This document shows positions 1 through 64,000 of a DNA stretch of 64,000 nucleotides, one piece after another. Source of the DNA: Eledone cirrhosa (taxonomy: Eukaryota). Within the stretch, counting starts at the first letter, position 1; each line of letters begins with the position of its first letter. The position numbers and the translations under genes were made by a program. The stretch covers positions 271,932,001-271,996,000 of the forward strand of contig OZ024741.1 in assembly GCA_964016885.1 (NCBI GenBank). The letters are read 5' to 3'. The notes under the pieces were generated by a model that was not told where the DNA came from, searched no databases, and saw nothing but the letters and a program-made list of their open reading frames with translations.

Positions 1-1111
1 TTTTTTTAAATTTATTTATCTAAAACCTCTCATAATGTAAACTTTGTTACATTGTTCCAAACACCAGCTTAATAACAAAGAAGTTATATTACTAAATCCC
101 TCCTAATTGTTGATTATTTGAAAATTACTGGCAGTATTTTTCATTTGAAATATGGTAATGAAAGGGATTAATACTTTTTTATAGGCATGTAATGGGATGC
201 ATTTTTGAAGAAATTACTGTATCCGATACAATGTAAATGTGGTTGGTGTTTAGGAAGGGCAACCAGCCATAAAAAGCAAGCCAAACACAGCTCCTATAAG
301 CAAGACATGGCCAACTGGTCAGACTTGTCTCATAATGTGACAAACCATCTAACCCATGCACATGTGGAAAATGGATGTTAAATGTTAGATGATTATGATG
401 TAGGAAAGAACATTATGAAACTCCTTTCCTATCTGTTGGAGTTAAAATTGAACATCAACCATATAAATTCTACTAGAACTATTCCTAGTTTACAGTATAT
501 GAAGGTTTGCCTCTGAATGGTAACTCTTAACATCCTGTACCACATAAAATCACATTAGCTAGAATGTCTTGTGACTTAGTGCTTTGCAACCAATACCTTG
601 TGATGAACATTGGTAGAGTGAAACTCTAGGAGCCTGTTATCTATGTGTTCTTTGCCTGTGTTGTTTACTGTTTGTTTATGTCCTGTAACTTACCAGTTTG
701 ACAAAAAGTCGATAAAATTTCCACCAAGCTTTAAAAAATAAGTACAGGAATTATGATCGACTAAATCCCTTCAAGATAGTACCTCAACATAGCTACAGTC
801 TGAAACAAATAAGAGTAAAAGAATATCTATGCAAGCCTGGGGGAAAACGAAAAACAACATAAACACTATAATAGTTTACATTCTAATTTAGAACCTTTAT
901 TATAACTGTAGAACTTCAAAGCTCTCAATCAATTTAACTCTCTTGTGGTTTAGTGTATTCCAGCCTAGCAAGTAGAAATACAGGTTGTGTTATTAAAACA
1001 CCCAGCCTAATGTAATATTAGTGAATGTAGGTCAGCTGAAGACAACTAAACTGGAAGTTAAACTGATAGAAATATTGTGTAGTAGAAGACAAATATATTT
1101 AAAATAAGAAT

Positions 1112-1165
1112 GACTTTTACAGGACTAGTACTGTTTCATTCTGTTATGAATTCATCAGGAAAAAC
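1112..1165 (-). ncRNA. Type I hammerhead ribozyme-like motif
   Basis: Minus strand reads ttttc CTGATGA ATTC-ataaca-GAAT GAAA CAG-tactagtc-CTG TA aaag: perfect core, helix II and helix III, GUA site; helix I has one mismatch next to the core. Confidence 0.6.
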
Positions 1166-2879
1166 AAATAAATGAAACACGAGAAAAATATTTATGATGG
1201 CAAGATATCATCACTATTTAATGTCCAATTTTCCACCTTAACACTGGTTAGAGTTGTCCTGTTTAGGGAAATAATTCCCAATATGGGGTGCATCCCCCAC
1301 AGGGGAACAATTTGAATATTTAAGTGGAACAATTTGAAATGAGAACAAACTACAGGTTTTACATCAAGGCAATTTTGGTACACATTACTGTTAGAAACTC
1401 AATCTCACTTCCTCCACACTTTATTGTGCATCTGGCACCACTTATATGCCAATTTGTTTATACTTTCAGTTGATCATTGCTGTTTTCTTATCAAGGATGG
1501 GGGGGATAACAGTTTTTAATATGTTGAGATGGGGGGCATTGGCACAAAAGGTTGGGAAACCACTGGCTTAGGTTGTAGGTTTTCAGGATTTTAGACCTTT
1601 ATTTAATGCAACTGAGGGAACAGATAATAAATCTAATTTCCTTCTCTACTCCGTATATGTGTTGTCTTCTGCCTATGGAGCAAATTTGGTTTGGCTCCTG
1701 GCAAAAATAATTCATAAACTTCTTTCAGTTGTCTATTAGAGTTTTCTCACTAACATCCTTGAAAAATGCATGAATGTTACACAATCTCATATACATCTTT
1801 GGCTTTGTATATCATCATCATCATCATTTTACATCTGCTTTCCATGCTAGCATGGGTTGGACATGCCATCATAGTTTGAATAAATTCTTATTCAAGATTA
1901 CTGCCTTCCAAAATGTGTTGGGGACGAAGCCTCTCTCATATGTCCCATTTTTTTTGGCATGGTTTCTACAGCTGTATGCCTTTCCTAACACCAACCACTT
2001 TTGAAAGTGTACTGGATGCATTTTATTGTGACACCAGCACTAGAGATGTTGCCATGCCCTTGGTTACATAATTTCTGGTCCTTTATTCCTATATAAATAT
2101 TAATCAACACACAATTACTTATTGATGCACATTGACAAATACATCCATTAATATACAACAGCATGCATACTGACATCTTAGTGCACACATATACTCATAT
2201 AAACACACACACATTTGGACATGCATATTTCAACATTTGCTTTGTTTGTTCTCTACCTCTTTCATTTTGTTGTATTAACATGATTCATGCAAATGTGTGT
2301 ATTTGTGGAACCACCCAACCTGTTCTAGCATAAGGTAAATTGATGTACAATGATTATAATGATGATGATTAAAAACAAATAATAATTGTGGAGGGGTACC
2401 ACTGCTGGATTGATTCATCCAACAACTCTTACTCTCCAAAAATCCTCTGATTTGGTCCCACACTCTGCCACTCACGATATGAACTAGTCTGTGATGCAGT
2501 TGTACCTGAGCCCCTCGTGGGTAAAACAGCAAGGTTAGATTTTAGACTTATATCTGGTCCTTGCATATATGGTGTTAGCCATTGGAATTATGGTAAGCTG
2601 ACAAATATCTGCATGAGATGTCTGTGGTTGCCATGTATGACCAGCCTGTTTGTGGTGCTGTGATTAAAAAGGTGGATTGACACACTCAAGACAGTTCTTG
2701 AGCTTATATCTGGTCCCTGCTTATATGATGTGCACTGTTAGAATCATGACTGGCTGACTAATACTTGCATCAGATGTGTGATAACTTTATATGGGCAGTC
2801 TCTGTGGTTTTGTGTATGTACTGGTGAGAGCTGGCATGTATGATGTCCACTGTGGGAATCATGACTGGCTGACAGTATT

Positions 2880-3305
2880 GGACATCTGTGATCAGTGTGG
2901 ATGGTCTTTGTGATCCCATGTACAAACGGCCATTGTGATCCCATGCATGGATGGCCTTTGTGATTGCCATGCATGGATGGCCTTTGTGATTGCCATGTAT
3001 GGATGGCCTTTGTGATCCCTTGTATGAATGGCCTTTGTGATTGCCATGTATGGACGGCCTTTGTGATGCTGTATATGGATGGCCTTTGTGATATCCATGT
3101 ATGGACAGCCTTTGTGATATCCATGTATGGACAGCCTTTGTAGTGCTGTGTATGGGCAGTCTTTGTGATGCTGTGTATGGATGGCCTTTGTGATTGCCAT
3201 GTATGGATGGCCTTTGAGATTGCCATGTATGGACTGCCTTAGTGATTGCCATCTATGGACGGCCTTTGTGATGCTGTGTATGGGCAGCCTCTGTGATGCT
3301 GTGTA
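2880..3305. repeat. 25/26-bp minisatellite
   Basis: Units tggatggcctttgtgattgccatgta / tggatggcctttgtgatgctgtgta. Confidence 0.9.
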
Positions 3306-3927
3306 TTCACAGGTGAGAACCAGCTCAACTCATTCTCGGTAAACATTGACAGGAGTACAAATACACTCCCATAGAGCCAGATATAATAATAAAAAAAAAC
3401 TTTGGCAAGCCAGTAGTACAACGGATATCTTCCGAATTTTTATATCTGAAAACCTGTGTCTTATTTAATTTTAAAGTTAAATTGTTAGTTGTATAAATAA
3501 AACATTAACCTCCCATCTATTTCTGAATTTTCAAAAACTCTAATTTATGCTAATTTATGTAAAATTGACTGTAAACATGGCTGTGTGGTTCAGAAGTACA
3601 CTTAATGATCATGTGATTTAGAAGGGTTTAATCCTATTTTGCAGCCTCTTGGGCATATTTTTTACTATAACTTTGGGTTAAGCAATGCCTTTTCATTGGA
3701 ATTTGGTAGACAATGTCTATGTAATGCATGTGTATGTGTGTCTGTCGTATTAGGTTGTATACCACTGCTTGACATCTTGGGCAAGGATTTTCAACTATAT
3801 ACTCAAGCCTATCAATGTCTTGTGAGTGAATTTGGTAAATGGAAATGGTATATAGCCCATTGTGTGTGTATGTCTGTGTATATGACAGTTACTACAAAGG
3901 TCAAGTTGACACTGCTTATATAGCTTA

Positions 3928-4835
3928 CTAGCAGTGGTACCCGGCGTTTTACGGGATAAGGTATTTTGGAACGCGGGCCGTCAACAGACCTAATCGTGGA
4001 AAAACTGCATGCCTGGACAATATGTAAAGAAAATAAACCGAATATTCTGATGGCTGGATAATCTTTGAGATTTTCTTCGATGAAGCAGGAAAAATGCAGG
4101 TTTTCACCTGATGCGGGCCCTAGGGGGTCAAGAAAATAAATTTTTTTTATGTGCATAATATGCCTTGAAATTTCGCGAAAAGCGGCTAGACCTAACGCCT
4201 CCAAAGAATCCTAAAAAGCTGAAAAAATGAAGTTTTTCACCTAATGCGGGTCCTAGGCCATAAAAAAGTTGGATTTTCTTTGCTTATGGTATGAAGAAGA
4301 GACTGACTAATACATAGTTACAATTTCAAGGAAATCGGTCTGACGTAACGCCTCAAATAACCCCTAAAAACCTGAAAAAACGGTCTTTCACTTAATGCGG
4401 GCCCTAGGAGATAAAAAAATGAATTTTTTTATGTGCCTAACACTCCCTGAAACACAAGTAATACACATGTAAAGTTTGAAAAGAATCGGTTGGGTATTTC
4501 TCGAGTTTTAGGGATTCAAACTCACGCGCGCACACACACGCACACGCACGCGCACGCGTGACGTAATGCAGACAGCCAGACATAGACAGATATTATAAGG
4601 GTGCGGCGTTATGTATGTATCTATCCAAAAAGAGAAAGACTAAGAGTTATAGAGAGAGATCGTTAAATCGTCCAATGCGGTCCCTAGGAAAATTTGAAAT
4701 TTTTTTTGCTCAGAACATTCTCTGAAACAAGTATTACATGTGTAAAGTTTAAAAACAGTCGGTTGGCTGCTTCTCTAGGTTTAGGGATTCAAACTCATAC
4801 ACACACAGACAGACATCCTCAGTTTTATATATATA
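3928..4835 (-). mobile_element. Non-autonomous Helitron, family 1
   Basis: Minus-strand 3' end cccgtaaaacgccggg hairpin, short spacer, CTAG then T; 5' end TATATATATAAAACTGAGGATG. Both ends are shared with 47721-48300. Confidence 0.7.
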
Positions 4836-6743
4836 CTAGCATTAAAGCCCGGCGTTGCTCGGGGTCATTAAGTTACCAAAGTTAGGTTGCACCACCCATT
4901 TTATGGCAGCACTTTTTTGTCTGCCAGGCACTGGGTGAATGAATTGCAGACCTGGAAGCATGAGCTGCGCCAGCAGTGACAATTGTAGTTTCGCCTATGG
5001 ATATTATCTCTGTGCAAAAAAGTGTTGAAATTTATTGTTTCACAGTACTTGCGCAACACGCGCGTAGACGATGCCAGCCGAACAACAGAGCTGCGATGGA
5101 GTTGTTCTGCATGGTTGTCTGTGTGTTTTCTAAATTTAAGACAGTAGGGAGGGTTGTGATGAGAGAGAGTTAGCTGTTGTTTCTAGCAGGTTTAGTGACC
5201 TCATAGAAGATATGTTTTCTAAATTTAAGACAGTAGGGAGGGGTGTGATATGGGGGAGAGTTAGCTGCTGTTTCTAGCAGGTTTAGTAACCTCATAGAGG
5301 ATATGTGTTTTCTAAATTTAAGACAGTCGGGAGTGGTGTGAACGGACAGTATCACCATCAAGCTTGGAAAGAGAAAGTAGCAGAAAGTATGAAGTTGTAT
5401 AGATTTTGAATGGTAGTAGAAAGAGTTCAGCAGTTTAAATGAGAGAGAAAAATCGTAAAATATTGAGTTTTATCTATTTTTTGCGTAATTGTGGGTGAAA
5501 TTGAAAAAATTATCTTCGTCAAGACGCAATCGAAACTATTTTGATTACTGAATTGTAAATTTCAATTGAAGAAATTCTATATCGTAGATTTCTATAACGA
5601 AGGAGCATGACCACACACGCGCGTAGACGATGCCAGCCGAACAACAGAGCTGCGATGGAGTTGTTCTGCATGGTTGTCTGTGTGTTTTCTAAATTTAAGA
5701 CAGTAGGGAGGGTTGTAATATGAGGGAGAGTTAGCTGTTGTTTCTAGCAGGTTTAGTTACCTCATAGAGGATATGTTTTCTAAATTTAAGACAGTAGGGA
5801 GTGGTGTGATATGGGGGAGAGTTAGCTGCTGTTTCTAGCAGGTTTAGTGACCTCATAGAAGATGTTTTCTAAATTTAAGACAGTAGGGGGGGGGGGGTGA
5901 TATGGGGGAGAGTTAGCTGCTGTTTCTAGCAGGTTTAGTGACCTCATAGATGTTTTCTAAATTTAAGACAGTAGGGAGGGGTGTGATATGGGGGAGAGTT
6001 AGCTGCTGTTTCTAGCAGGTTTAGTGACCTCATAGAGGATGTGTTTTCTAAATTTAAGACAGTAGGGAGTGGTGTGATATGGGGGAGAGTTAGCTGCTGT
6101 TTCTAGCAGGTTTAGTGACCTCATAGAGGATATTATTGTTTATCATTATCTAAAGGCAGATTGTTGTTGTTGAAGTGAGTGTGTGTTTGTATGCGTTTGG
6201 AAAAGAGGTTTTAAAAAAGATTTATCGCTTGTTGTTGAATAAATGTATCTGTTGCTTTTGAATAATTGTTGTTTCGTATGAAATGTAATAATTGTTTCTA
6301 CTTTTTTGGCACAAGGCCAGCAATTACCCAGTACATTACTGGTACTTTATGTAATAATAAACGTTCTCTATCTCTCTCACTCTCTTCTCTCTCTCTCTTC
6401 GGCAATTACGCACTTTGTCAGATGATATGAGAGAGTAAAACGGACAGTATCACCATCAAGCTTGGAAAGAGAAAGTAGCAGAAAGTATGAAGTTGTATAG
6501 ATTTTGAATGATAGTGGAAAGAGTTTAGCAGTTTAAATGAGAGAGGAAAATCGTAAAATATTGAGTTTTATCTATTTTTTGCGTAATTGTGGGTGAAATT
6601 GAAAAAAATTAGATGTGCCAAGCCGCAATCGATGCTATTTCGAATACTGAATTGTAAATTTCAATTGAAGAAATTCTATATCGTAGATTTCTATAAGAAA
6701 GGAGCATGACCACACACTGAGCTTTATAGATTATGATGATAGA
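4836..6743 (-). mobile_element. Non-autonomous Helitron, family 2, with internal ~90-bp tandem array
   Basis: 3' end cccgagcaacgccggg hairpin and CTAG at 4836-4839; candidate 5' TC end near 6730-6743; internal duplications. Confidence 0.65.
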
Positions 6744-7129
6744 TAGTGACAGTTGATTGTGACACACATGTACATCTAGTCTTGCAACATAACAGTTTAA
6801 TAGCTACTGACTCGTACTGTGTTTGGAAAAAAGTATGGGCTAGCATCGGGGAAGGCATCTAATCATAGAAAAAAGGATCTTGTCCAACACATGCAAGTAT
6901 GGAAACACATGTAAAAAACAATAGTGATGATGATGATTACAATATCGACAAATGGTGTTAACATCAAGAAAAACTGAAAAACAGATGCTTTTGAATAAAA
7001 ATAACTAGTATGGTTTTTCTTCTGTCCTTGTCACTGTCAGTAAAACAGTGAACCAGTAACTGATCTGTTGGAACCCCCATAACCAACAGCAGTGATATTG
7101 TTTAACAAATATGATACAAAATAAATATT

Positions 7130-7490
7130 TAAAGATGAGCTTGGAAGAACTGAGAGAAAAGCTGGGTTTAAGAGGAATCCTAGGTGATGTGCAAGAGACA
7201 AGACTGCATTTGTACAAACATGTGATGCATATGGATGATGATCAATGGGGGAAGAAGTGCCAGAAAATCTCAGTGGATGGAAGCCGCAATAAAAGTAGAC
7301 CGAGAAAGACCTGAGTGGTGGTGGCAGAAGTGGTGAATGCTGATCTCAAATTGCTGAGACTTGCAGAGGTGATGATGAAGAAAGGCGGAAAGTGGAGAGG
7401 TGCTGCTGTGCTGAAAAAAACCCGTCCAACCCATGCAAGCATGGAAACGGACGTAGAAATGATGATGATAACGATGGTGATGACGACAGT
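7130..7490 (+). mobile_element. Old RTE 3' fragment
   Basis: ELREKLGLRGI..VQETRL.LY.HVMHM, followed by the aacccatgc.agcatggaa...gatgatgat tail. Confidence 0.75.
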
Positions 7491-7698
7491 GTGAGTGGAG
7501 TGGCATATGTATTTGAGTGAGTGTAGGTTTTAAAAGAGGAAAGGCCAGTTATGTACAAACATAAATTTGATATTTCCTGCTACATTTTATATATTTATTT
7601 TTATTTTGTTTTATTTTATTTATGAATTGTTTATTTTTTTAAATTCAATTTTTCGTTTGTGTGCGGTCAACTGGAAATTGGTGTTTGTTCTCTTGTAG

Positions 7699-7923
7699 AT
7701 GGAGAGCTCAGCTGTGATTAACCATGAAAATGTAAATCAGATAGTGGACTATCAAACTCATTTCCGACTTAGAGAGAGCCAGGCTAGATCATTTGCTGAA
7801 GACCTCAATGAGCGTGTGACGTACTGGTCCGTTGGTCAGTCTCTGGTCATCTTAATCATCAGCATTGGTCAGGTGTTCATCATGAAGAGTTTCTTCACTG
7901 ATAGAAGAGAAGTGAAGACGTAA
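7699..7923 (+). CDS. TMED7: p24-gamma (TMED7/TMED3-like) terminal coding exon, copy A: coiled coil, TM helix, cytoplasmic tail
   Basis: Pyrimidine tract and AG (ttctcttgtag, AG at 7697-7698) directly before ATG GAG. Translation MESSAV...[28 protein letters not shown]...[18 protein letters not shown] matches the recalled TMED7 C-terminus ([28 protein letters not shown]...KSFFSDKR). Upstream GOLD exons were not seen in the window. Confidence 0.92.
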
Positions 7924-8026
7924 GACAGGGACATTCAGCAGGAAAGGCTACTGAGGTTGTGATATGAGGATCATATATGTCTCACAATCTCATCTTTTTA
8001 AAAGTGGAAAGAAGAAAAATAACCCA

Positions 8027-8098
<72 letters not shown>

Positions 8099-9045
8099 CC
8101 AAAAAATAAAATTAAGAGTGGGGCTTATTATGAAGACAAAAATCAAAACCAAACATTTGAACATTTTATTAAATTGGAAAATGGACTTGAATTCTAATTA
8201 TTAAAATTATGCCTTATATTTCAAGTAAAATACTCCTTTATGAAGTTAAGAGAAAGGGGGGGGGGAGAGAAGAGAGAGAGAGAAAGGGGGAGAGAGAGAT
8301 AGTGGAATTACACATCCAATAGGTTGACATGCTGATCAATTAATCATAATTCCTTCCTTCTCACCCTTGTTCTCTTAACACTTTCATAAAAGTACATTTA
8401 TTAATGATTTATTTTGTTTGTTTGTTCTGCTAGAATATTTAAATATTAATTATGACACCAACCATATTTCTATTAAGATAGACAGACAGGCATATAGATT
8501 AGACTAGTAATTGGAAATTCCATATTTCAATGCTTCAATCTTAAATTAAAACATTGACTAAAAACTTAATTGCCCTTTTTGATAATACAAAACTATTCAT
8601 TTTAAAGTGTTTGTATTTATCTAAAACTTTTCCATCATGCTTTATGTAAGAAACTTTTATGCTCCAAACTTCAAATAAATGAGTAATATTTCTAAATTAC
8701 TCCAAATTCTTGATTATTTTCAAACATTTGAAAAATCATAGGCAGTATATTTCATTAGAAATATGGCAATGAAAAGGTTAATAGCCCCTCTCTCATAAAA
8801 AAAGAAGAAATAGCCCTTCTCCAACAAATAATATTTCTAAATTACACCAAATCCTTGATTATTTTCAAACATTATTTGAAAAATCATTCGTAGTATATTT
8901 CCTTAGAAATATGTAAAAACAAAAAAAACAAGCAGCCCTTCTTCAAAACAGCAACACAACCCTCTCTCTTTATCTTGCACTATCTTGACACCTTTATATC
9001 CTGCCGAAACTTCAGTGATTATATCATTTTAGTTATTATTATTAG

Positions 9046-9275
9046 CAGGAGGGCAGTGGATTGGCAGTATCAGTAGAGCGTCAGACACCATGCTTTGCAG
9101 CATAGTTACGGCCCTTTATGCTCCGAGTTCAAATCCTGCTGAGGTTAACTTTTCCTTTCATCCTTAAGGGGTTGATAAAATAAAGCACCAGTAATGCACT
9201 GGGGTTGATTTAATCGACTTTCCCCTTTCCCTTCAAATTGCAGGCCTTGTGCCTAAATCAGAAACAATTATTATT
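9046..9275 (+). mobile_element. tRNA-derived SINE (representative of an abundant family)
   Basis: A-box-like tggcagtatcagtagagc, B-box GAGTTCAAATCC, central cctttcatcc..ggggt.gataaaataaag.accag resembling a Deu/Nin-type domain, ATT tail. Further copies at 10770, 16170, 17395(-), 21795, 25380, 30572, 30805(-), 34405-34692(-), 36838, 40495-40980(-) and 44895-45530(-). Confidence 0.75.
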
Positions 9276-9789
9276 GTGTAGTGTTAAGTAACTAAGTAAC
9301 TAAGAGGAATATAAGCCCACCCTTTTAACATTCTCTCATTTTTGTATATTTTCCCTAACAAATATCTTCCACTAACAAACCCATCCACATGTGCCTGTTG
9401 CCATAGAGAGTCACTGGATGGTATTGCCCCCTACTTTTCAGATTTAGAGAATAGAATTTATAAAACAAACAAGAAAAGAAAAAAAACGTCCCAAAATGCT
9501 TTTTCCTTGAATTAAAATGTCTACCCAGATTGTTCTGAAGTCCTCACTGAGCACCATAGCCAAGTGATAGGCTTGCACTGACCTCATAACTAAATAGACT
9601 GTGGTAATGTTAAACTGAAATAGCTTGCTCAGTAGAGAACAAAACAATGTGTGCGTGAAATGTGAATGATAAACTATCGTGTAGCCATCCAATTTCTTTT
9701 ATCTCACATCGTCATTTTATTGTTATCAACCTTTGGTACTGGGAAAACATGTAGTCAGTAACAATGTACAAAGTTAAATTTTCGGCTTT

Positions 9790-10015
9790 AACGAGTGGTT
9801 GCCGGAAAGTATCTGGCTTTGGGGGAAACGAAAATGCAGAAGGATCAGTTAATTATGATTTTATTCAACATTCCCTTCTCGGGTTCACACACTTATTGCA
9901 GCGGTCCTTCAGTTTTTCTAAGCCCTGTAAAAAGAACTCAAAAGGTTCAGCCTCCAACCAGGTCTCTGTAGCAGCGATCAATCCAGGAACTTTTCAGCAG
10001 TCCCTTGAAAGTGCT
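9790..10015. mobile_element. Mariner-type non-autonomous fragment
   Basis: Starts acgagtggttgccggaaagt, a mariner-like TIR; the rest resembles the antisense 3' end of a mariner transposase. Confidence 0.45.
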
Positions 10016-10018
10016 GAG

Positions 10019-10051
<33 letters not shown>

Positions 10052-10272
10052 AAGGATGATGTGTTCAAGAGCAGAGATGCTATAAAACAGTTTATAAAAT
10101 AGGATGAAGACCCTTAAAAGATGGAAAAAGTTGCTATCGTCTACTATGAGGAAATGAACCGTATATCTCCCAGATAGCGGCCAATGGCAACGTTTTTTCC
10201 CCCGTCTTTTAAGAGTCTTAACCCTATTTTATTTATTTTTACAGTATCTCTGCACTTGAGCACATCATCCTT
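10052..10272. mobile_element. Imperfect foldback/MITE-like palindromic element
   Basis: aaggatgatgtgttcaagagcagagat ... atctctgcacttgagcacatcatcctt, with inner arms also complementary. Confidence 0.6.
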
Positions 10273-10276
10273 AACA

Positions 10277-10353
10277 CAGGGTGTCCCCCAAAAATGCATA
10301 CACACTTCAGTAGCATTCTAATAACTATGTACACATATTTTTGGGATATCCTG
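10277..10353. mobile_element. Tiny Tc1/mariner MITE
   Basis: cagggtgtcccccaaaaatg ... atttttgggatatcctg-TA; sister copy at 29803-29900. Confidence 0.6.
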
Positions 10354-10385
10354 TATATATATATGCTTCAAACAAACTATAACAC

Positions 10386-10425
<40 letters not shown>

Positions 10426-10497
10426 GTGTTATAGTTTGTTTGAAGCATTGTGGAATATGAGATACAAATATAACTAGGAAATAAGTTTGGTTAAAAA

Positions 10498-10537
<40 letters not shown>

Positions 10538-10696
10538 CCATAATTTTTATTATTAAAGTGGTGGATTGTTGGAATTGTTAGGGTGTTGGCCAAATTGCTA
10601 GCCTTGTGCCAATGCTAGAAACAATATTTTCTTAGGGTGGTATGTATGGTTGAGAGTTGAATAATAAACTAAATACACTACAGTATTGAAAGTATA

Positions 10697-10740
<44 letters not shown>

Positions 10741-11924
10741 CCACACACATATACACACAGTATTATATAGTAGTTCAAATCCCGCCGAGGTTGACTTTGC
10801 CTTTCATCCTACGGGGTCGATAAAATAAAGTACCAGTAATGCACTGGGTAATTGCTGGCCTTGTGCCTAAAGTAGAAACAATTATATAGTATTTCTCAGT
10901 GGGTACTGAGTATATACAGTATTATATATATATAGTATTTTTTGGTGTTATTGCCCTCAGTAGGGGTTGAGTTCAAATCATGCCACGGTTGTTTTTACTT
11001 TTCATTTCTTCCATGATCAATCAAATAATACCAGTATTACATTAGGACAAAGGGGCAGATGTGTTCAACTAAATAACTATGCAACAATAAAAATTGGCTT
11101 TGTCACTAACAAATCTGCTCTCCTCCTCCTCATCATCATTGTTAGTTTCATCTGTCAACATTTAGTTTTGAATCCACCCTGCACGAGTCAATAAAATAAG
11201 TACCAGACATACACCAAGGTTCATTCAGTCTATTACATTCTTGCTTACCCTGCATGTGTTTGTGTGTGTCTGTGTATCTCTTCTGTGTATCATATTTTGT
11301 TGTTTGTTTTTGTTCAATTATTGAAATATGTTTACAAAATGTAAAAATTCTTGTCACTAAATTAGAATGTAATGAACTACAAAGCAATGATTGTGTTTGT
11401 TGTGGATTTCATCCTCAGACTGGTTCTGGACAACCCCCTGCCAGTTAACTTACACCCCGGTTGAGGTGGAGTGGGGGTGTAAGTATCATATACTTGTGTA
11501 TAAGTCACAGCCCCTGCTAGTTAAGTTACGCGAGTGTGGGGTGGTATACTGTTTATCATATACACTGGTGTAGAAGTCATACCTTTTTTCCTCACAAAAA
11601 TACCTGAAAAACCAGCATGTGACTCATCTACTGGACCTATAAAAAGTCGATTCAAAATATACAGGACATTTAAAGCCATATTAACTACTACAGCAGTGAT
11701 TAATCTTGTGGGCTCCATTTCAACTTCCATACCTATTATGGTGTTCTTTTTGAAGCAATGTTTTATATCCAGATGCTCTTCCTGCTGCCGACCCTTTCAG
11801 TTGCTTCTTACCACATGCAGGAATACAGTGTATCTATTCTAAACTGGATTCACTCAGCAATATGGTATGTTGTAATTTGCTTGAAGCATTGTGCAAAGTG
11901 TAGAAAATATTATTTTATGGGACA

Positions 11925-12384
11925 TTAACCCTTTAGTTACCAACCCATCCAAATCCAGCTCTGGTTCTATGAAACAAAACTACCCATTTTAAAGGTTTCC
12001 AATTTAAATTTAAATTGTCCAACGTAATTTTATATAAAAACCTTCTTTCTTTAAGTTACTATCTTAGTAATGAAATAATTAATAATTTTAGTAAATCCCT
12101 TGAAATTCTTCATTAACCCTTTAACATTTACATTACTCTATATACTATTGTATTTCCATGGGAAAGACTTTATTACACACAATTATCTCACATAATATCG
12201 AATCTATTAGATTTTGATATTATTTATTTTGAGAACAATACCTTAACATCAGTACAAGCAGCTGGTTATAGCCATTTTGAACAGAGAGGTGAGAGAATTC
12301 TGGCCGGATATGGCCAGTTTAAATGCTAAAGGGTTAATTAATTAGAATAGTATATTTCATTGAATGCAGCCATGAAAGGGTTAA
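11925..12384. mobile_element. Nested piggyBac-type MITEs (TTAA-CCC...GGG-TTAA)
   Basis: Outer ttaaccctttag(11925)...gaaagggttaa(12384) contains inner ttaaccctttaac(12113)...gctaaagggttaa(12337). Relatives at 17164-17381, 17682-18170 and 24816-24982. Confidence 0.6.
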
Positions 12385-13019
12385 ATGTTAAAAATAATAA
12401 TAAGGATATTTGATTGTTATCTCTGTGTTGTTTAATAGTCCTTAATATTTCGGAATAAAATCCCATCATCAAAAGAAGAATTGAGGAAAGTCCAAGGTAA
12501 CATTCCAATATCTTTGTCATATTTTGAACCGTTAATGTCCCATTTACATTGCTGTATCCTTCTAATAAAACACACTATTTTCTATTGTAAATGTTGTAAT
12601 ATGAAGATGAGAATTGCAACTCAATCCCTCCCCTCCTCCCACTTCATAGAGTATCTATTGTAAACTGGATTCACACAACAATATGGTACATTGTAAATGT
12701 TAAAGAGTGTGTTGTAGTTTGTTTGAAGCATTGTTGTAGCCTTCTAATAAAACACAGTATTTTCTATTGTAAATGTTGTATGTGAAATGGTGGTACGATT
12801 TATACATATATTTATATACAGTAATATGAAGATGAGAAATGCAATTCAATCCTTTCCCCCCACTCATCCTACCTTCATATATTTAATATTTGAAATTAAA
12901 AACAGTTCTGGTGTGTTTTCAGTTTGAAAGGATTAGTTATCCAACCAACATAATCTTTGTATGTTCTGATAATACTTAGATATTCATAGAATTTCAATTC
13001 AAATTTTTTTTTCTTCTTC

Positions 13020-13057
<38 letters not shown>

Positions 13058-13375
13058 GTGTGTGTGTGTGTGTGTGTGCTATGTTTGTTTATCAACAAAT
13101 AAGCTCAATGGACCTTGGTTCAGAGTATCAATTATTTAAATTTAAAAGATATATGGAGAGAGGAAGAAGCACGCATGATTTGAGAAACAGCATTTTGTAC
13201 ACGCATAGATATATATAGAATAAATAATAGTGAGGGAAATATGCATATTTTAAGATGCTAAAAAAGTCATTATTGGCTCTATATATGTGTGTACAAAATA
13301 CTGTGTTTCTCAATATATACTTCTTTCTCTCTACATGTATTTTTTAAAATTTAATTAATATAAAATATTAAACAG

Positions 13376-13430
13376 GAGTTTGTCTGATGACCCTGTGATA
13401 AACAGACGAAACTCCAGAGTAACAAGACTC
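13376..13430 (+). ncRNA. Type I hammerhead ribozyme-like motif in a Penelope-type repeat
   Basis: gagt-ttgt CTGATGA cc-ctgt-gataa-acag-ac GAAA ctc-ca-gag TA acaa-g-actc: intact core, GUA site at 13419-13421; two mismatches at the base of helix II. A related decayed copy lies at 49540-49735. Confidence 0.55.
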
Positions 13431-14800
13431 ACTTCTTAGCCTTAATAAAATGAATATTAAAATTCTACTTCGGTATTGAGTACTCCTCTCTCTCAGCCGT
13501 CAATACGGATATATATATATATACACACACACACATTGGTTGTAGATTGATAGATGGAAACTGTACAGATGCCCATCAGCTAGACTGTACTTGTAATTCT
13601 AAAGTCATGCCGTGTCACATATTTTGTCATGGTGGTTCATCTAGGAGAATTACATTAAGAGTTCATATGTCTGTGGGATACTCAACCACTTATACAATAA
13701 TTCAAGGTGGATTGTACCAGTAATTCATTGACTCAGCCATGTCACATATTGTCATGCTGATTAAACTTGGGGCAAGGCTACATGTATTACTGGTATATTC
13801 AACCACTTAAACTATATGAGATGGATTATACTTGTAATTCACTGACGCAGCCATGTTACATATGCTGATGGACCGTCTTGAGAATTACGTTAAAGGTACA
13901 CGTGTTAGTAGAATACTCAACCATTTACATGTTACTTCAGGTGTTAGACATTGAGCTGATCATCAAACAACTGGTGAAGACTCTATCATGTCATATTTCA
14001 TATCAAAACAAAACCAAAAATAATTTTAAAAAACATGGGATTAAACCTAAAATAAAAATTCAAACTCAAATCAAAAATTCAACAATGGAACTTTAAAGAC
14101 TGATTATTATTATTTGCCTTTAAATTTAAATTTTAGTTTGAATTTTTTTTATTTGATTCTGTTTTTTCTTTTTTTTTTTTTCAATTTGGGTTTTCAAAAA
14201 TATATATTTTATTTGATAACAGAAGCTGAAAAAACTCATTTGAATAAAAAATGTTTTAATATGAATTGAAATTACCATCTAGTTTGTATCATTTTAATTT
14301 GAAATAAGTTAGAATATAAATTTTTTTTTTATTCTTCCTCACCTTGAGAGGGTCATGGGAGCAAAGTCCTCAAACTTCTTCCAGCTGGTCCTGTTAGAAG
14401 CAACTGTCTCCAACTGATCCAGCTAGATCCCCAAGAGAGACTAGCCAAGCTTGCAAGATGGTTGGATAGCATCCACGAGCTGAGCTGGTTTTGCTTGTGA
14501 GATTCAGCTGGATGTTGGAGACGATTGCTTCAGAGAGAACCTGCTGGAAGGAGTGCTTTAGGACTCTGCCCCCACTACCCTCTCAGGAATATGTGGGCGA
14601 AGAACTTTTTTTCTTTTTTTTTCAAATTCAGCAGTCTTAGTGAATTGTTGGTATTTTAAGATTTGCTTTGAATGCATTGTAAATTTTGTAAACAATTTTT
14701 TTATATTTTTTTTTTATAAATATATATATCTATGAAATTAACTTTTTTGTAATATTTTAAGCATTCTTTTTATATATTTGAATTGTTTTGTCCAGAAATC

Positions 14801-14880
14801 AATAAATGAAATTTTGTTTTTCATTTGGAGAAGGTGTTGTTTTTTTTTTTTTTTGTTTTTTTTTTTGTCTTTGATTTTTG
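14801..14880 (+). terminator. Candidate polyadenylation signal for the exon-A isoform
   Basis: AATAAA at 14801-14806 after a U-rich stretch and followed about 27 nt later by a GU/U-rich element (ggtgttgttttttt). AATAAA is common in this AT-rich DNA. Confidence 0.3.
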
Positions 14881-16594
14881 TCAGATTATGAATTTCTTAT
14901 TTCCTTGCATTTTACTGATTCTGAATTGAGGAGGCAAATTAGGAAGCTGATCTGAGTAAGAAGGTAGAGCTGTGGGATTTAGTAGTAAGGGTGTAGGATT
15001 AGATTATAAATCCGGTTTGATTCTTGGACTGGGTTGTGTGTTGTGTTCTCCAGTATAGCATCGTCATCATCATTAATGTCCATTTTTCCATGTTAGAATG
15101 GGTATACTCGGATGAAAATGAGTACTAGCAATAGCTTGGGGTTTAACCCTGCAATGGACTGGAGGCAGTCATTTACTCTGTCACTTCACCACTACAGAAA
15201 CCAGGATTAGCACTGACCTGATGAGCCTCTGGGCTTGAGACAGACTTTAGACTTTTTCTCTAAGTAAGAACTATATTTTAAAACAGTTCCAACTAAGGAC
15301 ATGCACAATCTGTACCTGACCAGATGAATTTCAATCAAGATTAGTCCATCTCTGCCAACTCACTCTCACTATAGCCTTTCCCCCATGTAGATTATTTTTT
15401 GGTTGTCTTTTGTCTTGTCTTTGGAGTTCTGTGTCCCCAAATCATCTCCAACCATAAGAATAACACTCCCATGAGTTGGACTGGCTTTTTTTTAGTGGAT
15501 TTCATTTGTAAACCTCTATGGTAACACATTTCCATGTCTGTTTCAAGGGACCATGAGGCAACATCCATCTAATGTTTTGCGAAGGACACAGTAAAGTGGT
15601 CGTGTAGGTGTCACGACAAAAAGCACCCAGCCCACACTGTAAGGTGGTCGTGTAGGAGTCACAACAAAAAGCACCCAGCCCTTACTGTAAAGTGGTCATT
15701 TAAGTGTCACAACAAAAAGTACCCAGCTCACACTGTAAATGTGGTTGGCATTAGGAAGGGCATCCAGCTGTAGAAACCCAGCCAGAAACAGTTCTATATG
15801 AGTAAGACATGGTCACCTGATCCAGCTTGTCTTAAATGGAGCAACCCATCTAACCCATGCTAGCGTGGTAAATGGACGTGAAATGATGATGTTAATGTTA
15901 TCAATTAATGTTTTTATTTTTACACAGCTGCCTGATTGTTCCAGTAGAATCTTATAACGGCTAATGAAATACTACAGAGCTCATTAATAATTTTAGTGCA
16001 GTGTCATATTGCTGAGGGTGGCGTGGGGGTAGTTGCAGCTTCCCCCTTCCAAAAAATTGTTGGAAAATTTAGTCATTTTTGTTGGAAAATTATGAACAAT
16101 CATCCGCATCTCCAAAAATGTTTGGAGTAAGATGCTTGTTTTAGCATAGCATTATTCATTATGAACTGGGTGGTGGAATGGTAGTATCGGTAGAGCATCG
16201 GACAACATGCTTTGTGGCATAGTTATGGCCCTTTACGTTCTGAGTTTAAATCTCTCTGAGGTTAGCTTTGCCTTTCACCCTTAAGTGGCCGGTAAAGTGC
16301 CAGTAACACACTCCCCCTTGGGTGGGATCCCTGTTATCACAAGGTGGGCCCCTAGCTGCTACTAGTACTAATTTCTTTCACCTAAGTGAAGAGGTTTTGA
16401 GCAATAAAAAAAAAATGAAGTGCCTGGCTCAAGGTCACAATATGCTGCCTGATCCAGGAATCAAACTCACAACTTTATGAGTTGAAGCTCAACAGCCTAA
16501 TCACTCGGTCATCTCCCTTCATTGTTAGGAAAGACACTCAAACTTAAGTCTGTGCTGGTTTATTAAGAGGCAAGTGACTCGTAAAAGGATTTCT

Positions 16595-17150
16595 AATTTT
16601 GGGAGTGTCCTTTTGCCACAGTCAATAAAACAGGTAATTTTGAGAGTGTCCTTTTGCAACAGTCAATAAAACCAGGTAATTTTGGGAGTGTCCTTTTGCC
16701 ACAGTCAATAAAACCAGGTAATTTTGGGAGTGTCCTTTTGCAACAGTCAATAAAACCAGGTTATTTTGGGAGTGTCCTTTTGCCACAGTCAATAAAACCA
16801 GGTTATTTTGGGAGTGTCCTTTTGCAACAGTCAATAAAACCAGGTAATTTTGGGAGTGTCCTTTTGCAACAGTCAATAAAACCAGGTAATTTTGGGAGTG
16901 TCCTTTTGCAACAGTCAATAAAACCAGGTAATTTGGGGAGTGTCCTTTTGCAACAGTCAATAAAACCAGGTAATTTTGGGAGTGTCCTTTTGTTACAGCT
17001 AATAAAAGCAGATAATTTTGGGAGTATCCTTTTGCAACAGTCAATAAAACCAGGTAATTTTGGGAGTATCATTTTGTCACAGCTAATAAAAGCAGATAAT
17101 TTAGGGAATAACTTTTTGTTACTGTTGGTAAAACCAGGTAATTTTACATA
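16595..17150. repeat. 42-bp minisatellite, about 13 units
   Basis: Unit gtcaataaaaccaggtaattttgggagtgtccttttgcaaca. Confidence 0.95.
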
Positions 17151-18429
17151 GGTAAAATATTATTTAACCCTTTAGTGTTCAAACCGGCCAAAATTCTCTA
17201 CCTCTTTCTGTTGAAACTGGCTGTAACTGGTCGCTCAAACTGATGTTAAGGAATTGTTCTCAAAATAAATACTTGCATAATATCGAATCTATGAGATTTT
17301 GAAAGATAATTATGTGAGGTAAAGACTTTACCATGGAAATATAATAGTATATATAAAATAATGTGAATGCTAAAGGGTTAATGGGCTTTAGACCAAATAA
17401 TGATTTCTGATTTAGGCACAAAGCCAACAATTTTTGTGGAGGGGAAAGTCAATTAAATTGACCCCAGTACATTAATGGTGCTTTATTTTATCAACTCCAT
17501 AAAGATGACGGGCAAAGCTAACCTTGGCAGGATTTGAACTCAAAATGCAATGGGCCGTAACTCCATGCTGAAAAGCATTTTGTCCGATGCTCTACCAATA
17601 CTGCCATTCCACCATTTAGACCAGATAATTAAATGAAATTTAATTTGGAAAATACAAATAGTTATTAACTTTAAATAAGATTTAACTCTTTTGATACCAA
17701 ACCAGCTGAAACTGCTCCTGGTTTTATCATACAAAACAGTTACGGTAACAAACATAAACACAAGTGTTTATATTTAAAAACCTTCCATCATAATTTCATC
17801 TAAGAACCAAATGTTCCAAATACCAGCTTATTTATAGAAAGTTATATCGCTAAATTCCTCCAAATTATTGATCTTCGACCACTTATTCCTGAGTGGGTCG
17901 TGGGGGAAGTCCTCAAACACAAAAATCAAAAACACCCAAATGAGCTATTTTTTCAATATATAAGTTAAATATTTGAATCTATTTCTTTATTACAAATCTG
18001 TTGTATGAAGAGGGTCTATTAGACTGAAAATTAGAATAAAACCATGTTTTCATCACTCAAACATTGTTGGGCCTTCAAGTTTGTATCAAATTTAAGATCA
18101 ATAAATGTTATAGTTCACTAATACAAACACTGAAATCATTCATAAGATAGTTTGGTGATGAAAGGGTTAACTTAATCATCTGTCTGGTCCCTCAACTTTC
18201 AGAGAAGATTAAACAATCTCTAATTACTTGACAATGAAACAACATACAATATTGGTAAGTGAAGGCTGGAGTCTGGGTTCAATCCTTGGTCCAAAACTAG
18301 TCTAGTTTCAATCCTCAACCCAAGACTGGGGTCTGGTTTCAATCCTTGGTCCAATTCAATGCATGTTCACATTTTACTTTTAAAAAAAAAAAACATATAC
18401 ATCACCACATTCTATTTTTTCTCCAAGGC

Positions 18430-18665
18430 AAAAAGCTCCCAGTCCTCCCTGTAAGGTGGTAATGTTAGAGCCACAAAAAAGCTCCCAGTCCTCCCTGTAA
18501 GGTTGTAATGTTAGAGCCACAAAAAAGCTCCCAGTCCTCCCTGTAAGGTGGTAATGTTAGAGCCACAAAAAAGCTCCCAGTCCTCCCTGTAAGGTGGTAA
18601 TGTTAGAGCCACAAAAAAGCTCCCAGTCCTCCCTGTAAGGTTAGAACCACAAAAATGTTCCCAGT
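18430..18665. repeat. 46-bp minisatellite related to the RTE 3'UTR unit
   Basis: Unit aaaaaagctcccagtcctccctgtaaggtggtaatgttagagccac, about 5 copies. Confidence 0.9.
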
Positions 18666-20304
18666 ACATGGATTGGCATTAGGGCGAGAAAACCAAACCT
18701 TAAATGGATTGAATGAGCTAGCTTTGGTCACCTGATCTGTCTAGTCCCATAACATGACATCTTATCTAATTTAATCAAGTACGAAAAATAGATATTAAAT
18801 GATGATTTGCAAATATATGTGGCTTTTCCATGTGTCAGATGTCTCTGGTATTATTTTACAATGGCTGTGTGGGCAAGCTACTGGTCGTGTAGTTATGTTT
18901 ATCCTGGATGTTACCTCTATGAGTAGGGGACAGGGGATATAGGCCTGTTTGGTCTAGTTATTCTGACTGATAAGACCCATTGCAACCTGTATGCTGGTCG
19001 TGCTGGTGACACAATAAAAAGCACCCAGTCCACACTGTAAATGTTGTTGGCATTAGGAAGGATATCCAGCCATAGAAACCAAGCCAGAAACAGTTCTGTA
19101 TCAGCCAGACATGGTCACCTGATCTGGCTTGTCTCACAACCGGATAATACTTCTAACCCATGCTAGCATGGAAAGTAGTTGTTAAACTGTGATAATGATA
19201 TATCATCATCACTGTTTAGCGTCCCTTTTTCCACACTAGCATGGGTTAAACGAGTTGTCCTGTTGTGAGAAATGCCAAGTCAAGTGACCTTGTCTTTCTC
19301 ACATATACATATATTCATCCATCCATCCAACCAAGTTAGAAATAGTTCTGTATCAGCAAGACATGGTCATCTGATCTGATTTGTCTCACAGCAGGATAAC
19401 TTGTCTAACCCAAGTTAGCTTGGAAAATAGACATTAAACAGTGATGTTGATGTAGATACATTTGTGTGATTTGAGAGATTTGTTTGCTATTTCTAGCATG
19501 TTGAACGACCATAAAGAGGCTCCCTCATTGAATCCCCAAGAAACTTAACTCTCATATAAATTACTACTAAGAAATGCTATCCATCTAACTTTAAATGAAT
19601 ACCTTGGAATGGTACAGACTACTTAGCTGTAAATACACTGGATTGAAATCTTTTGTAAGAGATATTTGACTGCTATTTCTAACAGGTTGAATGATCACAT
19701 ATACAATGCAGTGCTGTTAATATTAATAAACTGTCACCATCTTGGTTAATTAGATTCCCGGTTAACTTATCTTGGCTCTTTGTCATCGTATCAGCATCTT
19801 TTTTTTTTTTATTAGTTGCAGTCACAAGACTGCTACCATGCTGGAACATTACCTTGAAGAGATTTAATCAATCGTATAGGGTAGGGAAGGAGGGCTTTCC
19901 CATCAAGTCAGTCGTACAGAGTAGGGAGGGAGTGCTGTTGCATCAAGTCACTCATGTGAGAGGAAGGGCTGTTCCATCAAGTTAGTCATGCAGCGTAGGG
20001 AGGGAGGACTGTTCCAATAAGTCACTCATGCAGAGTAGGGAGGGAGGGCTGTTTCATTAAGTCACTTATGTGGAGAGTGCTGGTGACGTGATAAAATGCA
20101 CCTAGTACACTCTTTAAAGTTGTTGGTGTTAGGAAAGACATCTAACTGTAGAAACCATGTCGCTTCAGTCACAGACGCGTCAACCTCTCAAGTGATGGTA
20201 CCATGGAAAATACACTCAGTAAACTGGTTGATGTTAGGAAGGGCATATAGCTGAGAGGACTCTACAGTTGTGTCAATGGCACAGCACCCACTACACTCTG
20301 TAAA

Positions 20305-20665
20305 GTGTAGGAACACAAGTAGGTGATGTGGGGTTGTCAGTCTGTAGTGTAAGAACATGTAGGTGAGATGGGGTTCTTAACCTGTAGTCTAGGAACATAT
20401 GGGGGTCCTTAACCTGTAATGTAGGGGAGATGGGGTCGTCAGTTTGTAGTGTAGGAACATAAATGAGATGGGGTTGTCAGCCTGTAAAGTATAGGAGGAA
20501 CATGTAGGTGAGATGGGGTCGTCCCCTTGTAGTGTAGGAACATATAGATCAGATGGGGTTCTTAACCTGTAGTGTAGGAACATGTAGGGGAGATGGAGTC
20601 CTCAGCCTGTAGTGTAGGAACATGTAGAGAAATGAGGTCGTCAGTCTGTAGTGTAGGAATATGTT
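20305..20665. repeat. Degenerate ~36-bp minisatellite
   Basis: Unit approximately tgtagtgtaggaacatgtaggtgagatggggtcgtcagcc. Confidence 0.8.
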
Positions 20666-21032
20666 GACTTTTCCATGCTGGCATGAGTTGGAGTATATAT
20701 ATATATATACTCACACACATTCACAATCATGGGTTTATATAGACATTTAAAAAATGTATATAATAACAAATAATAAAAATGCATGGATATATATACATAT
20801 ATTATATCATTTTTTTTACATTGACTTTTTCATGCTGGCATAGGTTGGAGTATATATACACATACATGTATATACTTACACATATTCACAACTATGCATT
20901 TTAAAATCTGATTTTAAACCTTTATACATTTTCAACTTCAACTATTAATACGTATTTCATTGAATAGCTATCAAGAATTCTACCTAAAATTAATTTTCTA
21001 TACATTTCCTCTCTTTCTTTCTCTCTCTTCAG

Positions 21033-21266
21033 ATGGAGCAGTCATCTGTGAATACACATGCACAATTGAACACTATTGCTGACTATCAGACCCATTTCAA
21101 GCTGCGTGAGTCAAGTGGACGAGCTTTCGCTGAATTCCTCAATGAGAGGGTGTTCTTTTGGTCTATATGTGAGACGGTGGCAGTTGTCGTTGTTGGAATT
21201 GGACAGATCATAGTTCTGCATAGCTTCTTCACAGACAAACGTCCAGCTAACACGATACAGTCGTGA
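21033..21266 (+). CDS. TMED7: p24-gamma (TMED7/TMED3-like) terminal coding exon, copy B
   Basis: Strong pyrimidine tract ctctctttctttctctctcttcAG (AG at 21031-21032), then MEQSSV...DYQTHFKLRESSGRAFAEFLNERVFFWS...GQIIVLHSFFTDKRPANTIQS*. Same phase-0 boundary as copy A; ungapped alignment to it. Confidence 0.9.
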   Translation: MEQSSVNTHAQLNTIADYQTHFKLRESSGRAFAEFLNERVFFWSICETVAVVVVGIGQIIVLHSFFTDKRPANTIQS

Positions 21267-21432
21267 TAGCTGCCCTTAGGGCTTTTCCCTAAAATCTGTA
21301 TTGTTATCTAAATATATATATATGTATATATATATATTTCAAGCTCAACATCTCTCTCTCTCTCATAATATATGTATATACATATGTATAGGTGTATATA
21401 TATGTGTATATGTATATATATATATGTGTGTG

Positions 21433-21463
<31 letters not shown>

Positions 21464-21530
21464 GTGTGTGTATATATATATATATTTATATAAATATATG
21501 TATATGTGTGTATATATATATAGATGTATG

Positions 21531-21561
<31 letters not shown>

Positions 21562-22115
21562 TTATGTGTGTATGTATATATATATATATATATATATATA
21601 CACTTACATGCATACACATATACACTTACATACTACCATTTCATGATAAAATGTACGTTTTTAAAATAAAGTTTTCTCCACTGAAAAAAATGTTTTCATT
21701 ATTTGTTTGAAAAACTATAAATTTATCACATGATTTACTTGGCATATTAAAAGTTCTGTTATTTATTTAAAACTTTTCTTTACCATACCTCCTAATGCAG
21801 TGACTTGACAGAGTTGTTAGAATGTCAGTCCTTTGTGGCGCTCTGCTCTCTGAGTTCAAATCCTGCTCAGATCAACTTTGCCTTTCATCCATTTGAGGTT
21901 GATAAAAAAAAAAGTAGCAGTCTAGTGCTGGGGTTGATTCTTCTCCTATATCTCTTTCTTCCATACTCTCACTTTCTATACTTCTCTAGAAGAAATCTGC
22001 TATGTTCAGACCTGGAGAGGAGATGGGCTCTGCTAGGCTTAAAAATGCCCTAGAAACACTATGCCACTACAGCGCCCCCTACAACTCCCTTAGGAGTTGT
22101 GGGATCATACATACA

Positions 22116-23890
22116 TGTCAACTGCTACAAAGGTAAAGGTGATGCACTAGATAGAGGAAACTATAGAGGTATAAAGCTGATGAACCAGGTCATGAAAGTA
22201 ACAGAAAGAGTTATAGCACAGTTGATTAGGGACTGGGTGAAATTAGATGAGATGCAATTTGGGTTTGTACCAGGAAGAGGCACCACTGATGCCCTCTTCC
22301 TTGTGAGGCAGCTACAGGAAAAGTACCTAGCTAAAAGTAAGCCACTCTACCTGGCATTCGTCGATTTCGAGAAAGCCTTTGACAGAGATCCACGTGCTAT
22401 AATCTGGTGGGCTCTTAGAAAACTAGGAGTAGATGAATGGCTTGTGAAAGCTGTACAAGCCATGTATAGGGGAGCAATCAGCAAAGTTAGGATTAGCAAT
22501 GAGTATAGCGAGGAATTTAGCGTACAGGTTGGTATCCACCAGGGCTCTGTTCTTAGCCCTCTCCTGTTCATCATAGTCCTGCAGGCAATAACGGAGGAGT
22601 TTAAGACCAGATGTCCATGGGAACTCCTGTATGCAGATGACCTCGCACTTATAGCTGAATTTATGGTAGAACTAGAGAAGAAATTCCAAACTTGGAAGCA
22701 GGGACTAGAAAGAAAGGGTCTCAAGGTCAACATGACAAAGACTAAGGTCCTTGTAAGTAGATGAGAAAACAGAACCCAGATCCCCTCAGGGAAATGGCCT
22801 TGCTCAGTATGTAGGAAAAGTGTAGGTAGGAACTCCATTCTCTGCCCCAAATGCAAACAATGGGTACACAAGAGATGTAGCGGGATCTCAGGAAGCTTAA
22901 TTAAGAATGTAGGCTTCACATGTAGCAGCTGTGCTCGGACAGCAAGCAGCAAACAGCCACAGGAAACAAGTACCACCAATCTCTGGGAGGGCTCTGTAGA
23001 GACAGTAGACAGCTTCTGCTACCTAGGTGACCGAATTAGCAGCGGAGGTGGGTGTTCAGAAAGTACAATAACTAGGGTAAGAACGGGATGGAAGAAGTTC
23101 AGGGAACTACTACCACTGCTAGCTGCAAAAGGCTTCTCCCTCAAAATGAAAGGCAGACTGTATGATGCGTGTATCCGAACAGCAATGTTACATCGTAGTG
23201 AGACCTGGGTGCTGAAAGTGGAAGACTTACGTAGATTAGAGAGAAACGAAGCCTGCATGCTCCGATGGATGTGTAATAGTAATATACGTGAACGACAAAG
23301 CATATATGAATTGAGAGAGAGACTGAGTTTAAGAGGAATCAAATGCTGTGTGCAGGAGAGGCGGTTGCGTTGGTATGGACATGTGATGCGTATGAAGGAT
23401 GACAGCTGCATAAAAAGGTGCAGAGCACTAGAAGTCAATGGAAACCGCGGAGTGGGGAGACCTAATAAGACCTGGGATGAGGTGATAAAAGCCGACCTTA
23501 CCCAATTACACCTCTCAAAGGCGATGACACACGACCGTGACCTCTGGCGTCATGCAGTAATACAGAGTACCTGACCTCTCATGGGTACAAGCTGAAGCAT
23601 ATAGACAATATGCCCCCACACCCTCCCACTGCAAGGTGGTCGTGGAGGTGCCACGGCAAAAAAGCACCCAGCCCACACTGTAAAGTGGACGTGTAGGTGC
23701 CACGGAAAAAGCACCCAGCACTCACTGTAAATGAGGTTGGTGTTAGGAAGGGCATCCAGCTGTAGAAATCAAGCCAAATCAGTTCCTGTATGAGCAAGGC
23801 ATGGTCAGCCGACCAGACACTGCCCACAACAGGACAACCCGTCTAACCCATGCTAGCGTGGATGAACGGACGTAAAATGGTGATGATGAT
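22116..23890 (+). mobile_element. 5'-truncated copy of the same RTE LINE family
   Basis: Near-identical to 52747-54520. RT with YADD, premature TGA at 22762, same 3'UTR and GAT tail. Confidence 0.93.
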
Positions 23891-24282
23891 ATCTCCTAAT
23901 GAAAGGCACTATATTGTTTTCAAATCTGCAGTAGAAGTAGATCAAGAAAGACCTTGGCAGAAGTGGTGAGAGCTAACTTCAAATTGCTGAAACTCACAGA
24001 GAAGATGACAAAAGAACACAAGTGGAGAGAAAGACCCATTCAAGTGTGGAAAAATGGTCGTAAAAACAATGATAACGATGTTATGAGAAATAGCACCCAC
24101 AAGGTGGTACTGTTGGTGCTGCTATATAAAGCAAAGAAGGATGAAAAGCAAAGTTTTGACTATGACAGGATTTGAACACAATGTAAAAAAAAGACAGAAC
24201 AAATACCACAATGGCATTTTTTCGATGCTCTACCAATTCTGCCAACCATCACCCTCAGTCAATTTATTTAATATTTTAGAAT

Positions 24283-24585
24283 ACTGGCACTTCTTCATCC
24301 AGCTATCATTGTCCATGTATATCATATGTCCATACCAATGCAGTCTTCTCTCTTGCACACCACCTCGGATTCCTCTCAAACCCAACTTCTGTCTTTCTCT
24401 CACATTTACATTGCACATCCACTGAAGCATGGCTGCTTCTCTCAACGCTAAGCAAGTCCTCTGCAGTCACAGCCCATGTTTCACTACAATGAAGTATTGC
24501 ACTTCTCACACAGGCATCATACAGTTGTTCTTTTGTATGCAGAGAGAAACCTTTTGTAATCAACTGGGAGTAGCTCTCTAAACGT
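24283..24585 (-). mobile_element. Old RTE fragment
   Basis: KGFSL..K.QLYDACVRSAILH.SETW and LGLRGIR..VQERRLHWYGH in the minus-strand ORFs. Confidence 0.75.
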
Positions 24586-27500
24586 TTTTTTTTTTGTGTT
24601 TGACAAAATAAAGCATAGACTGGTGTTATATTGATTCACTAAAACTTTCTCATGACTACATTTGAATGACTTACATCAAACACAATGGAAGATTAATCAT
24701 TCTTGGTATAACAACTGTTCATCTTCTGTAGGTCTTTCTTTTAACTCTTAACGTTGAGTACTGCATGAACATGAAACCATATTAGCAAAACATTCTTGAG
24801 AAGTACAAAACACATTAACCATTTCGTTCCCATATTTCTAATGAAATACACTGCCTTTGGTTTTCAAATGATTGTGAAAATAATCAAGAATTTAGAAGGA
24901 TTTAATATAACTAACTTTCTCGTTATTTAGCTGATATTTTGTGAGATTTTGTCATCATAGTATCACGAGTGGTTTCATGTAGATTGGTATCTAAAGGGTT
25001 AAAAATTAAAGTAATTACTTTATAATACTGCAATCTATCCACTAGTAAAGGTATTATAAATACTGGAATTAACAAACCTTGTTTTTAGGTATTTTCTACT
25101 AAACCATTACAAGAGGCTAAGAGTTAAACTACTGTTAGATTTTGAAAGATAAATTTTTTTTTCCATTTAAATGCCAGAATATGACAATCATCATCACCAT
25201 TTAAGTTCTGTTTTTTTTGTGCTTGCATGGTTTAAGTTGTCACGTTATGAGGCTATACAGGTCAGGTAACCATGTCTTGAATAGCCCAACAGCTCAGAGA
25301 TTTAGCTTGAACTTACATAGTTGTTCAATACCCTTTTGTTGTCTTTAGTAATATAACTGTTTCATTATTTATCTCGTGTGAGGGCAGAATCGCTATAGCA
25401 TCAGGTAACATGCTTTGCAGCAAATAGTTACAGTTCTTGACGTTCTGAGTTCAAATCCTGCTGAGTTAGCTTTGCCTTTCATCCTTTCACGGGTCGATTT
25501 AGTCGATTTACCCCCTTCCCTTCAAATTGCTGGCCTTGTGCTTAAAATAGAATTGGAGCATATAAATTCACATGGAGTTATGATGGAATATTTTTAGATA
25601 AAAATAAACTGGAAAGAGAGACTTTGGTAAGAAAAGGGTTGAACCTAATCACCATTGTGACCCAGAAATAAGATTTAAAAAATAACAAATACAATATATA
25701 TTTAGTTCATTTTTTTTTTCCTTTAAAAAAAATCAAAAAACAATTTTTTTTTAGAAATTAAAGAACAAAAAAAATCTGTTTTTAACAAGAATTTGGCAAT
25801 TTCCAGAATGTACAAGATTTTGGCATTTTTAAAGCAGTTCGATCCTTGATTTAAAATTTTTAAAATTTATATACAGAAGTTTGTAAGCGCAGGAAAAGTG
25901 AGATACTGTAAGCAATGAATATATAGTGGTATGTGAGGAGAGAAGTTGGTTGGGAAGAGAAACACAATGTGTTAACTGAGGTGGTGGTTGGTAGTGGTGA
26001 TAAGTCATTCATATTTATATCCATTCATCATCATCATTGTTTAATGTTTATTTTCCATGCCTGTATGGGTTAAATGGGTTGTAATGCTGTGAGATTAGAA
26101 AGATCAGGTGACCATGTCTTGTTCATTCATTTATGCTATTTGCATTGGTTTCTATGACTGGATGCTCCTCCTAAGACCAACCAGTTTACAGCATGTACTG
26201 GGAGCTTTTTTTATTGCACCAGGATTAACTTGCCTTACAAAGTGGAGTGGGTGCTTTTTGTTGTTGTGGAACAAGCACTACCACCTTACAGAGTGGAATG
26301 GGTGCTTTTTTTTTTGTCATGGTACCAGCACTACCAACTTACAGGGTGGGATGGGTGCTTTTTTATCATGGTACCAGCACTACCACCTTAGAGGAGAGAC
26401 TTGGGTGATTTTTTTCATCATGGTACCAGCACTATTTTACAGGATGGACTGGGTGATTTTTGTCATGGCACCAGCCCTACCACCTTACAGAAGTAGAACC
26501 TCGTTAGATCAATATTTGTAGAGACAATAACTTAGTGGATAATATATAGGGTTACCAGTTTATAGATAATCCTTTCAAACTTACTGAAGGTGTTTTGTTG
26601 GGGCAAGACACTTTATTGCATATGCTTTTCGGAAATATAATTAAAATTTAGGACACATTGTTAGGACCTCCAATATGCATCCTATCTGAGAAGTACCCTT
26701 AAGCTGTGTCAAAAACATGACAACTTCCCTAGTGCAGAATGTGTGGGACTGTATGTGAGATGCCAGTTGCTGGCCTATATGATCACTCAGTAAGGTGCAG
26801 GCTCTCATCACACTATGATGTCATTACCTCAGTTTTGGGTACCGTCATCAGCTAAGGACCCATCCAACCCTTGCTAGCCAGGAAAGTGAATGTTAAATGA
26901 TGATCCCAAGAAGAACCATATGAACATTACAGCACTGTGATAAGCCAAAAAAGGTAGGGGGTGGATATAAATATTTTAAAAGCTATGTAGCTTTACTGTT
27001 ATTGCTTGCATCACAGAGAGCCATCCATTTAAACACGTGGGACCTACTTTACAGCTATGTGGACAGAACCACATAGAAAAGGAGTTAACTAAGTATATTG
27101 GACATTAATAGACACTGTCATAATGTATCTATGGCTACATTAACTGATGTGTCCTATAAAACTGACTATCCACTGTAATAGTGTATCTGGGAGTCTATTA
27201 TCCAATGTGTCCTATAAAAGTGACCATCCATTATCATGGTGTATCTATGACTACATTATCCAATGTGTTCTATAAAATTGACCATCCACTGTAATAGTTT
27301 ATCTAAGAGTACATTATCCAATGTCCCCTAAAATTGACCATCCACTGTCAAAGTGTATCTAGGACTACATTATCCAATGTGTCCTCTTTTTCATTAAGAT
27401 CATAGGATATGATTTGAGGAAAATTTAGAGGCTCACTTGTTGGTTTGAATTTAAGTCAGTTCAATGTAGAAGTTTTCTCTTAAGACTAGAGGGGGTTTTA

Positions 27501-27919
27501 TGGCCTAGTGCATCATGGAAGGATGAGGGGGAAAATTGACCTCATTGGGATTTAAACTTGGAATGTAAAAAATACTGCAATGGCATTTTGACACTTTACC
27601 AACCCACCACCTCGGGTATATATATAACATAATGTCTACTGACACACTACCAACCCACGACCCCAGAGTATATATATATATATTTATATACTGTCTACTG
27701 ACACACTACCAACTCACCAGCCATTGTAATTCTATAAATATATATATGTATATGGAGGGCGGTTAATTTGGTGTTTGTCATTGGAGCGTTAGATATTTGT
27801 TCTGAGTCTAAATTCTGCAGAGATCCTCTTAGTCTTTTATCCTAAAAAGACATGCTGTAATCTTTGCCTTAAAAGGCATGTTGTAACCTTTGCTTTCAAA
27901 GGCCTGTTGCAATCTTTAC

Positions 27920-28975
27920 CTTTAAAGTGAAACAGAGATAGCATGCTGCCTGAAAGTTGCCCGATTTTTCATTATTAAAGTTCGAAAGGGGCTGGAAGCT
28001 GCTGGTGGGGATCCAATAGCTGCTGCTAAGGGTCCTAATACAATCAGAAGACCTAACTTTGTATGAAAGGTCCAGAAAATAATTGATAAGAGCCCCAGAA
28101 AGTTAATCAGAGCCATAGTAAAGGACCCCAAGATGTTAGAGCGTACCATCAAAAGTATTGTACATAAGGAGATCCATTACAAGTTCAGAGAGGTCAGTTA
28201 ATGTTGGAATAGATAAGTGAAAATTATTCGATCTGTTTGAAGTGATTACTAAACTAAACCACCCAAAGGTTGGAATGCTTTGGTTTTTCTCTGAGAAAAA
28301 CTTTGATCAAGACCAAAAGGTAAACAAAGGAACAACAGATGGTTACTCTTGGGTCCCAAATAATAGGGTGGGCTGGAATAAGTTGGGGTGTGTGAAATAA
28401 GAGAGTGTGTGTGTGGGGTGGGGGGCAGTAATAGAAAAATTAATATGGCGGGGGAGATTATTCGAAACCTGAGTTCTGTGTATTATGCATACCAAATTCC
28501 CACTAACTATGATGGTTCTAGGAGTCGTCAGCAAGGAAGATGTCATGCCTCTTCACTTCTTTCCTCGGGGCTTAAGAGTCAATGCTGTTGTCTATCCGAT
28601 ATTGGAGAGGGTTGTGAAGCCCTGGATAAACAGTGTACATAATGGAAGACTGTACATCTTCCAACAAGATGCTGCACCACCTCATAAGGTTAAGACAACC
28701 AAAGTATGGATTTATGATGACAATTTCCATGATCATGTTCTCCCAAACAGATGGCCTCCTAGCTCACCAGACTTGAATCCACTGGACTACTACATATGGA
28801 GCATAGTCAAGAGAGGTCAGTCAACGCCCCCCACTTGTCCCATAACACCATCAAATCTCTCAAGTACACTATCGACAGTCTAAAATTGATAAAGATCATC
28901 TGATTCAGGCATCTCAATACTTCTGACCCCGTATCTTAGCAGCCATTGATGCTAATGGTGGATTCATTAAATAAG
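27920..28975 (+). pseudogene. Decayed Tc1/mariner-superfamily transposase (maT/DD37D-like)
   Basis: ORF 28485-28883: MVLGVVS, YIFQQDAAPPH, WPPSSPDLNPLDYYIW, with 38 residues between the last two Asp in this copy; upstream WFFSEK-like remnant. Confidence 0.8.
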
Positions 28976-29802
28976 TCTGCTATAAGGATTCTCAAGATTA
29001 TTTGCACCAATTTGTTTTCAAATAAAGATTTTCTTTCATGGGCAATACGTCTTTTTCACTGGGAGCATATATAAGCTAGAATGCAGAATACCAGTATGTC
29101 TGTAGCCCTGCTTGAGTACTGACTTGGTTGAAGACCTGTCCAACCTTCACTAACAGGGAAAACGAAAACGATGATCATGATGTATGTATGTAGCTATATT
29201 AAAATCTATAGGGCTGTTTTAGCATACTGGTCCACACATATTTGAGGTTTGATTCCTGCAAGCAGTACTGTCACAGGTTTTCATACAGTCATATTTTGTG
29301 TGTATAAAGATGCATCATTTAAGTTTGTCTATAAAATTTTAGCCATTACATTACACACACACGTGTGTATATATATATATGTGTGTGTTAGTTAAGTGTG
29401 TAACAACAGTTACAGTGGTGCACCGTTCGAACCACTCAATAATGTTACGACTGTAGTGTGCAGAGTGTAAATAGAATTAAAAGAGTCAAAGTCAGTGTTG
29501 CAGTATATGTACAGACTTTATTAGCAAATTGCAATTGCTTCGATATCACGATATTGAAAAAATTGTTATATGCAAATAAAGTTTGTACATATACTGCACC
29601 CAGCACACACTGTCAATGTGGTTGGCGTTAGGAAGGGCATCCAGCTGTAGAAAACACCCCTATATGAGCAAGACACGGTCACCTGACCCAACTTGCCTCT
29701 AGACGGGACCTGTCTAACCCATGCTAGCGTGGAAGATAGGCATTTATCGATTGATCAACTGCAACACTGACTTTGACTCTTTTAAATCTTTATATATATA
29801 TA

Positions 29803-29897
29803 CAGGGTTTCCCCCCAAAATGTATACACACTTTGATTACCTGTACAGGCAATATTTATTAGAAAGCTGTTGAAGTGTGTACAATTTTGGGGACAAC

Positions 29898-29900
<3 letters not shown>
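29803..29900. mobile_element. Tiny Tc1/mariner MITE in a (TA)n tract
   Basis: TA-cagggtttccccccaaaatgtatacac ... gtgtgtacaattttggggacaacctg-TA. Confidence 0.65.
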
Positions 29901-29931
<31 letters not shown>

Positions 29932-30432
29932 TAATCATCATCATTTAACGTCTATTTTCCAGCCTTTCTATGTTAGTGATATGGTAAAGGCAGTAATTTA
30001 GGGACCCAACCCTCCTATGTTAGAGGCAGTTGATTACTTTTGTTAATGAACCAAGAAATTTAAGGCCATTCTCTATGCTAAAGCAGAGGTTAGTAAATTA
30101 AGCCCCATGACACTTAAATAAACATGCTATGGGATCATTTCTGAAGCAATGTTTTATGGCCAGCTGCCCTTCCTGGTATCAACCCTTATATAAATATATC
30201 CCTTTTATGTTTGATTTAAGCTAAGTCAGGGCAACCCCTCCTCCACCAAATTTTAAGTTGGTTATATCTACTCTAGTACTCTGTGTCTAAGTTTTGTATT
30301 AATCTCATTAGAAATGAAAGTCAAACCATCTTTCAGTGGAAGGGAAATAACTCAGCTAAACCTAATATTTTGGTCACTGCACCTATTTTCATTCACCCAA
30401 TGCTAATCCTTGAACACAAATGTACGTGTGTG

Positions 30433-30467
<35 letters not shown>

Positions 30468-31645
30468 GGTATAAACTCAAGTTTCAGGTGTGTTTAAGTA
30501 AGCTGCCTTATTGACCCTGCAGTTAAAAAGGTACTCAATACATTAGTAGCGTGTAAATATCATTATTTCATAGGAGGATTGGCAGTATCAGTAGAGGGTC
30601 GGACGCCATGCTTTGACGCATAGAGTTACGGTCCTTGCCATTCTGAGTTCAAATCCCGCCGAGGTTAACTTTGCCTTTCATCCTTTCGGGGTCGATAAAA
30701 TAAAATACCAGTAATACACTGGCATAATTGCTGGCCTTGTGCCAAAAGTAGAAACAATTATTTCATACAAATGAAACAGTTCTAGTCCTGTAGAAGCCAT
30801 TTCTAATTTTGGCACAAGGCCAGCAATTATCCCAGTGTATTACTGGTGCTTTATTTTATCGACCCCGTAAGGACGAAAGGCAAAGTTAACGTTAGCAGGA
30901 TTTGAACTCAGACCATAAAGGGCCGTAACTCTTTGATATAAAGCATGGCGTCAGACCCTCTACCGGTACTGCCAATCCACTGCCTTATTAAATAATTATA
31001 TATATAATGATCATCATTTAATATGTGTTTTTCCATGCTAGCATTTGTTGGACACACACATGTATAATTTCATACTCCCTCAAGAGCCTGATGAGCAAGG
31101 AGATTAATCATTTATATAGAAAATTATATATCATCATCAAAATAATCCTCCTCCTCCTCCTTATCATTACTACCACCACCACTATCATCATCAACAACAT
31201 CGCCATCCTCATCATCACTATATATGTCTTTCCATGTTTAGGTTGGATGAGTTTTCTCCAGTACAGCTTCTCTTCATTTCCCTCTCTCTCTCCTGTGAGG
31301 GTCAACAACCCAATGTCAGCTTTCACCACTTCTGTCCATATCTTCTTTGCTTTACCACCGCCACATGGAAGTCCTGCGTCTACTCTGCCCTACATTCATC
31401 ATCCATATGCATTACCTGTCCACACCAACACAACCCCTTCTCCACAAAGATCAGTGGCATAAGATACATACTTGAAATATATATATATAATATGGCCTCG
31501 GATTTTTATTGATAGATAATGCTCCAGCTTACACTTTTATACAGGTTGAGTGCTTTTATCTACTTCATAACCGGCAGACCATTATATGGTCCGCACATCC
31601 TTGTTCGGTTAGTTAACCCCTTACTATACACACACACACACACAC

Positions 31646-31702
<57 letters not shown>

Positions 31703-32604
31703 AGGGTTAGTCACAGGAATGACATCCTTCTGTAGAATACTTACTGCCTAAAAATCTCATCAAACCTATTCTAGCATCGAAATATGAAAGTAAAAATGAT
31801 GATGATGATATGTGCTGGCATTATGGTAAAATATACATAGTACACCCTGCAAAGTGGTTGGTCTTAGGAAGGGCATCCAGGTGTAGAAACTTTGCCAAAA
31901 CCGGAATATATTTAAGCAAGACATGACCCCTGTTCTTGGTTAGTTGGTAATGTATAGCATATTACAAAATATAGTTACTAGGATAGAAAGTACTTGGGCA
32001 GGATGTATATGTCATAAGGAAATACCATAAGGGGCTGGACAGTCTGTAAAAGGGTCATAAGGAAATATAAGGGGCTGGACAGTCTGTAAAAGGGTCATAA
32101 TTACTGTTTGCAGTAGGACCCCTTCCATATCACCTTTAAATATGTCCCCTTCTTCACCACCAACACCTCAACATATTACCTCACCTTATACTTTCTTTGT
32201 TATTTTTATATTATGATGTTGTTGTTGTTTAGCCAAGGCCAACTGAAGTGAAGCTGACCTCTGATCTAAAGAAATTCCAGCTGACCATACCATCTTTTAT
32301 ACAGGCATAGTGTATTGAGAGCTACATTATTTTAATGTGTCCTTCATTCTTTTGAAGATGGTAGGGTGTGATTTGAGGAAAGTTTGGTTGCTATTTCTAG
32401 TTAGTTGGTGATGACTTTCAGGCTCCTTCATTGGCTCGACAAAGTTTCTACACAGTAGCTTCTCTTGGTAGAAATAGCAGCCAAATTGCCCTCAAATCAT
32501 ACTCAGACTTACTATCTTCATTTCTTTCATCGTTTGGCAAAAGACGATTTTTATCATCAATGTACTTTTATCTGTTTTTGTTAGTCTTTAAATTTGTGTC
32601 TCGT

Positions 32605-33020
32605 CTGTCAATCTGTCTGTCTACCTGTTAGTGTATCTGTCTACCTGTTAGTGTATCTGTCTACCTGTTAGTGTATCTGTCTACCTGTCAATCTGTCTGT
32701 CTACCTGTTAGTGTATCTGTCTACCTGTTAGTGTATCTGTCTACCTGTTAGTGTATCTGTCTACCTGTCAATCTGTCTGTCTACCTGTTAGTGTATCTGT
32801 CTACCTGTTAGTGTATCTGTCTACCTGTTAGTGTATCTGTCTACCTGTTAGTGTATCTGTCTACCTGTTAGTGTATCTGTCTACCTGTTAGTGTATCTGT
32901 CTACCTGTTAGTGTATCTGTCTACCTGTCAATCTGTCTGTCTACCTGTTAGTGTATCTGTCTACCTGTCAATCTATCTGTATACCTGTCAGCCTGTCTGT
33001 CAATCTGTCTGTCTGTCAAT
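32605..33020. repeat. 20-bp minisatellite just downstream of the Rab stop codon
   Basis: ctacctgttagtgtatctgt x14, interspersed with ctacctgtcaatctgtctgt variants. Confidence 0.95.
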
Positions 33021-33080
33021 CACCACCTGTTAATCTCCACTTGATTAAATTTAAATTTATTATAAGTTACTCATTGAAAT

Positions 33081-33253
33081 TCAGCAGTAACAACTTGTGA
33101 TGTCAGCTTTCGGTTTCCCATTTTCCAGCTGCAACATAAGGCCTGCTGCAGTCCCTTCTAAAGTGACAGAATTACGTATTTTCAGTCCCGAATTTGGTAT
33201 ATCGATTAGTTTAATAAGTCCTTGTGCTAATTTGAAAAATGTTTCATCAATTC
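33081..33253 (-). CDS. RabX1/Rab31-like GTPase, last coding exon with CxC prenylation motif
   Basis: ttctgttttacAG|GA ATT GAT GAA. Encodes (G)IDETFFKLAQGLIKL...KADITSCYC*; a terminal CYC is a Rab geranylgeranylation signal. Confidence 0.9.
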
Positions 33254-33518
33254 CTGTAAAACAGAACAAAGGAGAAGAGTTAATCTTTTTAATACTATAT
33301 CGCCAATGAAACACGCCGATTATGACTTTTAAAAAACTCTGAAAATAATCAAGAATTTGGAGGGATTTAATAATATAACTAACTTTCTGCCAGGGTAAGT
33401 GACTGGTAGATAGTATCAGCAATAGAAAAACCAATGGAAACATTGTTTCCTGTGACTGATTTGATGAGTTCCACCAAAATCTGTAAGTGAATATGGGTCT
33501 GGGATCTTGTTGATCAAA

Positions 33519-33555
<37 letters not shown>

Positions 33556-34959
33556 CACATGAATGTATATATATATATATATATATACATTGCTCTCTCT
33601 GTCAGTAGTTGTGACCAGTAGATAGTATCAGCAATGGAAAGACCAATAGAAACATTGTTTCCTCTGTAAGTGAATGAGGTCTGGGGTCTTGTCAATCAAA
33701 CTCTATTATCTATTAACTTTCTTATTATAAAACTGGTATTTGGGACATAACAAAGATTCTTACATAAAATAACAATGGAAGGTTTTAAGATAAATCCAAT
33801 TATTTAAAAATAAATAGTTTTGTATCACAGAATAATAATAATAGGTATAAATCGAAGTTGTAGCTGCAATATAGCAGTTAACAATCAAATTGTTTGAGGC
33901 AGTCACAAAGCACTTAATGGTGCGAAAAGTTAATACATTTTCATCTAGAGTAAACAAAGTTAAGAAAGTGTGACACCAAAAAAAGTGACCAAATGCATAT
34001 GGTTGTACCACAACAAACGTCAATACAAACAGGTTGAAGACTAACATGGACCATCTCGAATAGACAGGAATTGATAGAAATTGATAAAAATCTTCGATAG
34101 GTGTCTGTGACTCCAAGAGGCTGCACCAAGAGTTGAATTATGCATATGCATTCCCATGATGGAATGGGAGTTTCCTTCATTGGCAAAATTTGTTCCGTAT
34201 TATCCAACATGGTTCTACCAGAAGACATTGAGGCATTCTACCGTAGTAGTAAATTAGCCTGTGTTATCATATAACTTTTCTCAAAAGAGGAAGGTCAAGT
34301 TGGCCGAACTGTTGGTGGGTAAATTCAGGGTGTGAACAAAGATTCTCAACTAGCGTTTATAAACAAAATCAATCAAATACATGAAACTAGGATAATAATA
34401 ATAATAATTGTTTCTACTTTAGGCACAAGGCCAGCAATTACCCAGTGCATTACTGGTACTTTATTTTATCGACCCAGTAGGATGAAAGGCAAAGTCAACC
34501 TTGGCGGGATTTAATAATGTTTCTACTTTTGGCACAAAACCAGCAATTACCCAGTGCATTACTGGTACTTTATTTTATCGACCCAGTAAGGATGAAAGGC
34601 AAAGTTAACCTCGGCGGGATTTGAACTGGGACTGTAAAGGGCCATAACTCTATGCTACAAAGCATGGCGGTTGACCCTCTACTGATACTGCCAAATAATA
34701 GGTATAAATCGAGTGTTTTTACATGACACCAACATTAAAACTTTACAAGGTAAATTGGGTGAACTTTATAATGGCATCAACACTAGAGAGGTTGTTACCT
34801 GCTCACCCAGACTAACCCTATATTGTCCCATATTGATCACCAACACACTGTAGCCTCTGGTCACTCAATACATTTACTTTTTGTGTTTGAAGATTTAAAT
34901 ATAAATAGGAACTGTTTAAAATAGGTGGTTTTGTTTCATAGGAACAGAAGCAGTTCTGA

Positions 34960-35661
34960 AGGGGTTACTATGGAAAGGGGTTAAATGTACCAGTTTTAAA
35001 TAACACTGATGTCTGGAGGGGTTACTATGAAAAAGGGTTAAATGTACCAGTTTTCAATAACAATGTCAGGAGAGGTTAGAAGGAAAAAGGGTTAAATGTT
35101 CCAGTATTAATTAATGCCAATGTCGCAAAGAAGTATGGAAAAGGGTTACTGTATATATTTGAATATAAGTTGAGGAATATGTGACCAAAGAAATCAATAG
35201 TAAAATGGGGAGTTGTCTTATATATGCCATCTAAACAATGTGTTGATTAACTGCCTTAGTTTATAAATGGGGTTTGGATTTTTTACCCTTTCTCAGACAT
35301 AAAATAAGATGGAGAGAAGGGGGTTATATCTGAGAATATACGATAAGTGTACTACTATTATATAATGCTGATGTCTCAAAGGAGTATGGAAAAGGGGTTA
35401 AATGTACTGGTATTATATGATGCTGATATCTGAAGGGATTACTATGAAAAGGGGTTAAGTGTACCAGTTTTAAATAGCGCTGGTATCTGGAGGGGTTAGA
35501 ATGGAGAAGGGTTAAATTTACTAGTATTAAATAATGCTGATGTCTGGAGGGGTTAGACTGAAAAAGGGGTTAAATGTACCGGTATTAAATAATGCTGATG
35601 TCTGGAGGGGTTAGACTGAAAAAGGGGTTAAATGTACCGGTATTAAATAATGCTGATGTCT
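34960..35661. repeat. ~58-bp minisatellite overlapping the 3' end and donor site of a Rab exon
   Basis: Unit ggaggggttagactgaaaaaggggttaaatgtaccggtattaaataatgctgatgtct; interrupted by a MITE-like insert at about 35148-35345. Confidence 0.85.
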
Positions 35662-35763
35662 CAAAGAAGAATGCCCCAATAGAATTGGCATATTGTTCAG
35701 CTTCAGCTGTGGATACTCTTCTCTGGTGTTCTAGATCCTGTTTGTTCCCCAGAAGGCACATCA
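35638..35763 (-). CDS. RabX1/Rab31-like GTPase, internal exon (G4 NKxD, G5 ETSA)
   Basis: ttcctcctcttgcAG|TG ATG TGC...AAT ACC G|GTACAT. Encodes (V)MCLLGNKQDLEHQRRVSTAEAEQYANSIGAFFFETSALFNT; 126 nt, phases 1/1. Confidence 0.92.
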
Positions 35764-35863
35764 CTGCAAGAGGAGGAAGAAGATGAAGGAGGAAGAAGAG
35801 CAACGATGAACAATATAGAGGTACATATCATTTAATCTGTAGATATATATACATGTGTATGAG

Positions 35864-35897
<34 letters not shown>

Positions 35898-36052
35898 TAT
35901 GCTTAGCCCCATAAATCCAGATGGAATGGCAAGGGTGCCGTATTGACATACAGTGTTTCTTGAGCATTTTAAAACCTGGCGGAGTCCATCCCTCTCCAGG
36001 TTATATAATGTTTATATATACATTATATATATACACACAAACACATTATATA

Positions 36053-36535
36053 TATGATGGTAGATTTAATGCTCATGCAACCAGCATCTATAAGGATTTG
36101 TATGTCAGGTATTTTTTGTTGCCATTTGATGTTTAGGATTTGTCTTAAACATTTTTGATTAAAGTGTTCAAGCAAATTAAGGTGTCTATCATGTACTGTC
36201 CACATTTCCGAACAGTACAACAGAGCACTCAGAATGCAGGCCTTGTACACACTAATCTTGGTCTTGATATTGATGCCATGATCTGCCCACACTATCTTGT
36301 CAAGTTTTCCGAAGGCTACAGGTGTATTTCTGCATCCAGTGAACAATCCCTTGATAATGCACTACCCAGGTAAACAAAAGTGTCAACTACACACAACTTA
36401 GTTCCATGCTCTATTATATTTGGCTCAATATATGCTTCCTCTGGTGATGGGGTGAACTTGGTATTTTTTAGATTAATTTCCATGCCAAAGGCATTACAAG
36501 AAGCTGCAAGACAATCCATAATGTGCTGCATGTCA
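36053..36535 (-). mobile_element. Degenerate RTE-BovB-like LINE fragment
   Basis: ORFs 36316-36531 and 36023-36346: FGMEINLKNTK, FVYLGSALS, TKISVYKACILSALLY.SE.W, CLRQILNIKWQ. Confidence 0.8.
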
Positions 36536-36575
36536 TCTTACCTATATGTGTATCAATAATAAAGTGTGTACTTAC

Positions 36576-36605
36576 CTATAGGTGTATCAACGTTTTTTTT
36601 CAATT
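36576..36605 (-). CDS. RabX1/Rab31-like GTPase, 30-nt micro-exon
   Basis: tctttgtcttcAG|AATTGAAAAAAAACGTTGATACACCTATAG|GTAAGT. Gives (E)LKKNVDTPI(V), exactly filling the gap between the flanking exons; phases 1/1. Confidence 0.88.
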
Positions 36606-36974
36606 CTGAAGACAAAGAGTAGAAAACATAAAAATTACAATTAAATATAATCCATCAAAACACATAATTGTAAATGTTTTATTATTCTTTTCTGTGTTCT
36701 TGTTTTAACATAAAGCAATTATTTTAATGTTATAAACACATCTATCTATCTATATATATATATGTGTGTGTGTGTGTGTACCATACACACCTATACATAC
36801 ATATGTATATATGTGTATGTGTGTATACCATACACACTAAGTTAACTTTGCCTTTCATCCTTACGGGGTCGATAAAATAAAGTACCAGTAATGTACTGGG
36901 GTAATTGCTGGCCGTGTGCCCAAAGTAGAAACTATATATAAATATATATATATATTCCTCAGCACATGACCCTA

Positions 36975-37350
36975 CCATCTCATTCCATTTCTCTTCACAA
37001 CATTCATCACTGGCTCTATTCCTATCATGTTATTACTTTCATCCTTCCTCAACACATGACCATACCATCTCATTCCATCATCCTCTGCAATTTAATTGTC
37101 TGCTTTTCTACTTCTTAGTGTTATTCCACTCATCCACAGGGCCATTCTCGTTCCCATTCTTTCAAAACTTCTCTGTTGCTCCACATTCAACACCCAGACC
37201 TCACTCCCATAAATCATGACACTTCCCACACACACACATACATCACACGCCTTTCCCTTTAGTTTCAGTGAAACCATCCCTTCGTCATTAACCCATCATT
37301 CAGTTCCTGGAACTTCTTCCATACACATCTCACTCTAACTACCATCATTG
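36975..37350 (-). mobile_element. Old RTE fragment
   Basis: SLKLKGK...SVMIYGSEVWVLNVE...MALWM in ORF 37092-37277. Confidence 0.6.
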
Positions 37351-37632
37351 AGTCAGCTAAGGTTGTGGGTTCAATCTTTGAACTGGGTGGTATATGTCCT
37401 TGAGTAACACACATTATTTCATGTCATTCCACTTTATGTCTTTCCGCTTTTCCCTCTCTCTCCTCACTTTCCCTGTAAGAAATCGGCAGTGTTCAGTTTT
37501 TGATAGGTTTAAAATATCTGTACAACTGCAAGGCCATACAAGATCAGGGTCCATGAATGGAAGCATGGACTATAACCAAAACTATCTTGTCTTGTTTCCA
37601 GACTTAGTATTATATTCAACAAGGGGGATGTT

Positions 37633-38600
37633 ATCATCATCATCATCATCATCACCGTTTTACGTCCGTTCTTCCACGCTAGCATGGGTTAGACGGGTTG
37701 TCCTGTTGTGGGCAGTGTCTGGTCGGCTGACCATGCCTTGCTCATACAGGAACTGATCTGGCTTGATTTCTACAGCTGGATGCCCTTCCTAACACCAACC
37801 TCATTTACAGTGAGTGCTGGGTGCTTTTTCGTGGCGCCTACACGTCCACTTTACAGTGTGGGCTGGGTGCTTTTTTGCCGTGGCACCTCCACGACCACCT
37901 TGCGGTGGGGGCATATTGTTTATATGCTTCAGCATGTACCCATGGGAGGTCGGGTACCCTGTATTACTGCGTGACGCCAGAAGTCACGGTCGTGTGTCAT
38001 TGACTTTGAGAGGTGTAGTTGGGTAAGGTCGGCTTTTATCACCTCATCCCAAGTCATCTTGGGTCTCCCCACTCCGCGGTTTCCATTGACTTCTAGTGCT
38101 CTGCACCTTTTTATGCAGCTGTCATCCTTCATACGCATCACATGTCCATACCAGCGTAACCGCCTCTCCTGCACGCAGCATTTGATTCCTCTTATGCTCA
38201 GTCTCTCTCTCAATTCATTTATGCTTTGTCGTTCACGTATATTACTGTTACACATCCATCGGAGCATGCAGGCTTCGTTTCTCTCTAATCTACGTAAGTC
38301 TTCCACCTTCAGCGCCCAGGTCTCACTACCATGCAACATCGCTGTTCGGATACACGCATCATACAGTCTGCCTTTCATTCTGAGGGAGAAGCCTTTTGCA
38401 GCTAGCAGTGGTAGTAGTTCCCTAAACTTCTTCCATCCCGTTCTTACCCTAGTTATTGTACTTTCTGAGCACCCACCTCCGTTGCTAATTCGGTCACCTA
38501 GGTAGCAGAAGCTGTCTACTGTTTCTACAGGGCCCTCCCAGAGATTGGTGGTACTTGTTTCCTGTGGCTGTTTGCTTGCTGTTTCAGCACAGCTGCTGCA
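37633..38600 (-). mobile_element. 5'-truncated RTE LINE copy in a Rab intron
   Basis: Reverse complement of about 53553-54530. ORF 37929-38378 (MKGRLYDACIRTAMLHGSETW...); (TCA)n tail at 37633-37654. Confidence 0.92.
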
Positions 38601-38659
38601 TACATTTTTATCACATCATCCCCCACCCCAACAACTTCACCTTGGGAAGAAGGATGAGT

Positions 38660-38872
38660 TTGAACTTGGAATATACAGGGGTGCACTTGAAATAAACTGG
38701 GGTGGAACTTGGAACATACATGAGTGTGGCTGGAGCTTGGAATATACAGGAGTGTGACTGTAGCTTGGAATATACAGGGGTGTGACTGTAGTTTGGAATA
38801 TACAGGGGTGTGACTGTAGCTTGGAATATACAGGGGTGTGACTGTAGTTTGGAATATACAGGGGTGTGACTA
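38660..38872. repeat. 29-bp minisatellite
   Basis: Unit cttggaatatacaggggtgtgactgtag(t). Confidence 0.9.
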
Positions 38873-38947
38873 CAACTTTACAAAATTTATTCAACTTAAA
38901 ATTTGAAAAATAAATAAATAAGAAATAGTAAAGGGTTTGTATGTTAC

Positions 38948-39041
38948 CTTTGACCCAATCCTTGATTTCATAATAGCTGTCCTTACATGTGATATCATAC
39001 ATCAAGAGAGCAGCATTAGCCTTTCTGTAGTACATAGGGGC
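38948..39041 (-). CDS. RabX1/Rab31-like GTPase, internal exon
   Basis: cccacacAG|GCC CCT ATG...GTC AAA G|GTAACA. Encodes APMYYRKANAALLMYDITCKDSYYEIKDWVK; 94 nt, phases 0/1. Confidence 0.92.
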
Positions 39042-39900
39042 CTGTGTGGGCAAAACAAGTTTCAGTACAAAGGGTTAACTTTAAGTGACAAACAAATTCA
39101 TTGCCTATAATTTTAAAGTCATTTTGAAAATAATCAAGAATTTGTAGGTATTTAGTAATATAACTTTCTCATTATTAATTTGGTTGTTTGGAACATGACT
39201 TAACAAAGGTTCTTACATAAAATTATGATGAAAGGTGTTTAGATAAATATAAACACTTTAAAATGACAGATTAGTATAGTAGAACCAGGGATGGTTCCTT
39301 ATGGTTTGGGACATAACTTAACAAAGGTTCTTAATGAAATTATGATGAAAAGTTTTTAGATAAATATAAACACTTTATAATGACAGATTAGTATAGTAGA
39401 ACCAGGGGCAGTTGCTAGTGGTTTGGTATCTGAGTGAAGGTGGAAAACTTGAGAAATCACGCGTACAGGATCATATGCACACACAAATACACTCACACAA
39501 TCACACAAATACACTCACAAAAACATACACACATATTCAATCACACATATATACACAAACAGCACACATATACACATATGCAATCACAGACATACACACA
39601 TGCAATCATAGATACACACATATGCAATCACAGACACACACATATGCAATCACACATACACACACGCAGCTCACACATACACACACATAAGCAATCACAG
39701 ACATACACACGCACACATGCAACCACAGACACACACATATGCAATCACACACACACACACATATACACACAAGCAGCTCACATATACACACACATATGCA
39801 ACCACACAAACAACACACACACATCCAATCACAGACACACACACATGCAATCACAGACACATACACACACACATACACATATGAAGATAACCAAGTTTAC

Positions 39901-39970
39901 CATAGAACGGAACCTCTCCTGGCCAGCCGTGTCCCAGACTTGGAGTTTAATTCTGTATTTATTCACAGTC
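39901..39970 (-). CDS. RabX1/Rab31-like GTPase, internal exon (G3/switch II)
   Basis: tttatAG|G ACT GTG...TCT ATG|GTAAAC. Encodes TVNKYRIKLQVWDTAGQERFRSM; 70 nt, phases 2/0. This frame is not in the ORF track. Confidence 0.93.
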
Positions 39971-40089
39971 CTATAAATGATATAATCAATAATTAACTAA
40001 TTAGTTGAATTTATTGATTAATAAAACAAAAAATAATAATAAAAATGGAATTCTGAAGTAAAAAAATACAGCAAAAAATAGTTTTAATG

Positions 40090-40435
40090 GCATCATCATC
40101 ATCATGACGACTATCGCCACTGCCACCACCATCACTACCACCGCCACTGCCACCACCATCACTACCACCGCCACTGCCACCACCATCACTACCACCGCCG
40201 CCACCAACATCAATACCACTGCTGCCACCAACATCACTACCACTGCCACCACCATCACCACCATCACTACTACTGCCACCACCACAACCACTACTACTGC
40301 CATCAACACCACTATCACTACCACCACCGCTGTCACCATCATCACTACCACCGCCACTGCCACCACCACCACCATCACCATTTAAAACCTAGTGCAACCC
40401 TTCCTCTTCAGGTCGAGAGAGAGAGCGAGAGAGAG

Positions 40436-40492
<57 letters not shown>
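40090..40492. repeat. (ACC/ACT/GCC)n triplet tract followed by (GA)n
   Basis: Directly visible low-complexity sequence. Confidence 0.9.
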
Positions 40493-40495
<3 letters not shown>

Positions 40496-42286
40496 GACCC
40501 CTAAAATTGAATTGGTATTTTATTTTATCGACCCCATCCCCAATAAGGATGAACGGTAAAGTTAACCACTGCGGGATTTGAACTCAGAACGTAAAGGGCC
40601 GTAATTCTGCGCCGCAAAGCATGGTGTCTGATGCTCTACTGATACTGTCAATCCATTGCCATAAATATTAGTTTCTGATTTAGGCACAACACCAACAATT
40701 TTGGAGGGAGGAGAAAGTCGATTAAATCAACCCCAGTACATTACTGGTACTTTATTTTATCAACAAGCGTAAGGATGAAAGGCAAAGCTAACCTTATTAA
40801 CAATAATGATGGTTTCTGATTTAGGCACAAGGTCAACAAATTTTAGGAGAGAGGGGAAAGTCAATTAAATCAACCCTAGTGCATTACTGGTACTTTACTT
40901 TATCGAGCCCCATAAGTATGAAAGCAAAGTTAACCTGGGCGAGATTTGAAATCAGAGTACAGAGTACCAGAATAAATGCTGTAAATCATTCTGTCTGACA
41001 TTCTAATGAGTTTGTAGCTGTGACACCTAGTTAATGTTAAAACTAATTGCAAAAGCTATTTTTAGCAGAACTATCCACTTTGCTAATTAACAATGAATTA
41101 ATAAGTGTGATATTAATTATATCAGCTGTGATTAACTATTGTAATTATCACATCATTTGTTTAACTTATACCCTTGCACTGTTAATCACACACTATAATA
41201 TACACCACCATCAGAACCATAGCACATGTTAAAATGCACCTAGTCCACTCTGCAAAGTCGTAGTGCTGCATCATGAAAAACACCCTGTAAAGTGTTAGGA
41301 ATGGCATCCTGGCATAGAAACTATGTCAAATATGGGATGTAACCAGCAAGATTGGTCGATCCAACCCAATTGGTCTCTGATTAGAACAAAAAGTATATCA
41401 TACATAGAACACCAGCATCAACAGTTTTCCAAGAATCGACCTGTTATTTTTCTCTAAAAAATGGTTTTTCCATTTCCACCCAATTCCTCAATCTTTTTAT
41501 TTCTTCTTTAATTTTTCATTCTATTTTCTGATGAATGGCTAGTGTCCGAAACCTTAAGACTCTTTTGCTACTATATCAAGTGTAAAACTAATAATATATT
41601 TCACTGTACTGTGTTGTTTGCTTTGTTATTTCTGTTTGCCTTTTGCATACATATATGTGTGTGTGTATGTATGTATATATATAGCGCCCCCACCATCCAC
41701 TGACCAACAAGCGACCAGACAGGCTTCTACACTGCCAGTAACAAAGACTGAATATAGGTAGTACAATGGATTGACAGCTAGCACCATCCCACTCCCACAA
41801 TAAAGAGGAGCTGCCTCGACCTTTGCTTGACCGCACCTATTCCGCGTGCGCGCACATGCGTTCTACAGAATATCTCAGTTACACACAAACGGCGGACAAC
41901 AGAGGCCACGTACCATTCATCTCCGACAGATAACTTTCCCCTCGGAAAATCCCCCAGTGAAATCAGAAATATAGGAACAATTAAATCTCTCCCAAGGTAA
42001 CTCTATCTCGTGTTATTATTTTTATTTGTTACGCTCTTTCCTATGTTCCTCTACACACTATACATCTCATTCTACCTTTCCTCTTACATCTCTCTCTTCA
42101 CCACCGGATTCTGTTACCCGGAGATTTACCCATCTGCATTGTTGAGGCTTCCAAAACGACCCAATTTTTTATTATTCGACAATGCTTCAAGCAAACTTCA
42201 ATACTCTCTTATATATATATATATATGAACATAAAATTATGGTGACAGGGGGAGGGGACAGAGAAATAACAACAACAGCAACTTAC

Positions 42287-42383
42287 AATTTGTGTGTGAA
42301 AAATGAAGCCCCTATTGTGGGACTGACATGTTTGCTGAATATGCCACCAACATATCGAATAATCAGACTGGTTTTTCCAACAG
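42287..42383 (-). CDS. RabX1/Rab31-like GTPase, internal exon (P-loop to switch I)
   Basis: ttttattctAG|CT GTT GGA AAA ACC...CAC AAA TT|GTAAGT. Encodes (A)VGKTSLIIRYVGGIFSKHVSPTIGASFFTHKL; 97 nt, phases 1/2. Confidence 0.9.
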
Positions 42384-43917
42384 CTAGAATAAAAATAAAA
42401 ACACAACCAATATTTTAAGATCAATATGACATTTTCAGTTTCTTTAATCTTTAGCATGCTGAATTCTTTGAGTTGCTTCCCTTGACACTTTAATATGTAT
42501 TAAGGGTAGACTACTCTAGTGTCGCTGACAGCGTGCTGAAGATTAACAAAGTGTTGTAATTTGCTTGAAGCAGTGTGGAATAAGAAAGGAAGAGGCTATG
42601 TAGCCGGTAAGAGTGTCAGACACCATGAGTTGCGGCCATTGTTAAGACAATTTGAAATCTTTTCCACCATCAATTGTTAAAAAACAAGTTAAAATCATTT
42701 AGTCATCCATTTGTTCATGTGTATGTTACACTTTAGTTACATACACACACATCTACACGTAAATACATAAACAGATACAGACAACAGAAGGAAGGGGCTG
42801 GTGAAACACTATAGCGATGTGTGTTGCATCCCTTTAGGGTTTACTGGCTACATAGCCTATTCGAATAACAAATGCAAATTTAACTAGGAAATAAGTTTAA
42901 ATATTTGGAAGTCCATCAATGAATGTGAAATTATAAGTGCCAAGGTATAGGAATGACAGAAAATAGGATAAAAGGAACAAGAAAAGAGTGAGAACGGTAG
43001 AATTTTAACTTAGCAATTGATCCCAAATACTTTCAAATTTACCATCCATTATCAAGAGAATCCGTGGGGAGGTGCTTTATTTACAAGTTATATATATGTA
43101 TGGTTAAATAGTTTCACCAACTGGCAATTAACCAAGTATGGTGAGTATAGCTACACTCTTGACATGATCAAAACCAAACAGAAAATGGTGGAGGTCAACC
43201 AGGGAGGAGTTCCTCAACAGGAGTGAGAAGCCCCTGGATTGGATGTATGTATCATCATCATCACCGTTTTACGTCATTTCTTCCACGCTAGCATGGGTTA
43301 GACGGGTTGTCCCATTGTGGGCAGTAGCCGGTCGGCTGACCATGTCTTGCTCATATGGGAACTGATTCTGGCTTGATTTCTACAGCTAGATGCCCTTCCT
43401 AACACCAACCTCATTTACAGTGAGTGCTGGGTGCTTTTTTTCCATCGCGCCTACACGTCCACTTTGCAGTGTGGGCTGGGTACTTTTTTTTTTGCCGTGG
43501 CACCTCCACGACCACTTTGCAGTGGAATGATAGGGACCCCAGTCCTATCATCTCATTTCTACAGCTGAGTAAACTGGAGCAATGTGAAATAAAATGTCTT
43601 GCTCAAGGAAACAACACATCACCCGGTCCGAGAAATGAACTCACAACCTTTCAATTGCAAGCCCAATGCTCTAACCACTAAGCCATGTGCCTAAGCATGG
43701 TCCTGTAAATCCTGGTAGGGTTATAGGGGCGCTGCAGTGACATATGGCGGAATTTCTTAAGCAGTTTTAAGCCTGGCGGAGCCCATCTCTCTCCAGAGCA
43801 GTTATACACACAAACATAATATATTACCAAATGACTGAAACCAACAAAATAGAATATTTTGTTCACACAGCATAGGTTTAAAAAAAAAAAATGTTAACAC
43901 CACCACTGCTTTTTTCA

Positions 43918-43984
<67 letters not shown>

Positions 43985-44552
43985 TTACCATCCTCATTCC
44001 TTTCACTGTACACAATACATTTCATTATTATTATTATAAAGATGTGAGATTTTGGAGTCTGCTGCTGCTATCACAACCACTGCTCTCTTTCTCTTTCTCT
44101 CTCTCTCTCTCTCTCTCACACATACACATATATACACACTTAACATCCTCTTTACACAGGCTGACCTACAATTTACACCACATGTTATCTATTGTTACCA
44201 CTTTAATATATAATAGATGAGGAGAGAGAGAGCGAGATGGGAAAGGGGAGAGAGAATGGAGAGGAGAGAGAGACGGGAAAGAGGAGGAAAGGAGAGAGAG
44301 AGAGGGATCTACACAATGTGGGGGGGCATGGAAACGGTTGAAGTCATACCAGTATTTGTAGTGGGTGCCTTTGTGATCAGTAACAACTAAAATAAGAACA
44401 TGGATTACAGAATTTGGAAATGAGATTTGTCCAGAACTTTATCAAAAGATGGTAATATTAGAAACAGCTTGGACCCCGAGGAAGTTTATAAAAACATGAG
44501 AAGAGAAAGAAAATCTGAAAAACCTTTAAGTTTTTTGTTAGGACTTGTTTCT

Positions 44553-44865
44553 CAGCTTAATAACCAGCGGAAACATTTTTTCACACTCAGAGTTGCTGAA
44601 GCATGGAACAAACTACCTGCATCAGTTGTTAGCTGTCCGGACACTGCATCCTTCAAAACTTCCATGCTTCCTGAAATTCGCCAACAGTACACCTGATATT
44701 CCCCCTCCATACACACACACACACGCATGCATGTGTCTGTGTATATATCATGATTCATACACTGTTCACTTTCCTGATATGTGTACATTTTCTATATACT
44801 ATACATGCACCTTTGATGAGTTGTAGTGCACCTGAGCACTGTACACAATAATTTTCATTATTATT
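44553..44865 (+). mobile_element. CR1-type LINE 3' end
   Basis: RKHFFTLRVAEAWNKLPASVV...SFK is a typical CR1 ORF2 C-terminus; short 3'UTR and ATT tail. Confidence 0.75.
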
Positions 44866-46096
44866 CTTTTATAACAGCAGCTTGTTGAAATAGAATAATT
44901 GTTTCTAATGTTGGTACAAGGCCAGAAATTTGAAGGGAAGGGCAAAGTCGATTATATCAACCAGTACTTAACTGTTACTTTATTTTATCAATCCACAGCC
45001 CTCAAAATAATGATTTCTAATTTAGACACAAGGGTTTACATAAAGTTAGGAGATGGGACAGGACAATACGATATGGGATAATAATAATAATAATAATAAT
45101 GATGATTTCTACTTGAGGCACAAAACCAGCAATTTGAAGGGGAGGAGAAAGTCAATTAAATCGACCCAAGTGCATTACTGGTACTTTATTTTATCGACCC
45201 CATAAGGATGAAAGGCAAAGCCAATCTCGGCAGGATTTGAACTCAGAACGCAAAGGGCCATAACTCTATGCAGTAAAGCATGTTGTCCGACATTAACAAT
45301 ACGGCCAATCCAAATAACAACAACAACAATGGTTTCTGATATAGGCACAAGGCCAACAATTTTTGGGGGTGGGGGAGAAAGGCAATTATATCAACCCCAG
45401 TATTTAACTGGTACTCAATTTTATTGACTTTGGAAAGATGAACAGTGGGATTTGAATTCAGGACATAAAAAGCCTTAACGAAATATTACAAAGGATTTTG
45501 TCCAGAGCTCTAATGATTCTGTCACCCTGTCACCATTTGATTGAATCAATTGACAAGATCCCAGACCTCACTTACCAAGTGGTGTGGAACTCATCAAATC
45601 GGACCAAGGAAACAATGCTTCCATTGGTCTTTCCAATTACTGATACTATCTACTAGTCACAACTCTTGGCAGAAAGAACAATGCAAAATAAAGTGTCTTG
45701 CTCAAGGACATAATGTGCCACCTGGTCGGAATCGAACTCACAACCACATGATGTGTCTACATTTCGTTTAACTGTCGTCAAGGCTTGTAGAATTTGTCTT
45801 ATTGCTGGTGATATGAGAAGTAGGACATATATACATATACACCAGGTCTGACCACAATGGAGCCAAACTTCCACTGTTACTGCCTTCGTCTTTCCCGCTC
45901 TCCCTATCTCTCACTATTATAAGCAAATGGAGGCTCATGATTGCAAATCCAATTCTCAAACCACTAAACTACACGCCTTTTTCTTTGTTAAATGTTAACA
46001 TCCTATACCACACAAAACCACATTAACAAGACATTCTTGAAAAGTACAAAACAGTACAATGACTGCATCACATTAAATACTCAGCCTTTATTCATT

Positions 46097-46127
<31 letters not shown>

Positions 46128-46254
46128 ATATTTTCATAACAATCTTGTTGACTTGTAAAGGTTGCTAAAAATATTGGAATTAACAAACTAGTTTTTAGAT
46201 ATTTTCTGTTAAATCATTACAAGATGTTAAGGAGATCCACCACCAACAACAACA

Positions 46255-47350
46255 ACAAGTGAAGTGGACAGGTTGTATTTATCATGATAAAGGGGAGGAA
46301 GAGGTCTCATTAGTTGTGAAATGTCTGTGAAGCTGGAGGAAAATAATCTGGCATGGTATGTAAAGTATTGAAAGGAGAGATTGATGGCAGGAGTAAGAAA
46401 GATAAAGGTCCTAAACAGTGATGAAGCAAAGGAAAAGGGAGAATTTAAACAAGACAGACACAATGACTCATTGTATAGGTGGAAGAAAATAAAATGTATG
46501 GTAAATTCTTCCGTAAAATGGCTGAGGCAGGTGACAAGGATAGGAAATGGGAATGGACTAGGAAAAGTGACATAAAAGTTGAAACTGAGGCCTTTATTTT
46601 TGCAGCCTGGGAACAGGCACTGAGAATGAACTATATTAAGTTCAATATTGACAAGTCAATGAATTCCCCACTTTGTAGACTGTGTAGTGAGAAAGGTGAG
46701 ACAATAAACCACATTATTAGGGAATGTAAGATTCTTGCTCACAAAGAGTACAAGAGAAGGCACGACAACATTGTGAGATTGGTTCACTGGAAGTTCTGTC
46801 ATAAGTATGACATGAGCAAAAGTAAGAAATGGTATGAACACCAACTGGAAAGGGTGGCTGAAAATGAACAGTATAAGATCTTGTGGGACATAACCATCCA
46901 GTGCGACCATTTTATCGTGGGTAGAAAGCCTGACATTGTTGTTGTAGAAAAGAAGAATAACAAGGTATGTATTGTGGATATTGCTTCACCATGGGACCAC
47001 AGGATGAATGAGAAGGAAAGTGAGAAAGTTGAGAAACACCAGCAACTGAAGAGAGAAGTCAGGAAACTGTGGAGAATCAGACATGTTGAAGTAGTACCGA
47101 TTGTGGTTGGTACACTGGGAGCAGTTAGTAAAAGGTTGGATACATGGCTTGAGAAGCTAGGAATTACCACCAGGACAAGATTGTTGCAGAAAACAGCCTT
47201 GCTGGGAACAGCAAGGATTCTAAGGAAGGTGTTGGAAAGTTGGAGAAGAAGGAATGACCCAAATGACCTTTGGCCATTGTCTATGGCTCGCTCTTTTGGT
47301 ATAGTGTTGGTATAACATCTGACATATAATGAGTAATAATAATAACAATA
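46255..47350 (+). mobile_element. 3' part of an R4/Dong-type non-LTR element (zinc knuckle and restriction-like endonuclease)
   Basis: ORF 46479-47315: CRLC...ETINHII.EC, RHD, KPDIVV...IVDIA.P, EKVEK; followed by a (TAA)n-like tail at about 47333-47350. Confidence 0.85.
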
Positions 47351-47557
47351 AAAAGATAATGAAGTAACCAGTTCCTGTTAATACTATGATATTGAGTTTT
47401 TAGTAGGATTAATACAAGATTTGGTGGGGAAATGATATATATTATTACAACATTCTTTAAACTCACATATCAGAGGTAATGAGAAGGAAGTTAAATAGAG
47501 AGATTGTTTTATATATATTTATATCATATATATATATGCAAAATGTAAATGGAAACA

Positions 47558-47593
<36 letters not shown>

Positions 47594-47720
47594 TATTACA
47601 ACATTCTTTAAACTCACATGTCAGAAGTAATGAGAAGGCAGTTACATAGAGAGATAGATTGTTTTATATATACATATATATGCAAAATGTAACTGGAAAC
47701 AACACACACACACATATATA

Positions 47721-48275
47721 CTAGCAGTGGTACCCGGCGTTGCATAGGATAAGGTATTGTGAAATATATAACCACCTTAGTAAGCTTAGTATTGCCACAA
47801 CCACGGCTGGCAAAGAAGTAAGGGTCTGGTGGTACGTAAGTAAGCAACACTGTGGCTTAAAACGTGAGGAAGAAGTTGTGTACACTTACCAACTGTTTGG
47901 CTGTTTGGGGAATGAGTGTGAGATTTGTCTTGAGCAAGGGTGGCAGAATAACCGGAGGCAGCAGACAGCCAGACATATATTATAAGGGCGCGTTCTGGAC
48001 GCAGAGCGAATTGTAGGAAGTGACGTAATGCAGACAGATATTATAAGGGCGCGACGTTATATGTATCTATCTAAAAACAGAAAGACTAGGAATTATAGAG
48101 AGAGATCGTTAAATCGCCTAATGCGGTCCCTAGGGCATTGAAAATTTGAAATTTTTTTGGTTCAGAACACTCCCTGAAACATAAGTATTACATGTGTAAA
48201 GTTTGAAAACAGTCAGTTTGGTGGTTCTCTAGTTTTAGGGATTCAAACTCACACACACACAGACAGACATCCTCA

Positions 48276-48300
<25 letters not shown>
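47721..48300 (-). mobile_element. Non-autonomous Helitron, family 1, second copy
   Basis: Begins ctagcagtggtacccggcg; 48020-48285 matches 4558-4835; the middle differs. Confidence 0.7.
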
Positions 48301-48319
<19 letters not shown>

Positions 48320-48527
48320 ATTTATGACATCTACAAGACTAGAATTGTTTTAATTGTTTGAAATTATTTCAAATAAAGGAAACAGTTCGAGTCCTGTAAA
48401 AGTCATTTTTATCTGAAATAATGTATCTTCTCTCTTAATGTGTTGAGTACTTTATTTAACTGTGGTATCTTTCTGTTCCTCTACAGAAAACCATTCTATC
48501 TCTCTCTTTCTCTTTCTGATGTTAATA

Positions 48528-49375
48528 TAAAATACACCCACTACACTCTGTAAGGTGGTAGTGCCGGTGCCACAATAAAATACACTGAGTACAGTCTGTA
48601 AAGTGGTAGTATTGGTGTCATAATAAAATACATCCAGTACTCTCTGTAAAGTGGTAGTGTTGGTGCCACAATTAAATACATCCAGTACAATCTGTAAACT
48701 GGTAGTGTTGGTGCCATGATAAAATATACCCAGTACACTCTGTAAAGTGATAATATTGGTGCCATGATAAAATACATCCAGTACACTCTGTAAAGTGATA
48801 GTATTGGTGCCATGATAAAATACACCCAGTACACTCTGTAAAGTGGTAGTATTGGTGCCATGATAAAATACATCCAGTACACTCTGTAAAGTGGTAGTAT
48901 TGGTGCCATGATAAAATACATCCAGTACACTCTGTAAAGTGATAGTATTGGTGCCATGATAAAATACACCCAGTACACTCTGTAAAGTGGTAGTATTGGT
49001 GCCATGATAAAATACATCCAGTACACTCTGTAAAGTGATAGTATTGGTGCCATGATAAAATACACCCAGTACACTCTGTAAAGTGGTAGTATTGGTGCCA
49101 TGATAAAATACATCCAGTACACTCTGTAAAGTGATAGTATTGGTGCCATGATAAAATACATCCAGTACACTCTGTAAAGTGATAGTATTGGTGCCATGAT
49201 AAAATACACCCAGTACACTCTGTAAAGTGGTAGTATTGGTGCCATGATAAAATACATCCAGTAAACTCAGTAAAGTGGTAGTATTGGTGCCATGATAAAA
49301 TACACCCAGTACACTCTGTAAAGTGGTAGTATTGGTGCCATGATAAAATACATCCAGTACACTCAGTAAAGTGGA
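48528..49375. repeat. 48-bp minisatellite, about 17 units, related to the RTE 3'UTR unit
   Basis: Unit catgataaaatacacccagtacactctgtaaagtggtagtattggtgc. Confidence 0.95.
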
Positions 49376-49753
49376 TTGATATCGAATATTGGCACTAAAA
49401 ATAGGTGGTTATGTAACCACTACCTGGTGTTTGATCATTCCACACTACATGATTAACCGGCCCCCTGAAACAATCGTAAAAAACAATGAAGTACTCTCAA
49501 CAACCTATATGTGACTTGCTTTATTTTCATAAAACCCTATGTGGTTGACGGCTGAGAGAAAGGAGTACTCAATACCGAAGTAGAGTTTTAATATTCATTT
49601 TATCAAGGCTAGATAGTGAGTCTAGATAGTGAGTACTCTGAGATTTTACTTGTTTATCACTGGATCATCAGATGTGATCAACAGGTGAAACTCCAGAGTA
49701 ACAACATTCATTATTCAGCCTTAATAAAATGAATATATATATATATATATATA

Positions 49754-50174
49754 TGAAAAAGTAAGTCCTTCATCAGTGGCCTTCCAACCGTCCTAGGCAT
49801 TTCATCGCTTTAAAGGCCATATACCTCAGGTTGGTGCGAACAACGGCTAAAAAAAGTCGTTGGGACACGTACTTCCTCCCGTTAGACCTGTGCAAAATTC
49901 CTTCCTTGCTCACATTTCAACCAGGTTTGATGGTCTTTATTCTCTTGTTCACGATTTCACCGAGTTTATATTCATAGAAATCTGGGACTTGTCTCTTTCT
50001 TCTCACTTTCTGTTGCTTAAACCATTTTGTTTGTTCACCCTAGCGTCCCCCTTATTTACGTGTCCCAACGACTTTTTTTAGCCGTTGTTCGCACCAACCT
50101 GAAGTATATGGCCCTTAAAGCGATGAAATGCCTAGGACGGTTGGAAGGCCACTGATGAAGGACTTACTTTTTCA
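49754..50174. mobile_element. Young MITE/foldback element with ~118-bp near-perfect TIRs, flanked by TA
   Basis: tgaaaaagtaagtccttcatcag...gggacacgta (49754-49871) versus tacgtgtccc...gacttactttttca (50057-50174); about 2 mismatches. Confidence 0.8.
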
Positions 50175-50218
50175 TATGTAACCCATTTGCAACGCCTCAG
50201 CTCCATTATTATCATATT

Positions 50219-50297
<79 letters not shown>

Positions 50298-50532
50298 GTG
50301 TGTGTGTATATACATATGTGTGTGTGTGTGTGTATTTATGTAGGACACATACCAGCTGAAGTATGTACTAAGCACCTACAGATCGTATAATGTTAAACAT
50401 AGCTGCATACATAGAAACATACGTATGCATATGAATGATAAGGTGAACTAATGAAAGGAGGATGACATCTACAGAGAACAGTCAAAGTTATATAACCAAA
50501 CTTTCACCTTTGTAATGGATTGATTGGCTTTA

Positions 50533-50569
<37 letters not shown>

Positions 50570-50800
50570 AAGGTGCGTGGCTGATTGGTAAGAGAATTGG
50601 ATTTGCAATTGTGAGGTTGTGAGGTCGATTCCTGGATTGGGCGATGCGTTATGTCCTTGAGCAAGACACTATATTTCACTATATTTCACGTTACTCTTTC
50701 TACCAGGAGTTGCAACCGATAGATAGTATTAGCAATTGGAAAGACCAACGGAAACATTGATTCCTTGGCCCGATTTGACGAAGGACGATCGACTGTCGAT
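50570..50800 (+). mobile_element. Second tRNA-derived SINE family
   Basis: tRNA-like head ggtgcgtggctgattggtaag...ggtcgattcc, followed by tgtccttgagcaagacac. Related pieces at 33385-33700, 43555-43690(-) and 45555-45740(-). Confidence 0.6.
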
Positions 50801-50989
50801 ATATGTGTGTGTGTGTGAGTGTTTATGCCCAACTTACTCTCAGGTACCGAATAATGGGGGGGGGGGGGGATAAGCGAGGTTGGGGTGGAATTGGTAATGT
50901 TTCTAGGTAGTCTCTGTTGAATTTAAAAAAAACCAATTGTTGTTTAGTTTACATATTAAGACCCCAACCCATCCTATTTATTTTATAAT

Positions 50990-53900
50990 GTATGGGAATT
51001 TTTCCTACCGGTATGGATGGATGAGCTGAGATTAAATTGGAGCAACTCTGAATTAATAGATGAAATGAATATGAATCCGCAAGCTACCAAGCACCCATGT
51101 GAAGCGCCAATCCAGAGAGAGGAAGCACACACACACCCCTGCAAAAATCGACCCTTCCCTACGAGTGTTGACAAATGCCCAAAACTTCGAGTTGGTACCA
51201 TCAATGTAAGCACAATGAAAGGAAGAGCAGGAGAAATCGTAGAGATGCTAGAGCGAAAGGAAATTGATGTATGCTGTGTGCAAGAGACTAGATGGAGAGG
51301 AGTGTCTGCTAGAGTCCTTGTAGGAAAAAGTCAGTGCTACAAATTTTTCTGGGTGGGAAATGACGATGGGGTGGGTGGTGTAGGTATACTACTAGCTGAC
51401 AAGTGGGTAGATAAAGTAATCTCAGTGTACAGGGTGAATGCAAGAATCATTAAACTCAGACTAGTCCTGAATAAAACAATTACCACAATAATATCAGCTT
51501 ACGCACCCCAATCGGGGCTGCCAGACGAACTTAAGGATAGATTTTACGAGTCCCTAATACACACTACTGCTCTAACAGACGACAATGACTTCCTAATCAT
51601 CGCAGGAGATTTTAACGGACATGTAGGTAAACACTGTGACGGCTTCAATAGAGTCCATGGAGGCCATGGGGTTGGCACAAGAAATGAAGAAGGATTGAGA
51701 CTTCTAGAATTCTGCGACGCCAATGACATGTCGATATGTAACACAAACTTCAAAAAACCTGACAACTACCTGATCACCTATAGATCAGGGGAGCATTCTA
51801 GTCAGATAGATTTTATCCTCATCAGAGGACGTGACAGAAGGACGGTCGTAAACACAAAATCCTTCCCTAGTGAGGAATGTACCTCCCAACATAGCTTAGT
51901 TATCAGCGACCTCACAGTCAGAACTAGACGAACCTGGAAACAGAGGCCAACCTGGAGAAGAAAGATCTGGAAGCTGAAAGACCCCTCAGCCAGTAACAGA
52001 TTTAAAGATATTTTACTCAACGCCTACGACAGTAAAGAAGAACAGATACAGACATTCAATGTAGAAGAGCACTGGGAGTTCCTAAAAAATAACTTACTAG
52101 AGGCGACAGATGAGGTCTGTGGCTGGAGTAAGACCACAAGCAGGAGGAGATGACTTGGTGGTGGAACAATAAGGTAGATGAGGCAGTTAAGGCCAAGAGA
52201 CAGGCATGGAAAGAATGGAAGAACGGGGGGAGCAGGGTACATTACATAGAGACCAAGAGGGAAGCTAGGCGACAAGTATACTTAGCTAGGAGGGAAGCAG
52301 AGGATAGAAAATTCAAGCATGTTTTGCAACGTGAGGACCAGAAACAGGAGGTGTTTCAAGATTGCGAGGCAGTGTGTCAGAGAGAATTGTGATGTCATTG
52401 GAGAGAAGTGTATCCGGAATGATAAAGGTGAGCTTGCCCTCACAAGTGCTGAGAAGAAAGATGCATGGAAGAGTCATTATGATAGATTACTAAATGAGGA
52501 GAATGCATGGGAAGAAGAGACCCTACCCCAAGTAGACCCTATAGAAGGGCCAGCAGTACAAGTCAGCAGCAGCGTAGTAAGTAAGGCAATCAAAGATATG
52601 AAGATGGGGAAGGCAACCGGTCCATCGGGTATAGCTGCCGAGATGCTGAAGGCATCTGGGTCTGTAGGTCACACTATAACCACACATATTGTTAACCAGG
52701 TAATACTAGAAGGTGTCATACCAAAAGATTGGTGCAGTAGCATCATTGTCAACTGCTACAAAGGTAAAGGCGATGTACTCGATAGAGGAAACTATAGAGG
52801 TATAAAGCTGATGGACCAGGTCATGAAAGTAACAGAAAGAGTTATAGCACAGTTGATTAGGGACCGGGTGAAACTAGATGAGATGCAATTTGGGTTTGTA
52901 CCAGGAAGAGGCACCACTGATACCCTCTTCCTTGTGAGGCAGTTACAGGAAAAGTACCTAGCTAAAAGTAAGCCACTCTACCTGGCATTCGTCGATCTCG
53001 AGAAAGCCTTTGACAGAGTTCCACGTGCTGTAATCTGGTGGGCTCTTAGAAAACTCGAAGTAGATGAATGGCTTGTGAAAGCTGTACAAGCCATGTATAG
53101 GGGAGCAGTCAGCAAAGTTAGGATTAGCAATGAGTATAGCAAGGAATTTAGCGTACAGGTTGGGGTCCACCAGGGCTCTGTTCTTAGCCCTCTCCTGTTC
53201 ATCATAGTCCTGCAGGCAATAACGGGGGAGTTTAAGACCTGATGCCCATGGGAACTCCTGTATGCTGATGACCTCGCACTTATAGCTGAATCTATGGTAG
53301 AACTAGAGAAGAAATTCCAAACTTGGAAGCAGGGACTAGAAAGAAGGGGTCTCAAAGTCAACATGACAAAGACTAAGGTCCTTGTAAGTAGACGAGAAAA
53401 CAGAACCCAGATCCCCTCAGGGAAATGGCCTTGCTCAGTATGTAGGAAAGGTGTAGGTAGGAACTCCATTCTCTGCTCCAAATGCAAACAATGGGTACAC
53501 AAGAGATGTAGCGGGATCTCAGGAAGCTTAATTAAGAATGTAGGATTCACATGCAGCAGCTGTGCTGCGACAGCAAGCAGCAAACAGCCACAGGAAACAA
53601 GTACCACCAATCTCTGGGAGGGCTCTGTAGAGACAGTAGACAGCTTCTGCTACCTAGGTGACCGAATTAGCAGCGGAGGTGGGTGTTCAGAAAGTACAAT
53701 AACTAGGGTAAGAATGGGATGGAAGAAGTTCAGGGAACTACTACCACTGCTAGCTGCAAAAGGCTTCTCCCTCAGAATGAAAGGCAGACTGTATGATGCG
53801 TGTATCCGAACAGCAATGTTACATGGTAGTGAGACCTGGGCACTGAAGGTAGAAGACTTACGTAGATTAGAGAGAAACGAAGCCTGCATGCTCCGATGGA

Positions 53901-54535
53901 TGTGTAACAGTAATATACGCGAACGACAAAGCATAAATGAATTGAGAGAGAGACTGAGCATAAGGGGAATCAAATGCTGTGTGCAGGAGAGGCGGATGCG
54001 TTGGTATGGACATGTGATGCGTATGAAGGATGACAGCTGCATAAAAAGGTGCAGAGCAGTAGAAGTTGATGGAAACCGTGGAGTGGGGAGACCCAAGATG
54101 ACCTGGGATGAGGTGATAAAAGCCGACCTTACCCAATTACACCTCTCAAAGGCAATGACACATGACCGTGACCTCTGGCGTCACGCAGTAATACAGAGTA
54201 CCCGACCTCCCATGGGTACAAGCTGAAGCATATAGACAATATGCCCCCACACCCTCCCACTGCAAGGTGGTCGTGGAGGTGTCACGGCAAAAAAGCACCC
54301 AGCCCACACTGTAAAGTAGATGTGTAGGCGCCACGAAAAAGCACCCAGCTCTCACTGTAAATGAGGTTGGTGTTAGGAAGGGCATCCAGCTGTAGAAATC
54401 AAGCCAAATCAGTTCCTGTATGAGCAAGGCATGGTCAGCCGACCAGACACTGCCCACAACAGGACAACACGTCTAACCCATGCTAGCGTGGAAGAACAGA
54501 CGTAAAACGGTGATGATGATGATGATGATGATGAT
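50990..54535 (+). mobile_element. Near full-length RTE-clade LINE (APE endonuclease, RT, PHD-like finger), inactivated
   Basis: ORFs 51017-52153 (APE motifs VQETRW, AGDFNGH, SQIDF), 52150-52392, 52319-53242 (RT: YLAFVDLEKAFD, VHQGSVLSP) and 53294-54226. YADD follows an in-frame TGA at 53240. Two frameshifts near 52150 and 52350; (GAT)n tail at about 54510-54534. The 5' boundary is approximate. Confidence 0.93.
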
Positions 54536-55865
54536 TTCTAGTAATGTACATTTTTTTGGGTCATGGATAATGTTTTTTAATGTCTAAAGAAAATGAAAAT
54601 AAAATTTCGCTGGAGATAGATTAGCAAAATTCAATAAGACCCATGCAAGCGTGGAAGATGGACGTTAAACGATGATGATGATGATGATGATGTGAGGAGT
54701 TGGAATAGAGCGATTATTCGAGACTTGGAAGTACCAGTTTGAGACAAAAAGAGATCAATAAAATAAATATCAGGCTTGAAAAAAAAAAGTTCTGGGGTCA
54801 ATATAATTGACTAGATCCCTTTAAGGTGGAGCCTAAGTATTGCTACAGTCTAATGACAGAAATTAATAACAGAATTAACAAATTTAACATATCAATCTTT
54901 CTGGGTCCTTTTTAATTCTCACACAACTCGGTAATTTACATGCTTCATCATCAACATTGTTGTCATTTTAACGTCCACTTTCTCTGCTAGCAAGGGTTGG
55001 ACGAGTCTCCATAGACCAAGTCATTATTGAAGTGGGGTTACTGATCTCCCAGACAGGCCGAGGGGTCTGATATCTTGCTTACATATGGTCTCACGTTCTA
55101 CCGAGTGCATAGAAGAGGTTGTCATGTCTTTGACATAACTGAAGAGTCCTCTCAACCTTTTGTTTGTTTGGCAATCATTCTATGGCTGACTGTCCTTACC
55201 ATCACCAACCATTTTACAACATGCATGTACTGGGTGTGTTTATCATATAGATCACCAACACTAGGAAGGCTGTCATGTCCTTGACACAACTGAAGTGTCC
55301 TCCAAATCCTTTGTTTGTTAGGCAAGCTTTCTTTGATTGGATGCCCTTACCATTGCAAACGGTTTTATAGTGTGTACTGGGTGTGTTTATCATGTAGTGT
55401 AGATCACCAAAGGGTCCTTCATCTAGTTAAATTTTTGGTTAGTATTGAGTCAACTATTTTTTCAAAGTATGAAAGAGAATGAGAGGGAAATATTCTTCTT
55501 GTTATGACTGATCATTGTCATAGCATCTAAACACAATTAATTTACTGTTTTACACATTCCCACACCTATGTGTAGCCAGTAGCCAGTTTAGAATAGACAC
55601 AACTTACCCTGCGTGTCATAAGAAGTAACTGAAAAAGTTAGTGTCTTGAAGAGCATCAGGCTATAAAAAGTCCTGCCCAACTCATGCCAGCATGGAAAAG
55701 TTGACATAAAAAAAACATGATGATGATATATATCATCATTATCATCACCGTTTTACGTCCGTTCTTCCATGCTAGCATGGGTTAGACGGGTTGTCCTGTT
55801 GTGGGCAGTGTCCGGTCGGCTGACCTTGTCTTGCTCATACGGGAACTGATATATATATATATATA

Positions 55866-56011
55866 CAGGTAAAATTCTGTTATAACAAACTCTTTAGTAT
55901 AACAACATTTTTTTTCAATCGCCGTGTTAGGTTGATCTCATTATAAAGAATTTTTTGTTACAACAAATTTTTTTTATACCCCATGAATTTCGTTATAACG
56001 GAATTTCACTG
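55866..56011. mobile_element. pogo/Tigger-type MITE
   Basis: TA-caggtaaaattctgttataac ... gttataacggaatttcactg-TA. Confidence 0.6.
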
Positions 56012-56934
56012 TATATAGAAACATACAAGCACACACAGTGGAAGTGTGTCCAGCCATAGAAAACTTGCCAATCACAGGGTTGGGAAGTCTCTTCAGTGGT
56101 GTCAAAAACATGACAACCTCCATAGTGCTAGTACCACAATAAAATGCATTCGGTACACTCTGTAGTGTCTGAGAACATATGTAAGAAAGATATGAGGCCT
56201 CTGTTTTGTCTGAGAGATCAATAGCTCTGATTAAGTACTATCGTGGTTTGTGGCAACCTTTTCTGCCCTTGCAAGGATGGAAAGCATGGCGATAATGATA
56301 ATGATGATATATATATATATCATTAAATCCATCAATCCAATCCAGAGCCCTCTCATTCCTGTTAGAAGAATCCCTCTCTGGTTGACCTCCACAGCTTTCT
56401 GTTTGGTTTTGGTCATATCCTTCCCACCAAAGCCCCCAGCCCACATTGTAAAGTGGTCATGATGGCGGCACGGCAAAGAGCGCCCATCCCATACTGTAAA
56501 GTGGTTGTGTAGGTGTCATGGCAAAAAGCGCCCAGTCCTTACTGTGATGTGATCATGTAGGTGTCACGACAAAAAGCACCCAGTCCACACTGTAATGTGG
56601 TCATGTAGGCATCATGATAAAAAGCACCCAGTACTCACTGTAAATGTGGTTGGCATTAGGAAGGGCATCCAGCTGTAGAAACCAAGCCAAAATCGGCTCT
56701 ATATGAGCATGACATGGTCACTTGAGCTGGCATTGCTCACAACAGGACAACTCGTTTAACCCATGCCAGCATGGAAAAATGGACGTTAAACAGTGACGAT
56801 GATGACGATATATATATCATTCTATATAGAAATGACTTCTACAGGAAGAGAACTGCCTATACTCTACCAATGTATTGAATACTTTTTTTACCTGTGGTTA
56901 CCCCCAACACATCTCAGGAATCGACATATATATG

Positions 56935-56981
<47 letters not shown>

Positions 56982-57489
56982 GTGTGTGTATGTATATATA
57001 TATATACATATACACACATGTATATGCAGCGAAAAGCTCCATAGAAAGGAAAAAGGAAAAGAGCACTCTGTTTAATGAAAAAAAAGCTAATATATTACGA
57101 TTCATATATGTACCATGTATTACGCTACCTTAGGTTTCAAGGCTTAAGCAAAATAGCATCTGCAAACTGTACACAATGGTGCAGAATGCAAGAGGCTGAG
57201 CAGCAATCCTGTGTAGAAAGGGGACGTAATCTGAAAAATATGTTGATCCATACATCAAAGGAAAGTGACTCTTGTTTAATACTGTGAATTGCTGTGACAG
57301 TAGGTTGTGTTTTTGTGCGTGTGTTCAATTGATTATTAATAATTTGGGTTAACTGTTAGTGTAGTGTTAGGTATGAAAGAAAGTGGCATGCTGAGTAAAG
57401 TGGTTAAAAAAATGGTGGATGTAGCACTTCTATTTGTAATGACTGGATATCTGGACTGTAGTTTTTCCGTGATGAATGTAAGAATCATA

Positions 57490-57760
57490 TGAGGTGTCAG
57501 CAGCCCTTAAAAACCTCATTCTTAGAGTTCAGGTATTTGTTCGATGACTTCAATCGCTGTAAATTCCTGAATTTCTTACTGAGACAGAGGGAACATCTCT
57601 TTGTTTCATTAATATATGGTCTAGACTTCATAAGGATTCTCCATTTTATTGTGTAGGGGAAACTTTTCTCTATTAATTGCCAAATTTCTTTTGCACAGGC
57701 TGTGGTGGTGTTCATTTCAGGACATCTAAAAGAAGAGTCATGAGTAATATCACTGCTTAA
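57490..57760 (-). mobile_element. Penelope-like element fragment (GIY-YIG C-terminal region)
   Basis: HDSSFR...IWQLIEK..PYTIKWRIL.KSRPY..ETKRCSLCL...LNSKNEVF.GC resembles the recalled Penelope endonuclease tail (H..SF...IW.LK....I.W.I...Y....RC.LCL.EK...LN.RSE...C). Confidence 0.7.
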
Positions 57761-58146
57761 ATTGATCTTGTACCACACCCACATATCTTTCACTGCTCTC
57801 TGCATGTTTGTTACTTGGTGGTGACAGGTTCAACTTTCACTTCATATACTATACACTATATATACTATATACATATATATTTCGTTGACAAATATATCAA
57901 TATGCCCAGACATGTAGACATATTGCCCTTGGTATGACAGTGTGGTTTTAGCTCAATGTAGGATAACTAGTATACTACAGAGCCGTTATAGTTATAGGAA
58001 TAACCAAAGAGTGCTTAGAAATACATTGTTTTATTAGCTAACAGTGTTTCATCCATACACCATGGCAGGAATCTTCAGAGCCTATAAACATGAGTATATC
58101 AGTAGTTGCATGCTCCATCGAGCTGCGTCACCAGAATAAAGTTAAA

Positions 58147-59582
58147 TCAAATGGCCGAGCTTGAGAAGAAATTCCAAATATGGAAGCACGGCCTAGAATC
58201 AAAAGGCCTTAAAATTAACCTGGCTAAGACTAAAGTTCTAGTTTGTAGGAAAGAAAATAAGGCGCCGGTCCCTTCCGGGAAATGGCCATGCTCAGTGTGT
58301 AGGAAAGGCGTAGGTAGAAACTCCATTTTATGTCCCAAATACAAAGTATGGGTGCATAAAAGATGTAGTGGGATCACAGGTAAGCTAACTAAGAACATAG
58401 ATTTTACATGTGGCCGGTGCTCTGGTGCAATAAGTAGCAGCAAGTGCCCACAAAATACTAGCTCTTTCAATTGCACAGATGGTTCTATAGAAATAGTGGA
58501 CAGCTTCCGTTACCTGGGTGACAAAATCAGCAGTGGGGGTGGGTGCTCTGAAAGTACAGTAGCTAGAGTCAGAACTGGATGGAAAAAGTTCAGAGAGCTT
58601 ATACCACTATTAGCCGCTAAAGGGTTCTCCCTAAAAATGAAAGGCAGGCTGTATGATGCCTGCATACGAACAGCAATGTTGCATGGCAGTGAGACCTGGG
58701 CATTGTGTGCAGAGGATATACGCAGACTAGAGAGGAACGAAGCTTGCATGCTCCGCTGGATGTGTAATAGTAATATACGCGAACGGCAAAGCATAAACGA
58801 ACTAAGGGAAAAATTAGAAATAAGAGGGATCAGATGTTGTTTAGTCGAGAGAAGGCTACGTTGGTATGGTCACGTGATGCGCATGAAAGACGACAGCCGT
58901 ATAAAAAAGTGCAGGGCAATAAAGATAGACGGTAGCCACGGAGTAGGCAGACCCAGAAAAACCTGGGACGACCTGATAAATTCCGACCTCACACACTTAC
59001 ACCTCTCCAAGACAATGTCACTGGACCGAGATCTTTGGCGGTACTCAGTAATAGAGAAGACCCGCCTTACCTGAAATACAAAGTAAAACCTACTACAGTC
59101 AGTAGGTATCTCTAACAAAACACACCCCCGTCCCACCACCCCCACCCCATCCATACCGCCCCTTTCAATGTAAAGTTATGTTGGTGCCACAACATCCAGG
59201 CCGAAACAAATGAGATCGTGTAGGTGTCACGACAAAAAAAAACACACAGTCCACGCTGTAATGTGGCCGTGTAGGCAACACGGTAAAAACCTCCCAGTCC
59301 CACACTGTAAATGTGGTTGGTGTTAGGAAGGGCATCCAGCTGTAGAAAACCCGCCAGACAGTCCACGCTGTAATGTGACCGTGTAGGCAACACGGTAAAA
59401 ACCTCCCAGACCCACAATGTAAATGTGGTTGGTGTCAGGAAGGGCATCCAGCTGTAGAAAACCTGCCAGACAGTCCTATGCGAGCAAAACAACCACTCTT
59501 GCCTCAAGTGGGAAAACTCCCGTCCAAACCCATGCAAGCGTGGAACATGGACGTTAAACGATGATGATGATGATGATGATGA
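58147..59582 (+). mobile_element. 5'-truncated RTE LINE of a sister subfamily, inserted into a Penelope-type inverted repeat
   Basis: ORF 58106-59074 is homologous to 53294-54226 but synonymously diverged, with a different 3'UTR; (GAT)n tail at 59561-59583. Confidence 0.9.
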
Positions 59583-60380
59583 TAACCAGCAGGGGGGTCC
59601 CGAGGCTGGCGCTATATGGAAAAAGACAGAATACATGATGCATAAAAATTTTATTTTTTATTGTAGATTTTAGGTGTATATCCCAGACCACCTATGGTGA
59701 TAAATCCCCTGGGTATAGGTTTTGGAAAAATAGTGTTATCTCACTTAGCGTTCGGAACTGGAACATATCGATGTGGTTCGTAGGGTGCGGATATGATAAG
59801 GAGAATCGACCTGTTACAAGGTGATATAATTGGAGTACACAATCCCTCTTATGGACTATCATACATGTAAGGCTGCAACACTGCTAACCAACTATTCTTT
59901 TCACAGACTCATGCTTGCAAACTCTCTTGATCTGCCTGTACACCCTCTTTTTGCACTGCTTGTGCTTTGATGCATCTATACTTTGCTTTGTCTTATATAT
60001 TTTTTGGGGGGTGTCCGGGCTTTTTGTTCCTTTATTGTTTTGTATTTTTGTATTTATCTCTTTTCTTATCCCTGTATTTTTGTACTTTTTTATTATTTTT
60101 TAATTATTTTCTTATTGTTTCTGACCATGCTGAGTAATACCCTCACTCATCCCTTGCTACCCTCTCCCAACCTCTTTATCATCTATTGCACCATCTAAGT
60201 GATACATTTTTGGTGTAATTTTAAATTTTAAATTTTTAAGACATTTTATGACATTATGTGCATCATGTATTCTGTCTTTTTCCATATAGCGCTGGCCTCG
60301 GGACCCCATGCTGGTCATTTAACCTTGTTCTGGTGACGCAGCTGGATGGAGCATGCAACTACTGATATACTCTTGTTTAT

Positions 60381-60428
60381 AGGCTCTGAAGATTCCTGCC
60401 ATGGTGTATGGATGAAACACTGTTAGCT
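60381..60428 (+). ncRNA. Minimal type I hammerhead ribozyme-like motif (mirror copy at about 58038-58085, minus strand)
   Basis: ggct CTGAAGA ttcc..ggat GAAA ca-c-tgt T agct: intact core, helix I GGCT/AGCT, palindromic mini helix III, GUU triplet at 60422-60424. Confidence 0.6.
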
Positions 60429-60715
60429 AATAAAACTATGTATTTCTAAGCACTCTTTGGTTATTCCTATAACTATATATATATATAGTAACAATAATAA
60501 ATTCAAAGACCAAAATCCAGAGAGGACTCAATAAGAATTGTATATATATATATAAGTATATATAAACCTGTGGAGCAAATATTTACTATTATCTGTGCTA
60601 ATAATATATATATATAGTGACTATTTACAATACCTAACTACACCCTACTTAGCTGAACATGTTCTTACTAGTCTAAACTGGTAACACTCAATCTCTCTCT
60701 CACATATATATATGT

Positions 60716-60930
60716 ACAGGGTGAGCATAAAGCCTTTCCCTGATTATAAAATACCATATCTCAGATACTATTTGTGATTTTACTTTTTGATTGTTTTAAT
60801 TTATTAATTTCAAGTTTAAAGTTTTTCTCAGCATGGTTTAGATTTTCTCTTCTACAGAAAGTAGTTGTAATTTTCAGTAACAAAATGGCAGCTATAAAAC
60901 AAAAAGCCCAGTGTGTTTTGTGGTTTCAAA
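60716..60930 (+). mobile_element. Tc1/mariner 5' end remnant
   Basis: TA-CAGGGTG TIR start, followed by MAAIKQKAQCVLWF, a typical N-terminal HTH start of these transposases. Confidence 0.5.
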
Positions 60931-61350
60931 ACTTTATGCTAACCCTGTTTCCCACCCACCCACTATAACTCTATAATATGTATATAAAATGAACACGGGA
61001 CATATGTCAACAGTTTGGATGGAACCACCCACGTAAACTCACATATCTAAAGAAGTGTCGATTAAGAGTCGGGATCTGGTCGCCTGATCAAACTCGAACT
61101 GATCGATATCGAAACAATTATATGCAATAAAGTTTCATAACAAGCTGCAAATCTGACCTCTTATTGTCACTATATATATATGTGTGTATGAGTCCTGGGT
61201 TCAATCGGGGCTAACCACAGTAAGGTACTCAATACATTAGTAGTGTAAACATCATGTTTAATATAGAAATGGCTTTCAGGAAAGCTTTCCTAATGATTTC
61301 TTTTGAATGAAATAGTTCTAGTCCTGTAGAAGTAATTTCTATATTAAACA

Positions 61351-61410
<60 letters not shown>

Positions 61411-64000
61411 GCATATATATTTATATATATATATTATAAAGAATCGGGACCCTGACGCTGAACTCTTGCCGTTTCAACAGCTAGTTCCAGACTGGAACTA
61501 GCTGTTGAAATGGCAAGAGCTCAGCCGTCGGGTTCATAACTCTTTATAATATAATCATGCTCTACTACTCCAAGTCAAACCTGTTTCAAAATGAATCTAT
61601 CCTGATACACACACACACACATTCTGATTTGTGTATTGAGTTCTTTCTCCTGTTTATAAAATCAAACATACTTCATACATGACGCCGATGATGATGATGA
61701 TGATAATGATGATGGTGATGATGGCAATCCACCACTGACATTTAAAAGAATTGTAATATTTGACAGTGTCTCTTTTAGTCTGCTATAATGTCATTTGACA
61801 TACCACACAATCTCAGCTGTGTGTGACGTATGTGTACACACCAGTACGAGAGAGAATGTATATTTTCTGATGCGTAGCATGCAAAAACTTCGTATACGCA
61901 TTGTATGTTACGCAATCTATTGTGATAGGGAATCTACCTGTATAGGGAAACTTTTGTGTGAATTGATACATTCGTTAGTGAGTAGTGAGCCCAGTCTTGG
62001 TCAGACATAGACATATACCTCCACAAATACTGCAAAGTTTAGTCCACTTGTCTCAAATATTTCACTAGATAGACAAGCAGAGGTATGTAGATAGAAGACA
62101 GATAGATAGACAAACAGATAAAGAGGTATGTAGACAGCGAGATAGATAGATATAGACAGATAGAGAGGTGTGAAGACAGACAGAGAGATAGACAGGGAGA
62201 GATGTCTGTAGACAGACAGTGAGATAGACAGGTAGATGGATAGATATGTAAATATTTACGTACATATTTTATAGATATATAATCACGGGCTAACTTTACT
62301 CAATTCGCAACAAAAAAAGGCTTTGATTAAAAATAATTAGTATTGTTGTTTGGACCCAGATTAGCCCTGAATGAGCATAATACCCACAACCAAAAGCATA
62401 CCTCTTCGACAATCTCGTTTTTTAGGGTATCTATGGCTACATTATCCAATGTGTCCTCTCTTTTTGAAGACGCTAGGTGGATATGATTAGGAGCGATACG
62501 GCTTATTCTAGTGATTATATAGAGACTTTCCCTTGTTAGCTGGCAGGGACAGGCATTCGCCTGCTGAAGCCATAGGCTATATTTGAGGCCCTTCTGTAAA
62601 AAGATGGGGTATAAAAATTTAAAATAATTATACATGATAATTATTTTTTATATTAATGTTAATGATAAATAATAAATAATATAAATATACACATGGTCTT
62701 GGATACATTTTGTCTAGGCAATATCAATTGATGTATTATTGTATGTGTGTGTATATATATAATTTTTGATGATTTAATATTAAAGAAAACCAATGATAAA
62801 ATATATTTAAAACAATGAGGATGTGTGGCCCCAAGCTATAGCTTATTTAGCTTATAGGTAAGTCCAACACTGTTAGCTGGGGGTTATATTGCGTTCCAAT
62901 TTTCGAGGTCGATAAATAAAGTACCAGTCCGATATTGGAGTCGATTCTTTCTTTCTCTCTCGAATAAAACGATTGTGTTCCGATCTGGCAAGGGATGATG
63001 CCGAGTCAGGAAACCGCTCCAACGATACCATCAGGAGTTACGGACCCTCTATCTACGTTGTCCACATTGTAAACGATTTAATTGAAAATATCGTTGAAAG
63101 GAAACATCATACACAAACATTGAGACATTAAAGATAGATAGATCAATACTGCCTAATTTCTTTTCTAGAGTCACAGACAGACAAACATATCCATCGTCGT
63201 TGTCGCCGTCAGATGAAACATCTTAACTAAATCAATCGAAAACAAAAGAAGTAAGTTTAAGCGACTGTTATCAATATAAATTCGTTGATTTATCAAAGTT
63301 GTCAAAGTACCTCAATAGGTGACACATGAAAGGTAGTAAATAAGTATGACTAAGTGTTAATTATAATGGACATGATAATTTTGACATGTTTCGTTTAGAA
63401 AACATTGTTATAAAAACTCAACTTCCACATTATCTACAGAGTACTCTTTTCTTTCGTTTGAATCCACATCTTTGTTTTTTATGTATCTATGTGTGTGTGT
63501 GTGTATGTATATATATATATATATATGATGATGCTGGCTGCAACTCTATTTCGAGTAAGACATCACTTGATACTTAAGCATGAACATCACGGGGGAGGCT
63601 TTTTAGTCCTGCGAGGGACTTGCCCACGACCAGCAATGCCATGCATCGCAATAAATATCACGTATCAAGCGATGCTTGTGCTTGAAGCTTTTTTAAGTGA
63701 AGAAAAGCTTTGCACGGAGCCAATCCCACTCTCTGAACATCGAATGCATTTGCCCCCAAAGAAGAACTGTATATATATATATATATAAATAAATTTTAGT
63801 ACAGCATTGACGAAGCTTTAGAATACGGCCAAGCTAGCGTATATGCACAATCGGTCTGTAGTTTGAGCACTCAGACGAGGAAAGACCCCAGAGTAATAAC
63901 ATTACGTTCAGACAGCTTAGCAAATCAGATATAGCGGTCGGCAGTCCAGCCGCATCACTAGAGCAACGAAAATACAGGACCCAGGAAAAGATTTTATACT

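Follow-up and report, generated by a model that had tools for sequence, protein, structure and literature searches.

One TMED3/7-type p24-gamma gene with two intact, duplicated last exons in Eledone cirrhosa

A 64,000-nucleotide stretch of the Eledone cirrhosa genome (contig OZ024741.1, positions 271,932,001 to 271,996,000; hereafter the window) contains two homologous exons, termed A and B, on its + strand. The window opens in the 3' part of the long intron 2 (1..7698, + strand), whose GOLD-side exons lie further upstream. The proximal last exon A ('short' type, 7699..7923) encodes 74 amino acids followed by TAA (7921-7923), and the distal last exon B ('long' type, 21033..21266) encodes 77 followed by TGA (21264-21266); each specifies a stalk helix, a transmembrane (TM) helix, an FF pair and a tail, TDRREVKT in A and TDKRPANTIQS in B. 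The 3' splice site of exon A (7674..7698) ends in TAG behind a weaker tract with 13 pyrimidines in the 22 upstream positions, and that of exon B (21008..21032) ends in CAG behind a strong one (22/22). Candidate polyadenylation signals were assigned, by hexamer match only, to the first AATAAA past each stop codon, at 8105..8110 for A and 21665..21670 for B; in this AT-rich DNA seven AATAAA/ATTAAA hexamers lie within 2.5 kb behind the stop of A.

Both exons open identically, with AG|ATG GAG in phase 0 (7699 for A, 21033 for B), and no stop codon interrupts either before its terminator. A first-pass annotation, made from the letters of the window, had described them as an intact, gapless pair with 37 of 70 residues identical and the core motifs kept; re-measurement returned the same values, or 38/74 by a wider count. 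Its statement that exon residues 45-55 all differ (ICETVAVVVVG in B) was borne out at 11 of 11 positions, as were the different tails, while the cytosolic FF occupies exon residues 65-66 in both and the hydrophobicity of the best 19-mer is similar (2.04 in A vs 2.21 in B). Scored against Pfam PF01105 (EMP24_GP25L, cut-off 25.9 bits), A reached 60.3 and B 54.5 bits, matches beyond chance with an E of about 2e-39 each. Identity between A and B amounts to 40/69, 54/69 and 31/69 at codon positions 1, 2 and 3, with pS 0.74, pN 0.30 and a dN/dS of about 0.13 in which dS is near saturation. Comparison of the flanks of A and B by blastn gave five short matches, none at the exons, which we read as dispersed repeats. 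The tail ends, EVKT in A and TIQS in B, are without the C-terminal dilysine COPI signal that is typical of alpha and delta p24 proteins and that the gamma class is not known to require. The alpha- and delta-like genes of the same genome end in AKKLV and SKKLIE, and the genome also holds a second gamma-type gene, which is intronless.

The front end of the gene was located upstream of the window. Exon 1 (signal peptide and first GOLD strands, 59 codons; C2:271863713-271863889) lies 68 kb and exon 2 (GOLD and linker, 83 codons; C2:271876205-271876453) 56 kb away; exon 2 scored 68.9 bits against PF01105 and exon 1 scored 20.9 bits, under the cut-off, with an E of 4e-4. The phase-0 GT donor of exon 2, TTG|GTGAGT, is compatible with the phase-0 acceptors of both A and B. 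Exons 1 and 2 each occurred once when the whole genome was searched. A six-frame HMM scan of 183 kb (the window with 79 kb upstream and 40 kb downstream of it; 7,889 stop-to-stop segments free of N) likewise matched each of them once and otherwise only A and B; the match that followed in rank had an E of 0.17. This unfiltered all-frame scan, which covers 7924-21032, detected no GOLD or signal-peptide exon between A and B, in agreement with the first-pass annotation, and no further GOLD or last exon anywhere in the 183 kb. With a single front end and no additional GOLD or last exon in this region, the E. cirrhosa locus is therefore one TMED3/7-type p24-gamma gene, not two, with two intact, duplicated homologous last exons.

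The closest named homologues are TMED7/TMED3, ERP2 or generic GOLD/emp24 proteins, all automatic names, and on this similarity the product is classed as a p24/TMED family member of the TMED3/7-type gamma subgroup. Proteins of that type have the same signal peptide, GOLD domain, stalk helix, TM helix and FF tail as the mollusc gene, in which the hydrophobic N-terminus was read from sequence as the signal peptide. In an AlphaFold2 model of the B form of Octopus sinensis (mean pLDDT 76), GOLD strands span residues 33-124 and a single helix residues 140-210; the last exon begins at residue 144 and is thus predicted to encode the whole stalk-plus-TM helix and the tail. Human TMED1, 3, 5, 6 and 7 are separate genes, whereas in the molluscs compared here a single gene supplies two TMED3/7-type C-terminal parts to the same GOLD domain.

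Paired isoforms were found in many relatives. The RefSeq automatic models of O. sinensis comprise XP_029644669.1 (X1, B type) and XP_029644670.1 (X2, A type), with identical N-termini. The 198 usable proteins had 168 distinct N-termini, of which 28 occurred with two last exons that are homologous but not the same (50-70% identity over 66 amino acids); these pairs come from 24 species spread over the cephalopods, gastropods and bivalves. Two further Biomphalaria pairs with trivial tail differences were left out of this count. Full-length forms are also present on Logan contigs from a decapodiform (cuttlefish or squid; P0002, A type, 1 contig, and P0034, B type, 4 contigs) and from oyster (P0180, 13 contigs, and P0198, 17), which, being about 1-1.8 kb long and carrying full-length forms, are read as spliced. 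On a bivalve-like genomic contig, L062, the short exon precedes the long one by 5.6 kb, in the same order as in octopus, and no GOLD exon was found between them. Taken with the single upstream GOLD exon and the fitting phases, these pairs support the earlier proposal of one GOLD ectodomain with two alternative last exons, and sequence comparison indicates that the two-last-exon design occurs across molluscs and is not cephalopod-specific. The genome-wide search scored best candidates only, which would favour two tandem genes with undetected upstream exons for B; against it stand the identical N-termini in relatives, the empty interval on L062 and the empty scan of N-free sequence between A and B, and we regard this arrangement as scarcely credible.

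A metagenome scan showed two last exons at 1 of 80 loci. The second exon was absent from the 2.0-10.0 kb downstream flank of 15 selected single-exon genomic loci, a flank too short for proving absence; by sequence similarity these loci are mostly annelid-like. Three amphioxus protein records are labelled 'isoform X2', and a representative search with amphioxus gave no match above 71% identity among the 150 listed.

Identity to O. sinensis is 65/74 for exon A (X2), 75/77 for exon B (X1) and 79/83 amino acids for exon 2, and the corresponding values against decapodiforms are 55/74, 57/77 and 67/83, so that over the latter distance A and B are only slightly less conserved than exon 2, which both forms share. 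The O. sinensis values, together with the intact frames and canonical acceptors of A and B, argue against one of the two exons being a recently silenced relic in E. cirrhosa with only the other in use, which we consider highly improbable. Exon A was listed in 24 sequencing runs, none on record as RNA, and exon B gave 0 contigs in 4 of 4 runs tried, including a large run taken as a DNA control. Judging from its relatives, E. cirrhosa presumably makes both isoforms.

The two exons had been described in the first-pass annotation as mutually exclusive. They are alternative last exons, and this part of the description stands; they do not form a classical internal cassette, since each has its own stop, and any exclusivity would consequently stem from a choice of last exon and polyadenylation site. 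In a docking-selector test restricted to perfect matches and to 1.5 kb of the 63 kb intron, the longest complement at both acceptors was 11 nt, which is also the length found most often among 200 random windows and hence background.

A 77-column tree placed coleoid A and coleoid B in separate starred clades (99/96 and 100/98) and left the deep forks open, with 5 changes needed for the long group and 8 for the short group. AU tests rejected neither a single clade of all 18 long forms (p 0.132) nor one of cephalopod A plus B (p 0.332). The one vertebrate-type row joins neither exon clade, and the X2/X1 names given by NCBI are automatic; the comparison with vertebrate TMED3 and TMED7 made at the outset thus holds as an analogy, not as orthology. 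Cephalopods, gastropods and bivalves share an ancestor that lived over 500 million years ago. That a single last-exon duplication in this ancestor created a tissue- or stress-dependent splice switch between opposed retaining and releasing p24-gamma subunits, like human TMED7 and TMED5, seems rather doubtful to us; if true, the pairs would be a natural chimera series mapping the stalk, TM and tail residues that set the direction of p24 traffic.

Duplicated alternative last exons are a known kind of arrangement, and both isoforms were already present in automatic annotations; our literature searches found no paper on alternative last exons of mollusc p24 genes. In a human catalogue of tandem duplicated exon substitutions, 77 of 236 events are C-terminal swaps and the events are often ancient (PMC9741552). 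The principle, as in TPM1, is the same, in that homologous exons interchange while the rest of the protein stays identical; the mollusc swap differs in that it exchanges the entire third of a p24 protein by which the receptor is anchored in the membrane. The string 'TMED' has 0 matches in the main text and supplements of that catalogue, where the control TPM1 has 6 and 27. A further way of placing the TMED7 GOLD domain on a second protein through another 3' part is the TMED7-TICAM2 read-through (TAG; PMC13207963); the second part of TAG derives from an unrelated neighbouring gene, whereas that of the octopus gene is a duplicated p24 exon.

Another related system is provided by TMED7-TMED5 chimeras in which GOLD is kept constant, as in the mollusc pair, and the coiled coil or tail is exchanged. 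In this 2026 preprint, human TMED7 with the TMED5 coiled coil lost GRASP55 binding and misfolded-cargo entrapment and kept TMED2/9/10, and GRASP55 binding still occurred when only the tail came from TMED5 (PMC13404660). Those chimeras were engineered from paralogues more distant than A and B, while the mollusc swap is natural, involves exons about 50-70% identical and exchanges coiled coil, TM helix and tail together. The role in hetero-oligomerisation that the first-pass annotation assigned to the coiled coil is disputed: one review attributes this role to the GOLD domain, and the chimera with the TMED5 coiled coil retains its partners; TMED9 homo-oligomers do, on the other side, assemble via the coiled coil and TM helix. 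PDB entries 21gl and 21gm contain TMED2, 5, 9 and 10 chains and could serve as templates for such assemblies.

Based on the above, we propose that a single p24-gamma gene with one GOLD front end is spliced to either last exon, probably yielding two receptors that differ in ER-Golgi traffic. Exon 2 would be joined to A or B, leaving GOLD constant and swapping the stalk helix, membrane helix and tail. From the anatomy of the locus, exon A, the first and with the weaker acceptor, would be chosen if cleavage of the transcript takes place downstream of it, and exon B, with its strong acceptor 13 kb further on, if the transcript extends beyond A. By extension of human work, either isoform would take the gamma position in the alpha/beta/gamma/delta complex, and the choice between them may alter cytosolic and luminal partners, namely tether binding, retention versus release, and lipid-anchored cargo.

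Having core motifs and hydrophobicity alike, A and B could also be near-redundant. Both isoforms would then be made for the same job, the second exon being retained because it brings a different 3' UTR or helps to control dosage, with drift within structural limits accounting for the differences in protein sequence. The shared motifs fit this alternative, as do the different 3' UTRs that two such exons necessarily carry and the single form seen in several caenogastropod and heterobranch snails among 120 listed matches, by which the long exon may be dispensable. Type-specific residues have nevertheless been held for long: AEFLN and WSICET occur in every coleoid B form seen, the long form has a terminal S in 9 of 10 pairs as against 0 of 10 for the short, and in all of 9 pairs it is the long form that lies further from the non-mollusc outgroups, the pairs in both counts being related and not independent. 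Residues specific to one type occupy exon positions 18, 22, 35 and 46-47. We therefore hold this alternative to be unlikely and favour two receptors that differ in traffic.

Beyond vertebrates and insects, the mollusc genes are a further example of duplicated last exons that have been conserved, one that spans its lineage and is apparently old. Recent experiments with chimeras suggest that it is the stalk and tail, and not GOLD, that set p24-gamma subunits apart. Natural pairs with a constant GOLD and a different stalk, TM helix and tail have been retained in no fewer than 24 mollusc species belonging to three classes, and with such pairs the question of what distinguishes p24-gamma subunits becomes testable with ready-made sequences.

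The window lies at G000:C2:271932001-271996000 of the 3.0-Gb Eledone cirrhosa genome, and by protein similarity it groups with octopods. Family and protein searches of this genome returned a single match for each of two exons upstream on the same strand: exon 1 at C2:271863713, with an ATG, a hydrophobic leader and 59 codons, and the GOLD-encoding exon 2 at C2:271876205-271876453 (83 codons). The exon 2 donor (TTG|GTGAGT, phase 0) is compatible with the acceptors of both last exons, exon A (7699-7923) and exon B (21033-21266), at distances of 63.2 kb and 76.6 kb, respectively. As the first-pass annotation had reported, both last exons begin with AG|ATG GAG, at 7699 and 21033, and are free of stops, frame A running to the TAA at 7921-7923 and frame B to the TGA at 21264-21266; they encode 74 and 77 residues. 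The acceptor of exon A is TAG with 13/22 pyrimidines and that of exon B is CAG with 22/22. The AATAAA motifs downstream of the two stops (8105 and 21665) are candidate signals only, the DNA being AT-rich. A tandem repeat with a unit of ~35 bases was read between A and B (16597-17151), and LINE-like retroelement pieces (RVT_1, endonuclease and a PHD finger after the RT) were found at 22054-23574, ~800 bases past stop B, and at 50960-54226 and 58106-59074.

A six-frame unfiltered HMM scan of 183 kb of DNA devoid of N detected only the two upstream exons and the two last exons, with the best remaining match at E 0.17. The claim that no GOLD or signal exon separates A from B is thus upheld, and two tandem genes, the reading that GOLD exons between them would have favoured, are ruled against. 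The core proposal of the first-pass annotation, one GOLD front end with two last exons, was correct, and we consider this architecture alone very probable. A special exclusion device would be unnecessary, as each exon has its own stop, and a crude search for docking-selector pairing gave no signal over background.

Ungapped alignment of exons A and B returned the previously counted 37/70 identical residues, the complete mismatch over exon residues 45-55 (11/11 positions) and the cytoplasmic FF in both; neither tail ends in a dilysine. Both exons exceeded the Pfam EMP24_GP25L cut-off. Their DNA is identical at 40/69, 54/69 and 31/69 of codon positions 1, 2 and 3, respectively, and the Nei-Gojobori method gave a pS of 0.74, a pN of 0.30 and a corrected dN/dS of ~0.13, a rough value as dS is near saturation. 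The B form of O. sinensis, modelled with AlphaFold2 on a 30-sequence alignment (mean pLDDT 76, pTM 0.44), has its GOLD strands at residues 33-124 and a single helix at 140-210. Since the last exon begins at residue 144 in this model, the swap is predicted to exchange nearly the whole stalk-plus-TM helix and the tail while leaving GOLD unchanged. Over 10 pairs, short (A-type) and long (B-type) forms differed at 50% of positions in the first 20 luminal residues, 46% in the TM helix and 30% in residues 21-43.

Both exon types were recovered from relatives. O. sinensis XP_029644669.1 (X1) carries the B-type C-terminus and XP_029644670.1 (X2) the A-type, on identical N-termini. The decapodiform-like Logan proteins P0002 and P0034, from contigs of ~1 kb, follow the same pattern, their B-type ending resembling Sepia pharaonis CAE1304718.1. 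The best 120 of 1,364 profile-search matches, with cluster members, amounted to 224 proteins, of which 198 were divisible at the exon border; more than one C-terminal part occurred on 30 of their 168 distinct N-termini, two of which were set aside as trivial Biomphalaria variants. Among the matches listed, at least 28 homologous last-exon pairs, 50-70% identical, come from at least 24 species: O. sinensis, one decapodiform, four Haliotis, Gigantopelta, Sinanodonta, five Mytilus, four scallops, Ruditapes, Mercenaria and five oysters. Pair accessions were consecutive or nearly so wherever both were seen. The proposed design is real and wider than the initial single-locus account, extending to three mollusc classes.

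Complete versions of the two oyster forms occur on 13 and 17 short Logan contigs. Spliced RNA is the best reading of these contigs, as other bivalve-type ORFs run into unrelated sequence exactly at the end of exon 2, as with an unspliced intron. Relatives' records thus point to use of both exons, which may extend to Eledone cirrhosa. Four Pacific oyster models, of both isoform types (P0188, P0189, P0205 and P0207), have 4 additional residues at the exon 2/3 junction. Both isoforms are already present in automatic annotations, where O. sinensis X1 and X2 are named after different paralogues (TMED3, TMED7); a 54-exon tree with one row that we take to be vertebrate-type lent no support to such orthology. 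The Branchiostoma TMED7-like proteins P0134, P0177 and P0179 are labelled isoform X2, no X1 counterpart having come up among the records listed, and could represent an independent or older case of paired endings.

This tree, with 77 columns, separates the coleoid A forms (99/96) from the coleoid B forms (100/98) as two starred clades, which places the duplication before the octopod-decapodiform split. The bivalve long forms fall into a single clade (96/88) spanning mussels, scallops, oysters, venerids and unionids, outside which lie those of abalone, Gigantopelta and cephalopods, with deeper forks weakly resolved. A single origin (p 0.132) and a duplication confined to cephalopods (p 0.332) both survived AU tests. 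A bivalve-like marine metagenome contig, L062, carries the last exons in tandem, starting at 1395 (short) and 6952 (long), the same short-then-long order as in Eledone cirrhosa. The long form is the more distant from six non-mollusc outgroups in 9/9 pairs, and a C-terminal S ends 9/10 long and 0/10 short forms, the pairs in both counts being related; length itself is no evidence on origin, as it defines the two types. Exon order, outgroup distance and the C-terminal S incline us slightly towards a single origin for the three classes.

The lone chiton sequence, P0075, joins the bivalve long clade (96/85). Among the matches listed, caenogastropod and heterobranch snails (P0112, P0113, P0115, P0094 and P0106) have the short-type exon only, without isoform labels; loss of the long exon is possible there. 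Annelid-like contigs also contain two different TMED3/7-type last exons (many of L068-L110 versus L043-L066), exon 2 ending earlier in one type (L096, L109); these are apparently separate genes, arising by gene rather than exon duplication.

Elsewhere in the Eledone cirrhosa genome, locus L001 (G000:C14:22085567-22086097) is an intronless TMED3/7-type p24-gamma gene whose open frame spans 254 aa and shares 38% identity with O. sinensis X2; it looks like an old retrocopy providing an additional gamma subunit. Three further sets of loci with one last-exon match each, L003/L009, L004/L010 and L007/L008/L011, are other p24 genes, presumably alpha-like, TMED5-like and delta-like, respectively. No beta (TMED2-like) p24 was present among the 11 genome matches.

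Older p24 family surveys exist in subscription journals, which our literature search covered thinly; among the papers listed, none dealt with duplicated p24 last exons or mollusc TMED7 isoforms. Swaps between homologous C-terminal exons have been described before, accounting for 77/236 human events in PMC9741552, and the mollusc pair is a further case. No TMED gene appears in that human catalogue, in either its main text or its supplement, or in the supplement of PMC8373072. TMED7-TICAM2 read-through, as outlined in PMC13207963, also provides the GOLD domain of TMED7 with another C-terminus, by a different route from the duplicated last exon of molluscs.

We propose that last-exon choice would allow one gene to supply two gamma subunits. 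In p24gamma2, the alpha-helical region is reportedly responsible for recognising GPI cargo (Theiler et al., 2014). A 2026 preprint (PMC13404660) describes human TMED7 as retaining misfolded cargo and TMED5 as releasing it, with GRASP55 binding requiring the TMED7 coiled coil and basic tail residues; TMED7 bearing the TMED5 tail still bound GRASP55, and TMED7 with the TMED5 coiled coil kept TMED2/9/10 binding and lost cargo retention. Coiled coil and TM helix are stated to drive TMED9 oligomer assembly (PMC11414720), and dimerisation is ascribed to GOLD in a review (PMC7045115). From the TMED7/TMED5, p24gamma2 and TMED9 reports, the swapped region would be one that governs how human paralogues behave towards partners and cargo, and by this analogy the A and B isoforms may differ in function. 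Human TMED7 and TMED5 are, however, farther apart than A and B, and near-redundant isoforms that differ in their 3' UTRs are a real rival, which we consider improbable. We think it probable that, through alternative last-exon choice, a single gene yields two gamma subunits that differ in function. The paired exons have been kept in three mollusc classes and match the region implicated in p24-gamma specificity, and a standing p24-gamma question thereby becomes testable.
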